Source of the DNA: Hydrolagus affinis
Lineage: Eukaryota
Length of the DNA stretch: 56,055 nucleotides
Direction of reading: 5' to 3'
Assembly (NCBI GenBank): GCA_012026655.1
Contig: JAAILG010002295.1
Span: 1 to 56,055, forward strand
Part shown: positions 1-56,055 of the stretch, piece after piece
How positions within the stretch are numbered: the first letter of the stretch is position 1
How the letters are laid out: every line of letters starts with the position of its first letter
Notes under the pieces: model-generated
What the model was told of the DNA's origin: nothing
The model's database searches: none
The model's input: the letters and a program-made list of their open reading frames with translations, nothing else
Translations under genes and position numbers: made by a program

Positions 1-164
1 AAAAGGGAATTAGATCTTTATTTAGGGAGAACAGGTCTATTAGGCTATGGGGAGCGGGCAGGGCAGTGGGATTGAATCGCTCTTTTCAAAGAGCCGGCAC
101 AGACTAGATGGGCCGAATGGCCTCCTTTTGTGCCGTAAAATTCTATGATTCTATGATTCTATGA
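1..164 (+). mobile_element. CR1-type LINE 3' end
   Basis: GGGCCGAATGGCCTCC hairpin region and (TTCTATGA)n tail at 141-164. Same family as 36983-37491. Confidence 0.8.
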
Positions 165-522
165 TTTAGAATGTAACCTACCCACAATCTGTTAATAATG
201 ACTAGTTTAGCAAGGGTTAACGGTAGCTTTGCTGGACTGGTTGAGGTCAGTTACTGATTATATTCAATATTTTCCTGGGAAGATGTTGACTGGTCTGAGA
301 TAATGAGCGATTGGGTCCTTGAGCAGAGATGTACGAACAATGGACCAGAGAAAGACAAGGCCACAGCCTCAGACACCTGTCGATCTCAAGGCTGAAGGAC
401 AAGCAGCCTTCCATGGCCTCAGATAATATCTCATACGTTCATTACAGAATCCTTACAACAGGTCAGTAAGTGAGAAAAATATCCTTCCACCCTCAGCGTG
501 GCCCAGTTTTGCCCATCGTTAC

Positions 523-3500
523 CTTTGAGTCACTCACAGCTGGCTTCAAGCCAGCCATGTTGGCAAAGTACTGAATAACCTTCTTGGTGTTTTCTGTCTT
601 CCCAGCACCGGATTCTCCACTGGGCACGGAGAACAGTAACAGGATTACATTTTGTGGGGAGAAATAGAGTAAGTAAAATGTTTCAATTTAGCCCCAAATT
701 AATTATTTTTATCGGCAATGTTTTGACTATGGAGCTGAAATTCTCTTTTGTTAAATGTTACATTTGCAAAGAGTTACGCAAAATACTGAAGCAATGAACA
801 AATGGAAAAAGTCCAAACATTGGATCAATTAATATTTTTCTGAATGCATATTCAACAAAACACTCAATTAATAAATAAATGGAGAAAACTTAACACAAAT
901 GTTTTTTTTGTGTCATATATCTAGGTACAGTAAATGCTAATTTCGGCGGTGGCTTATTTTTGTATTGTAAACCAATCACACCCTGTAAAAGTTTATACTT
1001 CTGTATTTCGTGATCTGCTTATCAACTTGCATTTAGGAGAGGAAACATATCTGCGAAAAGCTACTTACGTGATGAGCATGGACTGATTTTCACGTTCTGT
1101 GGAAGGAAAAATAGAGTTCAAGATACTTAAGATATCGCGCACTATTTTACAAGCCTCAAAGACCCAGAACTGCCCAACTCTTGAATGACCTGCAGTGTTC
1201 CTCCAGCAGGAATGAACGAAAGAGCTTCAAACATGTGGGAAACACAACCGACTGAAGAGAATTGTAAAATAAATCCTTGGCATTAAAACGACCGCAAATA
1301 ATTTAACTTGATGCGTAGAAAGGAAGAATAATGGGGTATTTAATATCTCTTGTGTTGTTCCTGTGTCTGCATTTCTTATTGTACAGTCAATTCGCTTTAC
1401 AGTACAGAATATATTCTGTGAAGCGCCTTGAGACACGGTCTAGAAGACGCGATAAAGCCGCTAGATCAAATGCCAGGATTATTATTTCTTGCGTCTCCGA
1501 GGTGGAAATCGGACCAAGTAACTTCCTATTGTCTAATATGTTTCTCCCGTTCTATAGCTATGACAGGACTGTGTTGCGCCCAAGTCTCTCTTACCCATCA
1601 ACATGTCGTGGTAGGCGTTGTCAGAGATGGAGAAGAGATGAGGAGGCATCTCACTGCGTTTCTTGCCCTTGTACATCCGAGCCACTCTCGCGCCATAGAT
1701 GGGCAGCCACTTGTAGGGGTTCACTGTCACGCAGAACAACCCAGAGTAGGTCTGCAGAGAGTCAAACCAATAATATATACAGTCTATACTTTCCTCAGAA
1801 CAAACAGTTTTAACATCTTCCGACTGTGTTCATTAGACACCAGACAAATTGGACATCTTTGAAGACTGTCAACTGAGGAAGCGTGACATGGACAGGAATG
1901 GATAATTCTTTTATCTCATCCAACAACTACAACAACACAATTACACTTGTCTAGTGCCGTTCAGGTCAGGAGGATGTCCCAAGTTACTGCTCACAGACCC
2001 GAGCTGAGGACGGTGGGGGTGGGAGGGAAGGGGGGAATTAGGAGTTACCGATGGGTCCATCGCAGAGAAGATTCTTGAGGCGAGACTTGAAGGAGGCCAG
2101 GGAGGGGGGCGAGGTGGAGGGACTGCGGGATGGAGTTCCAGAGATCCTACAACTGGCCTAAAGTTTTGCCCCAAGCCGGGAATCAAAGCGGGTGGTCTCG
2201 CTGGTGCTCTAACCCCACGGGCAGACTTACATAGATTCTCATCTTGAAGTAACGCTGGCGGAGGTTGTCGAGGATGCTGGCCTCATTCAGGAAGGTCAGG
2301 TTGGCCATGTCTGTGGCCTGGTAAAACTTGGGGGGATTCATTTGGTCAACTTCTTCTTTCTTCAGGGTCAAAGTCTGCAAAGAAAAACAAACTTTAAATG
2401 TCTAGAGTTTATCAGTAATTTATTATATTGGCGTACAATAAAACAACACATAATCCAACCAACGGACCAGTTAGATACATGTTAATCTCTGAAATTAGAC
2501 TTGATCTTAGTCCGTTACATCTTAAAACGGTGGAGAATGATGGAAAATTCCTCAATTCGGTCTTTAGTTGGAGGTTGGTTTCCCCCGCAGTCGTTAAAAA
2601 GAAACCGGTTTTCCAATGGAAGGATATTCCACAATTAAGGGCGACCTTTAAATTTTTACGGCCGATGTTACAGGTTAAGATGAAGTGACATTTCAGGCTG
2701 GTATTTAGTGATATCCTGTTCTCTTCACTAGTACAATAAAAGAGCTCCATTCTCTTTACATCAAGATTTACCCATAGGTTATGCAGAAACTAAACCCCTT
2801 GTTTTCAGTTAAGGAGGATTCCTTACTCTTTAATCTAACTAGAATTTTAGACGACATGAAAAGAAATAACAGAATGACTATAATATATATAAAAATAATA
2901 AATCCTTCCATTTGATATAGAGGCTTTTCACATCTTATCAACGTGTCAAAGCTGCTTCACAGAATATACTGTCAAGTGAATAGACTGTATATATTTGTGG
3001 GCGAAACGCGGCAGCCAATTGCACACAGCAGCGTTTCCTCCCCCCCCCCCCCACAAACAGTCGTGGGTTGAAAATGACCAATTTTTATTATTGTGTTTTT
3101 TTGGGGGGGGGAGTGGGGGTGAGGGGCGGATTATCAACCCCTCGATCGCTCTGACCTTTGACAACTGGGATCATTTGCTGCCACTTATGCTCAGAGATTA
3201 GATAGAAACCAACAGGGACGGGTTGCAAAACACAAGGCACAATAATTATTTCTTCAAAAACTTTAAAGTATATATTTTTTGGGGGGGTGGGGGGGTGGTA
3301 GGGACGGGGTGGGGGGGAGGGACGGGACTTACGGTGTTCTTGACAGTCTTCACAACGACTTGGTCACCTTTTTCAGTCTGGATTTCACCTGCAATATAGC
3401 CCTCCTTGTCATCCTTGACCCAACAGGACTTCTTAATGTCGTAGGGTTTGTTGACAGCTTCCAGTTTCTCCTTGTCGGATGGAGCCAGGAAAAGAATGGG

Positions 3501-3536
3501 ATCCACGTCTTCACCACATTCTCCTTTTGTGGCCAT
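523..3536 (-). CDS. MYH16: Myosin heavy chain 16 (superfast/masticatory type), copy A; 5' five coding exons, gene continues beyond the left edge
   Basis: GT-AG exons 3536-3333, 2374-2231, 1751-1595, 1096-1069 and 619-523 splice in frame to [40 protein letters not shown]...[22 protein letters not shown]...[19 protein letters not shown]...[27 protein letters not shown] (P-loop). The N-terminus KGECG.DVDP..FLAP and PPKFYQA are MYH16-type. No lesions in the visible part. Confidence 0.9.
1921..2175 (-). mobile_element. L2-type LINE 3' fragment with (GTT)n tail
   Basis: Similar to 29460-29700. Related short copies at about 4755-4835, 5717-5890, 17945-18040 and 44195-44450. Confidence 0.65.
2890..3100 (-). 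mobile_element. Partial SINE; further partial copies at about 1382-1486(+), 5055-5345(+), 6730-6990(-), 12400-12520(-), 24555-24690(-), 28795-29017(+), 36290-36404(+), 38740-38840(-), 47598-47710(-)
   Basis: Shared core and tail CAGTCAATTCACTTTACAGTATATTCTGTGAAGCGCTTTG...CAAATGCAAGGATTATT. Confidence 0.75.
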
Positions 3537-4129
3537 TTTCGGGGTCGAAGAGGCTTTACCAGCAAAGGAACGCAAAGAGAAACACAAGTATTTCCCCCCT
3601 GTAAGATACATAAAACAAAACAAATTAACAGAGGGGGTGGGGGGGGGGTGGAAAGGGAAGGAGTAAACAGTTCAGAGAGTCTTTTGTTGCTGAAACATTC
3701 CCTCAGCCACTGTGCCTTTCTTCTGTACTTGGAGGGAGGAAGATGTCAAAAAAATCTGTACAAATGCTTAGAAATTGGAAAACAAACAACAAATGTATTA
3801 ATTATTTAATCTGCTGATGTTCTGCAATGTTTTACAACCTCAGCAACACGTAGAAAAACAAGCAACTAAAAGGTTAGAAGTTTTACCTGGGACTACAGTA
3901 GATTTACTCTATTTTCTTTATGGTGTATTTCAGAGTGGCTAGGACCAGGCAAATTCTCAAACACAGCCTAAATGTTGAAAGGCTCTTCGTATTCTACCAG
4001 ATTCTTAAAAATCTTTGCGTCTCCAACTTTAAAAATTTGTCTCCGACTCCAGGAAATAAAAAAAAACAGCTTCAATATTATGACTGAATTTAACAATATG
4101 GATATTCTGAAATGCTAAGAAAACCAGAA

Positions 4130-4132
<3 letters not shown>

Positions 4133-4170
<38 letters not shown>
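4133..4170. repeat. (TA)n microsatellite
   Basis: Read directly from the sequence. Confidence 0.9.
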
Positions 4171-4171
<1 letters not shown>

Positions 4172-4343
4172 ATAACAATCCTTTTCTTTTTACCCAGAAT
4201 CTAAAAAAAATAAATTTCTTTCTTATAAACTCATCGTCAACCAGACATCGACGTGACAGAGAAAGGCAATGTCATTGCAAACTTTGTTGTTAAATGCAAA
4301 AGTAGGTTAGTGACTTAAACACAGCAAAAATCACAGTACCTAC

Positions 4344-4582
4344 CAGACAGAGAGGCAGAGGTTAGATTGGGGTCTGAGTGGACGATCCCTTTTATAATTC
4401 ACATGATCTCCTGAGTCAGCGATAAGTCTCGAAAAATGATTACGGCAAAAAAAAACTGATTTGTCTCTCCTTTAATTGGCCGGTCTCTGTCTCCCCTGTG
4501 TAGGGGTGAGTTAATACCCTGTTTCTTGGGAATTCTGGAGTCGAGCTCCAGTCCATATAAGGGACTGGAGAACAGGTGTTCT
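4344..4582 (-). promoter_or_regulatory. MYH16: MYH16 copy A promoter and short non-coding exon 1
   Basis: Splice donor CTG|GTAGGT at 4344/4343, TATAAAA at 4396-4390, CCAAT at 4479-4475, GTTTCTTGGGAATT at 4521-4534, perfect CArG CCATATAAGG at 4553-4562, E-box CAGGTG at 4573-4578. Confidence 0.7.
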
Positions 4583-6604
4583 GTTTATAAAGAGATAATG
4601 TTGCGGTGGTGGTGATTATCTCAGTGACGACAATTTAAAATACGATGCGAGAGTATTACCATAATTCCTAATTCATACATTGTACAGGAGGAAAGTGCCG
4701 ACTGAGCCATTAGATTTTCTAACTGGTCGGTGGAGAAGCTGCCGTTACTCGAGTCAACAACAACAACAACAACGACAACAACATTACATTTACAGAGCGC
4801 CTTTCACGCCGGGAGGACGTCCCAAAGCGCTGTCAAAAGTTTTGCTCGATTAAAGTAAATGTGGAACTGAGTTGTGGGTTTCGCTCATTTTTTTGAGTCA
4901 CAAAATGTAAGAAGGATGTGAAAAAAAAAGGAAATGATAAAGCAGACCTCAGCCCTGGCCCTGGGGAGAAAGAATGAGCTGGGTCCCAGTTTACTCCAGG
5001 TTTACTGGAATCCTGTAGAGCATTGGTGGGAGAACTCGCCTCACAACCGTCAGGACTGAGGCAAGTTTCCTTACTCCACACAACTCAATTTAGCTAGCAG
5101 AGAGCACGAACCTGCTTGTTAGTCAATGGAGGTAATAATCCCTTTAAAAAACTTAAAATAATAATTCGGTCATTTCAATCTACGATCATGTGTGTGGGGG
5201 ACGCTGCTGTGCACAATTGGCTGCCGCGTTTCACCCACAAAATATACAGTCAATTCACTTTACAGAATATTCTGTGAAGCGCTTTGAGACATCTCAATGA
5301 CTTGATAATGCACTATATCAAATCAAATGATTATTATTAGTAGTAGTCATATTTCTGTAAAAATTTCAGAATTTGGCGAATCGTTCACTTAACTGCAGCT
5401 CTTACAACAATGTTACAGATAAATGGTCTCAAAACCGATTTAAGCATTTGCCAAATTCAGTAAGTTCCAAAATGCCACATACTGTACGCAGAATGGATCT
5501 AGGGTCAGGTGGAATTTCCTGAGTCAGTGGGAAAGAAGAAACCTACTCCTGGGTCAGTGGCGATGCAATTGTGGCAATTGGTAGGATATGGCTCCATGTT
5601 CAGGTGGGAGCTCAGTGTGCCGCACACTGTACCTCTAGACTTCTCGGTTCTGAATGAGGTGGACAGTGAAAGGATTGGCTTCAGGACAGTAAAGGATTGG
5701 CTCGTCAGTTTTGTACCAACAACAACACAAAGTTACACTTGTACAGCGCTTTTCACATCAGGAGGACGACCCAAGGCGCTGGACAGTAGGTGTTTCAGAC
5801 CTGAGCTGGGTTTGGGAATCCTAGAGGGTAGAGGATTAGGGGTGACCGATGGTACCGTGGAAGAGGAGGGCCTTGAGGTGGGACTTGATTAACACAGACT
5901 CGGTTAACTTTGTTATTGGTAATACAGGCTTGCAAAACGTGGAGAATTGTCTTGGAAGAGCTCTTTGCTTTAATAGACTGCTAGAATAGAAGATCTCAAA
6001 CTTCACTGAAAGTTGGTCCCGTCATTGAGGAGCTGAGTACGGAATCTGATAAGATTCAAGGCTCGGAATGGAGTGGAAAAGTCCATCCTTCCTGTGCAAA
6101 GCGGGCATCTTGGACTGTAAGATGAAGACACATCGGGGAGTTGGAGATATTTTATGTGTGCAGTTGATGTGCACTGATGTGTATCAAATGCCAAGGTAAA
6201 AAAAAACCTTTGAAATCTTACCCCAAGCAGAGAATTCCAGTTACGTGGCCATGCTGCTAAGAGCTCAACTGGGATGGATTGCTCATCTCCTCAGAATTTT
6301 GGAAAATGTCTGAAAATTGACCAGAAAAATCTTTGCTGCCTTGCCATCAGATCTGTCCATCTTTCTCTGGAATTTGGATGTGCAGACTCCAAGTGTGGGG
6401 TCCCTCTAACTCCCAACAGAGAGAGAGAGAGAGAGAGTGAGAGAGAGAGACGCAAAATAGTCCCAAAGTGTATAGATCCCATGGCACTATTCAAAAAGAG
6501 AATTGAGTTTCTCCTGGTGTCATGCCCAATAGTAATAATAACAATAATCCTGGCATTAGATATCGCGTCTTCTAGACTGAGTCTCAAAGTGCTTCACAGG
6601 ATAC

Positions 6605-6704
6605 NNNNNNNNNNNNNNNNNNNNNNNNNNNNNNNNNNNNNNNNNNNNNNNNNNNNNNNNNNNNNNNNNNNNNNNNNNNNNNNNNNNNNNNNNNNNNNNN
6701 NNNN
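6605..6704. other. Assembly gap (100 N) flanked by a duplicated 99-bp overlap
   Basis: 6506-6604 is repeated exactly at 6705-6803. Confidence 0.95.
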
Positions 6705-7368
6705 AGTTTCTCCTGGTGTCATGCCCAATAGTAATAATAACAATAATCCTGGCATTAGATATCGCGTCTTCTAGACTGAGTCTCAAAGTGCTTCACAGGA
6801 TACACTGTAAAGTGAATTGACTGTATATATTTGTGGGCGAAACGCAACAGCCAATTGCGCACAGCAGTGTCCCCCCCTCCCTCACCCACACACACACAGC
6901 AGTGTCCCCCCCCCACCACACACACACACACAGCAGCGTCCCTCCCCCACCCACCCACACACACATAGCAGCGTTCCCCCCCTCCCACAAACAATCTATA
7001 ATGAGGACAATATTCCAATAATCCCCACCGGTTAAAATTTAATCACTCAATTCATGGAAGTTTGTGGGGCATTGCCATGTGCAAATAGGTTGCCGTGTCC
7101 ACCTACAAATACACAGTCACTACACTTTGGTGTACATGCTCTGAAGTGCTTTGAGGTGTTTGCCATGATGTGGTGGGGGGTGGGGTGGGGAGGGAGGGGG
7201 AAGAGTGTGTAAGGATTGTTACTACGGTAAAACAATTAGCATTTGCTTTGAGAAATAATTGCAGCCCATTCCCCCACCAGCGTTGTGTTTCAATGGCCCT
7301 AATGTGATGCTTAGCAAAGCTATATTATATTAAGTATCACAGTCATTCCCGTTGGCATGTTTGCCATC

Positions 7369-7545
7369 CCTTATAAGGAGATTCGGCAGACCACACAATT
7401 CCCAAGAAACGCGCTATTAATTGTTCCCTCCACAGGGAACTGAGTGAAACCCAACCAGAACCCAGACGGAGAGAGGCATGTGAAGTTTTTCCATGTGTTA
7501 TTTTAAGTCGTTGCTTGCTCATGAGAATGGGTCAATGTATAAAAG
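7369..7545 (+). promoter_or_regulatory. Inverted MYH16-type muscle promoter module (CArG, AATTCCCAAGAAAC, TATTAA, TATA)
   Basis: CCTTATAAGG at 7369-7378, AATTCCCAAGAAAC at 7397-7410 (exact reverse complement of 4521-4534), TATTAA at 7415-7420, TATAAAAG at 7538-7545. Spacings match promoter A. Confidence 0.6.
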
Positions 7546-8562
7546 AACATTACAGACAGCGATGTCTGCTTCATTTTCTCTCTCTCTCTCTCTCTCTGGT
7601 GGCCGGTCAGGCTTCGAGTGGGGGAAAATCCTGGCGGTCAAGGAGTTTTACCATCATCTCCTTTGACATTAGCTTGTGTGGAGTACGCTAGCCACTTTGT
7701 AATGTAACCAGATCACGCCTCCGTTGAGGGAACTTTCTGCTGAATTACAAACAGTAAGAATCCTGGGGCTGGATCGACCTTCCACCCAAAAGACTTGACG
7801 TTAAAAAAATGTGTCTCGGTTTTTGTGTATTGTTGCGTGCTTCATTCTGCTTTGCTTCCAAGTGCTTGTCTTCGGGGTAATCCACTCACCAGACAAAGGA
7901 ATAAGTTCTTATCCAGATTAACTGGCAGAAATGGGGGAAGCAGTGATTCCCTTTGGCCTGGGGGAGTAAAATGACACAGTGCATCTCATCCAGCAACCTC
8001 TCTGCTCCTCTTTGTGTCTGAAGCATAGAATTACTTTACAGTAAGGCCTTAGAAGGGAGTCAGACTCCCGCTCACCTCAAGAAGCCACTGATGACATTAC
8101 AGTAGAGTACAAGTGTGTTGCAACTCACTGGGCAACGAGGATGGGATTGAAACTATAGCTTGTGTTCAGAGGCTGAAACTAAGTGTCCCCAGTGTTAAAT
8201 TCATATATCAAAATGTAATATTATTGTTGTTTCATTCTCCTTGAATGTGTGTGAACAGTATCTGTGTAGATTTCCACGTTCCCAGTTGCGTCTTAAAAAC
8301 AATCTGCTTCTCATTTAGCTTTTTGCCGACAGAATAAGAAAGAAGAAAAGTCCTGAGCGAGTGAAGCCACCGCATTCTCTACAGAGGGTTTGGATATCGG
8401 ATGGTTTAACCCCATGTTAGCAGTGATTTTGCGCGGTTGCATTAACCCTGAACAAGCCTTTGCTTGCCACTCGTGGTGGACCAGATGGCTAGTCACTGCA
8501 CACAGCGCAGTGAGGATGTATCTCATGACTGACTGTTTCTGCTTGTTTATCTCCTCCAGCGG

Positions 8563-8673
8563 ATGGAGATTCTCACTGCGTCCCGTTTATGGCTTGTTAA
8601 TGTCTTGTTAATGTCTTTGCTGCAATTGACGTCAGAGATTCCCAATTTACTGTCAAACGCATTAAACTGTTAA
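8563..8673 (+). CDS. Candidate 36-aa hydrophobic micropeptide MEILTASRLWLVNVLLMSLLQLTSEIPNLLSNALNC (speculative)
   Basis: Strong acceptor (CTGAC branch-like motif plus pyrimidine tract ending CTCCTCCAG at 8559) lies 3 nt before the ATG. AATAAA at 8726-8731. It lies downstream of the inverted promoter. No homology evidence. Confidence 0.25.
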   Translation: MEILTASRLWLVNVLLMSLLQLTSEIPNLLSNALNC

Positions 8674-9173
8674 GTGGTTACTCTGAGCCGACCAGTATCC
8701 GGACCGGAGTGTTGGACACAAGTATAATAAACACATGAGTAAATGAGGCTGGAATATTGATAGCCCGATGACTTAAATGGTAGTGACAGTTAACGCCAGG
8801 GTCCAGTTATTGGGAGTTTACTGTACATCAATTTAAAATAACTGTGTACGCTTGGTAGAGGTTAAACTCAGAATACGGTGTAATATAGTTTGCAAATATA
8901 GAGCCTTCGGAATTTGGCAAACTCTTAAATATCCAACCTTGAAATTCCTTTTCTTTCTGCAATCATATTGCTTACATTTGATGTACAGTACTGTAGTACC
9001 TGAACATATTGTAATGTCACAAAGCACCTCAGAGTTTAGTTGCAAGGTGCCAGGTACTGGCAAGCTCCCAGCAATGGCCCACAGACATGGAGTGAATGGC
9101 CTCTCATAATTACTGTATAAATCTATGGCCATTTGTTGGCTAAAACACTGGGGGAAATGTCCTCCTCTTTCCC

Positions 9174-9521
9174 AATAATAATAATAATAATAATAATCCT
9201 TGCATTTGATATAGCGCTTTCCACATCTTATCAACGTCCCAAAGCGCTTCACAGAATATACTGTAAAGTGAATTGACTGTGTATATTTGTGGGCAAATCG
9301 CGGCAGCCATATGCGCACAGCAGTGTCCCACACACAGTCGTGGATTGAAATGACCAATTTTATTATTGTGGTTTTTTTGGAGGGATTATTATTAGGCGTG
9401 TGGAGTAAGGAAACTTGCCCAAGGTTTCGCCCTGACCTGCCTGGATTTGAACACAGATCTCCCCAGCTTGGTCTCCCCAGCTTGCAAGACAAGTGCTCTA
9501 ACCACTGAGCCACAGGAGCTC
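9174..9521 (-). mobile_element. Full-length tRNA-derived SINE (Deu-domain-like core, L2-like tail, (ATT)n end)
   Basis: Head GTGGCTCAGTGGTTAGAGCAC (A box) with a B-box-like GTTCAAATCC, core GGCTGCCGCG.TT.GCCCACAAA, tail CAAATGCAAGGATTATTATT. Near-identical to 14752-15097. Confidence 0.85.
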
Positions 9522-11476
9522 GGGATCTTTAATATTCCCCCCCGAAATGGCAGAAGGGACTTGGTTCATTTCCTTCTGAAGGATAGCGCTGCTGGCAATA
9601 AAGCAATCAAAGTTCTTTTGCAGAAAACTTCTTTCAAAAGTGAAGGCTGAAGCCAATAATTCGCCAATTCCCGGACAATCTGGAATGCTGGGGGAATTAG
9701 AGCAGTAAATCTAGACGCAGGGAGAATTTATTCTACTTTGTGTTTACTTCCACTATCGCCCCCTCCACCCCCTACACAATGATCTACTTTATCACAGCCA
9801 AGATCAATTTGAAGAAGGTTTCTGTCGTTGTTTTTTGTGTTCCTTGTCCGTGGTTTACCAGAACCTAGAGGCAATATCATGTCATCTCAATTGATGGAAA
9901 TCTATCCCAGCTACAACAAAACAAAGCCAAACCTCCTTACAACCAGGCTGAGCTGGACGCCGTTCTCTTGTACTTAGCGAGGTTTTGCGACATGAGTAAC
10001 TCGAAGGAACACGACTGTAAAAGAACTGAGCTGCATCGGCGGTATTTGCAACACAACAGCTTTAAAATGGAACAGAACTATGTTTTTTCCCCCAGAGTCG
10101 CGTCAGAGTTGCTTCGAAAATCAAAGTCCCTTTATTCCGCTGCACACTGCTCTCTCTCTGTTCTCTGTGTCTGATGTTTCCATCGCAATATCAAGCAATT
10201 TCTTCAGAGACCGAGATTCCTTTTTTTTCCCATTTGAAGTTGTTAAGAGACCAGCAAGCTGTCTGTTGCCATGGGGGCCTAATCTAATGACTTCAAACCA
10301 CAGTACCTCTACCAATGAAAACCTCATAACACTGTTAGCAAGATATTCAATAAATGCCAATGCAATTACTGGTGTAATCATTGAGAGGGGGTTGGGGGGG
10401 AGGTAGTGGAAGGAGTTGGTCGGGGGGTGAAGAGACAGAGAGCTGAGAAAGGATGAGAAAGAAAGCAGATTAAAGAACTCAAGCGATGGTTAAATACACA
10501 TTTATAAGTTGTGTACCAGCAAAAAAAAACAGGCATTTAATTCCTCACAACTTGCAATGAAGAGATTTATTTTAGATCATCAGAGAAGGTGGGGTAGCTG
10601 GGCTATACACAGAAATGCGGACTCTATCTTTGACGTGAGCACGCAGAATTCCAGACTTAAGGCACATTATCGCAGGTTTGCGGCAACAAGGGGGTAACCA
10701 AGTAAGACCTTGACTGTTTAAGCACGCGTATATAATCTATCTACTGTATCTATAAAGCGAGATCATCTTAACCGATTGTTGGATCTTTCAAGGCTTTGTT
10801 GAAGATCCATCTCTGCCTTGTTCTGATCAAAGCTTCCGTCAGAAGTGTTAAGAGAAAAGGCTTCATTATATATATCGGTAACTTCAGCCCAACCTGATAA
10901 TGAGCAGCAATCAAGGAGCTTGTGCGTAACCCTGAAACCAAAAGGGAAAAGAGTTGGATTTAGACAAACCTACAGCCTAACGACACCATCTAAGCTGGTG
11001 CTGCTTGTAGAGAGTGAAAGGTTAGGGTTGTGACGAGGAGCATGCAGTGTTCTGCGTTTGTTATTGATTTCTCAAGATCCAGAATCAGAAACAGGTTTTG
11101 TTGTTGTTGTTGCTGTGACGTGCGTTGGATCCCGTCCAAAGGCATTGCAGTCCGCGCGATGACGTGCCACAAACCACCAACAACAACACCCTCCACCCCG
11201 GGCGGCTTCACCATCAACAAGCCACAAAAAGCTTCTTTACGTGGCGGCAACGGCCGCCCAACACTTCACAGATTCTGACTCTTAATTCTGACTCGTGGAA
11301 AGGCATTCGCGGTCATTGCTAATAGCGTGGATTTCTAAGTTCAGGCCTTCGATGGGACATCCTCCTGACATGAAAGGCGCTATACATATATGTATATATA
11401 CACACGCAAGTGTAATTTTGTTGTTGTTGTTTCAATAGGGATGGAGTGGCGGGATGCAAGTCTCATCACATTCAGA

Positions 11477-11512
<36 letters not shown>

Positions 11513-11587
11513 CATCTCCGTTGTTTTGGAGGAAGCAAAGGCAGAATGCGATTCAGGGAATTGAACTCACAGACACAAAGCAGCTGG

Positions 11588-11844
11588 TTTATTAGCAACA
11601 CTATCTCAGGGATCCTACCTACACCTCAGGGAAATAGGTGTGAAGGAATGCAAGCAGTAAAGCAGTAAGATTATTGCTGTGTGATGGCAAGCAGTAAACA
11701 GATAGTTCATTGAGAACATAAGTAAAGGAGATGGATCAGAGTTTGGTCCATAGGAACATATTCTTCATATGTACCTATGCCCCATACAAGCCTCAACTCT
11801 ATTTCTAACCCACTCTCCCATACGCTATTCTCTCTCTCTCGCTC
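11588..11844 (-). other. MYH16: Putative non-coding terminal 3' UTR exon of MYH16 copy B with polyadenylation signal
   Basis: Donor CTG|GTAAGT at 12060/12059, 17 nt after the stop codon. Acceptor TTACAG|G at 11845/11844. AATAAA at 11593-11588. Confidence 0.5.
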
Positions 11845-13885
11845 CTGTAATTAATAACTTACTAATTCTGTGGGACAGCCTCTCGACGTGAAAGGCGCTG
11901 TATAAATGTAAGTTTTGATTGATTGATTGGTTGATTGGTTGATTGAAGTCACAATAACACAGTATGGCACTATGGTTAATGCTTGGAATGTTATTATTGG
12001 TAGTACTGTAGTATTAATTCATATCATAAAACGCCCAGAAAGAGCATGAGGGGACTTACCAGCTAGAAGATGGAGCTCAGGACTCGGTTGACTTGGAGGA
12101 TGAGGACGTTTTGGCCACTTGGATGATCTCGACCGAGGTGTAGCCTTTGCCATACGCAGCGCGGCTCCTGGTGCGGAGTTTGTTGAGGGTGGATTCCGCT
12201 ATTCCCGCTCTCTCCTCAGCGTCGTCCAGCTCGTGCACTGTGTGCCTGTACTTGGTCAGGCTCTGGTTAGCCTGCTCTTCCTGTGTCCCAGAAAAATCTC
12301 AGCGTTACAATGGAGCCATTGGACTGCGCAGCTTAACTGTTCAACGTAAACACTACCTGACCAAACGTCAATACACCTTTTTAAGATTTAACGATCCTTG
12401 GCATTCGGTACAGCGCCTTGTCACATCACCGAGACTTAGCTGGAAACACGCACTGTAAACTGAACTGACCGTATTTTGTGGGTGAAACATGGCGGCCAAT
12501 TGGCACAGCGGCGTCCAGGTTACACACTTTGATTTGCCAACACATCACTTCAGAGCAACGTTACAACAACTCCTAGGCTTCACCTGACAGCCAGTCAAGC
12601 AGCCTGTACCCCATTGTGAGCTGCATCAGTCCCACGCTTGGTTTGTCTTGACTCTACAAGTTAGCTGCCTCGACTTCACTGTGATGTTCCTATGATGTGC
12701 AAACGCAATACGAGAGGCACTCACGGATTCCTCTATCTGCCTCTTGTAGCTCTTGAGCTTGCCCTGCAGTTTCTCCACCAGCTCCTGCATGCGCTGGTTG
12801 GTTTTGTGGTCTTCCTCAGTCTGGAAGACCAGCTCCTTCAGCCGCCGCTCATTCTTGTGCAGCGCCTTCACCGTTTCAACGTGGCGTTTCTGCTCAACAT
12901 CCAGCTCGCTCTCCATCTCTTTAACCTAAACCGCGGGGAGGGGAGGGGAGGGGAGGGGCAGGTTAAATAAGTAGAGGCACACATGCACATTTGGACAGTT
13001 GTTACCAAGGACAATTCCCTCCACTGTTTGTGTTACGTACCCTGGCCTCCAGCTTCTGAATGATGCGACGGCCTCCCTTGATGACTATTTGTTCGGACTC
13101 TTCCAACTTGACCATCAGGTCCTTGATGTGGAGTTCCTGGTTCTTCTTGGTCTTCTCCAGGTGCATGCAATGGTCCTGCTCCTGCCGCAGCTCCTCCGAC
13201 ATGCGGGTCACCTGCGAACACGACAAAGCGGAGGACGTTTACATCCTCACCACACTGAAAATAACCCCAACTTTACTTATGGCATTAATCTATTTTGTGT
13301 GTGTGTGTGTGTGTGGGGGGGGGGGGGGAGGGGAACCCCCCCCACACAAAATAGTGTCAAATAGACTCGCAGGTCAAGGGCAATACCAACCAGAACAAAG
13401 GTTGCATTGGCTGAGGCACAGAACTCAACTCCAACCGAAGAAGAGCATCTTCCATTGGCATTTCCAATATTCCCTTGTCCAGAACAATAACTGAATGTTA
13501 TTGGTGCTGAATATGGGCTCATCTTGGTTCCAACCCACTGGGCATTGGGACTGGAAACGGTGGGTACACGGACGCTGGATGGGAGAAAGGCACGTTGCAT
13601 TTGGCTGGATGGGGGGGTGTCCCACACTTACATCGACCATGGCTTTCTTTGCCTTCTCATCAGCCACACGGAACTCGTGGATCAGCTCCTCGTACGTGTT
13701 TGTGAGCTGCTGAAAGTCGTACTCCAGCTTCCGCTTGATGGTCACTATGGTTTGGTGCTGCGGAGAGAGATGGCCTGGCCAGTTTAATCACTTCACATTG
13801 GGATTTCCTTTGCAGAAGGCAGACATGAGTTACTGAGCCCTGACTGACGTGTGATCCATCACAGACAATATCCATCAAGGTCCAC

Positions 13886-14210
13886 AATATAATAATATTA
13901 ATAATCCTTGCATTTGATATAGCGGCTTTTCACATCTTATCGATGTCTCAAAGCGCTTCACAGAATACACTGTAAAGTGAATTGACTGTATATTTGTGGG
14001 TGAAACGCGGCAGCCGATTGCGCACAGCAGCGTCCCCCACAAACAGTTGTGGATTGAAATGACCCATTTTATTATTGTGGGGGTTTTTGGAGGGATTATT
14101 ATGAGGCGTGTGGACTAAGGAAACTTGCCCAAGGTTTCGCTCTGATCTGCCTGGATTTGAAACACAGGTCTCAAGCTTGTAAGGCGAGCGCTCTAACCAC
14201 TGAGCTACCT
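13886..14210 (-). mobile_element. Full-length tRNA-derived SINE (shorter head variant)
   Basis: Head GTAGCTCAGTGGTTAGAGCGCTCGCCTTACAAGC with the same core and tail. Confidence 0.85.
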
Positions 14211-14751
14211 TCTGCGGAACGTAATAATCTGTGCATTTAATACACCATGTTTCACATCAGGAAGATGTGTTAAAGCGTTTCACCAGGGTTTACTGTGAAG
14301 TGACTCCTCGAGTATTGGGGTGGGTTTCCGGACAACCCAACTGAGCCCAATAGAGAAAGTTCAGACAAGGGCGAGGTCGGTGTTTACCTGCACGTTGATC
14401 TCATTGTATCTCTCAGTGATTTCAATGATCTCTTGTTCCATCAGTTTGCGAGAGCGTTCGCTGGCCTCCAGGGCGCTGCGGATTTCCTCCAGCTCCGTCT
14501 GCAGCAGGCTGACCCGGCGTTCGGAGAGATTGTACTGCTCACGAAGCTCCTCGTGTTGGCGAGAGTCTTCGTCCATCTGAGTTTGCATCTCCTGAGGTGA
14601 GGGAGGGAACAAAGAATGTGAGGGCGACCAGTCTGGAAATCTTGAACGCACATTTTAATCAACTAAATTCTCAACAGCTTCATAATTATTATCGGGACTT
14701 TAAAGAATTTTTCAAATTTCTGGGTGGGTTGAAAGTTTCCAAATTTATGTA

Positions 14752-15097
14752 TTAATAATAATAATAATCCTTGCATTTGATATAGCGCTTTTCACATCTT
14801 ATTAACGTCTCAAAGCGTTTCACAGAATATACTGTAAAGTGAATTGACTGTATATTTGTGGGCGAAACGCGGCAGCCAATTGTGCACAGCGGCGTCCCCC
14901 ACACAAACAGTCGTGGATTGAAATGACCAATTTTATTATTGTGGTTTGTTTTTGGAGGGATTATTATTAGGCGTGTGGAGTAAGGAAACTTGCCCAAGGT
15001 TTCGCCCTGACCTGCCTGGATTCGAACACAAGTTTCCCCAGCTTGGTCTCCCCAGCTTGCAAGACAAGTGCTCTAACCACTGAGCCACAGGAGCTCC
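14752..15097 (-). mobile_element. Full-length tRNA-derived SINE
   Basis: Same structure as 9174-9521, with B box GTTCGAATCC. Confidence 0.85.
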
Positions 15098-18000
15098 ACA
15101 AATTGTGGATTGATCAATTGAGTAATGACTGTGAGAAATTTGAGACTTTCAAGATATTGATCGAACATCGGACTCAATAACAAGGTTGATTATTGTTGGA
15201 ATAGAATTCTATTAAAATCACCTTGAGCTGCTGCTGGAGTTTCTTGAGGGTTTTGACCAGCTCCGCGTTGTTTTTGTTGGCGTGGTCCAGTTGGATCTCC
15301 ATCTCGTTCAGGTCCGATTCCATCTTCTTCTTCAGCCTGAGAGCCTCAGCGCGTCCCTTGGACTCCACCTCCAGGCTGGCCTGCAGGGACTCAATAGCGC
15401 GTTGGTGGTTCTTCCTGCGAGTGTACATTAAGACACCGTGAAATGGAAATGAAATCATTGAGAGGCATTTTACTGAGGTGGCAGATTCTAAAATGTTCAC
15501 TGTTAACCCGGAGAAGGAGAGAGAGCGCGCGAGGTTACACTGTGTACCTGGTGATCTCGAATTCTTCTTCCTTCTCATGGATCCTTCGGTCAACGTCTGC
15601 CTTGACCTGCGCCAACTCCAGCTAAAGACGGACAATCTTACCTTCTTGGACCTGAAGAGATAGAAACCAATCAGGACACAGCAGCCAGTAACGTGGCTCC
15701 CAGTTCTGACCTGGGTTTCTTTTGTTCTCCCCTCTCCGTTTGAACCTTTCACATCACTTATCGTTCTCGAGGTAAAGTGTCACATTGTAGGCACTTGTTG
15801 GATCTCAACAGGATCAATAACACACCCAGGATGCTCCAAAACTGTACCAACATTTGCGAGTAAAAACTTACTGTCAATTATTATTAATGGGGTGGGGGCG
15901 AGCCTCTCAATCAGTCTAAGTCTTTCAATTGACCTGTTCTTCTGTTGCCACACATCATGTTGGGATTGCCTACGTTACCTCCAATGTAGCTTCACTCTCC
16001 TCCAATGCCAACTGCAGTTCCTCCTTCTCAATCTCTAGCTTCTTCTTTATCTTCTGGAGCTCATGGATGCTCTTCCCACCCTCGCCAAGCTGGTCCACCA
16101 GGTCTTTCACCTCATCTGAAGAGACCACAAAAGAGAGGGTGAGTTCACCAGATTACAGCAGTGGGCATGGCACAGACTTGCCCCCAAGTCATCATCAGTC
16201 AGTCACAGATGGATAAGATGATCCATGGAGTAACTCACAAACTTCAGTCCACACTGGATGTGGGTGGGTGTGAGGGGGAAGTTTAACTCGGTGTCCTGAC
16301 CAACATCTGCCATATTTTTTTAAAAAATGTCGCTCACTTCATGGCTGTTTTGTGGGAAGTTTGTAGGCATTTTGCAGGTGTAGGTCACTATACTCCACAT
16401 TAAATTCTGCAAAGCGCTTTGTGAAATCCCTCCGATGTGAAAGGCACTGCATCAAAAACGCAAGGGTTATTACTAATTACCTTGCAGATTTCTGTTCTCC
16501 TTCCTCACACTCTCCAGCTGGTCCGTAACTTCTTCATACACGGTCTTGAGTTTGTAGACCTCAGTCATGTGGATCCTGCATTCCTTCTGTGAGACGTCTA
16601 ACTGAATCTGTAACTCCTCATACTTCTGCTGCCACTCAGCCAGCGTCTTGTCAAAGACTCGCTGCTTCTTGTCCAGGGCAGCGGCTGCAGCGTTGGCCTG
16701 AAGGAGAGGCCGCAGGAAAACAATTACTAAGAAAAAATCAATTAAAACTTACATTTATATAGCGCCTTTCACGTTGAGACGATGTCCCAAGGCGCTGTAC
16801 AGTCAGGTAGGGACAAGAGCAGAGGGGGAGGGGTCGGGGCAGTATGAAGAAGAGTAGGAAAATTGACTGTATATTTGTGGACAAAAGTCTGTCACACATA
16901 TAGATATAAAACAGCAATATAGTCTGAGGATTGTTTCTCCCAGGGCACTGGGAGAATTGACTTTCTGTTTTTGTATTCGTAGCATCTTTAATACGAAATT
17001 TAGAAGATGTCAATTTGTACCTTCTCCAGTTCAATGGTGAGATCCTCCACCTCCCCAGTCAGTCTCTGCTTAGCTTTCTCCAGACTGGAAGCCCTGGCCT
17101 GGGCTGATTCCGATGTCTCTTCAGCCTCCTGTAGCCTAGCTGCCAGCTTCTTCCTACAGACGGCAACAGAGAGAGAGAGAGTTTTGGAATCTGTACACTT
17201 GTCACATCGCAATCTCACTACTGGTATTTATAGTATGTTATATATTAATCTAGTATGTTATATATTAATCAGGCTGTATATTATAGTATGTGAGGCTGAC
17301 ACTCACTTGGTCTCTTCCAGCTCCTCTGTTCTCTGGATGGCATCTGTCTCATACTTGGTCCTCCATGTGGTGACCTCAGCGTTGAGTTTGGAGATCAGGC
17401 GCTGGAACTCAGACTTGGCCTCTTGCTCTTCATCGAGCTGCTCTCTTATCAGGGCCAAGTCATGCTTGGCATTGGCCAGGCTCACCATAGCCACACTCCT
17501 CACCTGCAGCACAACATCGACAGGATCAGTCACGGAAAGGAGTGTTTGCATTGCTCCTTTCACATTGGGAAAGATGTCTCAAGTCGCTGGGTTTCACTAA
17601 CAAACATTATTTAAGTCTTGTACAGTCTACTAGCAATGACATAATGCTTGTGACTTGCCCTCAGGAAACTCTCTGAAGCAGTTGTCATCTCCCTTTTCAG
17701 CCACATAACTCGCTGATCGATGGGTTAGCCACAAAACCTCCCAAAGTAAGGTTTGCTTTGCTGACTTCTGGTTATTAGTGCAAGTCGCAATGGTTACTGG
17801 CAAATGAAGACACAATTCTGTCCACTGACAGACAGACACTGCAGACTCTTCACAATTGAATTTTATCCCCACGAATGTCTTTATTTCCCTGCAGTTTCAA
17901 ACCTGTGAAATTTCCATGAAATCACAGCCGTAGCAACGGTGCTCGGGTCCCGACCTGATCGTCCAGCGCCTTGGGACGTCCTCCCGACGTGAAAGGCGCT

Positions 18001-18696
18001 CTATCAATGTAATTTTGTTGTCGTCGTTGTTGTTGTTGTTGCTTTGACCTCGGCCTCCAATGTTGTGTTGCTGTGTGTGTGTGTGTGTGCCATCCACCAG
18101 CTCACCAGCGCCGCCACCAGGAGGCCGGTGTGTTGTACAATTGCAGTACCTCCATTGTCCATTGGGAAACTACTATATGCCAATGCTACACTCTCTGAAA
18201 TACTCAATGATTATATTTGAGTCAGTTCCTTTCACATCGGGGTGGAGGGGGAGGGGGGAAAGGCACATCCTGGGATACACTATAAAGTGCATCGACCGTG
18301 TATTTGATTGGCCGACGCAGCAGTCAATTTGGCCGTAGGTGACGTCTGACAAACAGCCACCATGTGAATGAACAAGCTATAGATGACACATGTCTATATC
18401 TGGAGATAATTCGAGAGAAAAATCTGCTGCTCATCAAACACGTCATCGTCACTCTCATCCCCCAAAGAAACTCTGACTCAATCCAGTGAGGAACCGACTT
18501 GGAGCTTGTCTCACCTTTGACTCCTCCTCGGCCTGCCTTTTGAAATCATCCACTTGCGAGCTCAGGGTAGTTTTGATCCTGGTCACCTGGATCAGTCTGC
18601 TGTTGGATTCATCGTACGTTCGGCTCAGCTCACTGTTTTCGGCTAGAATAATAGAAGGTCTGTCTGGTTACGTCTCTACTGAGTCAGTGAATTTCA

Positions 18697-18723
18697 GCAG
18701 CACCACCACCACAACAACAACAA

Positions 18724-18755
<32 letters not shown>
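18697..18755. repeat. Compound (CAC)(CAA)(CAG) trinucleotide microsatellite, intronic
   Basis: Read directly from the sequence. Confidence 0.9.
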
Positions 18756-21700
18756 TGTCCTGTATTCACACAGCCAGACTTCCCGCAGGATAAGGTCTCA
18801 CTGATCTTCACAGTGTCAGGGAATCAACACTGGACGAGGGAAAAGCGGGAAGCTGAGCACAGGTGATCTCGAAGAGGTAGCGTTAAAGGCGTTTAACTGT
18901 GCGATTCACATTGCTATAGTCTGTGCTGGATGTTGTACAGGAGATTTAGCCGGAAAATGGGATCTCCTTACCCCGGAATTGTTTCCCAATGCCGGTTAAT
19001 TCCCAACATCAGTAAATCAGTCCAGATGGGTTTTGCAAAATCTGGATACTTTCCAACAGGGGAAAGATGGGAACAATTTTCTAAAGGTTTGATATCTCCT
19101 CACCAGGCCTCTTCCCACTCAGTAGAGAGTGCCATCAAGGCAACTGGTTTGGGCTTCCTAACTCTGGGAAAGGCCGGTGACCAATTTAGCCTCCCTACCC
19201 AACCCTGCCTGAAACTAGTAAACTCAGGTCTATCCATTAAACAACTAGGACTGGCCCCAATTGTTATGCTTCCAAAACCACCCTTTACATCTGAAAAAAC
19301 ATATTAACTTTCAGATGACACCATATTCACAGGGCCAACACATAGCGGTTCCGTGTTAATTCCTCATTCCCCCTGTCTTGTAACTTTATCACTGCTTCCT
19401 CCCACACACAGACCATTGAAAATAATCCAGCAAAAAATCCAGCATGAACAGCAGCAGCCGTGGCTCCTGGATGGCTGCTTGTGAACTGTAATGAGACTGG
19501 AACAATAGGGACAGATCAAACGCAAAAGAAAACTGAGAGGAAACCAGATCAGTCCAGGAAATTAATTTGTCTGTTTTGACTGTCATTTTTTTAGGGGGCG
19601 CAATAAATTGTGTTACTGTACAGGGCGTTGGGACCAGGGACCAAACACACACCCAGAGGCAAAGAGACATCAAACCTTTTTGGGAAGTTGTTCAAATCTT
19701 GTCCCTATTAGAAACTGAATGAAATTCATGAGTAAGTTGACACAAGACATATAGCTTGCAGGCTGTAAAGTTTGGCTGGTTGAGTTTGTGTGGTCGTCCG
19801 AATGAGTGTGTTAATCTGTGACCTCCAAAGTTCTTAGCTGTTGAAGCACCACTGTCCCGCAATCTCACTTTGTATTAGCCCATCATACCTTACAATTTAA
19901 GACAGTGCAGAATTGAGGGATATTTCTCAAGTTCAGTCTTACTTCAGAAGCCGTTCAGTCCGAGTGCTGGAGAAAAACGCGTTCCAAATTGAGTCTGAAT
20001 TTAAGAACTTTAAGAATTCTGCGGCATTCGACTTGAAGATAAAATGGTGTTGTGTGTGTGTTGTGTGTATGGTGGGGGTACGATAAGATTAAACGTTGTT
20101 CCTTTGACAGCAGATGATTATTAACTGTGCCTAACCGGTGAGCCTGGTTTTCAATCCATTGAGTTCTGTTGTGTTCCTCTCCATTTCAGCGAGTTTAGCA
20201 TTGGCCTCAGCGAGGCTATCCTCCAACTTCCTGACATGCATCTCAGAGTTGGCCTATTGCAGGGGAAGAGCAAGGGATGGTAATTTCCCAGTTATTGAAA
20301 CAATAGAACAACATCAACCCGCAGGAAGAAGCCATCCTCGCACCTGCGTTTGTAGTGTGGAGTATATTTCAAAGAGATTCTCAAAGTTACTGTACAGTGG
20401 TGTGACTGTGCATATGTGTGTCCGAGTCCGGCAGCCAATTTGCTCACTGCAGTGCTCCACAAACAGCGCAATAGTCAATAGTTATTTTATAACCTCGGGG
20501 AATTGTTAGGCAGGACACGCAGAGAAAACTCTCTTCTTTAAGGGAAGGCTTGGAACGAGGAAAGGGTATTTTCACTCTGCCAATCTCTCCCTGCTCCCCC
20601 ACCCCCTCCCACCCCAACCCTCGGGTTCCTTTGGCTTTCTGACCTTGGTTTTCTGCGAGGTCTCTAGGTTGGTGCTCAGGTCGTCGAGCTCAGCTTTCAT
20701 GAACTGCTTGTCCTTCTCCAGTTTGTTTTTGACCCTCTGCAGGTTCTCCACCTGCTCGGCCATCTCGGCCATGGAGTCGGAGTGTTTCTTCCTGAAGGCG
20801 GAGGCGGTGGCCTCGGCCTGAAGCGAGGCTTCCTCCACCTCCCGCCGCAGCTTCAGGAGCTCGATCTCTCGCTTCTTGTTACTCTCGATCTGTGTGGGCA
20901 GAAGAGAAGAGGGGGCAAGAGGGTGGGGGAGGGTAGGTGGGGGTGGGGGAAGGAGGGGAGATGTGTCAGCCCACCCAAAATATGGCGTACTGTAGGGGAA
21001 ACGTCAAACTGTCGCCATATGTGTGACAACTGTGATGCACAAGTCAGATTTTTGTACAGTTGATGTTACTGTATATAAAATACACTTCAATATCAATGCA
21101 CCAGGCAGCTAATGGTGTTCCGAGGTCTTGTATGACAACGACAACAAAACACCAACATAAAATAACTGCTGTGCGCTTTGTAGGATGAAACCTCTATCAC
21201 AAGGGTGGGGAGGGGCTGGTGTACGGAGTACCTGGGCCACCGTGGCACCACCAGCTTCCTCCAGTCTGTCGTTCAGATCCTCCAACTCCCGCGAAAGCTC
21301 AGCTCTCTGCTTCTCCACCTGAACACATCAGAAAAGCGGGAACATCAGATACCTTTGGCACTTTGGACTAGCTAAGCACAACCTGCTGCCTCTCCACAAC
21401 AGTCCAGTGGCCTAGATTGGCAGCAGTAACACTGACCCAGGGGTGGACCAACACACTCACACACTCTCACACACACTCACACAGTCTCACACACACAAAC
21501 ACTCTCTCTCACACACAGTCAGTGACTGATTTCTCTTGTCAGTATAGTTGATAGTACAGTCCTATTGGGTTAAAAAAAAATGAGTTCCCATTTTATGCAA
21601 GACATGAAAGGTTTCCTAATTATAGAAACAATGGCAGAGGGACAGGAGGGTGGGATTAGTCAGGTCAAAGGGCCTTCTTCACCAGAACCCAATTATTGTA

Positions 21701-22577
21701 TGTGATACAAAACAGTTTGGAACACTTTTCAGTTCTAGTGCAAAGGACAAATGTTTAGTTACACCCTGCCCTGGGCTCACCTTGGATTTCATGTTACGCT
21801 CTGCCTCAAGCTCCTCTTCGAGCTCTTCAATGCGTGCCTGGGAATCAGAGAGTAGCCCATTACCATACAATTCCCTCCCAAGTCATCACAGATTAACATG
21901 TCACAGTTCCCAGCATCTGGGCTGGACTGTACCTGATGCTCCTTGAATTTCCTGTGCAGTGTGGTATTCAGTGACTGTTCATCTTCCCACTTGCTGTTGA
22001 CAGAATTAATCTCCAGTTCCTTCCTGTAACGAACAAAAGGCATCTGAAGGGCTGGGCACAGAACCACGGGTCAAAAGCATCACAGTTGGCAAATAGTTGG
22101 GGGGGAAACGATTCGTAACGGAAGCTTTTAATGTTTCCACCAGATCTGGGAAGGCTTGTCTTCTCAGAAAATTTGTTGGTGGCTTCGTTTTCCAGATAAT
22201 TCGGCGACTACAGATTCACGGAACCCTCTACCATTCTCAAAGTGCGTCAGTACAAAGTTTATTTTATGCACGTTTCACTGGCTAGAGGACGAGGCTGTTA
22301 GGCTGCCTTGTCTATCAGGCGAGTTCGCTCACAGACGTAGGTTACACACTTTTTGAGCACCTCCTCCAGATCAATCTTGGAACGCTCCATATCATTCAGG
22401 TTATCGATAGTCATTCTCAGGTCTCCCTCAGCCTTCCGCCGGGCCTTCTCCACCTCGGCCCTGATCTTCTTCTCCTGGCTCCAATTGTCTTCCAGCTGCC
22501 AATTCAACACAATGTGTTAACGGTGAAGGAGAGTTTGGTGTTATCCCCACCGCACACAGGCACATGTTGAGAACACT

Positions 22578-22760
22578 TAAAATCATAGGATCTTACAGCA
22601 CAAAAGGAGGCCATTCGGCCCATCAAGTCTGTGCCCTGGCTCTTCGAAAAGAGCAACTCAATCCCACTCCTCAGCTCTCTCTCTCTCTCTCCCCATAACC
22701 TCGCAAACCCGTCCTCCCCAAATAAACGTCTACCTCTCTTTTTAAAATGTCTACCTCTCT
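22578..22760 (-). mobile_element. CR1 LINE 3' fragment
   Basis: GGAGGCCATTCGGCCCATC...GTCTGTGCC, similar to 37010-37070. Confidence 0.7.
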
Positions 22761-23117
22761 TAGGGGGCAACTGAAGAAAAAAAAAGGTCACCTGCGTCCC
22801 ATTACCTCTTGGATCTGAGAGTTCAGTTTGCTGTTGCTCTTGGTGAGGTGGTTTACTTTATCTTCCTCGGCTTGAAGGTCGTCCAGTGTTTTCTACAGAG
22901 AGAAAGAGTGGTGGCCGAGAGTGAACGATGTGGTGATGTGACCCTGGAATGGATCCCCGGTTGAACGCGGTTAGCGGACGGTTTGACCGTCAGTGTCGCA
23001 CCTTACCTGGTACAGTTCCTCCAAGGCTTTCTTTTCCTTTATTAGCTTGGCAATGGTGTCGTCACGCTGACTGACATCCTGAATCAGGGAGCGCACTCGT
23101 TTGTCCAGCGACTGCCA

Positions 23118-23167
23118 GAGGGAGGGAGGGAGGGAGGGAGGGAGGGAGGGAGGGAGGGAGGGAGGGC
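23118..23167. repeat. (GGGA)n microsatellite
   Basis: Serves as the polypyrimidine tract for the minus-strand exon 23111-23007. Confidence 0.9.
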
Positions 23168-24769
23168 ATGAGAACAAGGTTATTAAAGGTTGAAGAGAAA
23201 CAAGGTATTGTCAATTACAGAAGGACACAATCAGATCCATGGGTTGGGTTTTATCGGTTTAAAAAAAGGTCGGTGAATGATTAGAAATAAGTGGATACGT
23301 TGAGACCACTGTTTTTCCCGTGATTTACAACAACAACAAAATGATATTGACAGAGCAGCTCATGTTCTGAAGCGCTGAATCAGAGGATTCCCAGGATGGA
23401 GTTCCAGAGAGTGGGGGCTGAGAGGCTGAGAACCCTTTCTGGCTCAACCCCAGCTGAGTGGAAGATCAGCAATCCCTAGCGCAGGAGAGAATGGTACCTG
23501 CTTTTCTTTCTCCGTTTTGGCCAGAGTCATCTCCAGAGCCTCCAGGTCACGCTTGAGGTCGGTTGTCTCCTCCTCCAGCTTCCTCTTGGTGGCCGATATA
23601 CTAGAGGAGATGTTCTCCTCCTCTTCCAGCCTCTCCTTCATCTCGGACATTTGGCTTTCTAGGTTAATCTTGCTTTTCATCAGCTGAGTGCATTTCTCCT
23701 CCGCGTCAGACATGTTGTCTTGCTCCTAGAACCACAGAAACATAAAAATTTAACAGAGCAGAAGTAAGCTTTTCGACCTGTTGCGTCCATCCTGGATCTT
23801 TTTTAAAAAAAACAATCCCTTTATTCCCATTCGCAGAAAGTAATTGGGCAGGTTCAACTGGTTTGGGTTCTTGTTGAATACTCGCTGGCTACTTACTGCC
23901 CGCAGTTGTATTTTGAGATCATTATTCTCTTGGGAGAGACTAGCTGTCTTCTCCTCCAGATCCTTCAAGCGTGCAAGTATCTCTTTGGTCTTCTCCAACG
24001 CTGTCCTTAGTTCCTCCTCTTTCTGCTTCATGTCTTCATCTTGACGAGCCACGTTGAGCAGAGGCTTGACCTGTGGGTATTTCCAAGGGCAGTGTAAGAG
24101 TTCCAGTAAACAGCCACAAGGTGTTGGATTATACTATCCATGTTTAATTTGCAGTAGCTTTACTGTAAGCCTGTGCTAGTGTCCCCTCTAAAAACAGGCT
24201 CAGTGGAGGCTGATAGTACAACACAATTCCTCTGGGATACTCACCTTAGTGTACAGCTTCCACCAACCCCAGTAACGCAGTTGTAGGAATTTGCGAATGT
24301 TTCGCTGAATGACAATCAGTGCTATCCTGCAAACAAAGTAGAGAAATTGTTAGAGAAACTCTGGAAGCCCAAACCCTAATGAGTAGGTTGTCTCTAGCTG
24401 GACAAGCGGTGGGAAGCTTTTGCAATGGTTTTGAGTTGGTTAAACTCTAGTAGTGACCCCACCCGCACACATTTGTCGGGTCCCCAACAACCTTTGACTC
24501 CTGACAAATTGCACCTAATTCTTCCTGTGATTAAGTAAACAGGGAGTGTGTCCACAATAAATAATAATAATAATCCTTGCATTTGATATCGCGGCTTTTC
24601 ACATCTTATCGACGTCTCAAAGCGCTTCGCGGAATATACTGTAAAGTGAATTGACTGTGTATATTTGTGGGAGAATCGCAGCAGCCAATTAAACATAAAA
24701 CATTTTAAAAAATTAAACACTGAACGTAAAGAACAACAGCATCAACTTGCATTTACAGAACACTTGAAC

Positions 24770-24928
24770 ATTTTCAAGGCTGAGACTGATAAATTTATTT
24801 TTAAAAATAGAGGGATTAGGGGATATGGGGATAGGGCAGGTAATTAGAGTTAGGTGAGAATCAGCCATGAGGCTCGAGGGGCTAAATGGCCTACTCCTGC
24901 TCCGACTTCTTATGATCTTAAGTTCTTA
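24770..24928 (+). mobile_element. CR1-like LINE 3' fragment (second subfamily)
   Basis: GGGCTAAATGGCCTACTCCTGCTCC followed by a TTCTTATGATCTTA tail. A reverse-orientation relative lies at 26780-26920. Confidence 0.6.
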
Positions 24929-26779
24929 ACACCCTTCACATGGGTCAGTGTTTCAGGTCTCACCTTGTGTCCAGCATCCTCTTAAACTCCTTGCGCATCA
25001 GATTACCACGTAATCGACACTGCAACATTGTCAGGATCTTCGCCAGGCGATCGTCGCGCATGTCTTCCAATTTAGCCAAGACCCCAGCCCGGAAAAACAC
25101 CTTCACAACAGAGAGAATAATAACAATAATACTACATTATTATTATTATCGTTATTATAGAGAATACACATGAATGAGCATTTGCCATCCTTATCGAGAG
25201 TAATTTCCTGCTTATTGGCACAACTACTTCTTGTGGTATCAGCGCTTTGTGACATAAAGGCGCTATATAAGTGCAATTTTGTTGTTGTATTTCATAATAC
25301 TGTGGTAATAATGTTTGCATTTGACAGGGCTTACATCACCTGAGACTCCACCACTCTAAACACATAAATAGAGTAATTCTAGACTTGTCTGTCTGTTCTA
25401 CCACTGGGCAGCAATTCCCTTTGCAACATTAAGATTGTGCAGAATTGTTTTCCAATACAGTGCTAATCTGGAAATATATATAGTTTTTATACAGTTCTTA
25501 TAAAGAAACTGGTTTCCAAATCCCGACTGGACTGAAAGAAAAGATTCCACAATTCTGCGCCTTCTTAAATTTAAGGCCAGACCATCTGGTCTCCAGTTTT
25601 ATTGCCATCGGGAAAGGCATCAACGATACCATTTAGTATTTTGCATAAACACGATTTGAAATAAGAAGCTGTATGTCTGGTGCTTTCCGCCGCTCACCTT
25701 TGTGTGTCCAATTTTGTACTCGTTTTCCTCCAGACCAAGCGTGCCCAGCAGAAGGTCTGAGGCCTTCTTGTTGTCAATGAAACCCTTGGGGATGACGTTG
25801 GGGTTCAGGATGTAGTACCTGAGCAACCACAAAACACCTTTTCAAACACCAAGTTTGTCTGATGTGACTTGCGCTTTTCAAACATATTCTAACCATAAAC
25901 TAAATCTAGAAATTGCATTCGTCAAGCGTTTCCACCTCACGACCACAACCGATCTTAGATTAGATCCTTGCCTTTGACAGAGCGCCTTATTATCATTGCC
26001 ATTGATGTCTCAAAACAGCTTCACAAAATATCATTTCTGATTTATTATAATCCCTGCGTGTGATGTGCCTGTAAAATACGCGAACGTCTTGAAGAGCTCT
26101 TCCGGGTTTACTGCAAAGTCTCGTGTTGCGGCCGTGTATTTTGTAGGCGAACGGGGCGGATGGGGGGAGGGGGGGGGAGGTGGTGGGAAAGTTTCAGTCT
26201 CGGACTCACCGCTGTTTAAACTCGGGATACTGCAGCCTGTTGGGGAACCCTTTCCTGCAGATTCTGATTCCCTCCAACACACCATTGCAGGCCAGTTGGT
26301 GGAGGATCAGGCCGGCGTCCACCGCACCTGGAGGAAGTGACTCATTGCTGACCAGACTCACAGCTTTTTCCTGACGCTCACTATCGTCCGCCACTCACAC
26401 TTTGGAGCCAAGAAACGTGATACATTTGCATTGTGTGCCCGTACCTTACATCGAGGCCCAACCTTCCACCTTGGCATCTGTCTGACCCCCTCTCACCCAA
26501 AATATTTCAGTTTCAAATTTCAGATTTCTCCAATTGGTTGTGGGAAATCTGTACATTTGGCCTAAATATGGAACAAGTTTGTTTTTTATGAACCAAAATC
26601 CATTTGCTGAGAGGGTTATTTGACGGCAGATCTCACTCTATTCTTTAGAAAAAAAACCTTCTTCATTCCAATTGCAAAGCTCCTGGAATCTATGACTTGC
26701 TGGCTACATTCACTGCAACATAACCGGAGAGAAACTGTAGGCAGTTCATGCTTAGTGTGTGAGATGAGCTGGTTTTTTT

Positions 26780-26920
26780 TTAGGAATTAGGAGCAGGAGT
26801 AGGCTATTCAGCCCCTCAAGCCTGCCCCCCGCCATTCAATAAAATCATGGCTGATCTTCTAATCTAACTCCGCCTGCTCCCCCTTATCTCCATATCCCTT
26901 AATAACCTCTACCCTTTAGA
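26780..26920 (-). mobile_element. CR1-like LINE 3' fragment
   Basis: GGAGCAGGAGTAGGCTATTCAGCCCCTC...ATCATGGCTGATC. Confidence 0.6.
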
Positions 26921-27049
26921 AAGCCTTGTTGGAGAGTGATTCTGCCGTCCGCCCTACCTGACTGCTTGTTCTCGTTCGGTACGATGCAGCGGACAAAGTG
27001 GGGTGCCGTGCTGCGGAGTGTGGTCATCAGCTTGTTCAGCTGCTCCTGT

Positions 27050-27128
27050 GCTGAGAGACAGTGAGGGAGGGACAGTGAGGGAGAGACAGTGAGGGAGAGA
27101 CGGTGAGGGAGAGACGGTGAGGGAGAGA
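27050..27128. repeat. Tandem repeat of about 14-16 nt (GAGAGAC[A/G]GTGAGGGA)
   Basis: About five copies directly adjoining the acceptor of MYH16-B exon 27045-26958. Confidence 0.85.
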
Positions 27129-29459
27129 TGAACCCACACCAGCCACAGTTCTGAAAGAATCCTCTCGTCGTCTTCCATTGTACAAATTGTCCACCCCACT
27201 AAACAGAGCGGAAGGTGGGAGCAAGGTACACAACTATTCTTCGTTTAAGAACAAGGGCACTCTTTAATGTTCTCGACCTATCCTAGCAGCCTTTGATTCT
27301 CCCACTCCCTCCAACCATCCCCCACCCCCCCCCCCACCACCACCCACTCCCATTGGCGGAATCAATCAATGACAACTGACGCAGAGAAAGCTTGTTGCTC
27401 TTACCCGGTAGAACGCAGACACGGTCTGGAAGGAAGCTCCTTTCTTCTGTTTTTTGGTGGTACCTGTGGATGAGGAACACACGAGGAATATTTAAAATCA
27501 GGTTTATATACTTCAAGCCGCTACCGGCGACAGATGCCCACGGACGCCACAGAGAGTACGGCCCTGATTCAGATCAATCAATACACGGTGTGACTCACAG
27601 CGTTTTTTTTTTAGGGATTATTATTAGGTGTAATTATTATTTCTCGTGTGCTCTGAGGAAAGGAATACATTGAATAACTCACCTTTGGCTTCTTCTTCTT
27701 TGAAGAGAGTGGCTAATATGTTCATGGAAGACTTCTGGAACAAGCCCACCACTGTTTCGTTCAGGGGATCCTTATTTTTCTCCAGCCACCCTTGGGTGCT
27801 GTACCCAACCTTGAGATGTGAGGAGAATGAAGGTGGAGCATAGATTGAGAATCACAGAGAACATACAACGTGGTTGGAAAACACAATGAACGGAAATATT
27901 TGGTGAAATCCTGATGGATACTCACATTGCCCGCGTAGTGCACCAGCTCAAACGTGGCCTCTGCTCCCTTGCCTTTGCCACCTTTGGGTTTCAGGAAGTT
28001 GTTGGACTTGCCCAGGTGATTGTCGTACAGGGCAGACTTGAACGTGGCGTCCGTGGCCTTCGGGAACACGCACTGCTCCTCCAGGATGGAGAAGATTCCC
28101 ATGGGCTGCAAATACATCGTCAACAAGGACAACAAATGACATCTGTGCAGCGCCTTTCGCGTCAGGAGAACGTCCCAAATACAAATACATCCCCAAACAC
28201 AGACGGTCAAATGCAAGGATTATCCTTGTTATTATTATTATATGAAACAATGTTCCCGGCAGTTTGGTTACAGAAATTGGAGAGCAGCAAACTGACCTTC
28301 TCCAGCAGCTCGATGCAGGCCTGCAGGTCCATGCCAAAGTCAATGAACACCCATTCGATCCCTTCCTTCTTGTACTCCTCCTGTTCCAGGACGAACATGT
28401 GATGGTTGAAGAATTGCTGCAGCTTCTCGTTGGTGAAGTTGATGCAGAGTTGCTCAAAGCTGTTGGACTGTGGGACGGAGGGAAAAGGCAGAGCAGAGAA
28501 TGAGGCTCCCTTTCTACCCAAGATTGCTCTTAATTCGTAACCTTTTTATAGCATATGAGCAGATAGAGAAGACCATGGGGCAAACGCCCACTGAATAAGT
28601 ACATTTCCCCTCTTCTCTCTTAAATATGCCATTCGATTTTGCCTCTACAGCCTTTACTGTCCAATCTTAAAATTTTAAGTCAAAAGAAGGTCCGGCCTTG
28701 TGAATGCAACCCAATGTTTTTAATGTGCTATTTTAAAATATTTAATGTTAAAATATTTATATATACACCACACTGGAGTGGATAGTCCGTCCAAAAAAAC
28801 AACACAATAATAAAAAAAATTGGTCATTTTCAATCCACGACTGTTTGTGGGGTGGTGGGGGGACACACTGCTGTGCGCAATTGGCTGCCGAGTTTCGCTC
28901 GCTCGCCAAAGTCAATTCACTTTACAGTATACTCTGTGAAGCGCTTTGAGATGTCGATAAGATGTGAAAAGCCGTTATATCAAATGCAAGGATTATTATT
29001 ATTATTATTATTATTATAGCAGACGGAGTCGGAAGCAAGATTCCAAAGAAATTGCACCAAGCGAGAGGCACTGTTGTAAACTGTATGTTAACTGGGAGAT
29101 TTCTATCAAAACTGCCAAAGGATTAGCTGCCAAAACGTGCATTGTGAAATCCTGTGTCACAGTGGGGAAGATCAGTGCCAACGTCTCCATTACCTGAGCA
29201 TAGCATCAAGCATTACTGTTGACACGGGGCTGCCAGTAAACCTTTACCTCAAAGATTTCAAAGCCGGCAATGTCCAGCACGCCTATAAAGTGCTGACGCT
29301 GCATCTTAGTGTCCAAGGTCTTGTTAATTCTTACAACCATCCACTTGAACATTTTATCGTAGACGGCTTTTCCTAGGGCACCAACTGAGTTGGAGCACTG
29401 AGAAAGAGAGAGAGTAATAACAAGATTATTACCAGCAGTGAATAGAATTCCAACCACAG

Positions 29460-29862
29460 TAAAATGACACTTGTGTAGACAGCGCCTTTCACGTCTGGAG
29501 GACGTCCCAAGATGCTGGACGTCCTTGTTTCAGACCCGAGCTGGGATCGGGGACAGAGAGGGTGGAGGGAAAGGTGGGGGATTTGGGGTGACCGATAGGA
29601 CCATCAAAGAGGAGGGTCTCGAGATGCGACTTGATGGAGGTTGGTGAGGGGGCGAGGTGGAGGGACTGTGGGATGGAGTTCCGGAGTTGGGGACAGAGTG
29701 GCTGAAAGTGGGATGGTTGGTTGGGAAATGTGGAGCAGGCCGGAGAGGAGGGCAGGTCACTGAGCAGAGGGAGCGGGCAGGTCGGTAGAGGGTTAGGACA
29801 TGGCAGAAGTAGGGTGGGGCGAGGCCATGGAGGGCTTTGAATGTGAGACCAAGAGTGCCCAA
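29460..29862 (-). mobile_element. L2-type LINE 3' fragment
   Basis: Peptide LTFKALHGLAPPY...YRPARSL is typical of the L2 ORF2 C-terminus. The 3' end GGGACGTCCTCC..ACGTGAAAGGCGCT is shared with many short copies. Confidence 0.75.
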
Positions 29863-31869
29863 AAGTAATATTTGTCTATCCAGCGTGTCCAGGCCAGTGA
29901 CTGCTCTGTGGGAGGGGGACGTTCTTTTGAGAAATTGGTGAAAGACTCACCTGGGCCACATTCTGGGCTTTCTGCACAAACTCGTTACCAACTTTGACCC
30001 TTCTGGAGCTCCCCCGAACTGAGAGCCATCAAGTGGGAGACTTTGTCGGCCACTGGAAACGAGCAGACAAGGAAACCAACTGAGAAAAGGCAGGAGATGA
30101 ATGTCTTTGCAGATCCAGTTGCTATTTACAAAGGCAGGATTCAGCCTCTTGGAATATACTCATGGAGTACGTTGGATTTCCTTTGAAGAGGAAATAGACA
30201 ATTGAATGGGAACCAACAAGTTGGGGAGGGAGGGTGAGAGATATCAAAACAGGATTGAAATGCTGTTCCTTAAATCAGGATCTAGAGTGTATGAGTTTAG
30301 TTGGCCCATCTCATATATATTTACGTTAAATCTCAGAGTCAACAACTAAACATATCAGTCTCTGAGCAAGGCTAAAGCACTTGTTGTGGCCGTACAACTG
30401 ATTCCCAGCGGAACATGATGCGGGAATCCATCAGCCCCCTTGTAATCTGTTTTGTCAACACCCGAGACAAATTCCCCAATACTCCCAGGTTTGGAGCAGG
30501 TTGGGTTACAATGTGTGAGTAGACAGCATGGCATTCAGCCTGTATTCTAGTGCGGGGCAAATGGTTAGGCCACAGAACTGATTGATTTATTGATCGATCG
30601 ATCAGTCGATCGATTGACTGACTTCAAGTGAGTCATTCGAATCGCTTGCTGCTATTTGGCTGCATTAGTAAGAGTGTAAGTGACCGACCTTCTGTAGTTT
30701 CGATGTCGGCCTGCTCATCCCTGGACTTCTGCTTAAACTTCATGTTCCCGAAATGCATGATGGCTCCGGTCAGCTTGTAGACACCGTATTTCTCCTCAGT
30801 GGTGAAGCCCAGCACATCAAAGGCTTCCTTTGGAACAAAGATTTAATTTATTCCACGCTTTTAATGGACTATTTAAATAAAAGTATCGTTTCATTTCCCA
30901 TCAGAAATGTTATGTGAAAATGGAGGCAAAATAATGTGAGATTTTTCCCATTGGGCAATAATAAAGCCACTGTCAAACATTTCACATCTGTTTGGCTTGT
31001 CTGTTGAACCACTGGGAGACTAGGGGACCCACAAAATTGTCTTATCTCCAGAGATTGCTTGCGTTTGGATAAAATGTTCCAATTTAAATCTTCCGCCGTT
31101 GTCAATTTAAGTCTTTGAATCAGTATTTCCCAATGTAACCATGAAAACACAGTCAACCAGGAGTGACACTGATCTCACATCGCCAATGTTGGCCTCACTT
31201 TGCAACCCAGACTGTGACGCACGCACGCACGCACACTCTATGTGTGTGGAAGTGTAAGACTGAGAGACGTACATCAGTCAATCGGAGCTCTTCACCATCA
31301 TCCATGTTGTCCACCACAGTCACACCCTGGCACACCCAACAGTACTGTTTCGGATCAGGCATCAACAGCAGCATATCTGGCAAGAGACGGGAAAGTGAAT
31401 AATTCAGAAACAAAGGTAAGAAGCCTTCCGAGAGTCACGCGATTCACAGTGAATAGTGACTCACCGATACCATCAGATTTTTTTTTGCTTGAAATTGGCT
31501 CAAAGACTGTAATGTTGAGACTCACCTAAAATGTTTGGTATATTCCCAGAGAGGAGCTGGTAGAAGATGTGGTAGCCTCGCTCAGCATGTTGCTGTGAGA
31601 TGACTCGAGACTTTTCTAACAAATCTGGAAACAGGAGGACCCGAAATGTAGGAGAGGGAGAAACAACAGGTTGAGAGAGACCCAAGGAATATCAAATATA
31701 CTGTACATCATAAAATATAATTGCACGTTCAATGTTTTCAATAACACGAGTTGTAACAAAGTGAAAGATTTGCTTACAGCTTTCAATATCAGCACCAGCT
31801 AGTTTACCAGATGGGCCAAAGTGAATTCGGATAAATTTACCCTGGAGAGAATTGAGGGTGGGAGGAGAA

Positions 31870-32165
31870 ACACAAGATTAGTGAATTGTTGTTAACTCTG
31901 TTGTTGTTTGTATGGTTGTTGTTGTTGTTGTTGTAGCTTGAATGCGTCGGGAAATATGAATTTTCATGCTGAGGATTGTGAAACTGGAAGGTAACGTCTC
32001 CGATTTCCAGAGAGCGGGTGCGCGGGAATGGTTGAAAGCCACGGCGCGCCAACGGTGGGGGCAGATAGGGCCGTGGACACCAAGACAGACAGGGTTTGCT
32101 GGGTGAAGGGAGCAGCCGGGTCCTTGTAGGGGGTTGAAATGAAAGATGTAAACTCAGGAGGTGGT
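31870..32165 (-). mobile_element. L2-like LINE 3' fragment (other subfamily)
   Basis: Purine-rich ORF2-end-like sequence (PYKDP...PTVGA) next to a (GTT)n tract. Confidence 0.45.
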
Positions 32166-32679
32166 GGGGGGGGGCGGGGTTTCACAAACATGTCCTGCAG
32201 ATGTATCTCAGATTATAGACCAACGGGAAGGCTACATGAAACGCTGAGCTTTGGATATGATGAAATAGGGGGAAAGACTTACAAAACGTGACGAGTTGTT
32301 GTTCCTGGTGGTCTTGGCGTTACCAAAGGCCTCCAGCACAGGGTTAGCCTGGATGATTCGATCCTCCAGGGAGCCCTACATTAACAGAAAGAAGAGAATT
32401 ACACAAACAAAAGAATGACACAGTCTGTCAGAATGAGTAAACGCACGACACTTGGATTGGAACAGCCAGCCTGCTCCTTTAGCTCCAACCTCCAAAGCAA
32501 AATAAGAAAGGTTCACACATCGGCTGCCATCACACATTGTGCCACTGGGTGCTGTCCCTGTAACCATTGAAAGGTAAAGAGATAATACCGAGGTTGTTTC
32601 CCTGTAGGTTGGTTGATAATATGGCAGCAGCAAACTGGGCGGGAGATTAAGCTTGCTGCTTCTAAAACACATTTAGAAC

Positions 32680-33032
32680 CACCTGTAGCTCAGTGGTTAG
32701 AGCGCTCGCCTTACAAGCGTGAGACCTGTGTTCGAATCCAGGCAGATCAGGGCGAAACCAAGTTTCCTTATTACACACACACACACACACACACCTAATA
32801 ATAATCCATCCCCAAAAACCACAATAATAAAATTGGTAATTTCAACCCAAGACTGTGTGTGTGGGGGACGTTGCTGTGTGCAATTGGCTGCTGTGTTTCG
32901 CCCACAAATATATATACAGTCAATTCTCTTTACAGTATATTCTGTGAAGCGCTTTGGGATGTCAATAAGATGTGAAAAGCCGCGATATCAAAGGCAAGGA
33001 TTATTATTATTTTTTATTATTATTATTATTAT
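32680..33032 (+). mobile_element. Full-length tRNA-derived SINE (shorter head variant)
   Basis: GTAGCTCAGTGGTTAGAGCGCTCGCCTTACAAGCGTGAGACCTGTGTTCGAATCC, followed by the core and an (ATT)n tail. Confidence 0.85.
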
Positions 33033-36000
33033 TTACACAGTTCTTGTCTTACCTTTGTGTCGGTGACCTGTTTTCCAGTGCCACCGATGTTTGCAAAGTA
33101 CTGAATGACTTTCTTGGTGTTCTCAGTCTTGCCTGCACCAGATTCTCCACTGTAAGGAAGAGAAACGTTATTTTAATTCAGGCGTGGGGGAAACTGAATA
33201 AATCCTTCAAATGTCAGCTCCAGTTTTTTAGAACCGGTTCTAGGGAACACACCAGAAATTACATCCGGAGCAGAAAAAGCCTGACCGATCCCTGAAACTG
33301 CTCTCTGCGCAGTGCGGTCTCTGAACTAATAAGCAGAAAACAGTTTTGCACACATCACTCAAGGATCGGAAACAACGTGGATCGCATGAAACAAACAAAA
33401 CTGACTCACGTGATGAGCATGGACTGATTCTCTCGCTCTGTGGAGGAAATGGAAGAGTTTTAGAAACTTGACACACAGTAAACGGTGTAGAGAGGCTTAA
33501 CAATTTTTTTTCAAATTGGTATCCCTCCAAAACAAAACATTCAGGTCCAATCTTAATCCCGTCACTGAATGCTGCCTTTAACTTTGGGAAGGCAGATGAG
33601 CTGTGGCTCTCAGCTTCCCTGCTCATAGCCATTAATTGTTCCCCCTACCCCCCCACCCTTCCATACCCCACCCCACCCCAGTTGGATGGAAATGTGATTC
33701 AAACAGCACAATTATGATATTATGCTTGTTTCTCTCCCTGGAATGGAAAAAGAAACATTCCAGTCAATGCCCTGGTCATTATCAGGGCCTGAATAAAACC
33801 CAAAAGGGCAGCTGCGTTGATCATTTATCTCACTGCCCTTACATGTCTATTCAGACGCGTGTTAGCTAAATCCTGCTCTTGCCTACATTACACAATGACT
33901 TCACTCTCAAGATGTAACTCATTTGGGAATTTTGTCACGGAGGGCTCTATACCAACACAAGTATTTTGGTTTTTTAAAAAAAGCCATAAATTAGAGATGT
34001 CAGGAGCTAATTTACTGCTCCAAACACAGAGACATCTGGGCTTATGTGCAAATAGGAAATATTATCACAATCCGGTCAGCACAATGTTTATCCAACAAGA
34101 TGACGTGATGCCATAACACACAGATGACATTAACACTTGGGATGTTATTTAGTCAATTCCACCCTCTTAATAAGTACTTGAACTTTATAGTGGTTCCCTG
34201 ACACGTACCCTCTGTGTGACACACAAACCATCTTGCTCAGCGCCCAAGTCTCTCTTACCCATCAACATGTCGTGGTAGGCGTTGTCAGAGATGGAGAAGA
34301 GATGAGGAGGCATCTCACTACGTTTCTTGCCCTTGTACATCCGAGCCACTCTCCCACCATAGATGGGCAGCCACTTGTAGGGGTTCACTGTCACGCAGAA
34401 CAACCCAGAGTAGGTCTGTTTAAAAATAAAGATTCACTGTACCATCACCATTTTAATTGATCCTTAAAAATATAGACGTTCACAGCAACAATGGGGGGGC
34501 GTTTCCTAAAAACCGAAGTATGAATCTTGTATCACATTTAACGTAAAACCATTTGCAATAGTCAAATAAAAATAATAATGGTTATTGTTGGTTCAGCGGT
34601 TACTGTAATAATATGTTGCCATTATGATTCTTGTCATGATTAAGTGACTGGTTTCCCTACTGGTTGAAGAATAAGAACAACTTGCATTTATATTGGGCTT
34701 TTTCAAGTAGAATAATGCCTCAGAACACTTCACAGTGTCAGGGATGGATCCTGAGTTAGAGGGGAAGAGATGGGGGGATGGATGAGGTGACCATAATCAC
34801 CCTTGAAGAGGTAGGTTTTGAGGCAGGAATTGAAGACAATTAGAGAGCGGGTTGGGCCACAGGGAACGAAGGAGGGAATTCCCGAGGTTAGGAATCCTAT
34901 TGAGAGAAAAAATCAATTTTGCACGACTTATGCTTGAGAGATAATTTGAACGTACGTAAATTCGCATCATCATATAACGCTGGCGTAGGTTGTCCAGGAC
35001 ACTGGCCTCATTCAGGAAGGTGAGGTTGGCCATGTCGTTGGCCTGGTAAAATTTGGGTGGGTTCATCTGCTGGAGATCGTCTTTCTTTATGGTCAAGGTC
35101 TGAAAACAAATATAAAAGCAACGACGATTTGCAATGGTAAGGGATCCATGGGGAGAAAGTACAACCCAACACCTACAGTTCTTCACACAGAAATTATAGG
35201 CATTGGGCCTATTAAGGCTATACTGGTGCTATGTACTTGAAAACATAGTCCACTGGAGCGATATATCCTAATCAACTTCCCTTTGATTAGTTTGTCTCTT
35301 TATCAAATCTTTATCCAATATCAGTTGTCAGAGTCTTAGCTTTGATAGATACTTAGGGCAAAGCACCCAACCAACACCCCAACTCCCCCCCACCCACCCA
35401 CAAACACACACACATATCCACACACACTTTCGGAGAAGTGGTGATATTGTTTACTTACAGTGTTCTTGACAGTCTTGATAGTGAGTTCGTTTCCACTGTC
35501 AGACTGGACTTCACCTTCGATGAAACCATCTTTGGCATCAACGACCCAGCAGGACTTTTTAATGTCATACGGTTTGGTCATGGCTTCTCGCTTCTCCTTC
35601 TCAGAAGGAGCTAGAAATATCATGGGGTCAACATCATCCCCGCACTCGCCCTTGTAACGTGCGGCCATTCTGAACTTGGTTTACGGGCAGCAGATGAGAT
35701 CGAAGAGGACAAAGAGAGAGAGAGCACTCACTGGAAGGCTGCAAAGAAAAGCAGATCTTATTTACACACAGAAAAGAAAGTTCACCATATTCCTGCGACA
35801 GAAACCGTCGGATTGAACTATTGTGGTATGTCATGGTATTTCTAAATCCCTCATGGTCTTATGTTTGAGGCCAATAAACTTTAGATTGTGTGGAAATTTT
35901 GAGAATTCTTAAATTCAGCCTTAACTTGGAAGTCGTTTCTTTCTAAATGAAGAAAACCAGCATCCAAATTAAAGTGAGAGTTTAAGACTTTTCTATAACA

Positions 36001-36982
36001 CTGTTCAGTTCCTAATTTCGACAACAACAACACCAACAGAATTACACATATATGGTAAAGTTTGCAGCGTTTTGGAATATATTCCTTGAATTAATTAATT
36101 AATTAATTGTATTATCTAAGCAAAGAATGGATTACGAAACACCACAAGGCTAAGACCTTGAGAAATTTCAGCCCCCTGAGATTTCTGATAAAAATTTGGC
36201 CCGAGTCCTTATCCAAAAGTTAGAGACATAAAAAGGATGGAGGAAGAAAGGGTATCTAAATAGATTAAACAACAAGTACAATCACAAAATATGCATTTCG
36301 CCCACAAAATATACAGTCAATTGACTTTACAGTATATTCTGTGAAGTGCTTTGTGACGTTGATAAGACATGAAAAGCACTATATCAAATGCAAGGATTAT
36401 TATTAAGTTCAATCCACCTTACCGTGCATATTGTTCATTCCCCCATTAAAAGTAAGTTTTATTATCATGCCAAGTTGCTGCTCAGCACTTCATGTCATTA
36501 CTATTCTGATTCTAGTCATAAAAAAGACATTTTAACTTCACAGAGGTCCAAGGGCAGAATTTGTACCCAGGTATTGTGACTAAATGGTAGATTTCACCTG
36601 TCACGTCTTTCATTGAAAGTAACACAGATCGATTTTCATATCTATATCTATATTTCCACTGGAATATCTCAATGTTTAGGCAATACCGGGGCTGAGAATC
36701 TCCTCCTGCTGTTCCTTCTCTAACAGGAAAATCTCAGGACACAAGGTGCATATAAGTGAAATCATTGACTCAAGTTTCACCACAATCCCCGCTCAGAGCC
36801 TTTGATAAAATCTCTGATGACAATGGCGCAGGTAAAGAGATGGATGTACAACCTATGTTTCCTGATATGGATCATTATGTGAGTGCGTCTTCTCCATGTG
36901 CTCTACTTGCAAGAAAACTATCAGAAATAATAATAATAATTACATGATAATAATCCTTGCATTTGACATAGCTCCGTGTATT

Positions 36983-37491
36983 CATAGAATCATAGAATTT
37001 TACGTCACAAACGGAGGCCATTCGGCCCATCTAGTCTGTGCCGGCTCTTTGAAAAGAGCAACTCAATCCCACTGCCCAGCTCTCTCCCCACAACCTAACA
37101 GACCTGTTCTCCCTAAATAAAGATCTAATTCCCTTTTAAAAGCTGTTATGGAATCGGCCTCCACCACCTTTTCAGGCAATGCATTCCAGATTCCAACAAC
37201 CCGCCGAGTGAAAACATTTCTCCTCAGCTCCCCTCTGCTTCGTTTTGAAACTATTTTAAATCTGTGACCACGAGTCACTGATTCGCCCACCAGTGGAAAC
37301 AGTCTTTTCTTATTACCCTGTCGAATCCCCTCATGATTTTATAAACCTCTATTAGGTCTCCTCTCAACCTTCTCTGTTCCAAAGAAAATAAACCTAGCCT
37401 AACTAGCCTTTCCCCATAACTGAAGTCCCTCAATCCTGGTTCTAGTAAACCTTCTTTGTCCCCTTTCCAATGCCTTGACATCCTTTCTATA
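36983..37491 (-). mobile_element. 5'-truncated CR1 LINE (ORF2 C-terminus plus 3' UTR) inserted into a SINE
   Basis: Frameshifted peptides LGLFSLEQRRLRGDLIEVYKIM and TRGHRFK...FTRRVVGIWNALP, a (TTCTATGA) tail, and a flanking 7-bp direct repeat GTGTATT. Confidence 0.88.
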
Positions 37492-38265
37492 GTGTATTGT
37501 TGTTGAGACTTCTCAAAGAATGTATTGTAAAGTTGATTCTCGGTGCATTTTGTGGGTAAAACACGGCAGGCAATTGCACACAGTAATCTTCCGCTAACCC
37601 ACTGTTAGTGGAAGATTTAGTGACGATTTTATTTTGAGGGATTATTATATGATAATAATCCTTACATTTATATAGCGCTTTCCACATCTTATCGACGTCT
37701 CAAAATCAGAATCTGACCTAATTAAGTGTTAACTAAATGGCCAGCAAAACAAATTCATCAATTGCAAGACTGAAACTAGCTGCCAAATCTTAAAGTGCAA
37801 TACAAACAGGATTGCACAGCAACGAAGAAAGTTGAACGATAATTAAAAAGGACAATTTATTCATTCAAATTTAGTGCATTTTCTTTGCCCTTTTCAATCC
37901 TATCTTATGCAACCTACAATGAATTATTGATGTAGCTGCTAAATATTGCAACCACTAATTAGAGAAACATACAGAGCTATTAAAATATTTATTATCCGCC
38001 ACTAATATTCTTTGAACAAACTAAAAGAATTGTACTCCACCCTGTGTCTTTCCATATCTTATTCCTTTAAGTGTTTGCTTCTATGAGTGTGTGTGTGTGT
38101 GTGCGAAATAATATAATGTAATCTTTGAACACCTTTCTCTTCAAATGAAATGACAGCCCATTTGTTTACTGTAAGATCTGAATTGTAACGTAGTTGTCCT
38201 TTGGGTAGAAAAGAATAAGACATTTTATTTTAAAGCAGTCAAGAAGTCAATAGGAGAGGACTTAC

Positions 38266-38490
38266 CAGAGATAGAAACAGAAGCTGCTGTGAAACAACAC
38301 TCTGGATCCCACCTTTTATCCTCTTCAGTTTCCCTAGAGGAAACAATAATTATTAAAACAAGTAGTTAGAAAAAATCTTTTGGCATGACCCAGGATGGTT
38401 CTGATTGGCCTAACCTGGAGGTCTCCGTGGATGGTTCATTTAGGTCATGTTTCTTGGGAGTTCTACAATTCAGTTATGTCCATATTGGGA
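38266..38490 (-). promoter_or_regulatory. MYH16: MYH16 copy B promoter and non-coding exon 1
   Basis: Donor CTG|GTAAGT at 38266/38265, TATA-like GATAAAAG at 38320-38313, CCAAT at 38408-38404, GTTTCTTGGGAGTT at 38449-38462, CArG-like CCATATTGGG at 38480-38489. Spacing matches the copy A promoter. Confidence 0.65.
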
Positions 38491-39167
38491 GCAGCTTGGT
38501 GTTGCAAAGCTCTCAGCTAACACTTAATATAACCCACCGTTATGATTTTTATTCTATTCATGTCACATTAACAAATTACACAAAACCTTGTAATGCATAC
38601 GTCAAAACCCTTGGACTTACTCCAATTGCCCCTGACTTCAGCCACCGAGAACATCCTTCCCCCCAACATATCAATCATCACCTTACAAACCTTTGGAAAT
38701 GTTCACCCGATTCATGCTTGTTTTGTGGGAAAAAATACTATTAATCATCCTTGCATTTTGGTATAGCAACTGTTCTCGAGAAGTCTTAAAGTGCTTCACA
38801 GAATATACTATGAAGTGAATTAACTATATTTTGCGGGTGAAAAAGAGGGGTCTGTTTTCTTTTGCCAATTTCCAAATATTTAGAAAGTGTTTTTTAAATT
38901 GAAATTAATTTTTGCTCTTTGCTATTTTGCCAATTTTTTAAAAAAAATGCAAATAATTTTTAACTAACAAGAATTAAAACAAGCAGACACAGTGAGTTTG
39001 GATTAAGTTCCCATTTGTTTAGATAGGCAATGCTCCGCACGCCACATTTTGATATGTAAGATGCCACACATGAATCTCATTCTAAGATATATCATCACAT
39101 CGCAGTAGTACAAGGACCGTGACTTGCCACCGATTAATATTTTATACACATGCGTTGAGTATGCATT

Positions 39168-39477
39168 GATTAATAATAATAATCTTTGTGTTTGATATAG
39201 TGGCTTTTCACATCTTTAGATGCCTCAAAGCGCCTCACAGAATATACTGGAAAGTGAATTGACTGTATATTTGTGGGTGAAACGTGGCAGCCAATTGCGC
39301 ATAGTAGTGTCCTCATAAACAGTCGTGGATTGAAACGACCAATTTTGTTTGAGGGTTTATTATCAGGCTTATGGAGTAAGGAAACTTGCCCAAGGTTTCA
39401 CCCTGATCTGCCAGGAATTGAACCCAGATTTCTAGCTTGCGAGGCGAGTGCTGTAAACACTGAGCTGCAGGACTCCT
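39168..39477 (-). mobile_element. Full-length, diverged tRNA-derived SINE
   Basis: Same core, tail and head, with more substitutions. Confidence 0.8.
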
Positions 39478-42400
39478 GATTGGACATTCAATTTACCGTT
39501 GTTTGTGAGGACATTGCTGGGGGCAAGTTGGCTGCCATGCTCACCTACACGGTCACTGTACTTTACAACATATCCTGGGAGATGTTTTGAGAACTTCTCC
39601 TAATGTAAAAGACGCTACATGAAATACAAAGATTATTAATGTGTTCCCAAGAGTTCCTTCTCCTTCAATTATGAACCAATGCAATCGAGAGCTTTAGGTA
39701 ATGTCCATGCATTGTAAAGAGAGTTAACAAGCCAAGGTTCAACATCCAGTGTTGTGTAAATGTCGATATTCTCTGTTGTGTGTGTACATTTTGCTATCCA
39801 ATGTTGTACGTTGTTATGTGTGTGTGTGTTTTGATTATCCATGTGAGGACATTCATGGAAAGATCATATTGTTGGGAGTACTTTTTTTTTTAAATAGTCA
39901 ATATTTGATACATTTACAAAATCAACAGCAAATATCAGATGCCAGTCTCAAAGGTGTTCTCAGATCCCAAACCTTTGCTCTTCCCAAGACACTGGAATGC
40001 ACACGAGCACCTGAGATTGCAGAATATTCTGGCTGTGGAAGTCAGGAAAGCAGCAGGGTTCATGTTTTACCTCCAGAGATTATTCAAGGTTAGAATGTCC
40101 AACCTCCTGACTGACATTCTTTGTGCAGCTAATGGTGCATGTTGAGAACATGTGCAATTCTGCTGAGCAGCACAATAATATTCCAGTTTGACGCAGTGGT
40201 TCAACTTTGCAGTGGCTGTGGCTCTGATTGGGTGTTTTCGTTTGCTGATCAGGATTAAGCCGAAATGTGAAGAGGGACAAATTAATAATAACTGGGATTC
40301 ATTCAAGGCTAATCGGAGATTTCCTTATTTTCCATCCAGATCTCAGTGGACCTTCACCTTCCTAACAATCTACAGTATGATTATCTTCTACAAAATGGAT
40401 TTAATTTTAGTTCTGAATCTGAGTTTGGAGACACAAATTAGGTCCTATCTGTCCATTTAGCTGGCGTTAAAGATCCCCCGGCAATGTTTATACTGGCGTA
40501 CTGGCCAATAATCCTTCAGATAAATTGGTCAGATGGCTGTTTGTAGGACTTCACTGTTTGTAGATTGTTTTCCATGTTTGCCTACAAATACACAGACATT
40601 ACACCTGATAGTGATTACTTGGCAAGCACTTTTGAGATGTTTCCAGATACAGTAATAGGTGCTAAATCAAACAAAATGATTTTTACTGCTGTACAAGTCT
40701 CAGTTTTATATCAGTATATCAGTATTAATATCAGGGGAAGCAAACAGTTTAGAAGCTATGAGAGAAAGCCGCTGGCGATGTTATGTAATTCTCTTACCTG
40801 TAGATTACGTGTCTGATCTCTACTGTAAAGTGCAGTGTGTGCAGCGTGTGGGGAATCGTGGGAGCAAACCTTCGTAGGACAGGCCAGGTCACAACAGGAA
40901 CCTCAAGCTAACCATTACTTGGACAGTTGATGGAAAATTGGTTAATTGTAGGTCTAAGAAAACTCAAACAATGGAAGAAAAGGACAGTAAATTCAGTCTG
41001 TGCAATGATCCTTATCAATTTGCCCTGAGGTGCCCCAGTGAGGGGGTGGGGGGGGAGAGGAAGCCACAGCTAATATTTTCACCACCTTCAGACAACAACA
41101 ACAACACAATTACATCAGAATAGCTGTGATGTTTGTGCTGTTTATATTACTCAGCTGCTCTAAACTGTCCTGGAGGAAGGATCAGTTTATTCTCCGAGGG
41201 ATTGAATAACACTAATGGACATGTGTTGCCCTGAACTCTGTAACCAAACATGGACATTGAAACCCAATCCAGACACCACTTTGTGTTATAACTAATTCTC
41301 AGTAGCTTTTACCGTGTATCCCTCTATTCAACAAGTACATCCTAGCTTGTTTGTTTGAAATAAAGACTTACTTAAGTGTATAAACACTCACTTTTTTTTT
41401 TAAGTATTGCCATGACTGTTCCAAGACTGCTTACTTTACTCCTAGGGCGTCATTGGAAGCAGAAACTGTTGATTTCTTTTCAAGAACAAATTACATAGAT
41501 TTCTGTTAGGAAATTATATATTGGGATACAGCCTATGGTTTGGGACATGACAAGGACACAGGAAGTCAGGCTGGTAGAAGGCGAACTGGATGGCTAGCAA
41601 TTCTTATGTTCTTTCTGAGTGTATCATTTTTTATTTTAATTACTGTACATGCTTCTGAGTACTGTATGACCTAAATCAGAAACCAGGTTGGGTGAGAAAT
41701 TTATGTAGGGCATCTTACCTGAATTATCAAACAGTTTAGCTCATCTTGCATTTCCCTCCTCATCCCCAGATTCAAATTAATTTTCCCGTTTGTCTCTTTG
41801 TTGTGTGTGAGGTAATGCTGCAGCAGATTAGCTGCTGTGTTTGTCTCTAACAAGAAATATCACTTAATTTGGGATCAATTATAATTTGTATGGATTCAAG
41901 ATTTTTTTTCTATATGACCGCTGTTATATAAATGCACCATCTAAATATTATTATTATCATCAGGTATGTTAGAAAATGAATGCATTGCTCTACTGAAATA
42001 TAGTGAGCACTTTAAACCTGCTCCTCTAACATATATAGTCAGCATAATAATTAATTTCACTAAGAAATAAATCAATTGGTAGATTTTACTCCATTAAAGT
42101 GGCATTTCAGGGAGTCCAGATTTTCCTTATTCTTAAGCACAAACTTTAATTTTGAAGTCGGTTTTCTGTAAGTTTCTTTTAAGAATTACAGGAAAAGGAG
42201 TTCAAGGTTAAAACGGACTTCAACAATTTACCAAAATTCTACGTACTCTGAAACACTATTTCAGTACAGCTCAAAGCAGAATTTTTACCTCTCAAGTATA
42301 TCCAGTCGTTTGTGAATAAGATTTTCTCCCCAGATCCTGCTGTCTGATCGACCATATTCATCGTCAGAATTCAAAGCAAAATCTTAACAGTAATTTTAAA

Positions 42401-42597
42401 GCACTGCTTAGTTAGCAATAATTTAAGTTCCCAAGCAAATAAGAATTGGTCTTTCACCTTAGTCCTTACTCGCTGTTATTTTGACATGCATGCAAACACA
42501 CTTATGTAGCAATCTTATATGACATACTTAACTGGCACATAGAAAGCAAAGTCTGTGAATTTGTCTGTAAATGGCAGAGTGTAATAATGGAAAGAAA

Positions 42598-43040
42598 ATA
42601 TTCTTTGCACAAGTGTTGACAGCTGGACCTATCCAATTAGGAGGAATTAAAAGTGTAAGCTGAGCTATAGGATTGCATCTTGCAGGTCACTGAGTACCGC
42701 TTAGTGTACAGTGTATTGGGCTGAAAAAGTGGAAAGGTATTCTTTGCACAAACAGTCTTCTCCCTCCAGCTTGGTAAGGTTCACTCACGATAGAAACAAT
42801 AGTGAGGAGAGGTAGGATTTGGGTGATGGGAGATTTTTGTTAAAATGTCAATAATGTTATTTGCTGTAATGTGTTGAAACATGTTCCGTTGCTGTCTTTC
42901 AACAGTTGGAATGTACAAGCAGCTGCAAGCCTCCCTGGCGGCCAGGGTAGCCTTTCTCTGAAGAACAGGCCGGTCCTATGTGCTATTTAGTCCGTGTCTT
43001 TAAGTGCCTTATTTTTAGAACCATTCTCCAGTTGGATTTG
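42598..43040. promoter_or_regulatory. Candidate muscle enhancer upstream of MYH16 copy B
   Basis: TGACAGCTG (MEIS-like plus E-box) at 42617-42625, CAGTTG at 42903-42908, GGAATG (TEAD/MCAT) at 42908-42913, CAGCTG at 42920-42925, consensus MEF2 TTATTTTTAG at 43009-43018. Confidence 0.4.
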
Positions 43041-43459
43041 AATCCCTTCAGTTCTAATTAATTATGATAATGTGTAAAAATAAGCTGCGATCTTTGTCCC
43101 CTGACAGGATACTTTCCCTCAAACTGACAACCACTCATTATGGAGCATTCGCCCTGAGGGGATCAGATATGTTAACTATATTTCAGATTACGCACAGACT
43201 ATAATCATCAATTGGATCCACTTAAAACCGAACAACTGAAGATTTCTCACCAGTCTCTGTCAGTGTCTGCGACCCTGATAGCAAACTGAAATGAATTTTT
43301 ACAAGGTACATTGATGCTATAAAACACCGTGAGGTAAAATGAAAAGACACAGGTCTAGACATGATTTGCCATGTAGTAAATGCTCCCATCTCAGGTGAGT
43401 CACCATGTAAGGTGCGTCCTATCAACAATAACAATCTGTGGTTGTGGCATCCCTTTCAT

Positions 43460-43559
43460 NNNNNNNNNNNNNNNNNNNNNNNNNNNNNNNNNNNNNNNNN
43501 NNNNNNNNNNNNNNNNNNNNNNNNNNNNNNNNNNNNNNNNNNNNNNNNNNNNNNNNNNN
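43460..43559. other. Assembly gap (100 N)
   Basis: Run of N. Confidence 0.98.
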
Positions 43560-44519
43560 AAGAATGAAGAATTTAAGTGTGTCCATCAAAGGTACAGTCA
43601 AAGACCCAGGGTTTTAGGAGAATTTTGTATGAGGAGAGTCAAAGGGCAAGGTGAAGGGAATTTACACTGAATTACACAGCTTGATACAGCACAGGTACAG
43701 GCCAGAACCGATCTAGTTTGAGAATTATATATGAAAAAAAATCATGCAATTGATATAGTGCTTTTCACATCAGACGAACAAAGAATGTGTTTCACATGAT
43801 TTCCTGTAATATCTAGTGACTGTGTATTTTGTAGGTGTACAACTATTATATATAGAATTACATAGAATTGTAGAATAAAACATAAAGTCCTTGTACTGAA
43901 TACGATATAGAAACCTTTTTGGGAAAACCATCACTGTGCTTAGGAGTACCCAAACCAACAACAACTTCGATTTATATACCGCCCTCCACACCGGACGGCA
44001 TCTCAGAGCGCTCAAACCAATCTGAGTGTTCCATGCATTTCACCTAAACAGAGAACTTTGCTTGCTATGCAATCTGAACCGAGAAATTATACAGCGAGAA
44101 TTAGAGAACATTTATAGAATTATTATGTACGGTTAGAGAGATAAATGAACTTTTTTTTTTACGATCAGGCCTACAAAACAGTACTATTTTACATTTACAC
44201 AGCACCTTTCATGTTGGGAGGATGTCAAAAGACGCTTAATAATATTGGCTTGGCATCCAAGCTGGAGGTGGGAACAAAGGGTAAAGGTGAGGAGAAGGGT
44301 GACCAAAACACAGAGTCAAAGTGGTAGGTAGGTCTAAAAACAACAACAAACAACAACAACAAAATTACATTTGTATAGAGCCTTTCAGACCTCAAACAGA
44401 GAGAGAGGGAGCAAGTTAGAGGGACTCCAGCAACTGAGTTCCAGAGAGTGTTGGTCTGAGCTATATATCTAGTGTTATTGAACAATTCTAAAAGTCTGTA
44501 GAATTACAGTGATTTGGGC

Positions 44520-44649
44520 TGAGCTGATTGGGTGGGTGCTGCTCTGGAACCCTCAGCCACAGTGACTGACAGACAGACAGACAGAAGCCCAGGATATTTA
44601 AACAGCTGGGGGGGAGGGGGGGAGTTACCTGCACAGGAGCAACCAACAG
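44520..44649 (+). promoter_or_regulatory. KPNA7: Putative KPNA7 promoter and non-coding first exon
   Basis: Reverse CCAAT (CTGATTGG) near 44524, ATATTTAAA near 44594, strong donor CAG|GTGAGT at 44649/44650. The acceptor at 45468 precedes the ATG. Confidence 0.5.
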
Positions 44650-45477
44650 GTGAGTGTGTTCTTACAGTTGGGTTTCCCCCCTCACCCACTACCTTTTCCA
44701 GATGAATTGTCTGTAGTGGTTTAACCCACTCTGAATGTGTTGTGCAAGATTTTTTTAAGAATAATTTTGTTTAAATTTCACTATATTTATGGTGTAGCCT
44801 AGGAGTTTCACTGTGATTATATGGGTAAGTTCTTGTATAATACAGCCAGGTTGGAGGGGATGACACAATATACCTTGACTCCTAGGGCTTTGGTTTGCAG
44901 AGTTCAGGCTGCGTCTGGACATTGAAATTGAGCTCCTTAAATATTAACAAAGATTTAGATTCCTTGGCCTGACTTGTGTATGTGTTTTTTTTACTTCCTC
45001 TCTAGTAACAAAAACAACTTGTATTTATAGTTTTCCTTCTTCCCCACCCACCCTCCCGCACACTCACACACCTTTGAGAATGTGGGCAGTTCTAATTTCT
45101 GTTAGTAATATTTGCTATGTCATTTTAAATGACTAAGACAGCTTATCTAGCTTGTACCTGGAATGCACACTTTGTCTGAAATAGTTCTACTAGTTTAACA
45201 CTCAAGCTGTGCTTTTGTGTTTATCTAGCTTTTAACGGCAAATAATCTTGCTTGTACCCTTAAACAATTAGTGTTTTTATTCCTACAAAATAGCCATTTT
45301 GCCATCTGAATTTTTCTTCTCTGTATTGTATTTGGGAGCTGTTAACGGATGTGTTTAATGGAGGGGGTAAATAACATGTTCCTTGCTGTTGTCAAAACTC
45401 CCAAACAAAACTAAACTGCATGTTAGTACAGTAGTATAATTCTTAGTTTTTTTTGTTTTGTTTTGCAGACTGCAAAG

Positions 45478-48400
45478 ATGTCAATCCGTGAAGCTGAGAA
45501 TGCAAGGATGAAAACATTCAAGAATAAGGGGAGAGATTTTACGGTAATGCTCCCTATTTCCTTGTTATGTTGGACACCTTGATATCAAAGTGATCTATAA
45601 TGAATGGAGATTGCTGATTTGGTGGGTGGGAGGTTTCAAATCTGTGTTGTGCCAATTTGAGTTGCTACAAGCTCCAAAGTAAGGTTTCAGCAAAAAGAAA
45701 CCCGCAATAAATTTCCTATTGCAAAAGCCCTCTACCCAGGCCAGCTAATGAGCCTATCAGTTTCTCAATCATTTTGTTGTTGGGATAAATTGAATGCAGC
45801 TGCGATTGACTCAATGCCCCTTGTATTAAGGGACATTTGAATTAAAGGGAGAGCTACAGAATCCAAACTAGTCTGTACCCTTAATTCAATTATCTGACTA
45901 CAGTACTTTGCGTCTGGGAACAGTGTAGAGTTGGGTGATTCGATTGAAGATGATATAGAAGATGAGTACCTCTGGAGTACCCAGCTCCAAGACTCCCTTC
46001 GCATTTTAAGTGCAGGAATGATGGAGTTGCTGGGAATCCAGATTCCTGTCACATGTGGACGGTGGTGTCTGTTCTCTGGACCAATTGAACAATCTTGGCA
46101 GAGGGTCTCTGAGTTTCCACTGAACTGAAACTTGACTGGATTCTAAATTGTTTTTTTAAATATATGTATATATATATATGGTGTATTGACTCGAAAAAAA
46201 AGTTTTAAAATTGCACCTTTAGAATTGCAATAAAGCGCTTTCCATCTCTCCCAAACCAGCTTTTTTTAAAAAAAAATCACTGAATTCAGCAGATGGGTTA
46301 ATCTAAATATTCTGTCTATTCAGTAGCTTGGAAGGATGAAAAGTTTTATTCCCTGTACAGTCATATTTGTTCGGAAAAGAATCCATCCCACTGTTTTATT
46401 TTGCTAGAAAAGAGAAAGGTCATTTTTTAATCCACAACTGTTTGTGGGACACAGCGCTGTACGCAATTAGCTGCCGCGTTTCGCCCACAAATATACAATC
46501 AGTTCACTTTACAGTATATTCTGTGAAACGCTTTGAGACACAGTCTAGAAGACATGAAAAGCGCTATATCAAATGCAAGGATTATTATTATTAAACTAGG
46601 AGCTGAGGAGGCGGAGAATCGAGGTCAATGTTGAGCTACGAAAAGCCAAGAAGGATGAGCAGATTCTGAAGAGGAGAAATGTGGGCACTTTGCCAGAGGA
46701 TGACAAGACACCAGAAATTATTGTAAGAAAATTTGTATCTATAAAACAGAATGCAATCAAATTCCAGGCCAAAGAGCAATATAACTGTACAAATCCTTTG
46801 AGTGTTTTATTTTGGAAAGTGTGTGTGGGACTTGCAGTACATAGTAAAGTTGTGTAACTGCTCTGGTCCTCGGCCAATGTGAGTGATGGTTGTCCTGATA
46901 GTATGTTTAGCAATTCTTTGTAGAATTTCCTGTTGAATAGGTGTGTCCTAAACATAGGTTGCAACCGACATGACGCTGCAAATTTGTCCATCAATCAATC
47001 TAGAGAAAGATTAAGTGTTGAGTAATTTTCCCACCAGTTGGTGGTGCTGGTCACTACCTTCTGCATGCTTTTCACTGCCACACAAATCATGTCTTTTAAA
47101 CTGCTCTAACATAGTTCCATTTTCAAAGACTCAACTTTTTTTTCTCCCCTACAAAAGAGTGGGTTAAAAAAGAATGCGCGTGTTTGTCATGTTTCACATC
47201 ATGTAAAACGTACCCATTCGTTGGAAGCCATTCTGCGTGTCGTATCTGCTGACTGAAAACCATTTGCTTTCAATCATTTTTTTCATACCTAATAGCGCGA
47301 AAAATGCTACTAGAATGTTTGTAAGCCGAATTCTAACCCCTTGTTCCTAATGTGTAGGTCCGTGAGATGACTGTCACAGAGATTGTGGCTGGGATGAACA
47401 GCCCTGAACAACAGTTGCAACTGCAAGCGACACAGGGTGCAAGGTACTATACCATACCTTATCCAGTGTGTCCGGCTTGCAGATTCCCCTTCCATGATTT
47501 TTCCTCAGATATTTTTCGATATCTTTTATTCAAATACAGATGTGCAAATTTATATCCAGGACAATGCACTTCAGACAGTACTTCAGTAGTAAGTGATCAT
47601 AATAATAATCCTTGCATTTGATGTAGCACTTTTCACATCTTCTGGACGTCTCAAAGCGCTTCACAGAATATGTTATAAGTTGAATCGACTGTATATTTGT
47701 GGATGAAATCTTCAATGCAGTAAGCATGCCTAACTGCTCAATAGACTTGATTTCTGCTTAAGGATGAGTTAAAATTGTAGCTTCATCAGAATCCTAGGAT
47801 ATCTGATCTCTTCTGGGAACCACACAACCAAATATTTTCATTTCCTTTGGTTGGACTGCAAATAGGCTAACGGGAGAGGGACTAAAAGGGTAGTGCACTT
47901 TCACTGTCACTAAACTTTTTTGTGGGGGGGAACCCTTGTAAATATGAAAGGTTCCATGATATACTTTATAAAGATAAGAGAGTTTCACTCAGTTTCCTGG
48001 CTAAAGATTGTCTAGATAAATGGATCATTCACCTAATGGTTCCTGTTTACCTATTAATACTCACAACGCCTCACAATCATTTGTGAAACAATTTGATGAA
48101 GTAGGTTCTATTATCAAATATAAAGATTATATCTCCAATTGCAGCAAAGTTTAATGTTTATTTTTCTCGGTAGAAAACTTCTGTCCCGAGCCTGGAAACC
48201 TCCTCTGAATGAGATCATTAAAGCAGGACTAATCAAGAAGTTTGTTGAATTCCTTGGTCGAGATGATATCCCTGTTCTGCAGTTTGAGTCTGCCTGGGCA
48301 CTGACTAATATCGCATCAGGCACGTCAGAGCAGACCAAGTCAGTCGTGGATGGAGGTGCTATCCCAGCCTTAGTGTCTCTGCTTTCATCTCCACATATGC

Positions 48401-51400
48401 ACATCAGTGAGCAGGCTGTGTGGGCCTTGGGCAACATTGCAGGTAGATTACTGGATTCCTAACGAGATGCATTGTGATCAAGATTTGCTCTCACACTTTA
48501 ACTCAGATGAAAAGTGGGTAATGGTTATCGAAACCAAAAGGAAAATAATATTTCTTTTTTTTTCCCCTCTAGGCGATGGTCCCCTCTTTCGTGATGCATT
48601 GATAAATTGCAATGTTATCCAGCCTCTGCTTGCATTGGTACAGCCTAGTACCCCAGTAAGTGGATGTGGTTGCCAGGCTCGGACCCGGTCATGAATCTAA
48701 TTCAGAGTGCTCTCGTTTTGAATGTTAGAAAAAGTGACAAAACTTAATGACCAGAATGAGAAAACTGAACAAGATGAAGAATCATCAATGTAGAATGCCC
48801 TATATTCCTAGTACAGAATGCAACTTTAAACATGAAACCTGAGTTTACCTGATGTGACTCACATTAATTTGAAAATCTCATGGAACCCCTCTGAATGCAG
48901 AAATAATTGTTTTTTTGGGGGGTGGGTCTATATTGCCACTTATCACAAACCAATTCCATGTTCATTGTATTTGTGCTGTAATGTTGGTGCAGGTTTGGCA
49001 ACATAATTGAAGATATCCTCAAGCTTGGCCTGGCACTAGTTCAGTGTAAGGTTTGTGGATGATGCCTGCTGCCTATGGCTTCCATATGGAAAATCCTCAC
49101 TTGGGTAACGTACTCAAAGGATGCTTATGTCTGCACCTCTTAGCATCTTAGCTCAGCACCTGCGGGTTGGGAGGGCTTAAACTAAACAGTAACTACTCTA
49201 CCTGAACTGAACAGGTGACGCTTGGTTTCTTGAATTGCAGGTTGGTATATTGAGCAATATTACGTGGACTCTGTCAAACTTGTGTCGCAACAAGAATCCT
49301 CACCCTTCACTCAAGGCAGTTCAGCAGATGCTCCCTACACTTGTTCAGCTGCTTTACAATGATGATCCAGATATCCTCTCTGACGCTTGCTGGGCGCTAT
49401 CCTACTTGACCGATGGCCCCAATGAACGGATTGAGGTTGTAGTGAACACTGGTATTTTGCCCAGACTGGTGCATTTAATGGCTACCTCTCAGCTGAATGT
49501 ATTGGTAAGATTGATGCTGTAATTCATATGTTTGAGCTTGCTGCACAAGGAGCAGGAAGGATGGGATGATGAAGTAAAGGGAGTCACTGGAAAGTGCTCC
49601 CTCAGTTGGGAGGGGTGTGGGGCGGGTAGTAAAGAGAAAGGTGGATTTTAAAGTAATAAATCCTTGCATTTCATGTAGCAACTTGGGAGGATGCCTCAAA
49701 GTGCTTTGCCAGATTATACTGTGATCACGTATTTTGTGCCCAGCAACATTCTACAAACAACATGGAGTCAAATAAAATGGGGGACCATGAGAATAATTAG
49801 AAAATGTGATCAAGACCATATTAATTTTGTACGCTGAAGTTTTCCAGTCCTGTACATAATTCTAAACCTTCAGTTTAGAGAATCCTCATTAGCAGGCGTT
49901 TCTATCTGCTAACAGAAAAAAGTCCTGACTGACACATGTCTTCATTTTAGACTCCTGCCCTCCGTGCTGTGGGAAACATTGTGACTGGAACTGACAATCA
50001 AACAGAGGCTGCCCTTAAGGCTGGTGTTCTGTCTGTACTGCCCAAGGTATTGAAGCATTCCAAGTCCAGTATACAGAAGGAAGCTGCTTGGACCATCTCT
50101 AATATTGCGGCTGGGCCGACTAACCAGATTCAACAATTGATTACTTGTGGAGTGATGCCTCATCTTGTTGATCTAATGGAGCAAGTATGTACAGTGCTGC
50201 ACAATCCAACTGGATGCTCTGCATTGTTATACCTTTTCTCTCTCTCCCACTTCCTCTTCCCTCGTGTAAAGAATGTTTTAACAAGTTCGTGGTTGCCTTT
50301 TATACAACTACCTTCTTTCTTTCACTCCCCCTCCCCTACGCAATCGTCCTGACTCATAAAGGAAGCAATTCCTTCCTGAAATTGTGAATCACTTATTTTC
50401 AAATCATTAATTGAGACCTTTTTCTTCAATTACCTTATTCCTCCTCTTTCCCCACCCCCTCCCCCATGCCACCACCAAATTCATTATCTAGAATCTGGAT
50501 GAATGTACATGTATTTGCATTTATCTCTCTGTCCAATTGTGAATCCACATCTCAGCAAAGTTGAATGTAACTTCCTCCCAGTCCTACAGGGAGAATAGTC
50601 TGGTTTTGCATAACAGGATGCTTGGATAGCTCCAGGAAGTATTCCCTGATTCTACTGTGAGTAACCAGGAAACACCAGTGTTTAACATAGACCTGCTTGA
50701 GCAGTGAAGAGGGATTTTTTTTGCATAAGCCACAAAGGGTGACCCAGATGGCCAGGAAAAGACTAATGACTCAGAATTAAAATAAACTTGGGTTACAGCT
50801 TTTTGTGGGACAAAATGTTTAATGGCAAATTATCTATCAGTTGGTTTTTAGTCTTGACAGTGCTTGTGCAGCAGTGGAATCTGCCTCTGTAACTACACCA
50901 GCAAATTGCATGCAGTAGCAGGGGAAGACGGTTGAATTGGTCAGAGTGCAGTCTTTGTGCCAAAACCTAATTTTACCAAAGTTACTTCAGTTCTGACAAA
51001 GAGTCGTGGACCCGAAACGTTGACTCACTTTCCTTTCTCCATAGATGATTCCTGACCTGCTGAAAGTTCCCAGCGACTTGTTTTTGTTTTCAGACTTCCA
51101 GTATCTGCAGTATACTGTGTTTTGTAACTCATTTTACCTTTTGGACCTCGTGTTAAAAACAAATTTTCTTTGCCTTGCAGGGTGACTTTAAAGCAAAGAA
51201 AGAAGCTATTTGGGCTGTGACTAACTACTCGAGCGGTGGCACAGTGGACCAGATAGTCCATTTGGTACGCTGTGGGGTGCTGAAGCCCCTACTTGACTTG
51301 CTCTCTATCAAAGATGCTAAGATTATTCTGGTGGTCTTGGATGCCTTTTCCAACATCTTCCTGGTGAGTTGACAGAGGTTTAGGGTTGAACCAGTCAGAT

Positions 51401-52734
51401 TGCACCAACCAGACTCTGTGAGCTTGGTGAAGTTTTTTTTCCAGCAACTTAGCATTGTGAAAATGCTATGGTTAATGATGTACTTGTTGGTTATTTTGTT
51501 ATGTATTTTTCTGTATAGGCTGCAGAGAAGCTTGGTGAGACAGACAAACTATGTCTAATGATAGAAGGACTTAATGGGTTGGAAAAAATTGAAGCTCTTC
51601 AGTCCCATGAAAATGATGCTGTATACAGAACTGCGCTAAATCTCATTGAAAAATACTTTGTTGAAGCGGTAAGCCGAGAACACTAACTTTGGCAAATACT
51701 ATTGAAGGATTATGTTGCAATTCCTTCCTTGTAATTTTTTTCCCTCTTAACTTACAAAAACTAGGATTAGTTCCCAGTTTTTGGTAGGCAGTCTGCAGAG
51801 AAGGCAATATGTGGTCTGATAGTTTCAATAATCCTTCACATTCATCCACCAGGAATAAGTTGGGACTGCTTCTGTCAGTCTGTATAAATCAAAAATGCAA
51901 TGGCTCCAGTATAGGGGCTTGGAAACTAAATTCAAATGTCTATTATAGGTTCTGTTGCAAAACCTACTGAGCTATTACAAGGAAAATCAATGCGAGTTGC
52001 TGCCTGACTTGCAAAAAGTAATGGAAAATTGGATTTTTATAATGTTTTGTGTTGAACATCAGTGCTTCACAGACAATTACTGTGAAGTGTAGTAATAGTT
52101 TGTTAGCCAAATTTAAAGGCTGTTTCCTCCAAGTATCCCACAAACAGCCATGAAGTGACTGACTAATCTTAGTTTGAAGGTTTGCTGGCCAGGATTTCCG
52201 AGACTGCTTTGTCTTTCAAACAGTCTAAAATCCCCTAGAACATCATATCAGGCTATGATGCAAATACAGTATTTATTCCAATAGGTAGTACATGAAACTA
52301 CCAATGTAGCTTTTCAGGACTTTATGTTGGATTTTCCTGACTAAGTATGCTTCAATCTTAATTATCCACCATAATAGAATAGCCATATTGAAAAATATTA
52401 ATCAATAAACTTGCATTGCAGAAGTTTAAACTATTAGATTGAAGGTAGCTACTTACCTTTCAGAGAAAAATGGTAGTTGTTAGGGCTTGCCCATAGATTC
52501 TAATGTACTGTACATACTTTATTGCTTCCCTGACTTTTCATGGGGGTTAGCGAGCAGGTGAGAATGGATGACTGATGATCCACCTGAACTCAATCCAAAA
52601 CATTGCAGCAAAACTAAGAATGCCTGTCATTCCTCCCTTTATAGGACGAAGATGTTATAAACATTCAGACTGAAACAACAAACGAAGAATTTATATTCCC
52701 GATGAATTCTCAGCAAGATGAGTTTAACTTCTGA
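45478..52734 (+). CDS. KPNA7: Karyopherin alpha 7 (importin alpha-8; KPNA2/alpha-1 subfamily), 515 aa, intact
   Basis: Exons 45478-45543, 46600-46722, 47358-47443, 48174-48442, 48573-48655, 49241-49504, 49951-50184, 51181-51363, 51519-51668 and 52645-52734 total 1548 nt in frame. IBB domain (FKNKG...[26 protein letters not shown]) and ARM repeats ([46 protein letters not shown]). Its position between MYH16 and SMURF1 favours KPNA7 over KPNA2. Confidence 0.88.
46415..46592 (+). mobile_element. 5'-truncated SINE abutting a KPNA7 splice acceptor
   Basis: Core plus tail GCGCTATATCAAATGCAAGGATTATTATTATT, ending 7 nt before the exon start at 46600. Confidence 0.85.
50988..51112 (+). mobile_element. 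Penelope-like repeat remnant with a degenerate minimal hammerhead motif
   Basis: CTGACAA-AGAGTC-GTG-GACCC-GAAAC-GTT, followed by CTCCATAGATG..CCTGACCTGCTGA..TTCCCAGC. Confidence 0.45.
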
Positions 52735-52849
52735 GCTAGTGGACTCTTAAAGATGTGCAGTGCTGTACTTCCGTGCAATATTACTACTCCAAAGGAGATA
52801 TTTGTTAACTTGTATTTAATCAGTTTTGGAGGTGCTTGTGTAAGTGGGG

Positions 52850-52855
52850 AATAAA
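52850..52855 (+). other. KPNA7 polyadenylation signal
   Basis: AATAAA 116 nt after the stop codon, followed by T/GT-rich sequence. Confidence 0.55.
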
Positions 52856-55089
52856 TTTTTTTTTGCAGAATGTTTGATGTGTACATTTGAGTTTTGCCAA
52901 ACCGGAATGTGCCTCTGCCCACCATCTCTTTACAATTGGCTGATAGAGCTATTAGAAGCTATCCTTTTACAACACCCAAGATTATAATCAATAATATTAT
53001 ACAATAAGATCAATTTATTAAGATTATGCTTAATATGATGCTTCCCACATATACAGCATATGGGCATTCTAATTCGGAGACTTAAATGCTCCAATCCTTT
53101 ATAAACGATTCCCATCTATAGTTGTTTTAGTGAAGCTAATGTGATGCTTGTAAAATGTTAGCTGCCTATTTGATTTGGCGGAATTGACTAAAAACGAATC
53201 TGATTTTTATTTTGCCACTAGTGTGGTAATGTGGGTAATAATTCTACCAGATGCTCAAAATACCATGAACCACATCAAAGTTAAGTTTCAATATAAGGTT
53301 ACTTCCAGCAAATTCCATGGTTTTCCGTGTGATGAGTGAGCTTTGAACAAACCAACAACAAAATTACACTTGTATAACACCTTTCACGTCAAGACCCCCA
53401 AAGCACTGGACCACAACAGAATTCAAGGGTTGATAACGAGTAACAATGTTTTACAGTAAACTTGGCAGACACCCAAGATTGTTCTGCTCTGCCTGGTACA
53501 CTGTGGAAAATAGTCCTGTCTCCCATCAAGATGTCAATTTGAGGCGATCAAAATACACTTGTGGAGCCACTGCATTGCAGGGGGGGGGTGTGATTCTCGC
53601 CTTGCCATGCTTAGTTGTTGCCAAAATTGAGCAACAAACTTCCTTGCTGGAAAACTTGGCTGTCCTTTGCAGATCTATGTGGTATGGTTAAAAATGTATT
53701 ACATTTGTATGCAGCTGAACTGGTGAATATTATCTGTCATTCTTCTGCAAAGGACTTGAAAGGCTGGGATTTTGAATCTGGCTCTGGAGCATGGAGGCAT
53801 TGGAGCCATCAGAGAATGTCAGAGGATCAATTGACAGCAATTCAAGAAGCGATGGATTGGCATGTTCAGCCGAATAACATTTGTTTATTGGAACCTAAGC
53901 TAGAAACTCTGTCTGTGCACAGTTAGCCAACTTTAGGATAATTTGAATACATTCACTTTCATTAATGTGTAAAGCACTTCATTCAGCATGTGTTTTTTTA
54001 CGTTGACTATACAGGTTGTAACTTTATAATCTTGTGCTACAGGGCTGATGTCTGTGTCGCATATTATTTGCAACATACTTTACATACAGATGAACGTACA
54101 TCAGACAGCAACGTCCAAAGATTAAAACAGTGCAAGTCTTTGTTACCGGCATAAATGCTGACCTAATGGTTGAATGGGACCTCAGTGAAAGCACAAGTGA
54201 TCTGAACATCACAGTAGGTTGGCTGACATTGACTTGTAATGCCCCCACTGAAGTGCTTCGCTAAGTGGTGCGCGTTAGGATATTAAACTGGTATGTTGGA
54301 GTGGTTTATAAACGATGAACAAGTGCGTCTTTCAAGTGATTCCTTTTTTATATTTTAAAAGAAAAATGCCTCTCCACGCTGAAGATGTGGGGATGCGAGA
54401 GAGCCAAATGCCTTGTTACTGATCATCGCATGATCCTCATCGTAATGATCCTCACTTGGGCAGGTGTAAGGCTGGCGATACATCAGTCAGACGGCATTAA
54501 GCAAAAACTTCACGTTCACTGTTTAGTTTTATTGTTAAATGTCATCTCTCCCTAGAGGCTAAATTAGTGTTGTAACCTCTCCCCTTGTGTGTGTGTCTGT
54601 GAGTATCTTTTTTTGGAAATATAGATTTCCAATATATAACTATACAACATTCACTTCGATCTTTCCAGTTGCACTTCAATACAAATGTCATTTTGTTGTG
54701 GTTTCAATGGATGACCTGCATAGAAAAGTCAACCCCAAGCAAGAGAACAGTAGCCCAATATTAGTCAGTAGAGTGGCCAACTTAGCCTCAGTGAGCTTTG
54801 AAACCAAGAGGTCTTCAAAGGGAGGACAGGGGGTTTAAATTAATTAGACATATGTACACATATATATATTTAGCCTACTCGCCCACAAGCGTCTTATTTA
54901 CTTTTGTCTCGAAAACAAATTTTAGTTTCCCCAAAAACACTTTTTTTTCTTCTCGCCTCCAAACAATCTGTCAACATTGTGTGGTCGGGGGGTGGGTGGG
55001 GGGAAGAGAGAGAGAGAGAAATTGGAAGCTTTTCTGAGGGGGAGGGTTTTGTTTGACGCCTTTATGACAGAAACACAAACCTTTCTGAG

Positions 55090-55460
55090 GGCAGTGTGTG
55101 GCCGCGGCTGCGCCTGGACGCCCCTCCTTCCCTTGAGGCCGGGCGAGTGGCGGTTGGGCGCGAGCGGCTGAGTGGCGGATGGGCGCGAGTAGGCGGGAAC
55201 TGCCGCCATTGTCGACGTCTCGCGGGGCGTTGCGTGCGCGGGGAGGCGGAAGCGCGTTGACGTCAGCGAGCGTGCGCCGCCGCATCGACGTCTCCCGGAG
55301 CACGCACGCACGCTGGGTGGGGGAGGGGGCGTTGGGTACAGCGTGTTGACGTCAGTGAGCGGGTGCCGCCGGCCGCCGCCGCCGCTCGGTCTCGTGCAGT
55401 CAGTCAGTCAGTCAGTGGCTCCGGGCGTTCGGTCCTGTTGTTGGGCCCGAGAGCCGTTAC
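55090..55460 (+). promoter_or_regulatory. SMURF1: CpG-island promoter of SMURF1 with two full CRE sites
   Basis: High CpG density. TGACGTCA at 55258-55265 and 55347-55354. YY1-like GCCGCCATT at 55202-55210. Confidence 0.75.
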
Positions 55461-55819
55461 CTCTCTTTTCCCCCCTCCCTTCCCCCCTTCCTCCCCACCT
55501 CCTCTCCCCCCACCTCCTCTCCCCCCCCTCCCCCGTTACCCTTTCTGTCTGTGTGTGTGTGTCTCTCTCCTTTCCCCTCCCCCCCCCCACCAACCCTCCC
55601 CCTCAACAACGACGACGACGAGAAGAGAGAAAAAAACACTTCATTTTTTTTTATTCCCACAATTTCCGTTTATTTATAGACTCTCACAGACAGACAGGGA
55701 CACACAGAGAGAGACACTCAGACACACATTTTTTTAAAAAAATCCACCTCCTAAGTGCACAACAACAACAACAGCCACGGTGACGAACCGTCGCGTAACA
55801 ACAGGGAATTTTATAAGTA

Positions 55820-55874
55820 ATGTCGAATCCCGGCGCTCGACGGAACGGGTCAAGCATTAAAATCCGGCTAACAG
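55820..55874 (+). CDS. SMURF1: SMURF1 HECT E3 ubiquitin ligase, first coding exon (gene continues beyond the right edge)
   Basis: ATG at 55820 encodes MSNPGARRNGSSIKIRLT, then G|GTAAAG donor. This matches the SMURF1 N-terminus (MSNPGTRRNGSSIKIRLT), and the synteny with KPNA7/MYH16 fits. Confidence 0.92.
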
Positions 55875-56055
55875 GTAAAGTTCAGTTTAAATATCTCTCT
55901 CATTGTCCTTCCCTCACTCTCCCTCCCTCTCTCTCTCCCTCCCTCTATCTCCCTCACTCTCTTCCCCCCCTTCACTTCCTCTCACCCACTCACTCTCCCT
56001 CCCTCTCTCTCCCTCCCTCACTCTCTCTCCCCCTTTCACTCCCTCTCACCCACTC

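What the first reader, a model, noticed from the sequence alone, without database searches (positions are those of the whole stretch)
7369..7610. A third, inverted copy of the MYH16 promoter architecture between the two genes
Seen: promoter A read on the minus strand is CArG, N18, AATTCCCAAGAAAC, N4, TATTAA, then TATAAAA about 125 nt from the motif. At 7369 on the plus strand there is CCTTATAAGG, N18, an identical AATTCCCAAGAAAC, N4, TATTAA, then TATAAAAG 128 nt on (7538). A pyrimidine-rich stretch ending CTCTG|GT (7598) follows, as in both MYH16 first exons (GTCTG|GT and CTCTG|GT). The spacers differ, so only motifs and spacing are kept. Inference: this is a conserved SRF-containing muscle promoter or enhancer firing away from copy A, with no myosin behind it. 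It could be a relic of an inverted duplication that was co-opted.
Basis: partly seen in the sequence, partly recalled or inferred. Interest (0 to 1): 0.75.

Follow-up and report, generated by a model that had tools for sequence, protein, structure and literature searches.

The report
Flipped orphan jaw-myosin promoter copy
Between two old duplicate jaw-myosin (MYH16) genes of a chimaera-type fish lies a 240-base flipped copy of their promoter with no myosin behind it; it likely still works as a muscle switch for the neighbouring gene and might send RNA backwards toward the other gene.

Summary
7363-7600 (+) is a true inverted paralog of the MYH16 core promoter plus first exon: a profile built from promoters A and B alone finds it at E=2.7e-17. 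Homology is colinear over about 240 nt, not motifs only, and no myosin remnant follows. Both genes are MYH16, with separate orthologs in elephant shark, so the gene pair likely predates crown chimaeras (about 173 Ma). Copy C keeps the CArG box, the 14-mer, their spacing and the TATA box. It has lost the CCAAT box and the original splice donor; a good donor sits 7 nt downstream. Evidence for selection is suggestive, not decisive: neutral retention P about 0.001-0.005, but block and relative-rate tests are null. Best reading (0.45): an orphan promoter kept as an enhancer or short non-coding RNA promoter for gene A. Rivals: dead relic (0.25), antisense switch into gene B (0.2). Activity and cross-species conservation are untested. 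New variant of a known kind; interest 0.45.

The parts
7363..7600 (+). Copy C: inverted paralog of the MYH16 core promoter and non-coding exon 1
   Evidence: nhmmer profile of promoters A+B only, E=2.7e-17; B alone E=3.5e-5; A-C 135 of 234 aligned columns identical
7369..7378 (+). Perfect CArG box CCTTATAAGG (SRF-type site; consensus from established knowledge)
   Evidence: one of 4 perfect CArG boxes in the window
7397..7410 (+). 14-mer identical to promoter A; core TCCCAAGAAAC invariant in A, B and C; binding factor unidentified
   Evidence: three-way run of 11, permutation P=0.0007
7415..7420 (+). TATTAA, shared with A, not with B
7451..7455 (+). Decayed CCAAT box (CCAAC; A and B both have GGCCAAT here)
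7538..7545 (+). TATA box TATAAAAG, identical to A
7571..7577 (+). Initiator-like TCATTTT 35 nt after the TATA start; predicted start site about 7568-7573
   Evidence: Inr consensus recalled
7599..7604 (+). Decayed homolog of the exon-1 splice donor (GTGGCC against GTAGGT in A and GTAAGT in B)
   Evidence: PWM score -0.3; A 5.0, B 7.8
7606..7611 (+). Candidate replacement donor GTCAGG, 7 nt downstream
   Evidence: score 7.0, real donors median 7.9; chance of such a site within 10 nt about 0.05
8560..8731 (+). Candidate terminal exon: acceptor before 8560, 36-codon ORF 8563-8673, poly(A) hexamers at 8661 and 8726 (predicted only)
   Evidence: ORF has no convincing look-alike
4335..4573 (-). Promoter A and exon 1 of MYH16 gene A, head-to-head with C, CArG boxes 2.8 kb apart
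   Evidence: first coding exon 3333-3536
38257..38500 (-). Promoter B and exon 1 of MYH16 gene B (degenerate CArG, 13 of 14 of the 14-mer)
11570..35668 (-). MYH16 gene B body: ATG 35668, stop 12077-12079, predicted UTR-only last exon with AATAAA at 11588; its 3' end faces C about 4 kb away

Best explanation
Copy C is an old inverted duplicate of the MYH16 core promoter and first exon with no detectable myosin gene body behind it, and it is likely kept by selection as a promoter-like enhancer that would be switched on in muscle together with gene A and would make a short non-coding RNA pointing away from A. Shown: homology, orientation, kept and lost elements, no detectable coding remnant, age of the A/B gene pair. 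Inferred steps: SRF binds the CArG box and an unidentified factor binds TCCCAAGAAAC at a fixed 18-nt spacing; TBP binds the TATA box and transcription starts near 7568-7573; the RNA is spliced from the donor at 7606 or left unspliced, and ends at one of five plus-strand poly(A) hexamers (8661-10469) before reaching gene B; the effect is in cis on promoter A, 2.8 kb away, as a second copy of the same binding module. C probably split from the A lineage (A-C is the closest pair in 4 of 4 alignments).
For: Paralogy. Homology has the same limits in all three pairs (about -34 to the exon-1 donor), and flanks align in no pair (upstream 31-61 of 100 shuffles as good, intron 17-72 of 100). Motif positions 29 of 30 identical to A against 8 of 22 in the two fixed spacers. 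Non-motif A-C identity is 100 of 191 (0.52) where the aligner gives 0.43 for shuffled sequence, close to A-B fourfold-site identity (24 of 48 differ). Binding sites and TATA are kept (28 of 31) while CCAAT and donor decayed (11 of 17), the pattern expected when the gene is gone but the promoter is used (split made after seeing the data). The gene pair is shared with elephant shark. Promoter/enhancer interconversion is documented (PMC6172195 abstract).
Against: Over all blocks defined from A and B alone, C keeps 46 of 63 positions (0.73) against 0.71 expected, P=0.44; the triplet column test is also null (P 0.41-0.77 in 4 alignments). Both tests are equally null for A and B, so they have little power. 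Relative rate 39 vs 30 changes, P=0.28, fits constraint and neutrality alike. With all five shared elements counted, 39 of 48 are kept, P=0.03-0.10. If C is younger than assumed (d=0.20-0.25) the corrected neutral P rises to 0.03-0.08. CCAAT and the original donor are lost. No MEF2, MCAT or strong E-box match within 300 nt of C (recalled consensus). CpG o/e is 0.41 at C against 0.81 at A and 0.49 window-wide. Past constraint does not prove present function.
Confidence: 0.45

Rival explanations
1. Dead relic: C is what remains of an inverted third MYH16 copy or a partial duplication, now decaying without function.
For: CCAAT box and donor lost; block test and triplet test show no excess retention; C has 39 private changes against 30 in A; poly(A) hexamers downstream at background level (5 against 3.7 expected).
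Against: Intact CArG, 14 of 14, exact N18 and N4 spacing and TATA at about 50% non-motif identity; three-way invariant run of 11 (P=0.0007); homology limits coincide with those of the two gene promoters.
Confidence: 0.25
2. Antisense switch: C drives a long RNA that reads through into gene B from its 3' end and represses B when A is on, as proposed for the mammalian MYH7/MYH6 and MYH2/1/4/8 intergenic antisense promoters.
For: Layout matches: tandem genes, promoter in the intergenic space, head-to-head with the downstream gene and antisense to the upstream gene (PMC3795307 passages; PMC1876213 passages; PMC4502549 passage). C shares A's version of the motifs rather than B's, which would couple it to A. 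TATA is kept in a directional position. Candidate plus-strand donors continue to 11908.
Against: About 4 kb and five poly(A) hexamers lie between C and the end of gene B. Opposite expression of A and B is not known. In the reviews read, the mammalian mechanism rests largely on correlation.
Confidence: 0.2
3. C is the promoter of a small spliced gene (exon 1 to 7605, exon 2 from 8560) encoding a 36-residue hydrophobic peptide.
For: Donor 7.0, acceptor 9.2 (best between 7600 and 10200), first ATG of such a transcript at 8563, poly(A) hexamers at 8661 and 8726.
Against: Best Atlas score 0.76, below any meaningful level; weak start context; the ORF holds an 11-nt tandem duplication; 43 plus-strand acceptors pass the same cut-off in 4.5 kb.
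Confidence: 0.05
4. Chance match, convergence or assembly artefact.
For: An N gap lies between A and C (6605-6704).
Against: E=2.7e-17 with a profile that excludes C. C is inverted relative to gene B on gap-free sequence. The gap is flanked by identical 99-nt copies in the same orientation. Contigs of other runs cover 7404-7797 with 0 differences (X10) and 7202-7383 (X11). C differs from A at about 42% of columns, so it is no collapsed or doubled read.
Confidence: 0.02

Closest known systems
Mammalian myosin-cluster intergenic antisense promoters (beta-antisense between MYH7 and MYH6; aII, xII, bII NATs in the fast cluster)
   Same: Tandem sarcomeric myosin genes with an intergenic promoter that faces away from the downstream gene and toward the 3' end of the upstream gene; similar scale (4.5 kb intergenic in rat against about 7 kb here). 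Source: passages of PMC3795307, PMC1876213, PMC4502549, PMC10300182.
   Different: Different gene (MYH16) and lineage (holocephalan), so an independent origin is inferred. Here the element is a separate inverted paralog of the myosin promoter with its own CArG and TATA; the reviews describe a bidirectional promoter. No transcript is shown here. The primary papers were not held; I recall, unverified, that the bII NAT start region may resemble a myosin promoter.
Repurposed promoter/enhancer (P/E) elements (Carelli et al. 2018, PMC6172195)
   Same: A promoter that may change role, with turnover of 5' splice and poly(A) signals (abstract); C lost its original donor and has a candidate new one.
   Different: That study compares orthologous elements between mammals and finds mostly enhancer-to-promoter changes; C is a duplicated, inverted copy beside its parent, and its activity is untested.
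MYH16 (masticatory myosin) genes and their promoters
   Same: Genes A and B are MYH16 by best hits and tree; C is homologous to their core promoters.
   Different: C has no detectable coding exons. The review read treats the cis-elements of craniofacial myosin genes as unresolved (PMC11050549 passages).

Membership tests
Paralog of the MYH16 core promoter | Significant colinear homology to bona fide MYH16 promoters | tested here: met
   E=2.7e-17 with A+B profile, next best hit E=0.55; 0 of 300 shuffles for A-C and B-C
Paralog of the MYH16 core promoter | Parent genes are MYH16 | tested here: met
   Best hits elephant shark myosin-16 and myosin-16-like; 192 of 210 and 188 of 212 identical residues; 100/99 support each
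Paralog of the MYH16 core promoter | All elements shared by A and B are intact | tested here: not met
   11-mer and ATAAAA kept, CArG as in A; CCAAT box and exon-1 donor decayed
MYH intergenic natural-antisense promoter | Lies between tandem myosin genes, oriented antisense to the upstream gene | tested here: met
MYH intergenic natural-antisense promoter | Makes an RNA that overlaps the upstream gene | not testable with these tools
   No RNA data could be laid; about 4 kb and five poly(A) hexamers intervene
MYH intergenic natural-antisense promoter | RNA level follows the downstream gene and opposes the upstream gene | not testable with these tools
   Needs expression data from chimaera muscle
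MYH intergenic natural-antisense promoter | Conserved between species | tested here: inconclusive
   Laid contigs are either near-identical (X10) or about 1.8% diverged and cover only flanks and the CArG end (X11)
Repurposed promoter/enhancer element | Active chromatin or enhancer activity without a stable mRNA | not testable with these tools
   No chromatin or reporter data
Repurposed promoter/enhancer element | Purifying selection on binding sites after loss of the gene | tested here: inconclusive
   For: (run test). Null: triplet; blocks; relative rate
Unprocessed MYH16 pseudogene | Recognisable remnants of coding exons behind the promoter | tested here: not met
   blastn and tblastn of 7000-12000 gave no myosin match; exon-2 profile has no hit there, and local scores are not above controls in 8 of 8 settings

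The most novel reading that the evidence does not exclude
Chimaeras built an antisense switch for their duplicated jaw myosins by flipping a copy of the myosin promoter itself: whenever gene A is on, the inverted twin of its promoter fires through gene B and silences it. This would be an independent invention, possibly over 170 million years old, of the intergenic antisense control proposed for mammalian heart and fast-muscle myosin clusters, with its origin still readable in the sequence.
Probability: 0.2. Interest if true: 0.75.

Novelty: new variant of a known kind. Interest (0 to 1): 0.45.

Why it matters
Three copies diverged by 40-50% isolate a candidate MYH16 control module (CArG, 18 nt, TCCCAAGAAAC, TATA about 125 nt on). 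The cis-control of craniofacial myosin genes is described as unresolved (PMC11050549), so this gives a short motif to test. If C is active, it shows how an intergenic antisense promoter or enhancer can arise in one step, by inverted duplication of the gene's own promoter, which couples it to the same factors from the start. If it reaches gene B, myosin isoform switching by antisense RNA arose independently in a cartilaginous fish. If C is dead, the value falls to the motif footprint and the dating of a chimaera MYH16 pair.

Tried and rejected
No whole genome is held, so a genome-wide count of the composite was replaced by prokaryote and metagenome scans; their 6 loci (L004 and L005 show the same sequence) score 24.5-35 against C, where A scores 79 and B 51.5: chance hits. 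Sequencing runs: no RNA holder listed, which is no evidence on expression. Laid contigs (4 of 15 listed runs): X5 gave only repeat matches; X13 covered 7814-7963 and 8029-8179; X11 had no cover at 7384-7606, which proves nothing; X10 was near-identical. Conservation of the core could not be judged. Rfam at gathering threshold: only 2 tRNA-like hits (32679, 39403), no microRNA or other RNA near C. Pfam: no family for 5 of 5 plus-strand ORFs tested between 7377 and 10403. Exon-2 remnant at 8500-8730: 6 to 171 of 250 control tiles score as high across 8 settings, and the A and B alignments disagree; not accepted. Triplet, block and relative-rate tests were null. The bacterial promoter scan is irrelevant to this organism. 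Motif scans with recalled consensus: no MEF2 or MCAT at any promoter; TTC-N4-GAA (STAT6-type) in A and C but not B; MEF3-like site in B only; none accepted as the 14-mer's factor. Four look-ups of earlier scan findings returned nothing. Primary antisense-myosin papers not held.

Full report
1. Observation. Promoter A on the minus strand has the same layout. The 14-mer occurs exactly twice in the window and once with one mismatch, at promoter B. Base composition predicts 2.4e-11 composites per window. A relaxed pattern gave 2 loci in 596 Gb of prokaryote genomes and 4 in the metagenome collection, none like C beyond the pattern. These collections are not vertebrate DNA, so they stand in only roughly for a genome-wide count.

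2. Setting. Two myosin genes lie in tandem on the minus strand: gene B (ATG 35668, stop 12077-12079, predicted last exon ending near 11570) and gene A (ATG 3536, running off the window). Their best hits are elephant shark myosin-16-like for B and myosin-16 for A. Over the first five coding exons, A matches P0121 at 192 of 210 residues and B matches P0003 at 188 of 212, and each pair has 100/99 support in a 12-row tree (10 of the 121 proteins then held were used). The two elephant shark proteins have consecutive accessions and contigs of the same length, so they are probably neighbours there too. The window is therefore inferred to come from a chimaera other than Callorhinchus, and the A/B duplication to predate crown Holocephali, dated at 173 Ma (95% HPD 148-214) in PMC11521621 (passages). 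Fourfold sites differ at 24 of 48 positions outside exon 4.

3. What C is. C is a real paralog, not a set of convergent motifs. A profile built from promoters A and B only finds 7363-7600 at E=2.7e-17, next hit E=0.55; promoter B alone finds it at E=3.5e-5. A-C aligns over about 190 nt with z=16.3, and the stretch between TATTAA and TATA aligns on its own (A-C 17, B-C 2, A-B 257 of 1000 shuffles). Identity is 135 of 234 (A-C), 121 of 239 (B-C) and 129 of 238 (A-B) in one alignment, and A-C is highest or tied in count in all four. No pair aligns upstream of the CArG or in intron 1. No myosin remnant was found behind C by blastn, tblastn or an exon-2 profile. It is not an assembly artefact: C is inverted against gene B on gap-free sequence, and contigs of other runs cover 7404-7797 with no difference (X10) and 7202-7383 (X11).

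4. Kept and lost. Kept: perfect CArG, the 14-mer, exact spacing, TATTAA, TATA, and an initiator-like site at 7571-7577 (consensus recalled). Lost: the CCAAT box shared by A and B (now CCAAC) and the exon-1 donor (score -0.3 with a matrix from 42 donors of the window; A 5.0, B 7.8). A donor scoring 7.0 lies at 7606, with a chance of about 0.05. Six poorly placed donor calls were dropped before building the matrix; the acceptor matrix (47 sites) still holds some mis-called sites. Promoter B itself lacks a perfect CArG and TATTAA, so C resembles A more than B does.

5. Is it under selection? For: 29 of 30 motif positions match A against 8 of 22 in the two fixed spacers (motifs picked after the fact). 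The three-way invariant run of 11 has permutation P=0.0007. Non-motif identity is 100 of 191 where shuffled sequence aligns at 0.43, so real divergence is deep. Homology ends at the same places as between the two gene promoters. Against: C keeps 46 of 63 positions in blocks defined by A and B, against 0.71 expected (P=0.44); the triplet test is null in 4 of 4 alignments; relative rate 39 vs 30, P=0.28; all five shared elements together 39 of 48, P=0.03-0.10. The null tests are also null for A and B and so have little power. I put long-term constraint at about 0.7; present activity is untested.

6. Mechanism. Inferred, not shown: SRF at the CArG (established knowledge of CArG boxes) and an unknown factor at the 11-mer open C in the cells that use promoter A. 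C then acts as a second copy of the module 2.8 kb upstream of A and starts a plus-strand RNA near 7570. Five poly(A) hexamers lie between C and gene B (8661, 8726, 9597, 10349, 10469; 3.7 expected), so a short RNA is the default (0.45). Read-through of 4 kb would make it antisense to gene B (0.2). A dead relic takes 0.25. A 36-residue peptide from an exon at 8560 takes 0.05: the splice sites are plausible but the peptide has no look-alike.

7. Comparison with known systems. It is laid out like the mammalian myosin intergenic antisense promoters: beta-antisense in the 4.5-kb MYH7-MYH6 interval, and the aII, xII and bII transcripts of the fast cluster (passages of PMC3795307, PMC10300182, PMC4502549, PMC1876213). 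It meets the layout criterion; the transcript and expression criteria are untestable here, so it is not filed as a member. The difference is that C is a separate inverted paralog of the gene's own promoter, in another gene family member and lineage. It also resembles repurposed promoter/enhancer elements (PMC6172195, abstract and three passages). PMC8604348 (passages) added nothing. Ten library searches (listings and abstract starts only) showed no paper on a chimaera MYH16 pair or this element; one search returned 0 papers. The library lacks most subscription papers, including Rinaldi 2008 and Pandorf 2012. I recall, unverified, that a mammalian NAT start region may resemble a myosin promoter, which would make the origin by inversion less new. 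No supplements were read.

8. Verdict. Observation confirmed; interpretation partly supported. New variant of a known kind, interest 0.45; 0.75 if the antisense switch is real. The cheapest decisive test is the same interval in elephant shark.

Noticed in passing
window 1576-1754 and 34240-34418 (-): The third coding exon of genes A and B plus 19 nt of the next intron are 176 of 179 identical, while three of the other four compared exons are 74-81% identical: likely a recent gene-conversion tract between old paralogs.
   Followed up: partly
window 3560-3625 (-): In gene A the site matching gene B's exon-2 acceptor (CTTTGCAG) reads CTTTGCGT; a good acceptor about 30 nt upstream (TTACAG, near 3600) probably replaces it.
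   Followed up: partly
window 11570-12079 (-): Gene B's stop codon is followed by a GTAAGT donor near 12059 and a predicted UTR-only last exon from about 11844 with AATAAA at 11588.
   Followed up: partly
window 6506-6803: The 100-N gap is flanked by identical 99-nt copies (6506-6604 = 6705-6803), so it is probably a false gap from an unmerged overlap.
   Followed up: yes
window 38257-38500 (-): Promoter B lacks a perfect CArG and TATTAA but has a MEF3/Six-like GAAACATGA overlapping the 14-mer end (consensus recalled); the two MYH16 genes may have diverged in regulation.
   Followed up: no
window 46600-46854 (+): Importin-beta-binding domain exon (Pfam IBB, E=4.3e-13): an importin-alpha gene beside MYH16, as with KPNA7 in mammals (synteny recalled).
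   Followed up: partly
window 35208 and 52636: Two further perfect CArG boxes, one in the intron after gene B's first coding exon; neither carries the 14-mer at the fixed spacing.
   Followed up: no
window 9606-9719 (+): Two weak, non-significant hits of the promoter profile (E=0.55 and 48).
   Followed up: no
window 32679-32746 and 39403-39474; repeat families at 5133, 6726, 9179, 13889, 14750 and others: tRNA-like Rfam hits at the ends of a dispersed repeat family, consistent with a tRNA-derived SINE; a further high-copy repeat at 8727-8826 contains the first AATAAA downstream of C.
   Followed up: no

Follow-up and report, generated by a model that had tools for sequence, protein, structure and literature searches.

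MYH16 encodes a high-force myosin of jaw-closing muscle; sharks are reported to have it, and the human gene is a pseudogene (PMC6402096; PMC11050549). The human gene, with 42 predicted exons, is described as disabled by a 2-nt deletion in exon 18 (PMC6402096), and further losses are listed for pangolins, anteaters, armadillos and the echidna (PMC6402096; PMC12906968); ant-eating mammals have lost the gene repeatedly, their copies carrying as many as 47 lesions (PMC12906968). A literature search covering main texts, few of them from subscription journals, found no account of a holocephalan MYH16 duplicate or pseudogene. The one paper found to contain the terms myosin heavy chain, Callorhinchus and MYH16 has a single passing mention of MYH16 (PMC6558913), and the word 'myosin' is absent from the main text of the silver chimaera genome paper (PMC12952989).

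The window considered here is the whole stretch of DNA that was analysed, 56,055 nt from the chimaera Hydrolagus affinis (assembly GCA_012026655.1, contig JAAILG010002295.1). It holds a MYH16 pseudogene (copy B) and the first exons of a paralogue (copy A), and the coordinates of these and other features are given in Table 1. Like the human and other mammalian losses, as far as these are described in the texts cited above, copy B is unprocessed, has kept its introns, carries a motor-domain frameshift and gathers further lesions with time. The mammalian losses concern a single-copy gene, whereas the loss of copy B leaves copy A, of which at least the first five exons are intact, and there are two lesions in copy B of this holocephalan host, as against 10–47 in several mammals. 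If this context holds, the recurrent loss of masticatory myosin, so far documented in mammals, reaches the cartilaginous fishes.

Table 1. Positions of the features discussed, numbered along the window.
Feature	Position	Strand	Basis or remark
MYH16 copy A, exons 1–5, 210 codons open; C. milii myosin-16 (P0008) orthologue	523..3536	(-)	alignment; remainder beyond window
Gaps of exactly 100 N	6605-6704, 43460-43559		assembly
Dispersed repeat copies (examples)	9179-9521, 14750-15096, 13889-14208, 32682-33024, 39171-39472		
First polyadenylation signal of the AATAAA/ATTAAA type downstream of the copy B stop	11588..11593	(-)	motif scan
Pseudogene MYH16 copy B, 43 coding exons from ATG to TGA; C. 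milii myosin-16-like orthologue, 93% identical	12077..35668	(-)	spliced alignment, trees
Lys1892His, exon 43	~12245-12243 (approximate)	(-)	conserved-site test
Exon 37 of 43 of copy B, 104 nt, phase 0 to 2	15548..15651	(-)	spliced alignment
Weak in-frame AG sites that could bypass the stop: TAG itself (+30 nt) 3.9 bits, +36 5.1, +45 5.7	15606..15623	(-)	predicted
TAG nonsense codon Q1556*, light-meromyosin rod, conserved Gln1556	15622..15624	(-)	spliced alignment
Internal donor-like site of exon 37, strong (11.0 bits; true donor 5.4); use would shift the frame	15636..15644	(-)	gene's own matrix
Exon 11 of copy B, 102 nt (119 expected), 17-nt frameshifting deletion	29951..30052	(-)	spliced alignment
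Premature TAA from the frameshift, after residue 400; 32 exons downstream	29985..29987	(-)	spliced CDS
Breakpoint of the 17-nt deletion; placement ambiguous by 1 nt or more	29998..29999	(-)	spliced alignment
Copy B exon 3 with some 20 nt of intron; counterpart in copy A at 1576-1754, identity 98.3%	34240..34418	(-)	likely A-to-B conversion tract
Importin-alpha gene, intact, head-to-head with copy B; nine exons, 486 open codons	45478-52735	(+)	

Structure and identity of copy B

A purpose-written spliced aligner was used to place C. milii myosin-16-like (P0003, 1946 aa) on window positions 36200-11800. It recovered 43 coding exons, from an ATG at 35668 to a last codon at 12080, aligning over all 1946 P0003 residues with 132 differences (lesions included), the exon 11 lesion being the only indel; the spliced coding sequence is 5824 nt long rather than the 5841 nt expected, i.e., 17 nt short. 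All 42 introns are GT-AG and the spliced alignment revealed no third lesion in the 43 exons beyond the exon 11 deletion and the TAG, which bears out the original prediction of a gene with its exons and splice sites otherwise intact. The encoded protein has the full layout of a class II heavy chain (SH3-like domain, motor, coiled-coil tail), collinear with P0003 over the 43 exons, the Pfam domains behind this layout being those precomputed for P0003.

The assignment to MYH16 comes from several comparisons. P0003 is 76–82% identical to MYH16 proteins versus 57–59% to other myosins, and the exon next to exon 37, searched against proteins, has C. milii MYH16 as its best matches (97–98% over 64 residues). 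In a rooted tree with four fast/slow outgroups, copy B falls inside the MYH16 clade, apart from the fast and slow sarcomeric myosins, with a support of 100. Copy B has kept its introns at the parental locus and its disabling lesions, defined against an intact orthologue, are present in the assembled sequence, as in an unprocessed pseudogene. P0003 is its one-to-one orthologue (93% identical, a level that marks the window as coming from a holocephalan other than C. milii), and the C. milii database model is intact, with Gln1556, which the TAG replaces in copy B, and the GITRPR stretch, most of which copy B has lost.

The nonsense codon in exon 37

A TAG at 15624-15622 on the minus strand, at about codon 1556 and in place of a conserved Gln, had been claimed at the outset. 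The translation of the exon agrees with this position, the spliced alignment sets the TAG opposite Gln1556 of P0003, and Gln is found there in 104 of the 106 named full-length MYH16 proteins among the matches listed, the exceptions being Thr in Rhinatrema and a poorly aligned Myotis gene model. This set consists of the best 120 matches minus 10 unnamed records and 4 proteins shorter than 1700 aa, and contains three C. milii models of the copy B orthologue. Among proteins shorter than 1070 aa, the best 120 of 1148 matches (59–67% identical) included no chimaera fragment of the same lineage over residue 1556, which is weak evidence. Apart from the TAG, exon 37 is identical to P0003 (33/33 residues); it is flanked by a canonical AG and GT, with a strong acceptor (12.2 bits) and an average donor (5.4). 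The earlier claim of a CAG-to-TAG change holds in part: the TAG is seen directly, whereas its ancestor is deduced from codon usage. Since CAG is the sole Gln codon one step from TAG, and since 92 of the 117 Gln codons of the copy B gene are CAG, we infer an ancestral CAG altered by a C-to-T change.

Taken alone, Q1556* would remove the last 391 residues, corresponding to 35% of the rod. The stop lies 74 nt upstream of the next junction and 969 nt upstream of the last coding junction; the rule for nonsense-mediated decay is a stop more than 50–55 nt before a junction. The C-terminal rod holds the assembly-competence region, which is needed for filament assembly. The TAG would, thus, be a null even without the deletion, because the decay-rule distance is exceeded and the assembly-competence region would be removed.

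Splice sites were scored with the gene's own sites, the acceptor matrix being built from 41 other acceptors of copy B. The stop might be bypassed by splicing at the TAG itself, at +36 or at +45, giving a rod shorter by 10–15 residues (10, 12 or 15 for the +30, +36 and +45 AG, respectively), or by readthrough at UAG-C. The three in-frame acceptors, at 3.9–5.7 bits, are within the low range of the real acceptors of copy B, and the base after the TAG is C, a leaky context. We nevertheless consider such a bypass very improbable, as the true exon 37 acceptor, at 12.2, lies upstream of these sites, the C-to-T change lowered the acceptor score at codon 1556 from 6.2 (as CAG) to 3.9 (as TAG), a value reached by 7.6% of 1615 decoy AGs, and a bypass of the TAG would be pointless with exon 11 frameshifted. 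Two other routes were discarded: a micro-intron between the internal donor and the TAG would, at 20 nt, be too short and out of frame, and skipping of exon 37 alone (104 nt) would shift the frame. The internal donor-like site, only 10 nt into the exon and with twice the score of the true donor, may be ancestral or may represent a hidden third lesion.

The exon 11 deletion

The 17-nt deletion lies about 14.4 kb from the TAG and takes out the greater part of GITRPR, a motor-domain stretch that is nearly invariant. The resulting frameshift ends translation at codon 401, 1155 codons ahead of the TAG, and the TAG is predicted to be silent because the frameshift, if in cis, would halt the ribosome there. 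The deletion and the TAG are probably in cis and could have arisen in either order, as each would be a null on its own; any copy B mRNA still made would be expected to be destroyed by nonsense-mediated decay. Rescue of the frameshift by splicing appears unlikely from the site scores: the frame-restoring sites in exon 11 are weak (acceptor at 29991, −3.7; donor at 30042, −2.8), and their use would delete part of the motor. An AG located 27 nt upstream of the exon 11 acceptor (30079, minus strand) scores 10.9, versus 8.7 for the site used; it is in frame, and its use would leave the frameshift unrepaired.

The in-frame ATGs located 79–127 nt past the first stop open frames of 1106–1122 codons that end at the TAG. 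It could be imagined from this that the TAG was selected because it blocks a re-initiated, headless rod that would poison thick filaments, but this is extremely improbable: ribosomes re-initiate only very poorly after a frame of 400 codons, such an mRNA should be degraded, and selection is superfluous given that neutral decay already accounts for the data.

Mutation or error

Copy B carries both lesions in an otherwise intact gene, its C. milii orthologue is intact, and its amino-acid changes are mostly conservative. The reading that we regard as probable is that the TAG is a real C-to-T change, acquired during the neutral decay of a recently dead chimaera MYH16 paralogue, and that it is a predicted silent second hit, the jaw-muscle function presumably being covered by copy A. 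By itself, the TAG is unremarkable, being the second lesion of a gene that no longer works. Its use is that of a clock and a control; a second lesion makes a biological loss of copy B more probable.

Neither lesion is overlapped by a tandem repeat or is a 1-nt homopolymer slip. For a nonsense base-call error somewhere in the coding sequence of copy B, a probability of 0.024 was calculated at Q40 and of 0.21 at Q30. The TAG is a single substitution and could, therefore, be a base-call error in the consensus, in which case the deletion would be the sole lesion; the chance of such an error reaches 21% per gene at Q30 but only 2% at Q40. This is, however, distinctly unlikely. The change is a transition, the commonest kind of real change, and errors would predict about four radical changes at invariant sites for each nonsense change (targets 952 versus 242), as against the one seen, which requires two base changes. 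Moreover, the neighbouring genes used as controls, copy A over exons 1–5 (210 open codons) and the importin-alpha gene over nine exons (486 open codons), are without lesions.

The argument that two different types of lesion make a single sequencing error unlikely is sound in that one error is ruled out; it does not extend to one shared haplotype. Both lesions might be real but heterozygous or in trans and joined by a collapsed assembly, with intact copy B alleles segregating. The whole of copy B is on a 36.7-kb contig between the two gaps; the assembly is gapped and the region is scaffolded, so that the lesions, 14 kb apart, may be out of phase, and the neutral age estimated below (0.0005–0.003) is comparable in magnitude to the nucleotide diversity of a shark. 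We consider this arrangement rather unlikely, and it would change the biology little, two independent nulls in one animal themselves implying relaxed selection.

Age of the loss and selection

Selection on copy B was assessed at 1017 sites conserved at ≥98% in 103 outgroup proteins, a change being counted as radical at a BLOSUM62 score of −1 or lower. The window has 11 private changes at these sites and C. milii has 2. Only one of the 11 is radical, versus 45% expected of random missense changes (P=0.013), and the share remains low at other thresholds (1/15 at 95%, P=0.002; 4/21 at 90%, P=0.014). The sole radical change at the ≥98% sites, Lys1892His, lies in the C-terminal rod and takes two base changes. 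The scarcity of radical changes indicates that most of the divergence arose under purifying selection and that the neutral period was, therefore, short. As a protein-level proxy for neutrality, the mostly conservative changes of copy B are as expected for a recent loss and carry no clear neutral signature.

If the second lesion and the radical changes, i.e., one or few events, are taken to postdate the knock-out, and a kappa of 2 and 0.03–0.08 indels per substitution are assumed, the neutral divergence since the knock-out is 0.0005–0.0027, with upper 95% limits of 0.003–0.006 and lower limits near zero in the one-event cases. The knock-out is, thus, inferred to date to about 0.05–0.3% neutral divergence. 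Under neutral decay, the probability that a second lesion appears before more radical changes than observed is 0.56–0.93. The epaulette shark has a mutation rate of 7e-10 per generation (95% CI 1.4–14.1e-10) and a nucleotide diversity of 0.002 (PMC10587355). With this rate, borrowed from another lineage, the point estimates correspond to 0.7–3.9 million generations since the knock-out; the second lesion, thus, implies that selection has been absent for a time that is long in generations and short in sequence terms. Because the age estimate and the shark diversity of 0.002 are of the same order, they fit fixation of the loss as well as a neutral null allele that still drifts. The original prediction of recent pseudogenisation or a segregating null allele can be refined in this light: the loss is recent, and a two-hit null, if it segregates, would be an effectively neutral allele rather than a young deleterious one, because about a million generations would be needed at the shark mutation rate.

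The terminal branch is longer for the window than for C. milii (0.052 versus 0.027; 70 versus 49 polarised changes, P=0.07). An early relaxation of selection, well ahead of the knock-out, was considered as an explanation and is unsupported, because the rate excess is also present in copy A: over the first 210 residues, the window and C. milii have 12 and 6 changes, respectively, for copy A, and 10 and 11 for copy B.

Duplication history and gene conversion

Exons 1–5 of copy A are closer to C. milii myosin-16 (P0008) than to P0003, and these two C. milii proteins are 82% identical. P0008 and elasmobranch MYH16 are orthologues of copy A, forming a clade separate from the B lineage, to which they are about 81–82% identical. 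The rooted tree has the topology ((window B, P0003),(P0008, sharks)) with a support of 99, all trees being quick searches with SH-aLRT support only and a long copy B stem. A recent lineage-specific duplication, with A and B in a clade within holocephalans, was rejected by AU tests in two tree sets (p 6e-10 and 6e-123) and under a mixture model (p 0.007 for the head, 6e-5 for the rod); the same test rejects both a grouping of B with bony vertebrates and a position of B outside all other MYH16 (p 0.002 in each case). The duplication, thus, likely predates the split between holocephalans and elasmobranchs, dated to about 401 Ma (PMC11521621). Copy A, which had been proposed as a comparator for dN/dS, is poorly suited to this purpose, as the two paralogues are 82% identical in C. 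milii and parted long ago, before the shark-chimaera split; the fitting comparator would be the C. milii myosin-16-like coding sequence, together with other chimaeras.

P0008 and P0003 are each on a C. milii contig of 16,789,714 bp, consistent with a tandem pair, an arrangement that the window and C. milii would have in common. Among the best 120 of 8000 proteins scored, no elasmobranch protein was more than 81% identical to P0003, and the four elasmobranch clusters all group with copy A. This comparison was made at the level of clusters, so that the eight members of the P0003 cluster could include an intact chimaera orthologue, and a 90% cluster a shark duplicate; the pattern suggests that copy B was lost in sharks and rays.

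Exon 3 differs from the rest of copy B in its similarity to copy A: the two are 98.3% identical over the 179-nt tract, versus 71–89% in the other four comparable exons, and copy B exon 3 has one residue difference from the A orthologue, versus four from the B orthologue. The tract is likely the product of A-to-B gene conversion in this lineage, and its three mismatches argue against a simple assembly collapse. No signs of conversion were found in exons 11 and 37. Conversion from copy A was rejected as the source of the TAG, exon 37 having no difference from the B orthologue and seven residue differences from the A orthologue.

These observations point to a second ancient MYH16 lineage, kept whole in C. 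milii and lost here. A wider history is offered only tentatively. Early cartilaginous fishes may have had two masticatory myosins, following a tandem duplication more than 400 Myr ago; copy B would have been lost in sharks and rays and kept under strong selection in chimaeras, its loss now starting in this lineage after A-to-B conversion began, perhaps in step with bite mechanics or diet. A comparison across chimaera families is, thus, opened, of jaw-muscle myosin content with tooth-plate crushing force and diet.

Neighbourhood of copy B

Scans for promoter motifs in the window gave nothing informative. The importin-alpha gene has a plausible last exon of 29 codons from 52645, and is a candidate KPNA7, the neighbour of MYH16 at the human locus. 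A repeat of about 350 nt, which resembles a SINE in size, is also dispersed through introns and intergenic DNA, in copies that are 77–93% identical.

Follow-up and report, generated by a model that had tools for sequence, protein, structure and literature searches.

Gene content and identity of the locus

The analysed window is a whole contig of 56,055 nt (JAAILG010002295.1; G000:C2295) from the 1.11-Gb Hydrolagus affinis assembly GCA_012026655.1, which consists of 245,464 contigs. It carries two sarcomeric myosin heavy chain genes in tandem, both on the minus strand, with copy A lying 8.5 kb downstream of copy B. Copy B (12077–35668) was modelled in 43 coding exons, with GT-AG ends at 42 of 42 introns, and is 93.6% identical to its Callorhinchus milii ortholog, XP_042197192.1. 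Copy A is represented in the window by exons 1–5 (523–3536, minus strand) and continues with exons 7–43 on another contig (G000:C10967, 23276–2200, minus strand), with no stop or frameshift in either part and 94.1% identity to the C. milii ortholog XP_007904316.1. Exon 6 is missing from the ends of both contigs and falls between them, so that the gene is open across the 42 of 43 exons assembled.

The assignment of copy B to MYH16 in the preliminary description is borne out both by the named protein matches, which are led by myosin-16 and myosin-16-like proteins, and by the segment encoded by exon 11, which is of a MYH16 type common to 35 reference proteins. With MYH16 of coelacanth and dog, copy B shares 80% identity; the genome's remaining sarcomeric myosins match exon 11 at 60% or less. 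The 43 coding exons lie in the expected range of 42–43, and 42 exons are predicted for human MYH16 in the accessible part of PMC6402096. Three segments that initially looked incomplete in tblastn comparisons of copy B, namely a gap at residues 824–827 and the missing segments 803–830 and 1237–1276, proved on inspection to be ordinary exons and were discarded as lesions.

An importin-alpha gene of the alpha-1 type (KPNA2–KPNA7) lies at about 46600–51600 on the plus strand, head to head with copy B, and its inspected exons are open. We take this neighbour to be KPNA7, which presumably also adjoins MYH16 in human. The window further contains two 100-N scaffold gaps (6605–6704 and 43460–43559), the first of which is bordered by a duplicated repeat segment and is likely an assembly overlap.

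A 17-nt deletion in exon 11 of copy B

Coding exon 11 of copy B (30052–29951, minus strand) has canonical AG/GT ends and is 102 nt long, and it is entered in phase 1 and left in phase 0. In copy A (G000:C10967:20851-20733) the corresponding exon measures 119 nt, as it does in two further sarcomeric myosin genes of the genome, and pairwise alignment of the copy B and copy A exons gave a single gap of 17 nt. The reading of this exon in the preliminary description, with its length, its phases and the loss of 17 nt relative to a 119-nt sarcomeric exon, was confirmed when ends and phases were rechecked, and all coordinates given there proved correct. The comparison of orthologous exons that it proposed agrees as well, since copy A has the full 119 nt and both C. 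milii proteins read through the site.

The deletion can slide over a 5-nt AAGGG motif (30002–29998, minus strand), the one copy left of a direct repeat found on either side of the 17 nt in copy A. A short direct repeat is hence present at both breakpoints with one copy kept, and homology of at least 5 nt was found in only 0.3% of random 17-nt deletions placed in the copy A coding sequence. The proposed microhomology therefore stands, though the repeat is AAGGG, one base longer than the AGGG named earlier. The deletion also falls in a 45-nt stretch in which copies A and B do not differ at all; A/B-identical runs of at least 31 nt make up 14% of the coding sequence.

Splicing of the 43 exons as assembled places the frameshift at about codon 398 and leads to a premature TAA at 29987–29985 (minus strand) with a product of 400 aa, exactly as previously described. 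The lost residues map to positions 399–404 of MYH7 and include Arg403 (ungapped match of residues 4–43 to 381–420), a position that we take to be that of the cardiomyopathy loop. The segment is near-invariant across the 35 reference MYH16 proteins.

A second lesion in the rod domain

Reading the frame of exon 11 through as N exposed a second stop in copy B, an in-frame TAG at codon 1556 (15624–15622, minus strand) in exon 37 (15651–15548), which encodes part of the rod domain. This codon specifies Gln in copy A, in both C. milii proteins and in 32 of 33 bony-vertebrate proteins. The TAG, which is absent from the preliminary description, strengthens the case for inactivation of copy B. Within the same assembly, no lesion was present in 14,004 coding nt of control sequence comprising copy A and two other sarcomeric myosins: copy A is free of stops and frameshifts over 5,730 assembled coding nt, and in the two other myosin genes neither a stop (over 1,482 and 1,276 aligned core residues) nor a frame break along the exon series was seen. 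The chance of both lesions landing in B is 0.087, calculated over about 19.8 kb of coding sequence with what is a small control. The occurrence of both lesions in B and none in the control is suggestive of a real null rather than chance, short of proof.

Duplication history and probable exchange between the copies

C. milii carries both MYH16 genes at full length (1946 and 1940 aa), and neither lesion is present in them. The pair is located on one 16.8-Mb contig under consecutive accessions (myosin-16-like, XP_042197192.1/XP_007904317.1; myosin-16, XP_007904316.1). A FastTree phylogeny of 37 proteins, rooted at the midpoint and containing no non-MYH16 outgroup, grouped copy A with C. milii myosin-16 and copy B with C. 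milii myosin-16-like, with support of 1.0, and placed the four holocephalan proteins in one group apart from those of bony vertebrates. The protein identity between A and B is 81%, and 225 sites sort by ortholog as opposed to 6 by species. Judged from these protein sequences, the tandem duplication is shown to predate the split from Callorhinchus. Seventeen short protein matches and the protein P0004 were set aside, as they are closer to bony-vertebrate or other myosins than to copy B.

At the DNA level, exons 3, 13, 14, 18 and 38 are 96–98% identical between A and B, while most others range from 62 to 90%. The high identity of these five exons has the pattern of exon-scale gene conversion, which would be the mechanism behind it; no paper on gene conversion in the MYH16 pair was found in the literature searched. 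Some intron flanks of the two copies are also alike, for example 34240–34418 and 1576–1754, at 98%.

The protein searches yielded no chimaera ortholog beyond C. milii, and no shark or ray protein was found among the 72 matches of one search or among the 120 listed of 324 in another. Expression of masticatory myosin in shark, where it is reported from jaw muscle, is described in the accessible portion of PMC11050549. Two MYH16-like proteins are also present in gar, in Scleropages/Arapaima and in Megalops, and they do not group with the chimaera copies, which suggests that MYH16 may have been duplicated repeatedly and independently in fishes.

The deletion site in other sequenced samples

Fifteen public runs were screened, 13 of which contain part of 29000–31500; none of these 13 contains half of the words of this region or is on record as RNA. 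Four of them (X1, X5, X7 and X9) were compared with the window over 29690–30370 as assembled contigs, a stretch that ends well before the TAG at 15624. Exon 11 is not covered by X7, and none of the three covering runs carries the deletion.

In X1, the 17 nt are inserted behind 29997 with the same letters as in copy A, on a contig of depth 3.85. The upstream intron and the 5' part of the exon are B-type in this contig, none of the letters at 30019, 30048 or 30056 being A-type, whereas the 3' part of the exon is A-type; its nine other differing letters correspond to eight A/B differences and one intron change. The mosaic is probably a chimeric contig assembled through the shared stretch, though it does connect B-specific bases with the 17 nt. 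A fusion of B and A into one gene in X1 was also considered and set aside, since a contig chimera formed at low coverage across the 45-nt node would be simpler. The X1 contig also lacks one base at 30042 in the same exon, a gap that could reflect an error or another null allele. In intron sequence, one X1 contig has the same letter as the window at 224 of 224 positions and another at 109 of 110, and an X7 contig agrees at 143 of 143; X1 and X7 therefore likely derive from the same or a very close species.

The two remaining samples are more distant, with 9 of 551 letters differing in X5 (organism A, approximately 1.6%) and 6 of 403 in X9 (organism B, approximately 1.5%). Their B-type contigs end at the deletion junction, with 18 and 24 loose letters in X5 and 9 in X9. 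These are the lengths predicted if the 17 nt are present and the 45-nt node is common to A (18, 24 and 9), on the assumption of 31-mer contigs and as a match of lengths only, the letters of the loose ends not being displayed. In these two samples, word depth over 29943–30057 is roughly double in B-type contigs compared with A-type or presumed A-type ones (41–43 versus 17.5 in X5; 78 versus 40 in X9). An extra B copy in the two organisms is possible, although word depth here is no copy number.

Constraint on copy B and age of the probable loss

Relative to their C. milii orthologs, copy B has 125 differing residues and copy A 112, a similar degree of divergence. Of the derived changes in B, 10 of 49 fall at the 913 conserved columns, compared to 1 of 30 in its C. 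milii ortholog (Fisher P 0.044) and 5 of 48 in A (B versus A, P 0.26). Nine of the ten B changes are conservative (BLOSUM62 of at least 0), as opposed to about 55% expected under neutrality (P about 0.02–0.03), and copy B was therefore apparently under purifying selection until recently. The protein sequence shows no sign of a long neutral decay, as far as the nature of its substitutions can indicate. A rough target-size model with an assumed indel rate would place two loss-of-function hits after approximately 0.3% neutral divergence; some 2.3 radical changes would then be expected, and 1 was observed. The model thus fits a loss that would postdate the divergence from organisms A and B and be comparable in age to variation within a species.

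Interpretation of the lesions

The best explanation, to which we assign a probability of roughly 60%, is that copy B in this assembly is a real and very young null allele of a duplicated, partly redundant MYH16 paralog. As close relatives do not have the frameshift, this is likely a very recent loss of a spare copy, unless it is an assembly error. The AAGGG repeats may have given rise to the deletion, either through replication slippage or through microhomology-mediated end joining. Transcripts with a premature stop upstream of exon junctions are subject to nonsense-mediated decay by an established rule, and with 32 exon junctions downstream of its stop the copy B transcript would be degraded in this way. 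Any 400-aa product that was made would be devoid of the actin-binding cleft, the converter, the lever arm and the rod, and would not form a working motor. Copy A would likely cover the masticatory myosin function, enabling the null allele to drift at little cost, and the allele would be confined to the individual or population that was assembled, or to a very recently split lineage. The redundancy of B with A is assumed in this scheme, and the identity of only 81% between them argues for roles that may have been distinct for a long time.

The finding that no covering run has the deletion, the near-identical X1 included, is also what an assembly or consensus error predicts. According to this explanation, which we regard as unlikely, the 17 nt were dropped when contigs were joined over the 45-nt A/B stretch on a 5-nt overlap, and copy B is intact. 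The assembly is fragmented, and the deletion lies inside an A/B-identical node, a place where assemblers stumble. Copy B moreover displays no further decay, with all introns canonical and conservative substitutions. On the other hand, numerous further stretches of the gene in which A and B are identical were assembled complete, the gene contains no N gap and none lies closer than 13 kb to the site, and a search of the assembly for a second haplotig in which exon 11 or exon 37 of B is intact found none. The TAG would have to be an unrelated base error or a heterozygous position, and two independent errors would thus be needed in one 5.8-kb coding sequence when none occurred in 14 kb of control coding sequence.

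Closest to the preliminary description is a pseudogene fixed at the species level, with B having died on the terminal branch and X1 coming from a sister species that keeps it. The two ORF-disrupting lesions in the assembled sequence and the excess of conserved-column changes over C. milii are in line with this. Chimaeras evolve slowly, and the near-identity of X1 is therefore no proof of conspecificity. However, X1 differs at only 1 of 334 intron letters and yet retains the 17 nt, and the excess does not reach significance when copy A is the reference and consists mostly of conservative changes. With the deletion in none of the three covering runs (four compared), one of them near-identical to the window, the deletion was not found to be common to other individuals or species, and fixation in any species is therefore not supported; we consider this reading unlikely. 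We judge it less probable again that an ancient holocephalan duplicate, retained ever since the lineage separated from Callorhinchus, is now being lost, with several independent null alleles segregating in one species and exon-scale gene conversion with its twin continuing. The segregating alleles would then be the 17-nt deletion and the nonsense codon described here and the 1-nt frameshift in the X1 exon, a combination that we likewise find quite improbable. If it were true, the population would offer a natural experiment in which MYH16 dosage could be related to jaw muscle in a cartilaginous fish that feeds on hard prey.

Least probable by far is that both lesions exist but are circumvented by cryptic splice sites, such that copy B still makes a shortened myosin. 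An AG at 30020–30019 could serve as a cryptic acceptor and yield a predicted in-frame exon of 68 nt (30018–29951, minus strand), 17 residues short, and the TAG at 15624–15622 itself ends in AG after a pyrimidine run and would, as an acceptor, drop 30 nt in frame. Both rescues are nevertheless required together, since the cryptic acceptor at 30018 alone leaves the second stop in place. The first would remove 17 residues and scramble five just before the MYH7 Arg403 equivalent, in a near-invariant segment, and the second would be expected to break the heptad register. An alternative donor at 30041 was discarded as a rescue: it would preserve the frame at the cost of 36 residues. Skipping of exon 11 alone cannot restore the frame, given the change from phase 1 to phase 0, as had been pointed out previously. 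A recent null allele of copy B remains the reading that we favour.

Comparison with human and mammalian MYH16 losses

The open-access literature was searched, and neither a report of a chimaera MYH16 duplication or pseudogene nor one of MYH16 inactivation outside mammals was found; the accessible portions of PMC6558913 and 10.1101/495713 contain nothing on the MYH16 locus. If real, the copy B lesions would represent a MYH16 inactivation outside mammals at a very early stage, from which it could be tested whether the chimaera paralogs duplicate each other's function or have become specialised. Among the closest known systems is that of C. milii, in which myosin-16-like and myosin-16 are one-to-one orthologs of B and A and are intact at both lesion sites.

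The human MYH16 pseudogene resembles copy B in gene family, in its frameshifting deletion in the motor domain and in the resulting premature stop. The human lesion is a 2-nt deletion at codon 660 in exon 18, according to the accessible part of PMC6402096. The region corresponding to codon 660 is contained in exon 17 of copy B (27045–26958, minus strand; residues 648–677), which at 88 nt has the same length as in copy A and is intact. The preliminary description was thus right that this exon is undamaged and that the copy B deletion, at about codon 398, lies elsewhere than the human one. The parallel that it drew with the human pseudogene was not supported, as an intact paralog is located directly downstream and the deletion is missing from all covering runs. 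Human MYH16 is single-copy and its lesion species-wide, whereas copy B has an open paralog alongside and its lesion occurs in one assembly only. With copy A open over 42 of 43 exons, copy B is not a unitary pseudogene of the human type; masticatory myosin is therefore likely retained, and because this second copy remains, the case has no bearing on the human jaw-brain argument.

Losses of MYH16 are recorded for pangolins, anteaters, armadillos, three-fingered sloths and echidna in the portion of PMC12906968 available, and a deletion of the gene in mouse and further mammalian losses in that of PMC6402096. As the copy B lesions would be, these are independent inactivations of masticatory myosin, which is a recurrent known event. 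The mammalian losses described in the accessible part of PMC12906968 are old, with many shared lesions (up to 47), and are tied to reduced chewing. Copy B, in contrast, carries two lesions, lies in a duplicate, and has a deletion that is seen in none of the covering runs.
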